Below, one piece after another: positions 1-32,000 of a DNA stretch of 32,000 bases. The stretch spans positions 2,340,001-2,372,000 of the forward strand of contig NZ_CP080507.1 of the NCBI RefSeq assembly GCF_019464535.1. Direction: 5' to 3'. This DNA comes from Horticoccus luteus. Lineage in GTDB: Bacteria > Verrucomicrobiota > Verrucomicrobiia > Opitutales > Opitutaceae. The notes beneath the pieces were generated by a model, which worked only from the letters and a program-made list of their open reading frames with translations, ran no database searches and had not been told where the DNA came from. Made by a program: the position numbers and the translations under genes. Numbering within the stretch: the first letter of the stretch is position 1; every line of letters starts with the position of its first letter.

Positions 1-2
1 TC

Positions 3-3000
3 AACGCCCTGACCGCCGGCGCGAGCAACGACATCGCCCCCGCTGTCCCCGACCACGATACGCTCGGCGCCTCCGCCTACGAAATCCAAGGCCATGTCAC
101 CATCCGCGGCGCGGCGCCCTCCGGCCGCGTCACGCTCAACCCCATCGCCGCCGGCGGCCGCCTCCGCGCGTTCTACATCGACCCGCGCGCCGTGGTCACG
201 TTGCAGGACATCGACGTCACCGGCGGCACCGCGCACCTCGGCGGCGCCATTCTCAACGACGGCGCACTCACACTCGAAAACGTCACCCTCTCCGCCAACA
301 CCGCCGACGCCGATGCCGACGCCCCGGGTCGCGGCGGCGCGCTCTACAACCGCGGCGATTTCGCGCACTTCAATACCATCGCCACCCTCTCGCTCACCAA
401 CGTCGCCTTCACCGGCAACGTCGCCACCGAAGGTGCCGGCCTCTATCAGGCCAACGGCGAAATCACCGCGCACAGCGTCACCTTCTCCGGCCACGATGCC
501 ACCGCGCGCGATTACCGCCTCGCCGCCGGCACGTTCACCGCCGAGTCGCTCACCGCGGATACCCCGGGCGCGCCGTGGTTCGGTCCGCTCACGCCCGTCA
601 CTATCCGCAACCGGTTCACGCAGACGATCCCCGTCGATCTTGCCGCCGGTGATTCCTTCGCGGTCACGAGCCAGATCCCGTGGTCTGGCGACGCCAACAT
701 CCTCGTCGCCGGGCCATCGTTCACCGTCAGCGGCCGCGGCGACACGCGCACCATCACCACCGATCTCGGCGCCTCGCCGACCGCCGGCCCCGTCTATCTC
801 ACCGCCACCGCGACCGGCCATGGCGCCACCTTCATCCGCAAGGCCCAGGTCACCGTCGACCCCGCCGTCGTGCGCACACCAGTCGCGCGCGACGACTACA
901 TCACCTCCCCCGCGCAAGGCAGCACGATCCCCGTCCACGATCTGCTCCTCGCCAACGACTCCGACCCCGACGGCCTGAATCTCTACATCAACGACTACAC
1001 GCAGCCCCAATACGGCACCGTTTCCGAGGTCGGCGGCGTTCTCTCCTACTCCTCGCCCAACGCCGCGAACGGCTACGAAGACTCGTTCACCTACACGATT
1101 ACCAACGGCACCCACACCGCGACCGCCACGGTGCACGTTCTCCATATTCCCAACCGTATCGTTGCCGTCACCTCCGCCGCCGATTCCGACAGCGGCACGC
1201 TCCGCGCCGCGCTCGCCCAAGCCACCCAATATTCCGCCCAAGCCTGGACGCTCTCGCCCATCGGACTTTCCTCGCCCTCGCTCACGCTCGCCACCGCCGC
1301 TGAAAACGACCCCGAACTCGGCGCCTCCGCCCTCGTCATCACCACCGATGTCACGATCGATGGCAGCGGCGTTCCCAATCTCGTCGTGAGCCCGGATGCC
1401 AATGCCGCGCCCATGCGCCTCTTCCGCATCGCCCCCGGCGGCAAGCTCACGCTGCGCAACCTCACCGTCTCCGGCGGCTCCGCCCATCTCGGCGGCGCGA
1501 TCTACAACGAGGGCAAGCTCGTCCTCGATCACGCCACGCTTTCCAACAATACCGCCACCGCTCCCGACGCCGCTACCGCCGGACTCGGCGGCGCGATCTA
1601 CAACGCCGGCGGCTCGGTCACCCTCACCGGCTCCCACCTCGAAACGAACACCGCCGCCGACGCCTCGGGCACCGTTTTCGGCCTCGGCGGTGCGATCTAC
1701 ACCCGCGACGGCGCGGTCACGCTCACCGACTCCGCCCTCGCCGATAACATCGCGCAGAACGGCGCCGGCCTCTACGCCGAAGGCATCACCGGCGCCACCG
1801 CCACGTTCATCACCAGCGTGCTCGACAATCCCGATGGCGTCGCCGACCTCGCCGGCACCGGCAACGTCGCGTTTCACCGCACCCGCAGCACCATCGTTCG
1901 CATCGACGGGCCTTCCGTCGGTTCACTGATCGATCAAACCATCGATCGCAACGACTTCACCGGCGACACCACCGGCGCCGTCGCCTTCACCGCCAGCGAC
2001 CAAGTCCCCGGTCTCGCGCTCTCCGCCTCGTCCTCCGTGGACGGCGTGATTCCCAACTCCTCCCTCACCTTCGACACGACCGACGACGTTCATCACCTCA
2101 ACTTCGCCGCCACACTCTCCGGCCTCAGCGACCTCACGCTCACCGCCTCGGCGGGCGGCATAAGTTTCAGCGAACATTTCCGCGTCGCCGCCAACACCGG
2201 CACCGCCGCCGATCCCTCGGCTTATCCGCAGACTGGCGGCACCATTTACCCGTTCCAGTTCGTCACCGTCGATCCCCTCCAAGGCAAGGTTTACGACTCC
2301 TCCGGCACCCAACTCCCCGGCGGCAACGGTCCCGCCACCGACCCGCTCAACCTGCCGCTCATCGTCGCCGCCGTCACGCAACCCGCCCACGGCACCGCCA
2401 CCATCAACGCCGGCGGCCGCATCGTCTACACCCACACCGATCCCGCCTTCACCAGCGGTTCCGACGAGTTCACCTACACCGTCAGCAACGGCTTCGGCGG
2501 CACCGCCACCAGCGGCGTGCAAGTCACCATCCAACCCGCCGAACTCACCGCCACCGACATCGCCTCGTTCAACAACGCCCTCGCCCTCGCCAATGCTCAG
2601 CCGGCGACGTCGTGGACGATTCACATTGTCGCCGCCGCCAACACCACTTGGACCACCAGCGGCTACTATTCCGGCAACGCCACCGACGGCTTCTACTCCG
2701 CCGTGAAGATCGCCGGACACATCACCATCGACGCCAGCGCTTCGCCGGGCTTCACGCTCACCGTGCCCACCCCGGGCTACTCCGGCCCGCCCGCCCGCCA
2801 CTTCCTCGTCCTCGCCGGCGCCGAGCTCAATCTCAAGGACATCCGCCTCGCCGGCGGCTCCGCCTACGCCTACGGCGGCCCCCCCGCCGCGGGCAGCGCA
2901 GTTTACAACTTCGGCACGTTCACCGCCGACCACGTCACCTTCGCCAACAACAGCACCTACGCCGCTGGCCTCGGCGGCGCGCTCTACAACGACGGCGGCA

Positions 3001-4748
3001 CGGCCTCGCTCGTCGATTCCGCATTCACGAACAATAGCGTCAACGGCGGCAGTTTCGGCGGCGCGATCGCCTCCCGCAACGGCTCCCTCGCCCTCACCCG
3101 CGTCACCTTCTCCGGCAACCAGGCCACCAACGCCAAAGACGTTTACATCCTCGGCGATGCCGCCACCGCCACCATCACGCACACGGCCACATTCGTCTCC
3201 AGCTCCCTCTACGCCACCGCCAACGGCGGCACCGTCTCCGGCGCACCTCTCCCGTCGAGCCCCGTCGCCCACGATGACGTGGTTCACCTGCGCTCCGACC
3301 ACACCGCCGTCGTCCCCCTCGAAATCCTCCTCGCCAACGACACCGGCGATTCCCTCGCCTTTACCAGCGCCACGAGCGGCGCAAGCGGCTCCGTCGCCGT
3401 CGCCAACGGTTTCGTCACCTACACGCCCAACGTCCCCGACGATCCCGACAACGACACCTTCACCTACACGGTCACTGATGCCTACGGCAACCTTGCCACC
3501 GCCAACGTCGCCGTCAGCACCGCACCCGCCAACCAGCCGCCCACGCTCGACGCGCTCGCCGATCTCACCGTCCTGGAAGACGCCGCTCCGCAGACCGTCA
3601 ACCTCTCCGGCCTCTCCGCTGGCTTCGATGAAACGCAACATCTCACCGTCATCGCCACGTCCAGCAATCCGGCGCTGATCCCTGATCCCACTGTCACCTA
3701 CAACGACGGCGACACCACTGGCTCGCTCTCCTTCACGCCCCTCGCCAACGCTTCCGGCACCGCCACCATCACGGTCACCGTTCAAGACGATGGCGGCCAA
3801 GACGACGGCGGCCTCGATACACTCTCTCGCATGTTCGTGGTCACCGTCACCCCGGTGAACGACGCTCCCACGCTCGACGCCCTTGCCGACCCGCCCGCCA
3901 TTCTCGAAAACGCTCCCGCCCAAACCATCGCGCTCACCGGCCTCACCGCCGGCCCGGGCGAATCGGCGCAAACCCTCACGGTCACCGCCACGTCCAGCAA
4001 TCCGGCGCTCCTGCCCGATCCGACCGTCACCTATTCGAGCCCCGACGCCACGGGCTCGCTCACCTACACGCCCGTCTCCGGCCAGTCCGGCACCGCCACC
4101 ATCACCGTCACCGTCCGCGACGACGGCGGCACCGCCAACGCCGGCGCTGACACCTTCACGCGCACCTTCACCGTCACCGTCACGCCCGTGAACGACCCGC
4201 CCACGCTCGACCCCATCGCCGACCCCGCCGCCATTCTTGAAGACGCCGCGACACAAACCGTGAACCTCACCGGCATTTCCGCCGGTTACCTTGAGACGCA
4301 AAATCTCACCCTCACCGCCACCTCCGACAACCCGGCGCTGATCCCCAACCCCACGGTCAACTACACCAACGGCGCCTCCACGGCCACGCTCTCCTACACG
4401 CCGGTCGCCCACACCTCCGGCACCGCCACCATCACCGTCACGCTCCACGACGACGCGGGCACCGCCCACGGCGGCGTCGATACCACCACGCGTTCGTTCA
4501 CCGTCAGTGTCACGCCGCCACCCGCGCCGCCGCCCACCGTCGCGATTTCCCCTCGCTCGGGCGGCGGTGTCACGCTCCACCTCACCGGCGAGGCCAACGT
4601 CGCCTATCACATCTACGTCTCCACCGATCTCTCGACGTGGGCACTCTTTTCGACCATCACGACCGCCGGTGATGGCACCGCCACCCTCGACGATTCCACT
4701 TCCCCCGCCACCGGCGCCGCCCGCTTCTACCGGGCCGACGCCGACTGA
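3..4748 (+). CDS. Giant secreted adhesin-like repeat protein, 5' end outside the window (the listed GTG at 192 is internal)
   Basis: Frame 3 has no stop from base 3. Residues before the listed start (HVTIRGAAPSGRVTLNPIAAGGRLRAFYIDPRAVVTLQDIDVTGGTAHLGGAILNDG) repeat a module seen again later (VTIDGSGVPNLVV..MRLFRIAPGGKLTLRNLTVSGGSAHLGGAIYNEG). Recurrent GGA(I/L)YN and N-T-A motifs are typical of Pmp-type beta-helix repeats. There are three cadherin-like/VCBS-like segments (A[RH]DD..LLAND[ST]..FTYT[VI]). Three tandem Ig/cadherin-like repeats follow. A roughly 75-aa C-terminal domain ends RFYRADAD. Confidence 0.8.
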   Translation, partial: NALTAGASNDIAPAVPDHDTLGASAYEIQGHVTIRGAAPSGRVTLNPIAAGGRLRAFYIDPRAVVTLQDIDVTGGTAHLGGAILNDGALTLENVTLSANTADADADAPGRGGALYNRGDFAHFNTIATLSLTNVAFTGNVATEGAGLYQANGEITAHSVTFSGHDATARDYRLAAGTFTAESLTADTPGAPWFGPLTPVTIRNRFTQTIPVDLAAGDSFAVTSQIPWSGDANILVAGPSFTVSGRGDTRTITTDLGASPTAGPVYLTATATGHGATFIRKAQVTVDPAVVRTPVARDDYITSPAQGSTIPVHDLLLANDSDPDGLNLYINDYTQPQYGTVSEVGGVLSYSSPNAANGYEDSFTYTITNGTHTATATVHVLHIPNRIVAVTSAADSDSGTLRAALAQATQYSAQAWTLSPIGLSSPSLTLATAAENDPELGASALVITTDVTIDGSGVPNLVVSPDANAAPMRLFRIAPGGKLTLRNLTVSGGSAHLGGAIYNEGKLVLDHATLSNNTATAPDAATAGLGGAIYNAGGSVTLTGSHLETNTAADASGTVFGLGGAIYTRDGAVTLTDSALADNIAQNGAGLYAEGITGATATFITSVLDNPDGVADLAGTGNVAFHRTRSTIVRIDGPSVGSLIDQTIDRNDFTGDTTGAVAFTASDQVPGLALSASSSVDGVIPNSSLTFDTTDDVHHLNFAATLSGLSDLTLTASAGGISFSEHFRVAANTGTAADPSAYPQTGGTIYPFQFVTVDPLQGKVYDSSGTQLPGGNGPATDPLNLPLIVAAVTQPAHGTATINAGGRIVYTHTDPAFTSGSDEFTYTVSNGFGGTATSGVQVTIQPAELTATDIASFNNALALANAQPATSWTIHIVAAANTTWTTSGYYSGNATDGFYSAVKIAGHITIDASASPGFTLTVPTPGYSGPPARHFLVLAGAELNLKDIRLAGGSAYAYGGPPAAGSAVYNFGTFTADHVTFANNSTYAAGLGGALYNDGGTASLVDSAFTNNSVNGGSFGGAIASRNGSLALTRVTFSGNQATNAKDVYILGDAATATITHTATFVSSSLYATANGGTVSGAPLPSSPVAHDDVVHLRSDHTAVVPLEILLANDTGDSLAFTSATSGASGSVAVANGFVTYTPNVPDDPDNDTFTYTVTDAYGNLATANVAVSTAPANQPPTLDALADLTVLEDAAPQTVNLSGLSAGFDETQHLTVIATSSNPALIPDPTVTYNDGDTTGSLSFTPLANASGTATITVTVQDDGGQDDGGLDTLSRMFVVTVTPVNDAPTLDALADPPAILENAPAQTIALTGLTAGPGESAQTLTVTATSSNPALLPDPTVTYSSPDATGSLTYTPVSGQSGTATITVTVRDDGGTANAGADTFTRTFTVTVTPVNDPPTLDPIADPAAILEDAATQTVNLTGISAGYLETQNLTLTATSDNPALIPNPTVNYTNGASTATLSYTPVAHTSGTATITVTLHDDAGTAHGGVDTTTRSFTVSVTPPPAPPPTVAISPRSGGGVTLHLTGEANVAYHIYVSTDLSTWALFSTITTAGDGTATLDDSTSPATGAARFYRADAD
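3531..4515 (+). repeat. Three tandem in-frame domain repeats (327, 333 and about 325 bp; 108-111 aa) inside the adhesin gene
   Basis: Units start at 3531 (NQPPTLDALADLTVLEDAAPQTVNLSGLSAG), 3858 (NDAPTLDALADPPAILENAPAQTIALTGLTAG) and 4191 (NDPPTLDPIADPAAILEDAATQTVNLTGISAG). Each ends ..SGTATITVT..DD.G....G.DT..R.F.V.VTP. Confidence 0.9.
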
Positions 4749-4757
4749 TTCACCGCG

Positions 4758-5831
4758 ATGAAAACGCTTTTTCTCGCTCTCACCCTCCTGCTCCCGCCCG
4801 CCGCGCTCGCCACCCCGAGCGACCCGGTCGGCGCGCTCCAACTCACGCTCCGCGGCGGCAGCGATACGATGGTCTCGCTCCCGCTCCACCGTCCGGCCCT
4901 CGTCGAAACAACGACCGCGAGCCGCTCCGGCGCGCAACTCACCCTCGCCGCCGACCTTCCTTCCCTCCCCGCCGAAGGCGCCTTCGCCCTCGTCATGACT
5001 GGCCCGCTCGAGGGCGCCGTGCTGCCCATCACCGCCTCGTCCGCCCGCACGCTCACGGTCGAGCCCGGCGCGTTTGACCTCAGCATCCTCGCTACCGATG
5101 CCGTTGACGGTGCAGGTGCCGGCTCCGTCGTCGCGGTCATCCCTTACTGGACACTCGACACCGTATTCCCGCTCGGCGCCGGCATCACAGTTTCGCCCAG
5201 CCGCCTCGTCGCGCGTTCGCAAGTGCTCCTTTTTGACTCCACCCGCACCGGCACCAACCAAGCGGCCTCGGACGTCTATTTTTATTTCAGCGGCAACGGC
5301 ACCTACGTCGCCGGTTGGTATCGTTTCGGCGATATGACGAAGCTGTGCGGAACGACGCGCCTGCCCCCCGGACGCTCGTTTATCGTCCGCCAACCCGCCG
5401 GCTCAGATGGCAGTCTGCTCGTCACCGGCGCCGTCCAAATGGCTGCCTATCGCGTGCCCTTGGCCACCCTCGCCGCCGGCGTCGATCAGGATAACGCCGT
5501 TGCGCTTCCGGTGCCCGTCACCCTCACCCTCGATGCCTCGGCGTTGCACGAATCCGGCGCCTTCGCCGCTTCACCGAGCCGCCTCGTCGCCACGGATCAG
5601 TTGCTCGTTTTCGACAACACCACCCCGGGCATCAACAAGTCCGCCACCGCCGTCTACTTTTACTTCGCCGGCAACGGCACCTACGCAGCGGGCTGGTATC
5701 GCTTTGGCGACATGGCCCATCCCGCGGGCAGCATCACGTTGAAACCCGGCGAAGGATACGTCATCCGTCGACACGCCACCGCTCAACCGGATGTCCGTCT
5801 CTGGACCGCTCTTCCCTCCTATCTTCAATGA
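4758..5831 (+). CDS. Secreted protein with an internal two-fold domain duplication (resembles proteins annotated as TIGR02597 family; recalled from memory, unverified)
   Basis: The ATG lies 10 nt after the adhesin stop. Signal peptide MKTLFLALTLLLPPAALA. Two copies of SPSRLVA.xQ.L.FD.T..G.N..A..VYFYF.GNGTY.AGWYRFGDM sit at about 5190..5400 and 5568..5780. Confidence 0.75.
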   Translation: MKTLFLALTLLLPPAALATPSDPVGALQLTLRGGSDTMVSLPLHRPALVETTTASRSGAQLTLAADLPSLPAEGAFALVMTGPLEGAVLPITASSARTLTVEPGAFDLSILATDAVDGAGAGSVVAVIPYWTLDTVFPLGAGITVSPSRLVARSQVLLFDSTRTGTNQAASDVYFYFSGNGTYVAGWYRFGDMTKLCGTTRLPPGRSFIVRQPAGSDGSLLVTGAVQMAAYRVPLATLAAGVDQDNAVALPVPVTLTLDASALHESGAFAASPSRLVATDQLLVFDNTTPGINKSATAVYFYFAGNGTYAAGWYRFGDMAHPAGSITLKPGEGYVIRRHATAQPDVRLWTALPSYLQ

Positions 5832-6505
5832 ACTCGCGCTTTCTCTCCTTGTTTCGTCGCTCCGCGCTTCTCGCGCTCCTTCCGCTGCTGGCCATCGCCG
5901 CGCGCGCCCAGACCGTCACAATCTCGTTTGGCGCCGGCACCCTCTACGACGGCAGCGGCACGATGGTCCCCGCCGGCGCGCTCGTCCTGCTGGTCGCCGA
6001 CACCAACCAAGACGACTTCGCCGCGTTCACTGCCGGCAGTTCGCTTGCCGTTGGCAGCTACCTCAACGGCGATGATCAAATTCTCGGCCGCGCCTTCACT
6101 GACTCCGATGCCACCGTTGCGGCCAGTTTCGCTTCCATCCCTCTCGCCAGCAATCCTTCGCCCGGCGCCTTCACTGCTCTCACCACCGGTGATCGCCTCG
6201 CCCTCGTCTGGTTTCCCCAGCTCGATGCCTCCACGCTTTTCCTGAGCAACGGCGACGCCTACGGTTTATTTTCCAGCCTTTCGACGACCGCCGACGGTGA
6301 TCCCTGGACCGTCCCGGGCGCGGGCGGAACCATCATGATCAATTTTCTCACCCTCTCGGTGGGCGGCGAACATCCCGAGACAGACGGCCATGCGCCGCTC
6401 GCCGCGATCCCGGAACCGGCGACGTTCACCCTCGGCCTCGGCGGCATCGTGCTCCTCGGCGCCGCGCTGCGTCGATTCTCACGCCAACGTTCCGCTGCCC
6501 GCTGA
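5828..6505 (+). CDS. PEP-CTERM sorting-domain protein
   Basis: Its start overlaps the upstream stop in an ATGA. Signal peptide ..LLALLPLLAIAARAQ. The C-terminus IPEPATFTLGLGGIVLLGAALRRFSRQR has a PEP motif, a TM helix and an Arg-rich tail. Confidence 0.85.
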   Translation: MNSRFLSLFRRSALLALLPLLAIAARAQTVTISFGAGTLYDGSGTMVPAGALVLLVADTNQDDFAAFTAGSSLAVGSYLNGDDQILGRAFTDSDATVAASFASIPLASNPSPGAFTALTTGDRLALVWFPQLDASTLFLSNGDAYGLFSSLSTTADGDPWTVPGAGGTIMINFLTLSVGGEHPETDGHAPLAAIPEPATFTLGLGGIVLLGAALRRFSRQRSAAR

Positions 6506-6570
6506 GGCACGCTCGCGCGCCCATTCGCGCCTTCGGTTTGGTCCACCAGCCGGGCCGCCTCCGCTTCCGC

Positions 6571-7740
6571 TCACGACTTGATTTTCTTCGTCGGCCCGCC
6601 GCGCCTGGCTGAACTCTTCCGCGCGACGCCAGCGCTCACCACCGCCACCTCCTGCGCCGGCGCCGCGGGAAACGGACACGAAGCGCCGTCGAACCAGGTG
6701 CCCTCCACAAACGTCGTCGTCGCGATCGTCGGCACGCCAAATTTATTGTGGTGCAACTGTCCCGCCAGAATCTCCACCGCCAGCCCGCCGACCGTTTCAT
6801 AGTTTTGGCGCACACCCGCCATGCCGCCGCCAAAGTCGTTCAAAAACACATCCACGACGGCCACGTCGCGCGGCACCCGCAGCTTCATCTCTTCCAACCG
6901 CGGCAGAACGAACGACGCCTTCGCCACAATCACCTCCGGTCGGTAGCGCTCATACCAGTCCTTGAATCGTGCGAGCGGCACGACCACGTCGGTCTTCGAT
7001 TCTTCCATCCACGCCTCGATCGGCTCCGCCTCCGGAAAAAGCAACATCGGCACGCGATCACGCACCGGTAGATTCGCCTGCTCGCACAGGAATCCCGCCG
7101 ACCACAGGTGATCGACGCTGTAGTTCCACCCGCGGTGCATCACGAATCCGATCCGCCGGTAACCGCCCGCGATCACCCGCCGCAACGCAAGCCGCACGAT
7201 GCTGCACTGATCGTTCGTCACGTTGTGCAGATCCGGCTTGTGCGGAAAATAATCGATTTTCACCGCACTGAAGCGGTCCCACTCGAAATGAATCGAGTCG
7301 TCCGCTTCGCGCTGGTGCGACGCAATGATCACTCCGTTGATCCCGCGCGCCGCCAGAATCCCGCTCAACCGCCCGTGCGTCAGTCCCGGCTCGCGCATCC
7401 AGAAATGCTCCAGTTTGTAGCCGAGCTCCTCCGCTTTCGTCCGGGCTCCTTGATAAAAATCCGGATGCGCCGTCACCTTTTTCCAGCCCCACGCCGAATC
7501 CCAGTTTGTTACGTAGGCCAGCGTCGAGGGCGACCGCCGTTCCATGGTTCGGCCGCGATAGGCCACCAAGGCGCGCAACAGCGGATCCGGCGTGTAACCC
7601 ATCTTGCGCGCGAGCGCCTGCAGGCGTTCCCGCGTCGCCGGTGGCAGGCGCGGATGATTGCGCAACGCGAGCGACACCGTCGTCACGTGCACACCCGCGG
7701 CCTGGGCAACATCGTTCAAGGTGGTTCGACGAGGATTCAT
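6571..7740 (-). CDS. LacI-family transcriptional regulator
   Basis: The N-terminal HTH is MNPRRTTLNDVAQAAGVHVTTVSLALRNHP..RERLQALARKMGYTPDP, followed by a periplasmic-binding-fold-like body. I place the start at the ATG at 7740, not the listed 7794, because the HTH begins there. Confidence 0.85.
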   Translation of the reverse strand: MNPRRTTLNDVAQAAGVHVTTVSLALRNHPRLPPATRERLQALARKMGYTPDPLLRALVAYRGRTMERRSPSTLAYVTNWDSAWGWKKVTAHPDFYQGARTKAEELGYKLEHFWMREPGLTHGRLSGILAARGINGVIIASHQREADDSIHFEWDRFSAVKIDYFPHKPDLHNVTNDQCSIVRLALRRVIAGGYRRIGFVMHRGWNYSVDHLWSAGFLCEQANLPVRDRVPMLLFPEAEPIEAWMEESKTDVVVPLARFKDWYERYRPEVIVAKASFVLPRLEEMKLRVPRDVAVVDVFLNDFGGGMAGVRQNYETVGGLAVEILAGQLHHNKFGVPTIATTTFVEGTWFDGASCPFPAAPAQEVAVVSAGVARKSSARRGGPTKKIKS

Positions 7741-7924
7741 GCGCGTTCGGGGGTGAAAACAAAACCGCGCCGCCCACGTCACGCGGCTCGCCAATCCGTC
7801 TCAAGTCTAATGTTAGCCGCCATCGGTGATTGTCGCCGAACGCTTCCTCCGCAGCGTCGCAGACGCACCGCGCGGCCCCTTTCTGGTTCGCTCCTCCCGC
7901 GTTCGGCCTGCCCCTCCCCAACCC
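7741..7924. promoter_or_regulatory. Divergent promoter/operator region between the LacI gene and the symporter gene
   Basis: This is a 184-bp non-coding gap between divergently oriented starts. No convincing palindromic operator was found; there is only a half-site-like AATGTTAGC at 7809..7817. Confidence 0.4.
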
Positions 7925-9427
7925 ATGAGCCTCCCGGTTCAAAAATTGTCATTCCTCGAAAAAGCCGGTTACAGCGCCGGCGATGCCGCCGCGAACTTCG
8001 TCTTCATGACGATGGTGCTGTTTCAGCTCAATTTTTATACCGACGTCTTCGGTCTCTCCGCCAGCGCCGCCGCCGCCATTCTCCTCTGGCCGCGCCTCTG
8101 GGATGCCATCTTCGATCCCATCGTCGGCGTTCTCGCCGACCGCACCAACACCCGTTGGGGCAAGTTTCGTCCGTGGGTCCTCTGGACCTCCGCGCCGTGG
8201 GCCGTCTGCATGGTCCTCGCCTACACCACGCCGCTCGGCTGGAGCACCGGCATGATGATCGCCTACGCCGGCATCACGAACACCGTCCTCATGACGCTGT
8301 ACTCCATGAACAACATGCCCTACTCCGCCCTTGGTGGCGTGATGACGGCCGACCTGGAGGAACGCACCAAACTCAACTCCTACCGCTTCGTCTCGGTTAA
8401 CATCGCGCAGTTCATCGTCGGCGGTTTGACGCTTCCGCTCGTCGCCAAATTCGCCGCCGGCCACGACCGGCAGCACGGCTGGCAGGTCACGATGACCATC
8501 TGGGCCGTGCTCTGCTTCGTCCTTTTCCTCGTCACGTTTTTCTCCACGCGCGAACGCGTGAAACCCGTCGCCGCCGTAAAGAGCTCCCCGAAGCAAGACT
8601 TCGCCGACCTGCTAAAAAACCGCCCGTGGCTCGCGCTCGTGGGCTACACGGTCTTTCACTTTGCGATGCTCGCCTACCGCGGCGGCGCGCACTACAACTA
8701 CTACCACCACTACGCGGACAAAGCGGCGATGTTCGACTTCGTCGCAAAGCTGGGCCTCACCACTTCGGCGACCACGCACCCTTCAGGCCTGCTCGAATTT
8801 CTCGGCTACGTGGTGCACAGCACGCGCGAGACCGCGAGCGATTCGAACGTCGCCGATGTGTTCAACAGCATCGTCAACATGGTCGGCACCGCCACGACCA
8901 TTCTCGGCATCATCCTCTGCGCCGGCCTCTCGGGTAAATTCGGCAAGAAGAACGTCGCGCTCGTCGGCTTCTCCCTCTCCGCCGTCAACGCGTTCCTCAT
9001 GTATTTGCTGCCGCCCACCGCGGCGACGGGCATGGTCTTGCTCGCCGTCACCGGCGCGGCCGTTTACTCGCCCACGATCGCCATCATGTGGGCGATGTAT
9101 GCCGATGCCGCCGACTATTCCGAATGGCAGACCGGACGGCGCTTCACCGGCATGGTTTTTGCCACGATCGGCTTCTCCCTCAAAGCCGGCCTCGCCCTCG
9201 GCTCCGCCACCTTCCTCTGGCTCATGGCCGGCCTGTGGAATTACGACACGAGAAATCCCTCCGCGCGCGACGCCATCGCCGGGTTTCGCGTTTCGAGCAG
9301 TCTCTTCGTCGGCCTCCTTTTTCTCGGCTGCGTGCTCTGTGTCGCCGCCTGCGGGCTCAACCGCCCCGTCACCTTGCAAATGGCCGCCGAACTCGCCGAC
9401 CGCCGCCAACGCGCCGCCCGCGCCTGA
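7925..9427 (+). CDS. Glycoside-pentoside-hexuronide (GPH):cation symporter family transporter (MFS)
   Basis: MSLPVQKLSFLEKAGYSAGDAAANFVFMTMVLFQLNFYTDVFGLSA..LWDAIFDPIVGVLADRTNTRWGKFRPW is the MelB/XylP/UidB-type N-terminal signature. The protein is multi-TM throughout. I place the start at the ATG at 7925. Confidence 0.85.
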   Translation: MSLPVQKLSFLEKAGYSAGDAAANFVFMTMVLFQLNFYTDVFGLSASAAAAILLWPRLWDAIFDPIVGVLADRTNTRWGKFRPWVLWTSAPWAVCMVLAYTTPLGWSTGMMIAYAGITNTVLMTLYSMNNMPYSALGGVMTADLEERTKLNSYRFVSVNIAQFIVGGLTLPLVAKFAAGHDRQHGWQVTMTIWAVLCFVLFLVTFFSTRERVKPVAAVKSSPKQDFADLLKNRPWLALVGYTVFHFAMLAYRGGAHYNYYHHYADKAAMFDFVAKLGLTTSATTHPSGLLEFLGYVVHSTRETASDSNVADVFNSIVNMVGTATTILGIILCAGLSGKFGKKNVALVGFSLSAVNAFLMYLLPPTAATGMVLLAVTGAAVYSPTIAIMWAMYADAADYSEWQTGRRFTGMVFATIGFSLKAGLALGSATFLWLMAGLWNYDTRNPSARDAIAGFRVSSSLFVGLLFLGCVLCVAACGLNRPVTLQMAAELADRRQRAARA

Positions 9428-9454
9428 CCGCGATCCCGCCGCGATCTTCTCCGC

Positions 9455-10219
9455 TCAAAATCCCACGCTCACGCCGCCATCCACCGGCAGCGTCACGCCC
9501 GTGACGAACTTCGCCGCCGGCGAAGCCAGATAGACCGCCGCCCAGCCGATATCCTCGGGCTCACCCATGTCGCCCATCGGCGTGCGGCCAAAAATCTTGG
9601 CTTTGCGCGCCGGATCGCCGTCAAGCGCCCGACGCGACATCTCCGTCGCAATCCAGCCGGGCGCGATGCAGTTCACCCGCACTCCGTGCCCTGCCAGTTC
9701 CGTCGAGTAACCTTTGACCAAGCCCACCATCGCCGACTTCGCCGCCGTGTAGGCGATCACCAGCGGAATGCCAAAAATCGACGCCATCGAGCCGGTGAAC
9801 AAAATCGAGCCGTGCCCGCGCGCCATCATGCCAGGCGCGACCGCCCGCGTGAGCGCATGCGCCCCGACGACATGCGTGTTCAGCACCGCCTGAAACTCCT
9901 CCGGCGTCGTGTCGACCGCGGGCTTCTTCAAATGGATGCCCGCGTTGTTGACGAGGCAAGTCACCGGCCCGACGTCGCGCGTCACCCGCTCCACCAATCC
10001 GGCCGCGCCGGCAAAATCCGTCACATCATGCGTGAACGCGTGCGCCCCGCCGCCGAGCGAGGCCACCGCCGCCTGCAACTCCGCCTCCCGCCGGCCCACC
10101 AGCACCACCTTTGCTCCGGCGCCGTGCATCGCCCGCGCCATCGCCAGCCCGATGCCCGTGCCGCCGCCCGTGATCAGCGCGATCTCGCCGCGCAAGGAAA
10201 ACGCTTCGTCGAATTTCAT
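9455..10219 (-). CDS. Short-chain dehydrogenase/reductase, by context a D-mannonate/fructuronate oxidoreductase (SDR-type UxuB) or KduD-like enzyme
   Basis: Rossmann motif [13 protein letters not shown], catalytic YTAAK, and NNAG. The ATG at 10219 overlaps the uxuA stop in an ATGA. The substrate assignment is inference from its neighbours. Confidence 0.8.
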
Positions 10220-11295
10220 TTGTGTCCCAGAGTCTGCAGCCCCGCCTTGAGATAGCCCATCGCAAACGCCATTCCTGCGTGCCACGGCGCCGCGCAGCTC
10301 ATCTGCGGCGCGTGGTCCGGGATGATCACGCCCTCGAAACCATTCTTCTGCAAAATCGCCAGCACGCGCATCACATCCACTTCGCCGTCGTCGATGAACG
10401 TCTCTTTGTAGGTCGGCACCTTGCCGCGCACATTGCGCAGATGCACATATCCGAGCCGCCCCTGCCGGCTGTAATGCTCGACCACTTCGTAGATGTCTCC
10501 CTCCGTCATCTCGGCGAGCGAACCCACGCAGAACTCCAACGTGTTCGCCGCACTCGGATTGAGATCGATCGCCTTCTGGTAGAGCGAAGGCTGATAGACC
10601 AGCCGCGGCTGGCCGCGTATGGACGGCATCGGCGGATCGTCCGGATGGAGCGCCAGTTTCACCCCCGCCTGCTCCGCCACAGGAAAAATGTCATCCGCGA
10701 AACGCTTGAAACGATCCCACAACTGTTCGGGCGTCGCCGCGGGAATCGTGCCGGAGCCCCGCGTCGGCGCCGCGGGATCCACGATCATGTTCCAAACCAA
10801 ACCATTCGGCATCGGCAGATCATACGGCCCTTCCATCCCCACCGCCGGGGCGCCGCCGCGCGCGTAGTTGCCTTTCGTCCGCCCCGCCACGCCCGCGATC
10901 GAGAAGTTGTAACCCATGATCGGGATGCCCGCCTCGCCCATGTGGCGGACGATCGTCTTCACATTTTCGATGTGCTGCGCCCGCCGCGGGCCATCGATCA
11001 AAATGTCGCCCCAGTGCGCCGGATCGAAATTCTCGATCGCCTCGAGTTTCAACCCTTCCGCCTCGACGTTGCGTCGCAACGCCACGAGTTCATCGGTCGT
11101 CCAAAGTTGGTCCGCATCACCCGCCAGACCCCAACCCCAGTCCGTGCCCGTCGGCTGATCGTCCGGCCCGGCATGCACGCCGCCGCGAAAATAGTCCACG
11201 AGATGCGCGATGACGTGCGTAGCTCCCGCCTGCTTCGCGAACGCGAAGTTTTCCGGCGTGAGCATGTGCTTGTAGAGACCTAACCCGAGTTTCAT
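10216..11295 (-). CDS. uxuA: Mannonate dehydratase
   Basis: It aligns from memory to E. coli UxuA blocks: [24 protein letters not shown] (compare [20 protein letters not shown]..PRIV), YVHLRNV (FTHLRS), [12 protein letters not shown] (GDVDMYEVVKAI) and IIPDHAPQM (MRPDHGHQM). Confidence 0.85.
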
Positions 11296-11411
11296 GCGAA
11301 GGAAGTAATCAAGGCCGGCCGCGACCGCTTTCGACCGGCCCGAGATAACTCCGTCTCATTCCGCCCGTGTCGATCAAGATCCGCTCGATCACCACGCCCG
11401 CCGTCATCCGC
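11171..11411. repeat. Left copy of a 241-bp direct duplication (uxuA 5' end, 13-bp spacer and the last 34 codons of the GH115 gene)
   Basis: It aligns without gaps to 19380..19620 at a constant offset of 8209. My alignment finds 5 mismatches, all in the uxuA-coding part. Confidence 0.95.
11309..11411 (-). pseudogene. Duplicated 3' fragment of the CE4-GH115 gene
   Basis: It encodes ..RMTAGVVIERILIDTGGMRRSYLGPVESGRGRP*, identical to the C-terminus of the intact gene at 19518.. Confidence 0.9.
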
Positions 11412-11584
11412 AAAACGTTCCTCAAAGCCTGCACCCGCCAGCCGACTTTCCTGGCATTTTCAAACAAGGTGCAAGCCAAGGCGGCTCGCAGGCCCTCGAC
11501 GGCAAACAGATCGCACCGATAGTTTCCCCGATCGATCAGATGATGCAACGCGCCGGAGTATTCGATGCGCAACCTTCGAACCAT
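11412..11584 (-). pseudogene. N-terminal roughly 57-codon remnant of a Y1 (IS200/RAYT-like) transposase, fused in frame to the GH115 3' fragment
   Basis: MVRRLRIEYSGALHHLIDRGNYRCDLFAVEGLRAALACTLFENARKVGWRVQA matches the conserved start of REP-associated/IS200-like Y1 transposases (PRxLRIEYPGAxYHVxxRGxxRxxIF..GWxVHAY). The HUH and Tyr motifs are absent. Confidence 0.7.
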
Positions 11585-11660
11585 GCATGACTCGACTCAC
11601 AGGCCGGGTGGCTCTCAAATAGAAAACCAACAAAACACGGCCAGTCCCCCTTGGCTTGAG
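11412..11660 (-). repeat. R1 composite repeat, copy 1 (leader plus the longest transposase remnant)
   Basis: It shares ccgatag.ttccccgatcgatcagatgatgcaacgcgccggagtattcgatgcgcaaccttcgaaccatgcatgactcgactcacaggccgg...ctctcaaa.agaaaaccaacaaaacacggccagtccc with copies at about 12566, 14495 and 18148. Confidence 0.9.
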
Positions 11661-11732
11661 GCCGTTGTGAGGTTAAGAACGAGGCTCGCGTTTCCGACCA
11701 CGTCGTTGCGCCCGGCGAGGGGCTCTCACGGC

Positions 11733-11770
11733 CAAACAAAACGCCGCATCCGGCAAGGCCGAAGCGGCGC
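11733..11770 (-). terminator. Intrinsic terminator after TA module 1
   Basis: The minus strand reads gcgccgcttcggccttgccggatgcggcg followed by ttttgtttgg, 10 nt after the toxin stop. Homologous hairpins follow the other two TA modules. Confidence 0.7.
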
Positions 11771-11779
11771 TTCAGCGGC

Positions 11780-12103
11780 TCAGGCGAAGTTGACGTTGCC
11801 GCACAGGCCGGATTCCCCGGCACGTTGCAGCAAATTCAGCATCTTGCCGCACTCGGCCTGCCGGGTGCGGCGGCGGATCAGGATGATCAGGCCCGGATGC
11901 TCGGGGTGTTCGGCCGCCAGGGACAGGAAGTCATCCCGGTTGCAAGTGACCGTGATCTGGCCGTGCGTCCGGGCGTAAGCGAAGGCCTCTGCGTCCGGGG
12001 TCGTGATCGGTAGCACGTCGCGTAGCACCGTCGCCGTGTGGCCCCAATGGCGCAGCAGCAGCGCGATTTCCTCCGGGATGTCCTGATCGAGGAAGAACGT
12101 CAC
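11780..12103 (-). CDS. DUF5615-like (PIN-like) putative toxin, TA module 1
   Basis: VTFFLDQDIPEEIALLLRHWGHTATVLRDV..TPDAEAFAYARTHGQITVTCNRDDF..HPGLIILIRR. A GTG start at 12103 overlaps the antitoxin stop in a GTGA. Confidence 0.7.
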   Translation of the reverse strand: MTFFLDQDIPEEIALLLRHWGHTATVLRDVLPITTPDAEAFAYARTHGQITVTCNRDDFLSLAAEHPEHPGLIILIRRRTRQAECGKMLNLLQRAGESGLCGNVNFA

Positions 12104-12354
12104 ACCGGACCCTCGCTCATCTGCTGCGCGACCAAGGCATCGATCTCGACGCGGTGATCCTCGTAGTAGGACAAGCACTCGTAAACCTGCGCGCGGGTGA
12201 CCCCAGGGAAGCTGCGGCACACCTCATCAATACTCGCGCCGTTGACGAGGAGGCCCACGACGTCATGCACGCCGATGCGGGTGCCCTCAATGATGGTGCG
12301 CCCCGAGCGAACGCCGGGGATTTGGGTCAGGTAGCGGTAAGTCGTGGCAGGCAT
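12100..12354 (-). CDS. DUF433-type putative antitoxin, TA module 1
   Basis: MPATTYRYLTQIPGVRSGRTIIEGTRIGVHDVVGLLVNGASIDEVCRSFPGVTRAQVYECLSYYEDH is a DUF433 pattern. I place the start at the ATG at 12354, because the listed 12504 start lies in repeat-derived sequence. Confidence 0.75.
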   Translation of the reverse strand: MPATTYRYLTQIPGVRSGRTIIEGTRIGVHDVVGLLVNGASIDEVCRSFPGVTRAQVYECLSYYEDHRVEIDALVAQQMSEGPV

Positions 12355-12419
12355 GAGGGACATCATGACGAGGAAGTCGCTTCCGGCAATGCCGTATCCG
12401 GCCGCGCCAACTCGGCTCC

Positions 12420-12711
12420 GGGATATGCCAAGGGAAACTGGCCGTGTTTTGTTAGTCGATGTGTTTTCGGGCATGGTGGAGGTAGCCGCGCAGGGCGGCG
12501 GCATGGCGGACCCAGTTGGTTGGAGTGCCGAAGCAGCATGCCCGCCGCCGCGAAAATACGCCGCACCGATAGATTCCCCGATCGATCAGATGATGCAACG
12601 CGCCGGAGTATTCGATGCGCAACCTTCGAACCATGCATGACTCGACTCACAGGCCGGATCGCTCTCAAACAGAAAACCAACAAAACACGGCCAGTCCCCT
12701 CTTCGCTCGGC
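12420..12711 (-). repeat. R1 composite repeat, copy 2 (short form bounded by an inverted 17-nt core)
   Basis: ACTGGCCGTGTTTTGTT lies at 12437..12453 and its exact reverse complement at 12679..12695. Between them is the 25-codon transposase remnant MVRRLRIEYSGALHHLIDRGIYRC. Confidence 0.85.
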
Positions 12712-13345
12712 GCCGTGGGCCGCAGCTCGGCCACCCTCGATCCAAGGGTCCTCGTAGGCAACTGGTCGATCGTAGAGCTTATCGAAATACGCGCCGATCT
12801 TCCCTGACGCCCAAGAGACAGCGTATGCCGTGGCCCCAGCAATCATTCCATTCTTGAAGGCATCGCCGAGAGAACCGCCGTTCTGTACAGTCCCTGAGAA
12901 CGCTGAAGCGGATGAATAGCCCACAAAGTAGGCCGCGTTACTGCCGATGGCCCGCCTACGGCGGCAAACTCGGCAGCCACGAACGCTTGAACAGAACCTC
13001 GCGTGCCGCCCTGACCCGACGGGATATTGGAAAGTGTGGAGCCATACGGTTGGGCCGATTGTGCAGGTTATTGCGGCGTTCTATGGGTATCCTTACGTGT
13101 CGGCGGGGGGCGGGTATTCGACGGGCGAAGGTGAGCGGGTTGTTGTTGACGTAGCTGTAGCGGTTGAAGCTCTGACAGTCCTCCCTGTCGTCCACGACCG
13201 GGTCCGCGCTGAGGAACCTGCCCAGCGTAGGGTCATAGACCCGGCCGTTCATGTGGATTGCCAGCTCCGGCGGGTTCGTAGCGCGCGCACCGTAGGAGCA
13301 GGACGCGGTTGCCGGCAGCGGAAGCGGGAAGCCCGGCGCGGGTTT
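12712..13345 (-). pseudogene. Degraded orphan Rhs-type C-terminal cassette (core end plus Gly-rich region, frameshifted, internally inverted, 3'-truncated by R1 copy 2)
   Basis: [47 protein letters not shown] parallels the intact copy at 16.8 kb. [61 protein letters not shown] (12712..12924) parallels aa about 135-205 of the intact copy. The reading frame changes between the segments. Confidence 0.8.
13013..13126 (+). other. Inverted segment of about 114 bp inside the degraded Rhs-CT pseudogene
   Basis: The plus strand encodes [36 protein letters not shown]. This is homologous to [37 protein letters not shown] of the intact gene. Both flanks of the pseudogene are encoded on the minus strand. 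Confidence 0.8.
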
Positions 13346-13539
13346 CGCCGACGTTGGGAGGCGCCCGGGCGTGAGATGGCGGCGAGCGCGCGAGGGATCG
13401 ACCAAGTCAAGGAACGGGAAGCGCCGCCAGACGCGCAGCATTGGCGTTTACCGTGTGTTTTCCCTTCGATGAGGGTGAGACTAGGGCTCGCGAGTCCGGC
13501 CGCGTCGTGCGCTCGGCGAGCGGCTCCGAGCCGCCAATG

Positions 13540-13577
13540 CAAAACGCCGCCGCTGGCACGCCCGCAAACGGCGTTCC
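13540..13577 (-). terminator. Probable (degenerate) intrinsic terminator after TA module 2
   Basis: The minus strand reads aacgccgtttgcgggcgtgccagcggcggcg followed by ttttgcattgg. It is positionally homologous to the terminators at 11733 and 17078. Confidence 0.45.
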
Positions 13578-13602
13578 ACCAGCCGGTAAAAAGGAAGCGG
13601 CG

Positions 13603-13932
13603 TCAGCGAATTTCCACCAGCCGCGTGCCCTGCCCCAGGTGCGCCAAGATCTGCGGCACGCGCGGGATGAACCAGGCCCGCAGCGCCGCGTTGGACGTGT
13701 TGCCCACGCGCAACCACACGACACACGGCCCGGTTTCGGTCGCCTGCACCCGCAGCGCAAAGTCCTCGTCCTTGGTCACGCTTACACAACCGCTGGCCTC
13801 GGCGTGCCGTCAGATCGCGCCGTCGACGGCCCCGCGCAGTCCGATCTCGCGCACCGCTTGCGCCTCGCAACCGGCTTCGGCGAGCCAGCGCGCAAGCGCC
13901 GGAGGCAACTGGGCATCGACCAAAAACGTCAC
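13603..13932 (-). pseudogene. DUF5615-like toxin gene with an in-frame TGA (TA module 2)
   Basis: [83 protein letters not shown].. The stop lies at 13810..13812, where a Trp (TGG) codon would fit. The GTG at 13932 overlaps the antitoxin stop in a GTGA. Confidence 0.7.
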
Positions 13933-14156
13933 CGGCTGGCCACGAGCACGGGGTGATCGAGCTGGGCGGCGGCGTATTCCAGGCTCGCCTTGATGTCGTC
14001 CGCTTCAAGGTCGGGATAGTCCGCGAGGATGTCCGCTTCGGGCACACCGGCCGCAACGAGGTCGAGCACGTCTTTCACCCGGATGCGCATCCCGCGGATG
14101 CACGGGCGTCCGCCGCACTGGTTCGGATTGAAGGTGATGCGCTCCATATAATTCAT
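13929..14156 (-). CDS. DUF433-type putative antitoxin, TA module 2
   Basis: [63 protein letters not shown] is a DUF433 pattern. Confidence 0.8.
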
Positions 14157-14214
14157 GCCGGCATGTTAGGCGCGGATCCCGCCTTCCGCAAGACTCGTGT
14201 CTGGCGGCGCGAGC

Positions 14215-14430
14215 CGGGTGCGTCCGGGTCTGGACTTCCTTCAACTTGCGGATCGAGACCTGCGCGTAAATCTGCGTCGTCTGCAAGCACGCGTGCCCGA
14301 ACTGCTCCTGGACGTGGCGGATGTCGGCGCCGTGCTCCAGCATGAGCGTCGCGCAGGTGTGGCGGAACAGGTGGCCACTGCCGGACTTGCCCACGCCGGA
14401 GCGCGTGACGCAGCCGGTGACGGGCGGCTG
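14215..14430 (-). pseudogene. C-terminal roughly 70-codon fragment of a XerC/D-like tyrosine recombinase (copy 1)
   Basis: [67 protein letters not shown] covers box II (HxxR .. H .. catalytic Y). No N-terminal part is present. Upstream it joins directly to the transposase remnant. Confidence 0.8.
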
Positions 14431-14638
14431 CATGGCTGATCCGCGGGTGTTTGAGTGCCGAAGCAGCATGCGCGCCGCAGCGAAAATGAATCACGCCGAG
14501 GGATTCCCGATCGGTCAGACGGTGCAACGCGCTGGAGTATTCGATGCGCAATCTTCGAACTGTGCATAACTCGACTCATAGGCCGGATCGCTCTCAAATA
14601 GAAAACCAACAAAGCACGGCCGGTCCCCCTTGGCTCGA
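14232..14638 (-). repeat. R1 composite repeat, copy 3 (long form: leader, transposase remnant and integrase 3' remnant)
   Basis: It is collinear with 17884..18292 over about 400 bp, with scattered substitutions. Confidence 0.9.
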
Positions 14639-14647
14639 CCCCCGTAT

Positions 14648-14695
14648 GTGTTACCTATCGCTCCGGTCACAGTGTCACCTATCACTCCGGATCGA
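14648..14695. repeat. Tandem 24-bp direct repeat at a cassette boundary
   Basis: gtgttacctatcgctccggtcaca and gtgtcacctatcactccggatcga match at 20 of 24 positions. They lie between the R1 copy 3 end and the stop of the 125-aa lipoprotein gene. Confidence 0.8.
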
Positions 14696-14713
14696 ACCTG
14701 CTCCCGACCCGCG

Positions 14714-15091
14714 TTATGGAGAATTAGGCACAAACCTTACTCCGTTCTCTCGTATTTCAACTACAATATCGCTGGTACCCAACGCTTTTTTTTGGTCCAT
14801 TATGTCCGAACTTCCGACGACAACTCGATGCTGTCCAAATTCAAATATGTATCGTTTAGCTCTCGGAGCAAACCATTGCCTCACAAGCTTAGCGTGAGAC
14901 GAAAGCGTCACCGTCATTTGCTTGTTTTCATCCTGTATAATCGTCACACTGACAGCTTTATCCGTCTCATTCGAGATCACGACCGATTTGCTTAATGCTA
15001 TAATTTTTCCACAGCCAATAGTCAACGTCACTATTAAGACACACGTAATTACGGCAGGAAAGCGACCGAGGTAAATTCTATTCTTTTTCAT
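14714..15091 (-). CDS. Small lipoprotein, second immunity candidate or orphan immunity
   Basis: Lipobox ..VLIVTLTIGC. The gene is AT-rich, co-directional with the upstream gene, and overlaps it by 14 nt. Confidence 0.6.
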   Translation of the reverse strand: MKKNRIYLGRFPAVITCVLIVTLTIGCGKIIALSKSVVISNETDKAVSVTIIQDENKQMTVTLSSHAKLVRQWFAPRAKRYIFEFGQHRVVVGSSDIMDQKKALGTSDIVVEIRENGVRFVPNSP

Positions 15092-15506
15092 GAAAGAAAC
15101 TATACGTTGCGGGCCCAGTAACCTTAACCAGAGTCCCGCCTAACGTCGATACCGAATGAACGCCATCATCATATATATTAACGAGGCCCACCGATTCCTT
15201 GACTGCTACCTTCCGCTCGTAAACCGTCTCCTTCCCTGACTCGTATAGTACTATTCTGACATCAGGCCGGAGTGGCGATTCTGTCACCTTGACTGTTAAG
15301 ACATAATGCCCTCCGTCCCAATTTGCATGTAAAGCCCATCCACGTGGCAAGTTCAAAACGGCCTTATCAACTATCCATGATGGGGCCGATGATGTAATCA
15401 CGATTCGCCTATCACTATTCTTAGCATTCCAAAACAGAAAACCCATGGCTATAGCAATTACGGAGACTATTAATACCATGATTAAAATCGATTCTTTACG
15501 TTTCAT
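15078..15506 (-). CDS. Membrane-anchored small protein, cognate immunity candidate
   Basis: Its start overlaps the toxin stop in an ATGA. N-terminal TM anchor [20 protein letters not shown]. Composition is AT-rich: 23 of 60 bases are G/C at 15001..15060. Confidence 0.65.
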
Positions 15507-16819
15507 ATTTGACGCATTTTATATACTTCCTCATAGCGCCCACCGCCTACAGGTTTTATCATGATCGGATCCTCGGCTCTCTTCAGTAAATAAATGCTCC
15601 TATATGCCTTAAAAGTCTCGGTTCCAACATTTATCGTATGCACGGGATTCGCGCGAAAGGAAAATGGCTCACCTCGTTCGGTAATTGTTTGATAATACGT
15701 GCGCTTCACCTCCACGAGTTGGTCGTAGCGAGAAAAACCGCTTCGTATCATAAGGAGGTTGCCCACGCCTTCCATTAATTTATCAATGATTGAAAATACT
15801 CTGGCCAGTCTCCCTAGATTTCTGGCGGCTGCAAGCTGCTCTAGTGTTTCTAATGTGGCTCCTGTGACCTCGTCCGGCATCTTCTCGATTCTCAAATCCT
15901 CACCTTCGTGAATATACCAGTCGGAAACTGGAGTCACTTCGTCCACGTGAAACATGTGGCTCGAAATGGCTTCGGCATTGAGCAGATGCTGAAACGCCGC
16001 CGTGATCGCGCCGTTGGCGAATTTCCCTCCACCAAGGAGTGACGCCGTCCCGCCCGCAATCGCGGCAATCGTCGTGCGGACCGCAACGCCCCAGGAGTCT
16101 TTCAAAGACTTAAAGCGCATCGAAATGCTTCCGGCAATCGATCCGGCAAAAGAGCCGTAGAAACCACTGCCAAAGCTTCCGCCTTGCGCAACTGACGCCG
16201 CACCACCGACCACACCGTGAGCTAACGCCCGCCCCGCTTCAATCCACGGATCCTTAAAAGTGACGGGGCCATGGTATTCCAAATCAAAAAACTCGCCGAT
16301 CTTTCCTGATGCCCACGACACGGCGTAAGCGGTGGCCCCCGCAATCATCCCGTTTTTGAAGGCATCCCCGATACTGCCGCCGTTCAGTAACGTTCCGGAA
16401 AAGGCCGACGCCGAGGAATAACCGACATAAAATCCAACCGTTGAGTTGAATAAACCGGCGCCGGCTGCACCACCCAGCCCCGCGGCGAGGCCTTGAGCCG
16501 CGCCAACGTTGCCATTAATAGTGTAACCGACTGAAGCCGATGACGCGGCACTAATTGCTTCGCTGGCAGAGTATGACAAGCCCGCAGCAGACGATAAACC
16601 GGCAGTGTAGTAAGCCGCTGCGATCTGCACTACTTGCCCTATCCCTTCCGTCCATGCCTTCCAATAACCTGTAGGGTCAGTGAAGGTGAGCGGGTTGTTA
16701 CTGACATAGCTGTAGCGGTTGAAGCTCTGGCTATCCCCCGCGTCGTCCACGACCGCGTCAGCACTCAGGAACCGCCCCAGCCCTGGGTCGAATATCCGGC
16801 CGTTCATGTGAACGGCCAA
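15503..16819 (-). CDS. Orphan Rhs-family C-terminal toxin cassette (core end, Gly/Ala/Ser-rich membrane-like region and an unknown AT-rich toxin tip)
   Basis: [50 protein letters not shown] is the end of the RHS repeat-associated core (compare RYYDPxLGRFxSxDP...NxYxYVxNNPxxxxDPxG). No YD repeats lie upstream. The listed start is a TTG, the first ATG is at 16807, and I see no Shine-Dalgarno sequence. The frame is open upstream to a stop near 16935. Confidence 0.8.
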
Positions 16820-17077
16820 GTCTGGTGCCGTCGTAGGCGGTGAAGCGTAGCGGCAGGACGCGGTTTTTCCCGGCGGGAGCGGCGGGCCGGGCGCGAGTTT
16901 TCGAGAAGAGCGGCTTGGGGGCGGCGGCTATGGCCGCGCACAGCAAACCAAGTCAAGGAACGGGCGGCGCGTCAGCGCTCGCGAGGATGGCCGTTAAAGC
17001 GTTTTCTTCCTTCGGTTGAGGTCGAGACAGGGCTCGCGACTCCGGCCGCGTCATTGCGCCCGGCGAGCGGCTTCAGG

Positions 17078-17118
17078 CCAAAGCAAAACGCCGCACCCGG
17101 CAAGGCCGGAAGTGGCGT
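17078..17118 (-). terminator. Intrinsic terminator after TA module 3
   Basis: The minus strand reads acgccacttccggccttgccgggtgcggcgt followed by tttgctttgg, 33 nt after the PIN gene stop. Confidence 0.7.
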
Positions 17119-17151
17119 CAATCGAAGCGGCTAAAGAAGGAAGCGACTCGC

Positions 17152-17571
17152 TCAGAGCACGCCGTGGGCGCGCTGCTCCAGCAAAAACTCGCCGGGCGTG
17201 GCGAGGCGCAGCCCGTAAACCTCTCGGCCGAGTTTTTCGTGGAAGTCGCCCTCGTCGAGCGTGAGCAGCCAGTCGGCACGCGTGGCCAGGGCCGTGATGA
17301 CAACGGGCCGATCTTTCGCCTTCGGGAAGACCAGCGGCTGGTCGAGCGCGACGCTCACTTGCACGAAGCGCATCAGCGGCGCGAGTTGCTTCCAACCGCG
17401 CGCGGCCGTCGCGCCCACTTTCGCCAGATTGCGGCGCGTCTCCTCCTCGCAGTAGTAGGAGCTGACGAGCTCCCAGCCCTGCGTTGCGGCCTGCGTGATG
17501 ACGAAGCGCGACGCGCCTCTCGCCGATCCCGCCGCGGCGAACAGGACACTCGTGTCGAGGAAGAGCCTCAC
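17152..17571 (-). CDS. PIN-domain toxin (VapC-like), TA module 3
   Basis: VRLFLDTSVLFAAAGS..EETRRNL..LLTLDEGDF has PIN-type acidic residues. The GTG at 17571 overlaps the antitoxin stop in a GTGA. Confidence 0.75.
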   Translation of the reverse strand: MRLFLDTSVLFAAAGSARGASRFVITQAATQGWELVSSYYCEEETRRNLAKVGATAARGWKQLAPLMRFVQVSVALDQPLVFPKAKDRPVVITALATRADWLLTLDEGDFHEKLGREVYGLRLATPGEFLLEQRAHGVL

Positions 17572-17807
17572 TTTTTCTTCGCGGCGCGGAACGCCTTCAT
17601 GTCGGCCTCGTCGCGTGCGATCCAAGCGCGGATTTGCGCCTTCGGGATGTCGCGCACGGGCACGGCGGTGGCCGGGTGCAGGAACAGGCCGCCTTCGCGT
17701 TCCTCGACGAGGAGCATTGGGTTGCGGAGCTTATCGAGTCCCATTTTCCGCCGCAGTTCGGGCGGCAACGTCAGGCTGCCGCGTTTGGAGAGTGGAAGTG
17801 TGGTCAT
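17568..17807 (-). CDS. AbrB/SpoVT-fold antitoxin (VapB-like), TA module 3
   Basis: MTTLPLSKRGSLTLPPELRRKMGL is a looped-hinge-helix type N-terminus. I prefer the start at 17807 over the listed 17822, because 17808..17828 is a perfect palindrome. Confidence 0.7.
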   Translation of the reverse strand: MTTLPLSKRGSLTLPPELRRKMGLDKLRNPMLLVEEREGGLFLHPATAVPVRDIPKAQIRAWIARDEADMKAFRAAKKK

Positions 17808-17835
17808 GCGGCAATGCTGCATTGCCGCAATGCGG
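17808..17835 (-). promoter_or_regulatory. Candidate operator of TA module 3
   Basis: gcggcaatgc-t-gcattgccgc is a perfect 10-bp inverted repeat abutting the antitoxin ATG. A third overlapping half-site ccgcaatgcgg follows. Confidence 0.5.
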
Positions 17836-17868
17836 TTCGCAAGCCTCGCGCGGCGATAATTTGGCCCC

Positions 17869-18084
17869 CGGATGCGTCGCGGCGTGGACTTCCTTCAACT
17901 TGCGAATCGAGACCTGCGCGTAAATCTGCGTAGTCGCGAGCGAGGCATGCCCAAGCTGCTCGTGGACGTGGCGGATGTCAGCGCCATGCTCCAGCATGAG
18001 CGTCGCGCAGGTCTGGCGGAACAGGTGGCAACTGCCAGACTTGCCCACGCCGGAGCGCGCGACGCAGCCGGTGACGGGCGGCTG
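17869..18084 (-). pseudogene. C-terminal fragment of a XerC/D-like tyrosine recombinase (copy 2)
   Basis: [67 protein letters not shown]. It has the same 5' junction ([18 protein letters not shown]) as copy 1. Confidence 0.8.
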
Positions 18085-18292
18085 CAAGGCTGATCCGCGG
18101 GTGTTTGAGTGCCGAAGGAGCATGCGCGCCGCCGCGAAAATAAGTCACGCCGATAGATTTCCCGATCGATCAGACGGTGCAACGCGCCGGGGTATTCGAT
18201 GCGCAACCTTGGAGCCATGCATGACTCCACTCACAAGCCCGTCGGCTCTCAAACAGAAAACCAAAAAACACGGCCACTCCCTCTTGGCTCGG
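17884..18292 (-). repeat. R1 composite repeat, copy 4 (long form)
   Basis: It is collinear with 14232..14638 and carries the transposase remnant PRLRIEYPGALHRLIDREIYRRDLF. An extra 28-nt partial copy of the same motif follows at about 18298..18325. Confidence 0.9.
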
Positions 18293-18385
18293 CCCCCCCC
18301 CGATCGATCGGATGGCGCAACGCGTTGTTCTTCATTTCTGGCAAGCGGCATCCCCGAGGCTTTGGCTGGCTCGTGCGGGGTCACC

Positions 18386-18907
18386 TTATCCCTGCTTTCG
18401 AGACCACAAATCCACTTCTCCGGAGATGTGCTTACTGAAGTCCACCTTTACGCGAGCGCCCCACGGCGGATCGGCAAGCTCAATCGCATTAACTATCCAC
18501 TCCAATATCTTTTTACGCTCTTCTATCAGACGTGCATCATCACGAACTTTTCGCGACCTCGACTCAGCAATTTTATTAATCTCATCCAAAGCCAAATCCA
18601 CCTTTCCTGAAGCATAATGCGCTGCTGCCAAATGCATCGTATCGACCATAATCGCTATTGCTATTCGGTCATCGTCATCATGCCTAGCCAATCTTGATTC
18701 CAACACCCCTTTCCCGTTTTCAAGCAAGCTAACTGCTTCGGAAGCCGATCTCGCACGCATCGCCTCGTCGATAATATTATCGTTATATGCGATCCAAAGC
18801 GGACGAGCATCTAGTCTCGTGACCCCGTTCTCGTCGCGCTTTGCGCACCCTGCCGTCATGAATTGAATAAGCAAAGTCAGTATAATTATCTTTATTATTG
18901 TATTCAT
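18386..18907 (-). CDS. Lipoprotein, immunity candidate for the truncated toxin upstream
   Basis: Lipobox LIQFMTAGC. The gene is AT-rich, and its start overlaps the upstream reading frame's stop in an ATGA. Confidence 0.6.
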   Translation of the reverse strand: MNTIIKIIILTLLIQFMTAGCAKRDENGVTRLDARPLWIAYNDNIIDEAMRARSASEAVSLLENGKGVLESRLARHDDDDRIAIAIMVDTMHLAAAHYASGKVDLALDEINKIAESRSRKVRDDARLIEERKKILEWIVNAIELADPPWGARVKVDFSKHISGEVDLWSRKQG

Positions 18908-19233
18908 CTCTCGAGAGCCAATGACGACGCCCAGTACCTCATTTTAAGTACTCGCTGCGCTCGATTTACAGCATCGATGCGATTTAGAAAAACAGCATTT
19001 CCGTCGTAATCGCGCACGGGGGTATTAACAAATCTTACATGATCTACATTCACTTCATTATTCTTTCGCGTGACAATCTCAAACTCAAGGGTCGTGTAAG
19101 CACGCCAAGGGCCGGATGCCTTGTTTAGCATCCCAGCCCTTGTATTTGCAACTGAAAAAAACCACCAAACCTCACGTCTTGAATATTGACTGCCGCACGT
19201 CGAGCAAGGCGCTAGGCGCGTTGCCGCTCTGCG
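18904..19233 (-). pseudogene. Probable C-terminal toxin-tip remnant, 5'-truncated
   Basis: The frame is open from 19233 (preceded by a TAA at 19234..19236), while the listed ATG is at 19131. Composition is AT-rich. It is translationally coupled to the downstream lipoprotein gene. Upstream it abuts R1 copy 5 with no Rhs core present. Confidence 0.45.
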
Positions 19234-19261
19234 TTACCGTCCTTCAGTAGGGCCCTCGTAA

Positions 19262-19403
19262 GGATATACCAAGGGAGGACTGGCCGTGTTTTGTTAGTCG
19301 AAGTGTTTTCGGGCATGGTGGAGATATTGGCACAGGGCGGCTGCATGGCGAATCCCTAGTTGGTTGGGGTGCCGAAGCAGCATGCCCGCCGCCGCGAAAA
19401 TAG
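19262..19403 (-). repeat. R1 composite repeat, copy 5 (short form, truncated at the junction with uxuA-derived sequence)
   Basis: ggatataccaagggaggactggccgtgttttgttagtcgaagtgttttcgggcatggtgga...gccgaagcagcatgcccgccgccgcgaaaata parallels 12421..12563 of copy 2. Confidence 0.85.
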
Positions 19404-19620
19404 TCCACGAGATGCGCGATGACGTGTGAAGCTCCTGCCTGCTTCGCGAACGCGAAGTTTTCCGGCGTGAGCATGTGCTTGTAGAGACCTAAACCGAGTT
19501 TCATGCGAAGGAAGTAATCAAGGCCGGCCGCGACCGCTTTCGACCGGCCCGAGATAACTCCGTCTCATTCCGCCCGTGTCGATCAAGATCCGCTCGATCA
19601 CCACGCCCGCCGTCATCCGC
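19380..19620. repeat. Right copy of the 241-bp direct duplication
   Basis: See 11171..11411. Its first 24 nt could derive from either uxuA or R1, because the two share that sequence. Confidence 0.95.
19404..19504 (-). pseudogene. Duplicated 5' fragment of uxuA (first roughly 34-40 codons)
   Basis: It encodes [36 protein letters not shown].. and then runs into R1-derived sequence. Confidence 0.9.
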
Positions 19621-22600
19621 CAGATTTTCAAGACGTGCTCACCGGGACGATCGACTTGGATGCGCGCGGTCACGCGCTTCACGCCGTCGCCCACCGCCTG
19701 CTCCCATTCGTGATCGGTCGCCGTGAGCCCCAGTTTGACCGGCGCCGGCGGCTGATCATCGAGCGACACGGCGAATTCCCGCGGTTGCCCCGGTTGAAAG
19801 TCGAACGTCGGCGCGCACTGCAGTTCGACCACAAATTCGCCCGTGGAACGGAAGAAGACGTCGTAGTCCAAACGCGCTCCCTTTCCCAGTTCGTCCGCCG
19901 ACGCCGTCACCGGCCATGTCGTCACCCCGCCCAACATTCGTCCAAAGTCAGGCAACACTTTCCACGTCGCGCCATTTGCTCCCTGCGCGCGAGAAAAGTT
20001 CGGCGCCTCAATCGCCACATGGCCGTCGAGTTCCACGAAGCCGTGCCCCGTCACAGGACGGCAGTCAATCGGCACCTTCACCACGATCGGCGGCTCTCCG
20101 CCGTCGCCGCGCACCGTCAACGTGGCCTCCTGCACGCCAGGCTTCAACGCCGACCAATCCACCGACACCGCCACGCGCACATCCGGACCGAGGTCGCCCT
20201 TCGTCACGCTGACCTTCAGCCACGGCGCATTCGCCTCGATCGAAAAATGCACCGGCGCGTGTCCGCGGTTGAAGACATCAATCCATCGCCAGGCCGGCCC
20301 CCAGGGACTCAACGGCGGAAGTTTCGCCTCCGCCGGAATCGGATAGTCGCCCGGCCGCGCCGCCGGATCGCCTTCAACGGCGACACCCAGTTCGCCGCGC
20401 TCCGGCACCTGCAACTCGGTGACCGCGGGCATCGCGTTGCGAATCGGTTGTTGCCACGACGTGTAGCCCAGATGCGTCTGATCCATCATGTGACGCCACT
20501 TGCCGTCGAGCATCGCGTCCCACTGCGCCGTCAGCGCGGCATCCTCAGCGAACAGCGCCCTCGCCCGTGCGGCCTCCGCATTCGTCGAAGCGCGCCCTTG
20601 CACCGCATGGAGGCGGTTCCGGCCCGCCGTGATGACGAGCTCATTGACGATTCGGCACGCTTCGATCGGCTGCTGCACCAACTGGAAAAACGCCGCCCGA
20701 GCCTCCGCCGGCAGCTCCTTGCTCAAAGCTCTCGCGCGCGCCTCCAAACCGCGCCACTCCGCCAGCACGCGTTCCGCCTCGTCGTAGTTCACGAGACTAA
20801 ACGTATCCGGTGCGAGCATCTCCGGCTTCCGCCGGCCATTGAGCTTCGTGTAACCGTTGATCAAATCCGCCACCTCATCGGCCGCCGTCGCGCCGAACTG
20901 CCGCGCCGCCCAGGCGCGCGCATAGTCGCCAAGCTGGTGGTAGCCGATCGCCTCCGGCCGCCACGCATACGTCAGGAAGAATTCGATCGGAAACTCCATC
21001 GGTTTCAGGTCCCCGACATTGACGATCCAAATCCGATCGGCGCCGTAACGCCACGCCAGGTGCATTTGCTCCCAAATCTTGGTGAGCGGAATCGTGTTCA
21101 ACCATTTGTAGTTCCGCGGATCGCCCACGTAATCGAAGTGATAGTAAACTCCCGCCCCACCGCGGCGCGTCCGTTCCGCTGCGGTCGGCAGACGGCGAAG
21201 ATTGCCCCAATTGTCGTCGCACCAAAGCAGCGTGACATCGTCCGGCACGCGCATCCCGTGTTCGTAGTAGGCCTGCACTTCTTTATATAACGCCCAGAGC
21301 TGCGGGACCTCGGCGGGCGGACGTCCCATCGTGTCGCGAATGATTTTGCGCTGATCCGCCACGATCTGCTCCAACAACGCAACGTTCGTCCCTTCCGTCA
21401 TCGCCTCGTCGCCGTCCCCGCGCATGCCGATCGTGATAATGCTCTCGAAGTCTCGGTTGCGCCGCAGTCCGTCGCTCCAGAATTTGCGCAACGTCTCGCC
21501 GTTGGTCGCGTAATTCCACGCACCGTGGCCGTGGCGTTTCCACTCCTGCTGCGCCCGCAGCATCGGCTCGTGGTGCGACGTGCCCATGACGATGCCATAC
21601 TCGTCGGCGAGGCGCGCGTTGTCGGGATCATCCTCATTAAACGCGTTGTTCCACATCGCCGGCCACAGGTAATTCGCGCGTAACCGCAGCAGCAGTTCGA
21701 ATACGTGCGCGTAGAACGCGTGGTTCAATCCGCCAAACTTCTCCTTCGCCCACCCCGTCAGCGCCGGCGCCTCGTCGTTCAGAAATATGCCCCGGTATTT
21801 CACGGTCGGACCCGGCTCCACGATGCGTTCCGCCGAAAGGAAAATCTCGTCCTGCTGCGCCACCGGCACGTCGGCCCACCACGCCCACGGCGAGACGCCG
21901 ATCCGTCGCGAAATCTCGTAGAGTCCATAAATCGTGCCGCGTTTGTCGCTGCCCGCGATCACGAGCGCTCGTTCCACGCCCGGCAGCGGCCGGTCGACGA
22001 CTTCAATCTGAAACGCCTCCCACCGCCCGCGAATGCCCGACACGTCGAGCTTCCCATGCGCGACCAGCTCATCGATCAGCGCACTTCGTCCCACCGTGCC
22101 TGCCAGCACCACGGTCTTCGCCGCCGGCAGAGTTGTCGTCAAAACCGGCGTCTTTCCCGTCGCGCGGCCGATGTCTGTGCGCAGATCGCCGGCGGCCCGA
22201 CGCACGCCTGCCCAATCGCCTTCCGCGACCACCAACGGAGTCGCGACGCCCCGTTCCACCAGCGAAAAACGCTTCGCCGCCGTCGTTGAAGAACGCGCGA
22301 CCGGGCCCGCCGTCAACGCCGCCGCCAATCCGGAAAACGTGAAGAACCCGCAACCTTGCCGACGTAGTTCCGCGATGATCGCCGGCAATTGCGCGCGCGT
22401 TTCCGCCCGCCATTCGTGAAAGAGAATCACCGAACCATCGCGAACGTCCGTCGTTGCCCGACGATAAATCTCCGCCGCAGTCACCGCTCGATCGTAGTCC
22501 TGTGAAACGACTAGGTGTCTCGGCACATAAACCGAGAGTCCCGCCCTGGCCGCCGTCGCGCGCACACGATCATCCGCCTCCAGAAACGGCGGCCAATACC

Positions 22601-22976
22601 AACGCGGCGCACTCCCCAGCGTCGACGTCAGTAATTTCTGCGCGCCGATGATTTCCCGGTCCAGCGCCGCATCGTTGAGCGCGCCCGGATGCGAGTGCGT
22701 CTGCGAGTGATTGACGATTTCGCAGTCCTGCGCGGCGATCGCGCGCGCTTCGGCCGGGTTTTCCTGCACGCTGTCGCCGACCAGCGAGAATGTCGCCGCC
22801 ACTTTCTCTTTCGCCAACAGCGCCAGCAACGGTCCGGCATCCTCGGGCCGCGGACCGTCGTCAAAGACCAATGCGACGCGCTTGAGCGGCGCGGCCGCCA
22901 GGGACGCGAGGCCGCACCACGCCAAACCAAGCAGCACCGCGAACACTCGGCCCCATGAACGCCACCGCGCCGTCAT
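19518..22976 (-). CDS. Bifunctional CE4 polysaccharide deacetylase / GH115 xylan alpha-glucuronidase
   Basis: N-terminal NodB motifs VALVFDDGP and NHSQTHSHP. GH115-type blocks YRGIFLNDEAP, NYLWPAMWNN and GTSHHEPM (recalled from memory). Signal peptide MTARWRSWGRVFAVLLGLAWCGLASLAAAP. The ATG at 22976 overlaps the GH10 stop in an ATGA. Confidence 0.8.
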   Translation of the reverse strand: MTARWRSWGRVFAVLLGLAWCGLASLAAAPLKRVALVFDDGPRPEDAGPLLALLAKEKVAATFSLVGDSVQENPAEARAIAAQDCEIVNHSQTHSHPGALNDAALDREIIGAQKLLTSTLGSAPRWYWPPFLEADDRVRATAARAGLSVYVPRHLVVSQDYDRAVTAAEIYRRATTDVRDGSVILFHEWRAETRAQLPAIIAELRRQGCGFFTFSGLAAALTAGPVARSSTTAAKRFSLVERGVATPLVVAEGDWAGVRRAAGDLRTDIGRATGKTPVLTTTLPAAKTVVLAGTVGRSALIDELVAHGKLDVSGIRGRWEAFQIEVVDRPLPGVERALVIAGSDKRGTIYGLYEISRRIGVSPWAWWADVPVAQQDEIFLSAERIVEPGPTVKYRGIFLNDEAPALTGWAKEKFGGLNHAFYAHVFELLLRLRANYLWPAMWNNAFNEDDPDNARLADEYGIVMGTSHHEPMLRAQQEWKRHGHGAWNYATNGETLRKFWSDGLRRNRDFESIITIGMRGDGDEAMTEGTNVALLEQIVADQRKIIRDTMGRPPAEVPQLWALYKEVQAYYEHGMRVPDDVTLLWCDDNWGNLRRLPTAAERTRRGGAGVYYHFDYVGDPRNYKWLNTIPLTKIWEQMHLAWRYGADRIWIVNVGDLKPMEFPIEFFLTYAWRPEAIGYHQLGDYARAWAARQFGATAADEVADLINGYTKLNGRRKPEMLAPDTFSLVNYDEAERVLAEWRGLEARARALSKELPAEARAAFFQLVQQPIEACRIVNELVITAGRNRLHAVQGRASTNAEAARARALFAEDAALTAQWDAMLDGKWRHMMDQTHLGYTSWQQPIRNAMPAVTELQVPERGELGVAVEGDPAARPGDYPIPAEAKLPPLSPWGPAWRWIDVFNRGHAPVHFSIEANAPWLKVSVTKGDLGPDVRVAVSVDWSALKPGVQEATLTVRGDGGEPPIVVKVPIDCRPVTGHGFVELDGHVAIEAPNFSRAQGANGATWKVLPDFGRMLGGVTTWPVTASADELGKGARLDYDVFFRSTGEFVVELQCAPTFDFQPGQPREFAVSLDDQPPAPVKLGLTATDHEWEQAVGDGVKRVTARIQVDRPGEHVLKIWRMTAGVVIERILIDTGGMRRSYLGPVESGRGRP

Positions 22977-24781
22977 GGCAGCACGATGCGCCAACGCGCG
23001 CGCTCGGCCGAGGCCGGCAACGCAAAGACGTGCGTGACGCGTTTCCCTTCACTTTCAACCGTGACCACGTAATCGCCCTGGAACCCGCGCTCGGCCCAGC
23101 GCCCGGCGCCGTCCGTCTCGCCTGCGAGGTGCGTCCGCCACTGCGTCAAAACCAAGTCGCGGTAAACCTTCGCGTTGGGCTTCTCGCTCCAGTCCGCGCG
23201 AAACATTGCCGCCGACGGACGCCAATGTGCCGTCTCCCAGAAACCCCAAAACTGCACGCCGACCACACTCGGGTGGCTGAAACTCAGGATGAGAAAATCG
23301 CGCGTGAAGTCCGCCTGCAGCTCCTCGTCGTTCGTCCAGACGTCGAACTCAGTCATGCGCACGGGCAAATGAAACTCGTCCCGATAATGATCAAGCACCG
23401 CTAGAATATTTTCCGGCGCATTCGGATGGCCGTTGAAATGCGCCTGCAATCCGAGTCCGCCGAGTGGCGCGCCGTGCTCGAGCAGATAGCGGGCGGTGCG
23501 CTCGAAAAACGCCACGTGCGCGGCGTCGGTCGTGCGGTCATGGTTGGAAAAATCGTTCAGATACAAGGGCACACCCGGAATCTCTTCGTGCGCGACCTTG
23601 AACCACTCCGGCATGATCTGATCGCCAAACACCCGCATGAGGTCGCCGTTGGTGAACGGTTCATTGAGCACATCCCATTCGTCAATGAGTCCCTTCGTCG
23701 CCCGCGTGATCTCGCGCATGTGATCGACCACGAGGCCGGGAATCTCGCTCTGCCGGTCAGTGCCGAGGCGTTCCTGAATGCCGCGCGGCAAATTCTTTTC
23801 TCCCGGCCAGACGAGCACGTGACCACGCGTGTGGAAGCCATGCGCCTTCAACCAGCGCAGTCCCGCCAAGGTCTGTGGCCGGGAAAAATTGCCGTCCCAT
23901 TCGCCGAGCCACACCGGCCACTTCAAGTCATTCTCGGTGCTCGCGGAATTGAAGAGCTCTTCCCCGATTTCGCGGTAACGCAGGTTGTCGGGCGTATCCA
24001 CGACGAGGCGTTCCATTTGCAACGCCGTGCCCCATTGAAACGCGGACCGCTGCTGGTCAACGTGCACGCGCGCCCGCGGAATGGGTTTTCCGCCGGAGTC
24101 GACGACCTCGATCGCAAAATCGCTTTTGCGCATCCGCTCAATGCGCGCGAGCGCCGCCTTCCGCCACGGCGCATCCGCCTCGCGCCCGGCGTAGGTGAAC
24201 CGCGTGCGCGGCAGCGACGCGAGCGACTGCGTTTGCCCGTAATAGACGACATCCAATCCGCCAATCTCCAGCGTCTGCGGTTCGAAGCCAAAACGAAGCA
24301 TGATCGCCGCCTCGCCCGCCGCGAAGTCCTCTTCAAACGCAAACGGCACCCACACTTCCTGCCATTCGTGACCGAAATTGTAGTCGCACTCGAAGCTGCT
24401 GTTCCACGCCACGCCGTTGCGCCGCACCACGACATAGACCCGCGCGCCACCCGTCTCGTCGGAAATCTTGGTCGCGCGCGCGAAGAAGTGCAGCAACGCC
24501 ACGTCGCCCCGCTTCACCACGCGCGCCGTTGTTGCGCGAAGTTCGATCGAGTCCAGGGGCGACTCCACCAGCGTGGCCACGGACCAGGCGCGAGTGAACC
24601 CTGGGCCATTCACGTCCACCTTCGAAAAACGCACGTGGTCTTTCGCCGCCGGTTGCGTGCGCAAGGAAAACGCATTCATCGCATCGCCCGCCAGCAACGG
24701 TTCCCCTGCCGGCAGCGCCGTCTTTGCCTGCAGCGCGCAAGCGAGGGCAAGGAGCGGGAGGAGAAAGCGCGGCAAGTTCAT
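22973..24781 (-). CDS. GH10 endo-1,4-beta-xylanase with an N-terminal CBM-like domain
   Basis: Signal peptide MNLPRFLLPLLALACALQA. WDVLNEP (acid/base region), VRMTEFDV (nucleophile region) and GVQFWGFWE are present. The listed ORF start at 25297 is an artefactual extension into the GH3 gene. Confidence 0.85.
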   Translation of the reverse strand: MNLPRFLLPLLALACALQAKTALPAGEPLLAGDAMNAFSLRTQPAAKDHVRFSKVDVNGPGFTRAWSVATLVESPLDSIELRATTARVVKRGDVALLHFFARATKISDETGGARVYVVVRRNGVAWNSSFECDYNFGHEWQEVWVPFAFEEDFAAGEAAIMLRFGFEPQTLEIGGLDVVYYGQTQSLASLPRTRFTYAGREADAPWRKAALARIERMRKSDFAIEVVDSGGKPIPRARVHVDQQRSAFQWGTALQMERLVVDTPDNLRYREIGEELFNSASTENDLKWPVWLGEWDGNFSRPQTLAGLRWLKAHGFHTRGHVLVWPGEKNLPRGIQERLGTDRQSEIPGLVVDHMREITRATKGLIDEWDVLNEPFTNGDLMRVFGDQIMPEWFKVAHEEIPGVPLYLNDFSNHDRTTDAAHVAFFERTARYLLEHGAPLGGLGLQAHFNGHPNAPENILAVLDHYRDEFHLPVRMTEFDVWTNDEELQADFTRDFLILSFSHPSVVGVQFWGFWETAHWRPSAAMFRADWSEKPNAKVYRDLVLTQWRTHLAGETDGAGRWAERGFQGDYVVTVESEGKRVTHVFALPASAERARWRIVLP

Positions 24782-24867
24782 CGGTAAGTAATATTCGTGG
24801 GGGCGCGCGCGACTGACGGAATGCGGCGAGCAAAGATTGCCAGGATTTCGAGGGCAAGCCCGTCGCC

Positions 24868-27003
24868 TCAAGCGAACTCCACCTCGGCGGTGACGGGAGC
24901 AGGCGCACCGAGGGCCAGCGACCGGCGACCAGGAGACGCGGCGCCCACGTGCAACTGGTAACGGCCCGCCCGCCACTCGCGTTGGCCGTCCGCATTGATT
25001 TGATAGAGCGCACCGGCTGGCACGCTGAAATCCACCGCTACGACTGCGCCGGGCGCGAGATTCACTTTGCGAAACTCCACGAGTTCCGCGCGCGCCGCAT
25101 CGACTCTTCCCCTGGGCGGGATCAAATAACATTCCACCGTCTCCCACGCCGCCGTCGCACCGCTGTTCCGCACACTGACCGTGAACGATAGTGCCTCTCC
25201 CTCCTTCAACTGCACAGCGCGGAGCCGAAGCGATTCGTAGTTTACGGGCGCATAGCCCAGTCCGAACCCGAACGGATACAGCGGCTCGATCTCGCAAAAT
25301 TTGTAGGTGCGCCCCTGCATCGCGTAATCGTCAAACGCCGGCAAATCCTCCGTGCGCCGCGGCACCGTAAACGGCAGGCGGCCCGACGGCGCCACGTCGC
25401 CAAACAAAACGTCAGCGAGCGCTGTGCCGCCCTCGCAACCGGCATACCACGCATACAGCACCGCGTCCGCCCACTCATGCTCATCGGGCGCCGCGAGCGC
25501 ACTTCCGCCCGTCAGCACGAGAATGAGCTTTTTGGCGTGTCGCCTCAGCTCCCGGAGAAATTCCCTCTGGTTCTCCGGCAACTCAATCCGCACGCGATCC
25601 CCGCCCACCGGCGAAGCCACGGCATCGCCCTCCTCGCCTTCCAGCGTCGGATCGAGCCCGAGCACCGCGACCACGACGTCCGCCATCGCGGCGTCGCCAA
25701 AGGTGTAATTGATGCCGGGCGCCCCCTCTTGCGCGAGCGGACATCCCGGCCGATACATCACCCGGCAGCCTTCCGGTGCGCGCGCGACAATCCCTTCGGC
25801 AAACGTGACGATCCGCGGACTCATCCCGTAATAATTTCCCAGCATCACTCCGACATTCGCTGCCGTCGGCCCCACGACCAGCATGCTGCGCACATCCCGA
25901 GGCAGCGGGAGCACCCCGCCACTGTTCTTCAGTAATACGAACGACTCCGCCGCCGCGCGGCGCGCGAGCGCACGATGTTCATCCGCATCGACGACCGCCA
26001 TGGGAACTTGGGTGTAAGGCACGGCGGCCGGTGGATCGAACAGCCCCAGCTTGAACTTCGTCGCGAGCAGCCGCCTCAGCGCCACATCGATCTCCGCCTC
26101 GGTGATCTGGCCGCACCGCACCGCGAACGCGAGGTCTTGAAACGTACAGCCACAGTTCAAGTCACAGCCGTGACGCACCGCGAGCGCCGCCGACTCCGCC
26201 GAATCCTGCGTGACGTGATGGTGCAGATGAAAATCATCAATCGCCCCGCAATCGCTCACGACGTGGCCCTTGAAGCCCCATCGCCCGCGGAGGATTTCGC
26301 CGAGAAGAAACGGACTCGCGCACGCCGGCTCGCCGAACACGCGATTATAGGCGCCCATCACGGCCTCCACCCCGCCACGCACCAGTTTCTCAAACGCGGG
26401 GAGATACGTTTCATATAAGTCCTTCGGCGTCGGCCGCGCGTCAAATTCATGCCGCGTGTGCTCCGGGCCGGAATGGACGGCGAAGTGCTTCGCGCACGCC
26501 GCAACTTTGAGATAACGTGGATCGTCCCCCTGCAAACCCCGGACGTTGGCGAGACCGAGTTCACCCGTGAGATACGGATCTTCGCCGAACGTCTCCTGCC
26601 CACGGCCCCATCGAGGGTCGCGAAATATATTTATATTGGGGGCCCAGAACGTGAGGCCTTGGTATTGTTGACCGTGCGCTCCCGCCCGCGCCGCAGCGTG
26701 ATGCTTCGCCCTCGCTTCATCCGCCACCGCCGCCGCAATGCGTTGGACCAGTTCCCGATTCCACGTCGCCGCCTGCGCAATCACCTGAGGGAAGACGGTC
26801 GCCCGCCCGTTGCGCCCGACCCCGTGGCAGGCCTCGCTCCACCAGTTGTACGCCACGATTCCGAGACGTTCGACCGCCCGGTTCTCGTGACCCAATTGAT
26901 CGATTTTTTCCGCGAGCGTAAACCGGTGCACCAGATCTTCCATGCGGTCCGCAAGCGGCGCGTTGGCATCGCGAAACGGGAAGGATTTCACAGCATCACT
27001 CAT
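24868..27003 (-). CDS. GH3 beta-xylosidase/beta-glucosidase-like exo-glycosidase
   Basis: WAPNINIFRDPRWGRGQETFGEDPYL and GHVVSDCGAI are GH3 hallmark blocks. No signal peptide is evident. Confidence 0.85.
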   Translation of the reverse strand: MSDAVKSFPFRDANAPLADRMEDLVHRFTLAEKIDQLGHENRAVERLGIVAYNWWSEACHGVGRNGRATVFPQVIAQAATWNRELVQRIAAAVADEARAKHHAAARAGAHGQQYQGLTFWAPNINIFRDPRWGRGQETFGEDPYLTGELGLANVRGLQGDDPRYLKVAACAKHFAVHSGPEHTRHEFDARPTPKDLYETYLPAFEKLVRGGVEAVMGAYNRVFGEPACASPFLLGEILRGRWGFKGHVVSDCGAIDDFHLHHHVTQDSAESAALAVRHGCDLNCGCTFQDLAFAVRCGQITEAEIDVALRRLLATKFKLGLFDPPAAVPYTQVPMAVVDADEHRALARRAAAESFVLLKNSGGVLPLPRDVRSMLVVGPTAANVGVMLGNYYGMSPRIVTFAEGIVARAPEGCRVMYRPGCPLAQEGAPGINYTFGDAAMADVVVAVLGLDPTLEGEEGDAVASPVGGDRVRIELPENQREFLRELRRHAKKLILVLTGGSALAAPDEHEWADAVLYAWYAGCEGGTALADVLFGDVAPSGRLPFTVPRRTEDLPAFDDYAMQGRTYKFCEIEPLYPFGFGLGYAPVNYESLRLRAVQLKEGEALSFTVSVRNSGATAAWETVECYLIPPRGRVDAARAELVEFRKVNLAPGAVVAVDFSVPAGALYQINADGQREWRAGRYQLHVGAASPGRRSLALGAPAPVTAEVEFA

Positions 27004-28265
27004 GGACGACTTTCGGAAATAAAGAGTTTGGGTTCGACGGTCTCCGCGAGACGGCGGGCGCCGGCAGCCGACGGGTGCAAGTGGTCCCCGCTGTCGTAAG
27101 CGGGTGCGAGGCGCGAGGGATGGTCGGGATCGCGTAGCGCCGCATCAAAGTCGACGACCGCATCGAATGCTCCGCTCGTCCGAATCCACGCGTTCACCTT
27201 CTCTCGGTCTGCTTCACCATCGGACGAGAAATAGAAATCGGCGCCTTCGTAAGGCGTGATGGTCCCGCCCAAGACGCGGAGGCCGTGCGCGCGGGCGCGC
27301 GTCACGATCTGCTGCAAGGCCGCAATGATGTCGTCAGCCTTGGCGAAGTCCGAGCCGTGGCGCCGCGCATCCAGCCGCGTGCCAATGTCATTGATGCCTT
27401 CAAAAACTAGGAGCCAACGGGTGCCCGGCGGCGTGAGGACATCGCGATCAAAGCGCGCGAGCGCATTCGAACCGAGACCATCCCGGAGCAGGCGATTGCC
27501 ACCGATGCCGAGATTGAGCACGCCGAGCGGAACGATATCGGGGCGTTTCTGGAATAAGCGAACCAACTCGTCCGGCCACCGCCCGTTCTGATCCGTCTTG
27601 GTCCCGTAGCCATCCGTGATCGAGTCGCCCAATACCATCACGGCGGCAGCATCCGGCGCATCGGTGTACACATCGAGGCCCTGGATGAAATACCAATGCT
27701 CAATCGCTTTCGCCGCGGTCAACTTCTCCGCCGTCACCTCGCCCCCAACGTCCCAAAAGGAGCGGGTGCGGGCTCCTCCATGCATCGTCAGCACCGCCGG
27801 CACCCGGTCAAACTGCACCGTGATCGCGACGTCGGCCTGCGCATGGACGGAGAGTTTCACCGGATCGGAAATGTAAGCGGCGCCCGGCGGAAGAACGACA
27901 TCGCCTCGGCCCGCAAATCTCACCGTTTGGTCCGTGCCAGGCACGATCGCGCCATCCACGCCCGCTAGCGCGATATGCACCGTGCGGAAACCAAGAGGCG
28001 TTTCACCGAAGGCGTTGGAAAATCGGAGACGAACCGCGTCGCCGCCGAGGGATACATGCACGATCTGGCGCAAAGTCACCCCAGCCTGCGCCGGCCCATC
28101 TTTCTCAGCGGACTGCGCTACCGGCGAAGTCGCCCACGTGCCAATCCAATGTCCTCCGTCCGCCCGACACGGAGCGACGAAGAGCGCGATGATCGCGGCA
28201 CTAAAGGCGGCCCGCCGCCCCAACCACATCCCAGCCGTGGCCGCAGCAAAAAAGGTCGTGAGCAT
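27000..28265 (-). CDS. SGNH/GDSL-family esterase (probable acetyl-xylan or carbohydrate esterase)
   Basis: VMVLGDSITDG (block I), GINDIG (block III) and GDHLHPS (block V). Signal-like N-terminus MLTTFFAAATAGMWLGRRAAFSAAIIALFVAPCRA. Its stop overlaps the GH3 start in an ATGA. Confidence 0.8.
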   Translation of the reverse strand: MLTTFFAAATAGMWLGRRAAFSAAIIALFVAPCRADGGHWIGTWATSPVAQSAEKDGPAQAGVTLRQIVHVSLGGDAVRLRFSNAFGETPLGFRTVHIALAGVDGAIVPGTDQTVRFAGRGDVVLPPGAAYISDPVKLSVHAQADVAITVQFDRVPAVLTMHGGARTRSFWDVGGEVTAEKLTAAKAIEHWYFIQGLDVYTDAPDAAAVMVLGDSITDGYGTKTDQNGRWPDELVRLFQKRPDIVPLGVLNLGIGGNRLLRDGLGSNALARFDRDVLTPPGTRWLLVFEGINDIGTRLDARRHGSDFAKADDIIAALQQIVTRARAHGLRVLGGTITPYEGADFYFSSDGEADREKVNAWIRTSGAFDAVVDFDAALRDPDHPSRLAPAYDSGDHLHPSAAGARRLAETVEPKLFISESRP

Positions 28266-28473
28266 GGGTATAACGAGGGCCACGAGGCCTCCAACGAAGA
28301 GTTCGAGCGGCCTTTGCGCTACCGCCGCACTCGCCCGAAAGATGTCTCCGTGCGCGCTCTCAATTGTGCGCGAAGACCTGCAGGGCGGAAAATCGGAAAA
28401 GGCGTTTGAATGATTCAACGATCGATTTGTTAGGAGTAACTGTAGCGCCACTTCATGCGCGTCGTGCGGGCAC

Positions 28474-28507
28474 GGGCGTCCGGCTCGGTCGGCCGAGCCG
28501 GACGCCC
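28474..28507 (-). terminator. Perfect 15-bp stem / 4-nt loop hairpin immediately after the TonB-dependent receptor gene, with no U-tract
   Basis: gggcgtccggctcgg tcgg ccgagccggacgccc lies 6 nt downstream of the TAA at 28514..28516. It could be an intra-operon attenuator or an RNA-stability element rather than a full terminator. Confidence 0.5.
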
Positions 28508-28513
28508 CATCGT

Positions 28514-31500
28514 TTAGAAACTGAACGTATTCGTAACGAACCACTCCCGGTTCGGCGCGATACGCGCTGACGCCCACGTCTTGCCGTCCGGTTCCACCGA
28601 AATCGGAATCAATTCATCTTTGCCGAAGACGTTGCGGATGTTGAGTTGGATTTTCCAATCGATCCGTTTGGTCAGCTTGTGCTCGTAACTGCACCAAGCG
28701 TCCAATCCGTCCTCGGACGGTCCGTAGTAGGGCTTCGAAAGGTCAAAGCTGGCTTGTCCATTCGCGCCAGGAATCACCGGGTAGCCGATGATCACCCGAT
28801 CCTGCCACCGATAGGCGCCACCGACGCCAAATCCTTTTAGCGCGCCATCTTGGAACATGTAGTTCGTCACCACATTAAAGCGCCACTTCCTAAGCTCGGA
28901 AGCCGCCGAGCCTTCCTGCAGTTTAAGAAGTGTATATTGCCCCCGCCAGTTGGCCCAATTCTGTCGCACTTCGTTCGATGGCACGTAGTTTCCATTGTAT
29001 TGACGCATGTCGCCCGCCACGCCGGCCATCTGCCCGTCGAGGTAGTTCACGAGCTCATCGAGCTGCGCACCGCCGACATTCGTGCGGACTGCCGTCGTCT
29101 CCGCCGCATTGAACGACACCCGCCAGTTCGGCAAAGGATTCGCGGTGAACTCGAACTCGTAACCTTCGGACTTCGTGTCGGCCGTCACTGCCAGGCCCTG
29201 TGGCGCGGAAGGACTGTAGGCGTAGACCGTCGACCCATCAGGCTGGTGCGCCGAAGGATTCGCCTCATACGTCGCCCGATCAGTCAACGCCGAAGCTGTC
29301 GTGGGCGTGTAGCCCCACGCGCTGAAGTAGTTTTTCGCCTGGAGCCACGACTGGATGTCGTTCCACGCCGTGATGGACGCGTCCCTCCTTGCAATGGCTT
29401 GCGCCTGGGTCTCCAACGTCGCCCCGCTGGGGACAGGGCTGGGATTGCCGTTCAAGTCAGCCACCGGGCGGTTGCTGGCGTTCACGTAGGCCGGAGTCCA
29501 ATAATACCGCTTGCCGGGTGTGTCGTCGGTCTGGCCTCCCGTATCGAGCGTATAGCCGTTCATTTTATACAAGAACACATTCCGGAACTTAAGCCCCTGC
29601 GCAACGGTGCTTGAGAGGCCGCCCAGATCCAGTTGCGTCGTCGCATTCGCGACGCTGCTCTCATACTTCACGGCGCGGAAAGAAAACCGGTCGTCCTTGG
29701 TGGAGATCATCACCCCATAATCCTTGGTCTTGCCGGTCGGGTTGCCGATCGTATTGCCGTAGACATCCCGGCGCGTGTCGGTGACCTGAAAGTTGGCCGA
29801 CTTATTATAGGATACGCTGACATTGAGCGGCAGCGGATCGTGCGTGCCGAACAGCTTGTTCAAATGGACAACGACGCCGCCGCTCGTCGAGTGATCCTTG
29901 AATATCTGGCCAGCCGGATAGCTGCTCGGTAGAGCGTAGACGCTGGGGTCGATGTTGAGGATGCTCCGGTTGGTGTTCACTTTCTGCGCCGTCACGCCCT
30001 TGCCCTTTACCTCGTCGTAGCGCCATCCCAGGGTGGAAACGATGGCGCCATCCCACCAATAGCCCTGCCAGGTGCCGGCGTAAGAGGTCGTCTCGCGCAG
30101 GGACTTCTGGGCGTTGGTCAGCAGCGTCGGATCCTGCCCGTTGTCATAGCGCCGCAGGTTCACCGGCACGTTGGAATTCCAGCCGATATAGTTAGCCGGA
30201 TTCGATGCCTGGGTTGTCGCAGTTGCCGGGTCGAAAATCGGCAGAAGATTATTTGGCACGGTCCACGGATCGCTGTAATTGACGCCCGCCGGGTTGGTCC
30301 AGGTCGACGCGAAGTGATAGACGTTCCCATTGGGCAACGTGACCGCGGACCCGACGTTCGGAATATTCGCTCCCGAGGCGGAACTGGCGCCTGCGAGTGA
30401 GGGGCCGAGGTAGATGACACTCACCGGCGGGCGGCTCCCGCTGCCGGCGAAGGGGTAGCTGAGGCCGGTCGTGCGACTCCAGTAGGCATCCCAGTCACTG
30501 CCGTAAGCATACATCTGCCAGGTACGGTTTTCCGTTTCATATTTCTCTTTGCTGTAAACGCCGTTGAAACGCTGCTTGTTGATCAACTTGGCCAGAAAAC
30601 TCTCGCTGCTCAAAAAATCCCTGGCCCGCAATTCGCCGAAAACAGAACCCCGGACATACTCCCGGTCGCTCTCGTAGGAGGTCCCGCCGCCCGGACCGCC
30701 CACCACATAAGGGCGACCAAAATTCGGATTGGCGGTGAGATCCTGAAAGTTCTGCAGCACGTCAATCGTGAGTGTGGGATCGGTGATGAGCGCTTGCCCG
30801 CCTCGTTTGTATTTCTGCCGGTCATAACTCAACTCCACCCCCACCCGGTCATCCCATCCCGTCTGGGTGAGATCCAGATTATACGCGTTCCAGTTTTCGT
30901 ATTCGGATTTCGTAGGGCCGTCCAATAGATTATTGTAGAAATCGAACACCGATGCGTCGGAGAGCGTTTTGGTTCGATATTGTCCGTATTGGGCGCCCGG
31001 CAGGCGGGCGTTCGACGCGTAGGATGAGAGACTCGTGAGCCGATAAAATTCGTCGGCATAGCGCTGGCCCACCAACAAATCGCCAATGCCCCGCACACTG
31101 CCGTCGGGATTGTGGGCCCCCGTGTTAACATAGCCGCCATAGATGCGTTGCAGTTGATTGTCGGCGCCGTCAATGAACCAGATCGGCTGCTGTTGATTGG
31201 CAACATTGGCGGTCAGCCACGGATTGAGGTTCTGCGGCGCGGACCCCACTCCATAGGCGTTCGGAATGGCCAGCTTGCCCAACCCGCCATCCAGGGAGGT
31301 GGTATCAACCGGGCGGAACCACGGCGTAATGCTGTCATTTGGCGGCACCGTCCGCGGACGATTTGCATCGATATCGCCGTGCTCATACTTGGCTTTGAAG
31401 CTCGTATGGAAGTCATTCCGCTTAAAGAGCTGCGGATCAAAGCGCAGGGCGCCGTAGTAGCGCTTGTCTTTTTGATAGGCCGGATCCTGCTGGTATTTTT

Positions 31501-32000
31501 CGTCGCTCCACAACCCGTCGAGGCGAATCGCGAGCGTCTTCGGCACGAGGACTTGATTGACGTCCAGCGAACCCCGCACGCTGCCATACGAACCGACCCG
31601 CGCCGTCACGCTCCCCATATCGTGAAACTCGGCATTGCGCGTGGTGGCATTGACGATGCCTGCCGGGCTCCCCAGCCCGAAGAGGATGGAATTGGGACCG
31701 CGTTGAATATCGATCCGGTCGACGTTATAGGAATCCCACGGGATATCGGTGACAAAAAAATCGCGGGTGTTATCCGCCGCGGCGAGGCCGCGGACGCGGT
31801 TGGTGCTGCCGGGATTGCGCAGCGAACTGCTCTCATCCACGCTGGTGGCGTTGCCCAGGCCCGCATACGTGCCCCGCGTGCCGGCGACTTCCGCGTTGGT
31901 TGTATATTGCAGGAGCGATGTGTTATCGATCGCGCCAATGTCGGCGAGAAACTCCTTCGTATAGACCGACAAACCGCCGCCGACATCTTTGAGGTCCGTG
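28514..32000 (-). CDS. TonB-dependent outer-membrane receptor, 5' end (plug) outside the window
   Basis: The frame stays open past the listed TTG (..TDLKDVGGGLSVYTKEF). It has plug-end/barrel motifs (NRVRGL, DRIDIQRGPNSILFGLGSPAGIVN), a long beta-rich body, and a C-terminal ..FVTNTFSF with terminal Phe. Confidence 0.85.
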   Translation of the reverse strand, partial: TDLKDVGGGLSVYTKEFLADIGAIDNTSLLQYTTNAEVAGTRGTYAGLGNATSVDESSSLRNPGSTNRVRGLAAADNTRDFFVTDIPWDSYNVDRIDIQRGPNSILFGLGSPAGIVNATTRNAEFHDMGSVTARVGSYGSVRGSLDVNQVLVPKTLAIRLDGLWSDEKYQQDPAYQKDKRYYGALRFDPQLFKRNDFHTSFKAKYEHGDIDANRPRTVPPNDSITPWFRPVDTTSLDGGLGKLAIPNAYGVGSAPQNLNPWLTANVANQQQPIWFIDGADNQLQRIYGGYVNTGAHNPDGSVRGIGDLLVGQRYADEFYRLTSLSSYASNARLPGAQYGQYRTKTLSDASVFDFYNNLLDGPTKSEYENWNAYNLDLTQTGWDDRVGVELSYDRQKYKRGGQALITDPTLTIDVLQNFQDLTANPNFGRPYVVGGPGGGTSYESDREYVRGSVFGELRARDFLSSESFLAKLINKQRFNGVYSKEKYETENRTWQMYAYGSDWDAYWSRTTGLSYPFAGSGSRPPVSVIYLGPSLAGASSASGANIPNVGSAVTLPNGNVYHFASTWTNPAGVNYSDPWTVPNNLLPIFDPATATTQASNPANYIGWNSNVPVNLRRYDNGQDPTLLTNAQKSLRETTSYAGTWQGYWWDGAIVSTLGWRYDEVKGKGVTAQKVNTNRSILNIDPSVYALPSSYPAGQIFKDHSTSGGVVVHLNKLFGTHDPLPLNVSVSYNKSANFQVTDTRRDVYGNTIGNPTGKTKDYGVMISTKDDRFSFRAVKYESSVANATTQLDLGGLSSTVAQGLKFRNVFLYKMNGYTLDTGGQTDDTPGKRYYWTPAYVNASNRPVADLNGNPSPVPSGATLETQAQAIARRDASITAWNDIQSWLQAKNYFSAWGYTPTTASALTDRATYEANPSAHQPDGSTVYAYSPSAPQGLAVTADTKSEGYEFEFTANPLPNWRVSFNAAETTAVRTNVGGAQLDELVNYLDGQMAGVAGDMRQYNGNYVPSNEVRQNWANWRGQYTLLKLQEGSAASELRKWRFNVVTNYMFQDGALKGFGVGGAYRWQDRVIIGYPVIPGANGQASFDLSKPYYGPSEDGLDAWCSYEHKLTKRIDWKIQLNIRNVFGKDELIPISVEPDGKTWASARIAPNREWFVTNTFSF

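Follow-up and report, generated by a model that had tools for sequence, protein, structure and literature searches.

Recombinases of the XerC/D type have already been described beside polyimmunity loci (PMC3482391; rAID-1, 10.1101/471110), and integrase-like genes close to Rhs loci are also on record (PMC5727410). The locus analysed here, an island of about 8 kb in the soil verrucomicrobium Horticoccus luteus, is a variant of two known kinds of locus, the Rhs orphan array and the immunity locus associated with XerC/D; it lies within a 32-kb stretch of DNA, hereafter the window, which contains ORFs 100% identical to the H. luteus proteins P0001 and P0097. The arrays of rAID-1 are XerD-associated and integron-like (10.1101/471110). 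The family represented in H. luteus carries a XerC/D-like integrase co-directionally inside each unit. A first-pass annotation had regarded the arrangement as undescribed; no account of this element family was found in the literature, while related XerC/D and Rhs-locus associations had already been published.

Because intact relatives in metagenome contigs of Opitutaceae show the full gene order, the island is probably a decayed array, built by successive integrations, in which three integrative elements of one Opitutaceae family lie in tandem. In the relatives, an Rhs core-end with its toxin and immunity genes is followed by a divergent Cro/CI-like regulator (HTH_3), a DnaG-type primase with a P-loop domain, bearing Zn_ribbon_DnaG, Toprim and DNAG_N domains, and a XerC/D-like integrase; a variable slot and a conserved non-coding arm come next, the arm ending exactly at the codons VHMNG of the next Rhs core-end. 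Only the right-hand ends survive in H. luteus, namely the last 75 integrase codons (int'), a toxin-antitoxin (TA) pair, the arm, and the Rhs C-terminus that follows it, with immunity genes. Regulator and primase have disappeared along with the greater part of each integrase, and pieces of a RAYT/IS200-like Y1 gene, the repeats R1 and R2, stand in their place. The 32-kb window holds no intact integrase or transposase gene, in agreement with the first-pass annotation, and no full-length rhs gene, which it had proposed as a recombination partner; the island also lacks an intact primase gene. The three collinear units that it had recognised (unit 1, 18292->14639), with their repeats, swapped TA pairs and shared terminator/spacer, were recovered where it had placed them, at levels far above chance (BLAST E 1e-20 to 1e-152), and its proposal of serial accretion of small int/TA/Rhs-CT elements is supported by the relatives, which hold such content together with the primase and regulator.

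Table 1. Features of the H. luteus island, in the direction of the minus strand (positions in the window)
Feature	Position	Strand	Content
Right 241-nt repeat	19380..19620	-	Intact GH115 3' end, intergenic region, truncated first ~40 uxuA codons
R2, right copy	19262..19402	-	23 nt (19402->19380) equal to uxuA codons 33-40, then 3' end of Y1/RAYT-like gene
Low-GC cargo	18386..19131	-	75-aa ORF and 173-aa predicted lipoprotein; GC 49%
R1, unit 1	18297->18076	-	5' inverted repeat, Y1 codons 1-25, 23-nt uxuA-like segment, 20-nt Y1 3' piece
int', unit 1	17868..18075	-	Last ~75 codons of XerC/D-like tyrosine recombinase; N-terminal catalytic part missing
TA pair, unit 1	17152..17822	-	84-aa MazE/AbrB-like antitoxin (weak), 157-aa PIN toxin; both ORFs intact
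Arm, unit 1	16820..17151	-	Non-coding; terminator hairpin (~17102), second hairpin, invariant CCCGTTCCTTGACTTGG box (16964->16947), junction motif
Orphan Rhs C-terminus	15503..16819	-	438 aa; Rhs core-end, Gly-rich conserved region, unique ~150-aa tip
Two low-GC ORFs	14714..15506	-	142 and 125 aa; 45-47% GC; presumed immunity genes (by position and GC)
R1, unit 2	14643->14422	-	Fused to second int' (14421->14214); junctions as in unit 1
TA pair, unit 2	13603..14156	-	Pfam: intact DUF433 antitoxin-like gene (14156->13929), DUF5615 (PIN-like) in two fragments
Arm and damaged Rhs C-terminus, unit 2	12712..13602	-	Arm 13602->13265; Rhs remnant cut off by R1
Mini-element, complete R1 + R2	12421..12716	-	296 nt (R1 12716->12493); Y1 gene with internal deletion, ~28-nt inverted repeats at ends
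TA pair, unit 3	11780..12504	-	Pfam: second, divergent DUF433 + DUF5615 pair; both ORFs intact
Arm, unit 3	11668..11769	-	Shortened; terminator and start of second hairpin, ended by last R1
Last R1	11412..11665	-	5' inverted repeat and Y1 codons 1-57 (R1 11665->11512), native continuation, no uxuA-like segment
Left 241-nt repeat	11171..11411	-	GH115 3'-end fragment, intergenic region, 5' end of intact uxuA

Intact counterparts of both truncated genes, for which a search had been suggested, were found: a full Y1 gene in locus L016 and a full integrase of 321 aa in L018, which is 85% identical to the window int' at the nucleotide level and has XerC PRK01287 as its best NCBIfam match (359 bits). 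The integrase is at least 62% identical in a set of 11 loci, and in 11/11 an Rhs core-end lies 320-1760 nt downstream on the same strand; six of them have a second core-end 2-6 kb upstream. L026 contains two tandem elements with a backbone repeat of 1239 nt in common (93.6%). The slot is either empty or filled with one of five kinds of cargo that are unrelated to each other and are for the most part TA pairs (MazE-like/PIN, a 162-aa + 59-aa pair, HicBA, DUF433/DUF5615 and DUF4238), at one sharply bounded position, the downstream boundary being always within about 10 nt of the CGCTTCCTTCTTTAGCC motif; TA cargo that changes while its flanks are conserved is, by sequence comparison, a family-wide property. 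In the fetched loci no full-length rhs gene was found directly upstream of the arrays, where the "long" Rhs ORFs reach only 507-643 aa, and there was neither an empty/occupied site pair nor a circular junction that would show integration at the core-end directly; no repeat flanks L033.

The modules of the individual units agree with this order. The int' of unit 1 matches Pfam Phage_integrase at profile positions 115-169 only and is 80-87% identical in nucleotides to the 3' ends of the intact integrases of L018 and L027. Among the TA pairs announced by the first reading, the PIN toxin of unit 1 (PIN_3 at 17625->17152, E 2.8e-6, Pfam) and both DUF433/DUF5615 pairs were recovered; the assignment to AbrB is weak, the ORF ahead of PIN_3 being weakly MazE/AbrB-like (MazE_antitoxin, E 0.04, below the cutoff), and the toxin gene of unit 2 is broken, since the DUF5615 partner is split. 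A MazE-like/PIN pair fills the same slot in L025, L028 and L031; comparison of the unit 3 pair with the unit 2 pair by tblastn gave no significant match. Each unit has a terminator-like hairpin (17102, 13559, 11755), and a terminator/spacer block is common to all three (11668-11769 = 17017-17117, 84%, E 2e-20); in the two larger units, 13127-13599 corresponds to 16682-17145 at 73% (E 4e-62). There the accaagtcaaggaacggg box (repeat family D19, at 13401 and 16947) is followed, as had been reported, by an Rhs core-end, which matches TIGR03696 (48.9 bits vs cutoff 32.5), and the toxin-tip and immunity stretch has 45-47% GC vs 62-68% in the surroundings. The complete run from Rhs to immunity genes, claimed for both larger units, holds for unit 1; the unit 2 remnant, made of residues 1-46 (13264->13127), a small inverted piece on the + strand (12986-13084) and residues 126-202 (12942->12712), is interrupted, and the Rhs part is missing from unit 3. 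Homologues of the orphan Rhs ORF of unit 1 (K0B96_09800, identical at 100% to P0097) are alike over residues 1-285 and then diverge, the tip being common to P0099 only. Pfam/NCBIfam profile searches assigned no family to the 142-aa and 125-aa ORFs, nor to the 75-aa ORF and predicted lipoprotein ahead of unit 1; the latter two are probably, from position only, the toxin-tip remnant and the immunity gene of the first element.

The arm precedes every short orphan Rhs C-terminus in 14 related loci, and a junction motif of ~55 nt, which runs in unit 1 from 16867->16811 and ends at GTTCACATGAACGG, stands directly before short orphan core-ends, always and nowhere else (nhmmer E 1e-11 to 1e-4). The arm and the sequence beyond it disagree in similarity: L023 and L027 are identical through CACATGAACGG, with 91% identity in the arm and 58% after the junction; for units 1 and 2 of the window the relation is reversed, with 63% and 85%. 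The natural unit boundary is the Rhs core-end and not R1. Judging from the intact relatives, a dedicated integrase may add new tips to Rhs toxin genes; the array was probably built by successive elements integrating at the core-end, each displacing the earlier toxin tip downstream.

The homology to L016, where a 28-nt repeat of R1 type lies in inverted orientation on both sides of an intact 310-aa Y1_Tnp gene (best NCBIfam match, REP-associated tyrosine transposase), identifies R1 as the 5' inverted repeat of a RAYT/IS200-like Y1 transposase gene together with that gene's first 25-57 codons. The four copies, all on the minus strand, are 83-94% identical in alignment (BLASTN, E 1e-46 to 1e-63) and start within 5 nt of the unit boundaries first drawn. 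The N- and C-terminal coding parts of the mini-element match the L016 Y1, as does the C-terminal coding part of the right R2, which is 89% identical to 12421-12558 and whose 3' inverted repeat (19298->19269) is inverted relative to the R1 outer ends; the last R1 has 66% aa identity to L016 residues 1-53. A stray Y1 fragment of 27 nt (18324->18298) lies ahead of the unit 1 R1. The R1-containing repeat of units 1 and 2 extends over 430 nt at 88% (14214-14643 = 17868-18297, E 3e-152), its sub-blocks being 83%, 94% and 90% identical. The first reading had overlooked a 241-nt direct repeat that brackets the island (11171-11411 = 19380-19620, 98% identity) and is a duplicated GH115/uxuA junction (GH115_C and UxuA, assigned by Pfam). 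Both joints between island and chromosome are inside the Y1 gene, at short microhomologies, and border the 241-nt target duplication; on the left, the last R1 meets the GH115 fragment at 11411/11412.

In a competing account, less probable than not but of real weight, R1 is a multicopy REP/IS-like repeat, secondary at the boundaries through insertions and IS-mediated deletions or homologous exchanges in an array that already existed, and Y1-driven events rather than the integrase brought the island to GH115/uxuA. The Y1 protein family is large, with members often on contigs of about gene size (~1.1-1.5 kb); solo inverted repeats adjoin unrelated genes in other MAGs, the integrase of L004, L020 and L034 is cut short by fragments of other insertion sequences, interior Y1 sequence is found at both island ends, and in L014 a similar Y1 fragment likewise lies between duplicated host-gene pieces. 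Moreover, the R1 outer edge meets four different sequences (after immunity genes twice, inside a toxin gene, inside the arm), which, with the relatives devoid of R1, speaks against R1 as the native boundary. However, four R1 and two R2 are crowded within 8 kb and the remaining 24 kb of the window has none, exact repeat matches number only 1-2 per MAG, below REP-like abundance, and no intact H. luteus Y1 gene is among the matches listed; this account explains the scars and perhaps the relocation, but not the modular int-TA-arm-Rhs order, which exists elsewhere without R1. An integron-like system, in which R1 or the terminator-spacer is an attC-like site and a recombinase encoded elsewhere shuffles TA/toxin cassettes, is very improbable, even if variable cargo between conserved boundaries, a slot sharply bounded across the family, the arm hairpins and the integron-like rAID-1 precedent (10.1101/471110) recall it, as does the gene-cassette comparison of the first-pass annotation. 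R1 is the end of a Y1 gene, fused in two units to the last ~75 codons of the XerC/D-like integrase, and not a palindromic site, which largely rules it out as attC-like, and it is missing from related arrays; the family integrase scores 94 bits, far below the integron-integrase cutoff of 265, and lies co-directionally inside multi-gene units, each with its own terminator, while covariation lends the arm hairpins no net support (term +0.55).

In-situ tandem duplication of a single ancestral R1-int'-TA-arm-Rhs-CT unit, with later divergence, deletions and TA replacement and no separate mobile elements, is unlikely. The R1-int' blocks of the first two units have the same internal junctions (88% identity over 432 nt), all internal R1 copies bear the same 23-nt uxuA-like segment, which argues for a single scar origin, and the two window core-ends are 85% identical after the junction. 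Yet the TA pairs belong to unrelated families, the arms of units 1 and 2 are only 63% identical whereas the unit 1 arm reaches 83% to that of L027, and each int' fragment is as near to L027 (87-90%) as to its counterpart in the window (90%). A different metagenomic element is collinear with each unit, the closest relatives being L025 for int'-TA-arm of unit 1 (79% over 1.1 kb) and L033/L034 for int'-DUF433-DUF5615 of unit 2 (71%), and the same order with the same alternative TA cargoes occurs in other genomes without R1. The identical junctions mean that the two R1-int' fusions were not formed independently, and therefore duplication, gene conversion or cassette exchange, not simple accretion, must account for some or all of the array's spread. 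The R1 copies differ by 6-17% and the outer 241-nt repeat by 2%, and no simple event order accounts for both.

In the decayed array as it stands, self-mobility would have been lost. Any recombination between the many direct repeats that removed the island would carry a cost, imposed by the TA pairs still intact (PIN and its antitoxin, and DUF433/DUF5615 in unit 3). This cost would retain in the genome the immunity genes as well as the 438-aa orphan toxin, itself intact, which could come into use once its ~150-nt core-end had recombined with an rhs gene, or be expressed alone. TA-mediated stabilisation of the predicted toxin/immunity set, first offered as the alternative to accretion, is plausible and compatible with it.

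The island is organized as three units read on the minus strand and, as the first-pass annotation had proposed, each of them starts with a copy of the repeat R1; BLASTN of the island against the window and a repeat finder located four copies (Table), with pairwise identities of 83-94% (E 1e-46 to 1e-63), and no further copy outside the island in the 32 kb. The repeat is longer in units 1 and 2, extending over 430 nt (88% identity, E 3e-152). The shared terminator-spacer block, which had also been noticed from the sequence, was recovered as well: it follows the toxin-antitoxin (TA) genes in the three units, with 84% identity between units 1 and 3 and 73% between units 1 and 2, a terminator-like hairpin occurs once in each unit (3/3), and the 'accaagtcaaggaacggg' box was found twice by the repeat finder. 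The flanking genes are devoted to xylan utilisation (GH115, GH10, GH3, a GDSL esterase and UxuA), and a 241-nt direct repeat with 98% identity brackets the whole island; it contains the 3′ end of the GH115 gene, the intergenic region and the first ~40 codons of uxuA. All five differences between its two copies lie in the uxuA part, two of them being synonymous, one producing a Thr->Ser and one a Val->Gly replacement. An Rfam search of the island returned nothing except one chance-level match. The sole other repeat reported by the first whole-window BLAST self-comparison, a run that missed the repeats of the island, was a 34-nt palindrome, 94% self-complementary.

Coordinates of the island features in the window, with their strand and content where reported
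Feature	Positions	Strand	Content or detection
Island	11412-19379	minus	three units
Unit 1	18292->14639	minus	
Unit 2	14638->12712	minus	
Unit 3	12711->11661	minus	
R1, general			5′ inverted repeat + Y1 codons 1-25
R1 copy, unit 1	18297->18076	minus	BLASTN of island against window, repeat finder
R1 copy, unit 2	14643->14422	minus	BLASTN of island against window, repeat finder
R1 copy, unit 3	12716->12493	minus	BLASTN of island against window, repeat finder
Last R1 copy	11665->11512	minus	BLASTN of island against window, repeat finder; extends to Y1 codon 57
R2	12558->12421; 19402->19262	minus	Y1 3′ end + 3′ inverted repeat
Internally deleted Y1 element (296 nt)	12716->12421	minus	R1 and R2 together
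23-nt uxuA-derived sequence	11171-11193; 12536-12558; 14466-14488; 18120-18142; 19380-19402		TATTTTCGCGGCGGCGNGCATGC; native to uxuA codons 33-40
241-nt direct repeat	11171-11411; 19380-19620		
Post-TA block, units 1 and 3	11668-11769 = 17017-17117		
Post-TA block, units 1 and 2	13127-13599 = 16682-17145		
'accaagtcaaggaacggg' box	13401; 16947		repeat finder
Inverted piece of the unit-2 Rhs C-terminus	12986-13084	plus	
Stray Y1 5′ coding fragment (27 nt)	18298-18324		
34-nt palindrome	28474-28507		BLAST self-comparison

Adjacent small genes of recognised type II TA families are present in the island, and the Pfam assignments, PIN_3 in unit 1 and two different DUF433/DUF5615 (PIN_10) pairs in units 2 and 3, bear out the swapped TA cargo of the first-pass annotation; however, the supposed AbrB partner of the unit-1 PIN gene is only weakly MazE-like (E 0.04), and the DUF5615 gene of unit 2 is split in two. 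Also the succession of Rhs core-end, toxin tip and immunity genes was recovered in part. A 438-aa ORF opens with an Rhs-associated core-end (TIGR03696 at residues 3-51, 48.9 bits versus a cutoff of 32.5), and GC content is 45-47% in its tip and in the next two ORFs versus 62-68% in the surroundings, but the Rhs remnant of unit 2, which matches residues 1-46 of this orphan, is broken and partly inverted. Unit 3 is devoid of an Rhs part. The orphan, which gave no match to RHS_repeat (the YD-repeat shell), is 100% identical to H. luteus K0B96_09800 (P0097); its homologues are alike over residues 1-285 and divergent beyond, the tip being common to one protein only (P0099). Another ORF of the window likewise has a 100% identical counterpart among H. 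luteus proteins (P0001). This tip has no Pfam or NCBIfam match, and the 142- and 125-aa ORFs downstream of it, matching no family, are presumed immunity genes, as judged from position and low GC. The PIN gene and its antitoxin, the unit-3 DUF433/DUF5615 pair, the 438-aa orphan and the two presumed immunity genes are intact. As for recombinases, the reported lack of an intact one was substantiated, only C-terminal integrase fragments (Pfam; 75 codons, in units 1 and 2) and Y1 transposase gene ends being found; neither an intact recombinase nor an intact primase gene is present in the island or the window, and thus the island cannot move by itself. The 32-kb window contains no full-length rhs gene and no other core-end or Rhs gene, and no full-length H. 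luteus rhs gene is among the matches listed. Outside the window H. luteus has a second Rhs fragment of 639 aa (P0148, K0B96_10485), whose core-end is 73% identical to that of the island. In the unit-2 Rhs gene, a C-terminal piece (DPTGYWKVW...) is inverted with respect to the rest, one breakpoint being located at the PLTF/DPTGYW core boundary.

R1 starts with a ~28-nt sequence, CCAAGGGGGACTGGCCGTGTTTTGTTGGT, followed by coding sequence for MVRRLRIEYSGALHHLIDRG... A 20-nt core of this outer sequence was found in seven other Opitutaceae/Verrucomicrobiota MAGs, with just 1-2 exact repeat matches in each of them, and the exact 29-nt pattern had no match in species-representative genomes. In a Cephaloticoccus locus (L016), two inverted copies of the 28-nt repeat, 100% identical, enclose an intact 310-aa gene, whose product contains a Y1_Tnp domain (E 3.6e-10) and has as top NCBIfam match the REP-associated tyrosine transposase (REP_Tyr_transpos, 72 bits versus a cutoff of 80); the R1 and R2 fragments of the window match the N- and C-termini of this protein. 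The Y1 family is large, its members being annotated at source as RayT or transposase, and the genes are often on contigs of about gene size, in keeping with multicopy elements. The arrangement resembles RAYT and IS200/IS605 Y1 elements in having a Y1_Tnp gene framed by a short conserved sequence in inverted orientation, of which solo copies occur elsewhere; unlike these, the protein carries a ~170-aa C-terminal extension and scores below the REP_Tyr_transpos cutoff, repeat copies are few per genome, and the window keeps just the gene ends, as an internally deleted derivative and fragments.

In three of the R1 copies, the 23 nt identical to uxuA codons 33-40 follow the Y1 5′ part and precede the Y1 3′ region, which is joined at GCATGC; the same 23-nt sequence forms the right island junction. 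This segment was considered as an integrase attachment core and rejected, being flanked by Y1 gene fragments and missing from all related elements. Units 1 and 2 have an additional joint, by which the Y1 3′ piece is fused to integrase residue ~238. The outer edge of R1 adjoins four different sequences, twice after immunity genes, once within a toxin gene and once within the non-coding arm, the conserved stretch before each short orphan Rhs core-end; R1 is therefore a secondary scar and not a native unit boundary. A stray 27-nt Y1 5′ coding fragment, 89% identical to R1-internal sequence, immediately adjoins the outer side of the inverted repeat in the R1 copy at 18297 and suggests nested or tandem insertion.

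Both joints between island and chromosome fall within the Y1 gene, at short microhomologies and with the inverted repeats pointing inwards, and they flank the 241-nt target duplication; this is the pattern expected of the single-crossover integration of a circle having the 241-nt segment between Y1 codon 57 and the Y1 3′ end. The internal R1 copies with the uxuA-derived 23 nt show 6-17% mutual divergence, compared with 2% for the outer 241-nt repeat. In an Opitutaceae MAG (L014), parts of the two host genes that adjoin a Y1 3′ fragment of this family are duplicated so as to bracket it (359-476 / 5757-5875, 120 nt, 81%; 5162-5426 / 5852-6117, 266 nt, 93%), and the Y1 end recurs in inverted orientation 4.5 kb away (841-910 / 5426-5495); since this pattern is like that of the island, the bracketing by host-gene duplications may have a mechanistic cause.

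Relatives of the integrase were sought in a metagenome scan, which yielded 80 loci. An intact XerC/D-like integrase gene (321 aa) occurs in L018; at its 3′ end it is 85% nucleotide-identical to the integrase fragments of the window. A conserved mini-protein, considered from the short fragments in the first protein search, was dropped on account of the many intact 321-aa genes found in the scan; a viral origin is likewise unsupported, integrase relatives on viral contigs reaching only 45-50%. In every close relative with enough flank (L018, L020, L023, L025-L029, L031, L032 and L035), the integrase is followed after 320-1760 nt by the start of an Rhs core-end on the same strand, and six loci have a further core-end 2-6 kb upstream of the integrase. 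The backbone, extending from the toxin/immunity genes to the integrase, encodes a DnaG-type primase with a P-loop region (820-969 aa; Zn_ribbon_DnaG, Toprim, DNAG_N) and a divergent HTH_3 regulator. The intact integrase and the replication/regulation genes, absent in the window, are present in L018 and L025-L028; L026 comprises two tandem elements, with a 1239-nt repeat at 93.6% between their backbones.

Integrase and core-end are separated either by ~330 nt or by cargo: a MazE-like/PIN pair as in window unit 1 (L025, L028, L031), a pair of 162- and 59-aa proteins (L020, L029, L035), HicBA (L027 and the P0046 loci), DUF433/DUF5615 (L033/L034, as in window units 2 and 3) or DUF4238 (L026). Since related loci have an empty slot or different cargoes at this site, the swapping of cargo between conserved flanks characterises the element family as a whole. 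Two modules, each composed of integrase, arm and core-end, are inverted face to face in L018 (10034-10826 and 14516-15302, 76% over ~800 nt), and the region between them contains toxin/immunity genes, including an RNase_A_bac toxin and a CdiI_2 immunity gene. The L033 and L034 loci are 96.5% identical downstream of integrase residue ~200 (9919-15959 and 451-6490, respectively); upstream of it, L033 has the remainder of a frameshifted integrase, and in L034 its place is taken by the 3′ end of another Y1-family element, which has five ~28-nt terminal repeats in tandem. Together, the two loci show this integrase before and after a natural disruption by an insertion sequence.

The repetition of units could have arisen by in-situ duplication of a single one, or by the serial accretion of integrative elements, one of the two hypotheses of the first-pass annotation. 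The two integrase fragments are 87-90% identical to L027 and 90% to each other. Unit 1 matches L025 with 79% identity over 1.1 kb, and unit 2 matches L033/L034 with 71%; as each unit has its own closest foreign relative, these comparisons support accretion of distinct elements over duplication. The likeness to an integron gene-cassette array, which had also been put forward, did not withstand the comparison: the integrase of a relative scores 94 bits versus the integron-integrase cutoff of 265 and has XerC as best match, the inter-unit repeat is the end of a Y1 gene, and the units are multi-gene, with terminators.

In 14 short orphans from 12 loci, similarity to Rhs coding sequence starts at a single point, GT(T/C)CACATGAACGG, coding for VHMNG. 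Directly upstream of it there is a conserved non-coding motif of ~55 nt with CTACG...CTACGA repeats, which a nhmmer model found only, and always, directly before such core-ends; the same search gave no copy lacking a following core-end, as possible array ends would. This junction motif and GTTCACATGAACGG are present at every short orphan, and similarity breaks at that point; the outer 241-nt repeat of the island has no relation to either sequence. Many arms also share a terminator hairpin, a second hairpin and an invariant CCCGTTCCTTGACTTGG box. The consensus fold gives hairpins with no net covariation support, and an attC-like or RNA structure is not claimed for the arm. L023 and L027 are 91% identical in the arm, identical through CACATGAACGG and 58% identical afterwards, whereas units 1 and 2 of the window show the opposite pattern, with 63% in the arm and 85% after the junction; arm types and core-end types were found in all four possible combinations. 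Because relationships are discordant across it, the GT(T/C)CACATGAACGG junction is, as judged from these alignments, a recombination breakpoint.

Integrases usually adjoin attP. In this family the integrase adjoins the arm and the toxin tip lies on the far side of the junction, so that the simplest reading would be a circle that integrates into an rhs core-end with displacement of the tip. The loci examined yielded no empty site, circular junction or full-length rhs target, and the minimal element in L033 has no flanking direct repeats. It is tentatively proposed, with clearly less than even confidence, that the intact relatives are undescribed small integrative elements, with an XerC/D-like integrase, a DnaG-type primase and a Cro/CI-like regulator, which displace Rhs tips by site-specific recombination and are locked by their TA slot, and that three such events left the H. 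luteus island as their fossil. Attachment would take place within rhs genes, at the VHMNG codons of the core-end, and the circular element would bring along the arm and the core, together with a core-end of its own to which a new toxin tip and immunity gene are fused; upon integration, the rhs gene would be rebuilt with the new tip, and the old one would be shifted downstream as an orphan. C-terminal displacement would thus proceed through site-specific, and not homologous, recombination, and the fixed slot between integrase and attachment arm would gather the TA pairs that lock each element in place.

In the island, the 241-nt repeat, the four R1 copies and the two core-ends are direct repeats prone to deletion. 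The putative TA pairs would penalise deletions between them, and in this way the immunity genes and the spare toxin would be retained, by analogy with TA behaviour in integron arrays and genomic islands. TA cassettes stabilise such structures in the case of superintegron TA cassettes, mosAT of SXT and sgiAT of SGI1. As in those systems, putative type II pairs stand among dispensable cargo, beside the integrase/attachment end, where they would counter-select deletion; unlike them, they occupy here one fixed slot, from the integrase stop codon to the terminator, and attC sites are lacking. Arrays of related elements are also generated by streptococcal elements of the CIME type, through serial integration at a regenerated attachment site, the older members losing the integrase and persisting as cis-mobilisable remnants. 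The presumed attachment site considered here differs in being within a polymorphic toxin gene, of which the element would supply a new 3′ end, and the remnants are further broken by the Y1 element.

Orphan Rhs/CdiA toxin/immunity arrays formed via C-terminal displacement have been described (Jackson 2009; Poole 2011, PMC3150448; Koskiniemi 2014, PMC3967940; Steele 2017, PMC5727410), and integrase-like genes were reported near Rhs loci, their role being left open (Steele 2017, PMC5727410). The island shares with these arrays truncated Rhs genes reduced to the core-end, variable tips and small immunity genes in series, low-GC cargo, and a core-end offering homology to a full-length rhs gene. However, no full-length rhs gene lies upstream, the flanks being xylan-utilisation genes, all short orphans begin at one nucleotide position behind a conserved non-coding arm, and an integrase, a primase and a TA slot accompany every cassette; this last feature indicates that it is part of a discrete mobile element and not a mere leftover of homologous exchange. 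XerC/D-family recombinases linked to orphan immunity genes and toxin remnants, with skewed GC, repeated intergenic sequence and a structure suggesting active acquisition, are a further common trait with rAID-1 and with the polyimmunity loci adjoining XerC/D noted by Zhang 2012 (PMC3482391). rAID-1 arrays, reported to be confined to Bacteroidales, are long and consist mostly of single immunity genes, with one recombinase heading them at the 5′ end (Ross 2019, 10.1101/471110); their definition requires that this recombinase be XerD-like, with 44% identity or more to BF9343_RS08045, and be followed by at least two co-directional low-GC genes (10.1101/471110). In the present family an integrase or its remnant is found in every unit, intact copies bear a backbone with primase, there is a TA slot, and the Rhs core-end is the repeated junction; although co-directional low-GC genes are present, the host belongs to Verrucomicrobiota (Opitutaceae). 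The view that the arrangement had not been described was thus partly upheld: Rhs orphan arrays and XerC/D immunity arrays are known (PMC3150448, PMC3967940, PMC5727410, PMC3482391, 10.1101/471110), but no description was found in the literature of an integrase-primase element with Rhs tips and a TA slot, nor of integrase-mediated tip displacement.

Arrays of orphan Rhs/CdiA tips are widespread and shape bacterial competition; the arrival of new tip/immunity modules and their placing in frame have so far been ascribed to homologous recombination, and nearby integrase genes have been left without explanation (PMC5727410, PMC3482391). By linking each tip to an integrase, a primase and a fixed arm ending at one nucleotide position of the core-end, where similarity breaks, this family offers a concrete proposal for tip acquisition. 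TA pairs, as a regular and exchangeable part of the elements, would give a simple reason for the persistence of silent toxin/immunity reservoirs. The copy in the window is decayed; what it directly contributes is to point to the intact element family, which is the more valuable lead. Short Rhs orphans of Pseudoalteromonas (P0202) and Candidatus Thioglobus (P0191) start within a few residues of (L/F)(V/I)HMNGR; since orphans from other phyla begin near the same point, the core-end boundary may be general and not specific to Opitutaceae.

Follow-up and report, generated by a model that had tools for sequence, protein, structure and literature searches.

An orphan Rhs C-terminal cassette with a conserved pre-toxin module and a very rare candidate toxin tip in a repeat-bounded array of Horticoccus luteus

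Within a 32,000-nucleotide stretch of Horticoccus luteus DNA (the window), an uninterrupted frame of 438 codons on the minus strand (15503-16819; TTG at 16819, stop codon at 15503-15505) forms an intact orphan Rhs C-terminal cassette. The cassette is an unusual case of a well-known type of weapon, and the family to which its tip belongs is very rare. The reading that we prefer, with a probability of around 0.6, is that the frame is a C-terminal cassette detached from a polymorphic toxin of Opitutaceae that is Sec-exported, has the SpvB/FG-GAP/TcdB/RHS architecture and resembles the TcB-TcC cocoon. It would have arrived as one module of a recombinase-associated array in the 5′ end of uxuA, without having been displaced from an rhs gene already in place, and its toxin would now be a silent spare.

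The frame opens at the very end of an Rhs core. Residues 3-51 match positions 31-75 of the 76 positions of TIGR03696 (Rhs_assc_core) with an E value of 7e-13, and the core end (aa 1-52; 16664..16819, (−) strand) reads ..FTDPTGYW, in which DPTG corresponds to the DPxG self-cleavage motif. No match to YD repeats, RHS_repeat or a YD shell was obtained in the window, either by Pfam search or by tblastn with full-length Rhs proteins. With P0121, P0052 and P0018 as tblastn queries, Rhs homology was confined to 16813-15512, 13312-13133 and 12909-12700, and the window is therefore devoid of a YD shell. Since the Rhs homology of the frame begins only at 16813, the frame is an orphan. The first-pass annotation, which had described an intact orphan Rhs-CT starting at the core end with no YD repeats, was thus correct on these points. 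The homologues of the frame are well beyond chance, with E values that reach 1e-62 over the constant part and range from 1e-18 to 1e-91 over the tip. In the NCBI annotation the protein begins at the ATG of codon 5 and has 434 aa (100% identical to H. luteus K0B96_09800). The 25 nt located 5′ of this ATG (GACGGCACCAGACTTGGCCGTTCAC) contain no Shine-Dalgarno-like motif, in agreement with the former remark that no credible RBS is present. Neither a sigma-70-like promoter in the region 14500-18400 nor an N-terminal secretion/trafficking domain or export signal in the 438-codon frame was found. Having no shell and no export signal, the cassette would be undeliverable as it stands.

The surroundings of the cassette point to how it may have come to this place. 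It belongs to an array of 8 kb, inserted in the 5′ end of uxuA and made up of modules with repeats at their boundaries. A 23-nt core is present in five copies, all on one strand, with 0 expected by chance, and the arms are common to the copies. The upstream boundary R4 (17868..18289, (−) strand) comprises a Y1_Tnp-like 5′ remnant, the core at 18120-18142 and the C-terminal fragment of a tyrosine integrase (ORF 17731-18123). The downstream boundary R3 (14214..14635, (−) strand) has a structure like that of R4, with the core at 14466-14488 and an ORF at 14005-14469 matching PF00589 (E 5e-13). The integrase fragment of R4 is 60% identical to an intact integrase encoded beside the rhs gene of P0121 (E 3e-26), and the Y1_Tnp N-terminal similarity at R4 (E 5e-8) is to an intact gene flanking the same rhs. 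The repeated site sits within the Y1_Tnp-like remnant and within uxuA codons. No intact recombinase was found in the array, only two C-terminal integrase fragments; the metagenome contigs contained no exact match to the array repeat, and the 23-nt core is absent from all the related loci that were fetched.

Upstream of the cassette and in the same module, a gene for a PIN_3 toxin (17152-17625; PF13470, E 2.8e-6) overlaps that of an AbrB/MazE-like antitoxin candidate (17568-17822; weak MazE_antitoxin match), the pair covering 17152..17822 on the (−) strand. A terminator-like hairpin (17102-17089) follows just after the PIN gene, between it and the cassette. The frame is preceded by a non-Rhs leader of about 300 nt (16820..17118, (−) strand), which is common to the degraded cassette at 13345-13574 as revealed by the direct repeats D4, D8, D9 and D10. 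Three toxin-antitoxin pairs were recognized within the array. The neighbouring modules show decay: a frameshift and a repeat disrupt the Rhs-CT at 12586-13441, and the module at 18386-19131 keeps an intact lipoprotein gene beside a 75-aa fragment. Further upstream of the cassette on the (−) strand, the toxin-antitoxin pair is followed by the integrase fragment and a further small cassette, beyond which lie genes for GH115 and GH10. The cassette is not a classical displaced orphan, as the window contains no full-length rhs and no parent rhs near the cassette. Both the missing parent and the repeat-bounded array, with its toxin-antitoxin pairs and recombinase remnants, were absent from the earlier reading of this DNA.

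Orphan rhs-CT/rhsI modules arising by displacement were reportedly described by Jackson in 2009 and by Koskiniemi in 2014. Modules formed by C-terminal displacement are found in Enterobacteria and in Snodgrassella (PMC5727410). The cassette resembles them by its short Rhs core running to DPxG, its variable toxin, its tightly linked immunity gene, the lack of a secretion domain, a G+C content below that of the host and its potential as a spare part for recombination. However, it does not lie downstream of a full-length rhs, it carries a conserved 230-aa pre-toxin module between DPxG and the toxin, and it is bounded by repeats with the 23-nt core and accompanied by recombinase remnants and a toxin-antitoxin pair. 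In addition, its parent proteins are of the Sec/SpvB type and not of the PAAR/T6SS type. In the rAID systems of Bacteroidales and in integron-like arrays, orphan genes for immunity proteins or toxins are grouped in association with a recombinase. The array described here likewise consists of serial modules separated by a site that recurs in one orientation, and in it toxin remnants and intact immunity genes occur together with toxin-antitoxin pairs and tyrosine-recombinase sequences. It departs from them in two respects: of a recombinase the window retains only C-terminal fragments, and the copies of the site fall inside a Y1_Tnp-like remnant and inside uxuA codons.

The same surroundings would also suit a defence island, a possibility to which we give slightly less than even odds. 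The toxin frame would then be an unexpressed relic, selection would act only on the downstream gene imm1 (perhaps also on imm2), which would guard against neighbours producing the full-length toxin, and the toxin-antitoxin pairs would stabilise the array. The absence of shell, export signal, promoter-like site and Shine-Dalgarno-like motif, the terminator-like hairpin between the cassette and the PIN gene, the decay of the neighbouring modules and the three toxin-antitoxin pairs are all consistent with this view. Moreover, the protein search and the tblastn comparisons brought up no close full-length partner from H. luteus; the only other match from this species, P0052, is a truncated protein of 639 aa that is only about 41% identical in the shared region. 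Against a mere relic stands the frame itself, which is fully open over 438 codons, including 157 codons at 46% G+C, and collinear with P0121; this implies that either the frame arrived recently or the toxin is under selection as well. The two explanations overlap more than they exclude each other: with the preferred one, a detached cassette kept as a spare part, the present value for H. luteus would also most likely reside in the immunity gene, the toxin being a silent spare.

The segment that follows DPxG is a conserved pre-toxin module, predicted to be helical (aa 53-281; 15977..16663, (−) strand), delineated from its homologues, its similarity to DUF637 and an AF2 model. The earlier count of about 230 aa rich in Gly, Ala and Ser holds, as aa 53-283 contain 18% Gly, 19.5% Ala and 11.7% Ser (49% for the three). 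Hundreds of homologues align to this part of the query alone, and the module was found in at least 562 genomic loci from several phyla (Verrucomicrobiota, Bacteroidota, Proteobacteria, Campylobacterota and others). It terminates with GGKFANGA..AFxxL[F/L]N, and 98 of 100 sequences share its last residue, Asn281, after which the sequences diverge within about five residues. The toxin domains found after the module in the homologues include Tlde1/YkuD and VanY/M15, which have peptidoglycan as their target, as well as M35 and M91. The window copy has an Ala where more than 90% of the homologues have the Pro of SADP. In the AF2 model, aa 126-286 fold into six helices (pLDDT 73-88); a Foldseek search of the PDB with the module model yielded nothing significant. 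These data argue that the Gly-rich region is not a linker but a widespread conserved domain, predicted to be helical and distantly DUF637-like. The module may help the toxin to reach or cross the target envelope, and the near-invariant Asn would mark the junction at which toxins are swapped and possibly also the site of toxin release.

The shells preceding the module are always of the SpvB/FG-GAP/TcdB/RHS type. Full-length carriers from four phyla all possess SpvB, FG-GAP and RHS domains, with TcdB_midN also in three; P0121 is a fifth full-length carrier with the SpvB/FG-GAP/RHS architecture, and none of the full-length carriers contains PAAR or VgrG. Rhs/TcC proteins are known to enclose their C-terminal region in a shell and to cut it off after DPxG, and self-cleavage at the end of the core is an established property of the TcB-TcC group. 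The full-length relatives of the cassette share SpvB, FG-GAP, TcdB_toxin_midN and RHS domains with the TcB-TcC cocoons (TcdB2-TccC3, YenC2), and the core end of the frame weakly matches the TcC/YenC2 core end in the PDB search. By analogy, the shell of these relatives would enclose the C-terminal region and cut it off after DPxG, and the released piece would consist of the Gly/Ala-rich helical module and a toxin of about 155 aa. Three features set the system apart from the Tc toxins: no TcA partner was seen in L002, one of the related loci; Tc toxins do not have the additional helical pre-toxin module; and the target is probably bacterial because an immunity gene is adjacent.

A comparable arrangement exists in CdiA, for whose pre-toxin domain an alpha-helical structure is predicted (PMC13625785), with VENN marking its end; DUF637 has been treated as a marker of type V secretion (PMC3482391, PMC9765294, PMC9846239). 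In both cases a helical module directly precedes a polymorphic toxin and closes in a conserved Asn, here that of L[F/L]N. Weak matches to PF04830 (DUF637), located in the C-terminal half of this family, were obtained for 21 of 30 homologous segments (E < 0.01). However, the scores are mostly below the Pfam gathering threshold of 26.6 bits, which P0012 passes (27.5 bits) while the other individually scored proteins range from 19.5 to 25.8 bits, and the window copy does not match PF04830 at E ≤ 0.1. PT-VENN (PF04829) was matched neither by the window copy nor by its homologues, the junction carrying L[F/L]N in place of VENN, and the carrier is an Rhs protein instead of a TpsA filament. A bolder proposal, which we regard as doubtful, can be built on these comparisons. 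The L[F/L]N module would be a self-contained and so far unrecognised device for translocation across the envelope and for release, related to the CdiA pre-toxin domain, by which Sec-secreted Rhs cocoons of the TcB-TcC type bring toxins into bacteria with neither a type VI apparatus nor a TcA channel; the tip would be the founder of a new class of periplasm-acting enzymes, and the array a recombinase-driven cassette store.

The Gly-rich region had previously been likened to membrane-inserting glycine-zipper segments, and this likeness was not upheld for the window copy. GxxxG is not enriched (10 observed versus 7.4 ± 2.3 in shuffled sequences), the highest hydrophobicity over 19 aa is 1.34, below that of a transmembrane-grade segment, and the window protein has no Gly-zipper match in Pfam. 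A glycine zipper as a specific motif was therefore rejected. At the level of the family, insertion of the module into a membrane is nevertheless plausible, because 23 of 30 homologues have a transmembrane-like helix after DPxG. It is unlikely that the Gly-rich region and the tip together act as a pore-forming, membrane-depolarising toxin of the glycine-zipper type, blocked at the membrane by the small anchored proteins. Such a toxin would account for the 49% of Gly, Ala and Ser, for the helix in homologues and the match of one homologue to Gly-zipper_YMGG, and for the long beta-hairpins of the tip model, whose best non-significant Foldseek rows are pore formers. These rows, however, have E values of at least 0.7 on a model of low confidence, and the tip, like the window copy of the module, contains no transmembrane-grade segment. 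Furthermore, the Gly-rich part is a constant module placed before many unrelated toxins (Tlde1, VanY/M15, M35, M91), so toxicity probably does not reside in it.

The variable tip, the candidate toxin (aa 282-438; 15506..15976, (−) strand) forms an unclassified family in sequence searches and is compositionally foreign. Its G+C content is 46.5%, falling to 41.7-42% in 300-nt windows at the 3′ end; the values for imm1, imm2 and the adjacent Gly-rich part are 44.3%, 41.8% and 58.2%, and those of the flanking genes 63-67%, with some windows peaking at 69-70%. GC3 is 42-48% in the module versus 78-82% in the flanking genes. The sharp drop noted in the first-pass annotation is thus real, but its figures (about 40% against about 70%) were slightly generous. 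In all four tip-bearing loci, the G+C content of the tip and immunity gene is below that of the rest of the gene, which speaks for horizontal exchange.

Two members of the tip family were compared with Pfam and gave no match at E ≤ 10, and no match was obtained in NCBIfam. The profile search of the PDB gave no significant match (best E 0.28), nor did Foldseek with the tip model (best E 0.73). This AF2 model is of low confidence (pLDDT 52.7) and displays a helix-then-strands layout with long beta-hairpins. The tip thus appears to lie outside every toxin family described in Pfam (including Ntox/Tox), NCBIfam and the PDB, which supports the initial statement that it could not be assigned. When 1.84 billion representatives were searched exhaustively with HMMER, only four members came up. 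One is the C-terminus of P0121, a complete Rhs protein of 2925 aa with a signal peptide and He_PIG, SpvB, FG-GAP and RHS domains, with which the 438-codon frame is collinear; the tip is also borne by the partial Rhs P0003. A word-index search with the tip profile returned P0122 alone, and scans of plasmids, phages and JGI metagenomes detected no further member. The literature and the supplement of a toxin-discovery preprint, searched for the junction motif, contained nothing relevant. No Cys or His is conserved in the tip alignment, the conserved polar residues being D/E, S, K, Y, Q and R, and for this reason the tip would most likely be a hydrolytic enzyme that is neither thiol- nor metal-dependent. 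Among the invariant positions of this alignment are D18, E19, Y90, Q92, R98 and E126, which correspond in the frame to D299 and E300 (within HVDEVTP), Y371, Q373, R379 and E407.

The next gene, imm1 (142 aa; 15078..15506, (−) strand), begins with an ATG (15506-15504) that overlaps the TGA of the candidate toxin as ATGA. The N-terminus of its product is strongly hydrophobic (Kyte-Doolittle mean of 3.29 over 15 aa) and may be a signal-anchor or a signal peptide; the overlap and the anchor had both been correctly noted before. A homologue of imm1 is found directly after the tip in 4 of 4 loci (one at E 5e-11), each with a signal-anchor, a signal peptide or a lipobox (LVAC in L001). Positive charges precede the hydrophobic segment in all four homologues, which are therefore predicted to adopt an N-in, C-out topology. 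Because an exported or anchored homologue follows all four tips, synteny and topology make imm1 the candidate for the cognate immunity gene, and the most probable site of action of the toxin is extracytoplasmic, either the periplasm or the envelope. The earlier suggestion of an envelope-located immunity protein is strengthened by this synteny. The imm1 profile gave only weak rows for the flavivirus NS3 protease in the PDB (E 0.008), which were treated as noise.

The second small gene, imm2 (14714..15091, (−) strand), overlaps imm1 by 14 nt and encodes a 125-aa ORFan. At its N-terminus, a charged and a hydrophobic stretch are combined with ..LTIGC, which is plausible as a lipobox although it departs from the canonical form. 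The lipoprotein part of the initial proposal is thus plausible, but a role in immunity is unsupported: no homologue of imm2 was detected, and no counterpart exists past the immunity gene in L002, the sole related locus that extends far enough.

Colicin M with Cmi is an example of a periplasm-acting toxin paired with an exported or anchored immunity protein. As in Tlde1/Tldi1 and colicin M/Cmi, the pair described here associates a small toxin with a small immunity protein carrying a signal-anchor or a lipobox, and Tlde1 and VanY/M15 domains occupy the position of the tip after the module in homologues. The RYDQx5R motif of the tip, together with the anchored periplasmic immunity candidate, had suggested a lipid II phosphatase like colicin M. 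This was rejected: hhalign of the tip with the colicin M catalytic domain, using a ColM sequence checked against the PDB, gave a probability of 0.05%. Compared with DxYDx5HR of colicin M, the tip lacks the Asp at −3 and the His, and it has no conserved Cys or His.

Most Rhs toxins act in the cytoplasm, for example on nucleic acids. That the tip would do so as well, the hydrophobic N-terminus of imm1 tethering a cytoplasm-facing domain, is quite unlikely. About half of the downstream ORFs that follow other toxins of the module look cytoplasmic, and the helix-then-strands layout of the model may not be incompatible with small RNase folds. Nevertheless, the charge distribution predicting N-in, C-out in all four homologues, the LVAC lipobox and the lack of any match to a nuclease family speak against it. 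The idea that the pre-toxin module by itself signals a target in the periplasm was not upheld: of 25 ORFs located downstream of genes with the module, only about half appear to encode exported proteins. Finally, translation of the frame as an autonomous gene from the conserved Met of HMNGR, acting with no Rhs shell, is very unlikely and was rejected: about 70 of 120 database homologues start at exactly this Met and in five orphans from Alteromonadaceae a stop codon precedes it by only 5-8 codons, but full-length genes conserve the Met equally well, the 5′ limit differs from orphan to orphan (5 to 94 codons), and neither a Shine-Dalgarno-like motif before the Met nor an export signal or a promoter-like site is present.

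If the preferred reading of a detached cassette is true, the tip and imm1 would represent a new family of envelope-acting antibacterial toxin and immunity proteins, a modest addition with only four known members. The pre-toxin module makes the more general point, as it is widespread, located at the site of toxin exchange and carried only by SpvB/TcdB/Rhs proteins with a signal peptide. The module with its near-invariant Asn would offer a concrete and testable handle on the delivery of such toxins to bacteria. The array, in turn, may illustrate a route to a collection of Rhs cassettes besides displacement from a resident rhs gene.

The minus strand between 15503 and 16819 carries a single open frame of 438 codons without interruption. 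It matches a hypothetical protein of Horticoccus luteus (Opitutaceae, Verrucomicrobiota), K0B96_09800, at 100% identity; the start annotated at NCBI is an ATG four codons into this frame, giving a protein of 434 aa. Frame residues 3-51 match the last 45 model positions of the Rhs-associated core TIGR03696 (E 7e-13). RHS or YD repeats were not found in the frame by Pfam, and a tblastn search with three full-length relatives detected Rhs-like sequence at three places only in the 32-kb window: in the frame itself from 16813 onward, and in two remnants of another, degraded cassette (13312-13133 and 12909-12700). No parent rhs gene is present within the window. The first-pass annotation had described a frame devoid of YD repeats, whose stop overlaps the next gene in an ATGA and whose neighbour begins with a hydrophobic N-terminus, and all of this was borne out. 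The only other H. luteus protein among the database matches, P0052, is a truncated protein of 639 aa with ~41% identity to the cassette in the common region. At codon 22 (16756-16758), the window copy reads SADAVV instead of the SADPxV of more than 90% of the homologues (Pro22 to Ala); this site adjoins conserved Asp residues of the Rhs core end.

Most of the 374 significant database matches span just ~64-67% of the query, which corresponds to the core end and the Gly/Ala/Ser-rich region; judged from sequence comparison, the latter is a conserved domain, a pre-toxin module. In 100 homologues, the module ends with the consensus GGKFANGA-[VI]-[TS]-[GA]-A-F-x-[HY]-[LM]-[FL]-N, the final Asn being kept in 98 of them, and within ~5 residues past this Asn their sequences become unrelated, the tips beyond it having a median length of 171 aa. 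Because the conserved Asn is residue 281 of the window copy, the tip comprises aa 282-438 (15976-15506). The C-terminal half of PF04830 (DUF637) was matched by 21 of the 30 aligned module segments at E < 0.01, with scores that for the most part fall slightly short of the gathering threshold; no match was obtained with the window copy. AlphaFold2, run on the 30-sequence alignment, predicted six helices over aa 126-286 (pLDDT 73-88), and Foldseek found nothing similar to this model in the PDB. The earlier likening of this region to glycine zippers is not sustained: the window copy contains 10 GxxxG motifs against 7.4 +/- 2.3 in shuffles, hence no enrichment, and no transmembrane-grade segment. 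The family as a whole may nevertheless have a potential for membrane insertion, a strongly hydrophobic helix directly past DPxG being found in 23/30 homologues.

The module occurs at a minimum of 562 loci, counted in a scan with one genome per species, in Verrucomicrobiota, Bacteroidota, Gamma- and Alphaproteobacteria, Campylobacterota, Fibrobacteria and further groups. SpvB, FG-GAP and RHS occur together in each of four full-length carriers, drawn from four phyla; three of these also have TcdB_toxin_midN, and PAAR and VgrG are absent from all four; P0121, a database homologue with the same tip as the window copy, is a fifth carrier of the same architecture. The shell of these carriers is of the TcB-TcC type. 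Among the tips found past the module in homologues are Tlde1/YkuD, VanY/M15, M35, M91, DUF4329, Ntox44 and DUF4225. Many genomes have two or three module cassettes in tandem (loci L020, L022, L023, L037, L042, L054, L067 and L068). Five Alteromonadaceae orphans (L028, L036, L042, L046 and L062) have a stop codon just 5-8 codons upstream of the conserved HMNGR Met, and other orphans retain 28-94 codons of the Rhs core.

The tip matched nothing in Pfam, NCBIfam or the PDB sequences, in agreement with the first reading, which could assign it to no toxin family. Among the 120 best whole-frame homologues P0003 alone possesses it (36% identity over 154 aa), and when 1.84 billion representative proteins were searched exhaustively with a HMMER profile, four tip-bearing proteins were obtained in total: the query; P0003, which is a partial Rhs; P0121, a complete Rhs of 2925 aa that has a signal peptide and Ig-like domains besides SpvB, FG-GAP and RHS repeats; and P0122, which is a fragment of 230 aa in a Tara Oceans assembly. 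Scans of plasmids, of phages and of JGI metagenome contigs gave no further members. The four-sequence alignment conserves D-E-[VI]-T-P-x-S-x-W-Y, Y-[DE]-Q, R, G-x-E-x-F and S, and no Cys or His. The structure model of the tip was too poor for use (pLDDT 52.7), and Foldseek returned nothing significant with it. A colicin M-like tip, considered on account of RYDQx5R and the anchored immunity protein, was rejected by profile comparison (probability 0.05%).

The G+C content falls from 58.2% in the core end and Gly-rich part to 46.5% in the tip, 44.3% in the first small downstream gene (imm1, 15078-15506, minus strand) and 41.8% in the second (imm2, 14714-15091, minus strand, overlapping imm1 by 14 nt), the flanking genes having 63-67%; at the third codon position it drops from ~80% to 42-48%. 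The direction of the drop had been correctly recognized before, with slightly generous figures (40% against 70%). At every tip-bearing locus, the next gene begins at the toxin stop or a few bases away and encodes an imm1 homologue; imm1 shares 26% identity with that of locus L001 (E 5e-11), and P-x-W...L-P-x-G and LGG are common to the family. Since all four N-termini start with basic residues and continue with a hydrophobic stretch, and one of the four carries a lipobox (LVAC), the imm1 domain is expected outside the cytoplasm, and the toxin would for this reason act there too. Window imm1 has an A-I-A motif, a possible signal-peptidase site. Both small genes had been proposed as immunity candidates; imm1 stands as one, while for imm2 no homologue was detected, and L002, the locus of P0121, has no counterpart of it past the immunity gene. 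The four-sequence imm1 profile gave weak matches in the PDB to flavivirus NS3 protease (E 0.008-0.07, ~100 residues), which are probably noise but could hint at a small beta-barrel fold.

The cassette lies within an insert of ~8.2 kb between GH115 on one side and uxuA on the other. A 250-nt stretch made up of the last 37 GH115 codons and the first ~41 uxuA codons is present once at each end of the insert, the two copies being 96% identical. The uxuA start left at 19244-19504 (minus strand) is dead and runs on into repeat sequence, and the live uxuA is at 10216-11295. Five related boundary repeats (11146-11656, 12427-12706, 14214-14635, 17868-18289 and 19279-19629) have in common a core of 23 nt (minus-strand sequence TATTTTCGCGGCGGCGNGCATGC), found in one orientation at 11171, 12536, 14466, 18120 and 19380, where chance would produce none; one copy belongs to the uxuA coding sequence itself. 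The arms on either side of the core recur between copies: one has a REP-like end together with the initial ~36 codons of a Y1_Tnp-like gene, and the other has either the REP-like end in inverted form or the terminal ~100 codons of a tyrosine integrase. The repeat copy at 12427-12706 (~280 bp) has inverted ends of ~30 nt (GCCAAGGGAAACTGGCCGTGTTTTGTTAGT and ACCAACAAAACACGGCCAGTCCCC) and contains the initial ~36 codons of a RAYT-like Y1_Tnp gene; it looks like a REP/RAYT unit in decay or a MITE.

Intact genes of both remnant types (101-1102 and 12170-13662) flank the P0121 rhs in L002: upstream, a tyrosine integrase with 60% identity to the array fragment (E 3e-26), and downstream, an HTH gene and a Y1_Tnp of 329 aa whose N-terminus matches the array remnant (E 5e-8). 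Between the repeats, the first module holds a DUF433/DUF5615 pair; the second, a pair of the same type with a truncated DUF5615 and a frameshifted Rhs-CT cut short by the repeat; the third, a PIN_3 gene with an AbrB/MazE-like partner and the intact cassette studied here; and the fourth, a 75-aa fragment and a 173-aa lipoprotein, both of low G+C. The toxin-antitoxin pairs are located at 11780-12504, 13603-14156 and 17152-17822 (minus strand). The second Rhs-CT cassette (12586-13441, minus strand) is of the subfamily of the studied one; its frame shifts after NNNPLTFA, and the boundary repeat ends it inside the pre-toxin module, leaving neither tip nor immunity gene. Directly past a boundary repeat, at 18386-19131 (minus strand, 46% G+C), the 75-aa ORF overlaps the lipoprotein gene (..FMTAGC); neither has a meaningful Pfam match, and they are probably a truncated toxin tip and an intact immunity gene. 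Both Rhs-CT cassettes are preceded by ~300 nt of non-Rhs sequence with 71-79% conservation (16820-17118 and 13345-13574; also 11683-11771), in which a hairpin and a T-run lie directly past the toxin-antitoxin genes; this stretch could serve as terminator, as leader or as a handle for recombination. The insert looks like small elements accreted in tandem at one site, and we read the array as the remains of recombinase-borne Rhs elements that would have accumulated there. The array interrupts an apparent region for the use of xylan and glucuronate (a GH115 that includes a deacetylase domain, GH10, UxuA, SDR, LacI and MFS_2); a Big_9/cadherin-like surface protein of 1518 aa and one of PEP-CTERM type are encoded on the other side (neighbourhood genes at 192-6505, 6571-11295 and 19518-31972).

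The cassette has a three-part anatomy, its type of tip recurs on a complete Sec/SpvB/Rhs protein, its exported neighbour is co-conserved, and it has neither shell nor export signal. In the Rhs/TcC family, the shell encloses the C-terminal region and cuts after DPxG. The piece released from the shell would consist of the pre-toxin module and the toxin; the module may help entry into the target envelope, and the Asn at its end may mark the point of exchange or release. The tip would be an enzyme acting in the periplasm without thiol or metal use. The H. luteus cassette would be undeliverable, and its role may be that of immunity and a silent spare. We give this mechanism as a whole a probability of about 0.6; of its elements, the identity as an orphan and the pairing with an immunity gene are very likely, and a periplasmic target of the toxin is favoured with clearly less assurance.

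The searchable papers take DUF637 to mark the pre-toxin part of type V (CdiA) toxins (PMC3482391, PMC9765294, PMC9846239). CdiA has a helical pre-toxin domain followed by VENN, the last Asn of which performs the toxin-releasing cleavage (PMC13625785); the Asn of the L[F/L]N module end in the Rhs cassettes may be its parallel. Unlike the textbook orphan Rhs, the cassette possesses a CdiA-like pre-toxin module, its parent is of the TcB-TcC and not of the T6SS type, and in place of a resident rhs it has around it a repeat-bounded array with toxin-antitoxin pairs. The pre-toxin module is the part of this system most worth further study. The toxin-immunity pair is a new and very rare member of the polymorphic Rhs toxins, a class that is itself known.
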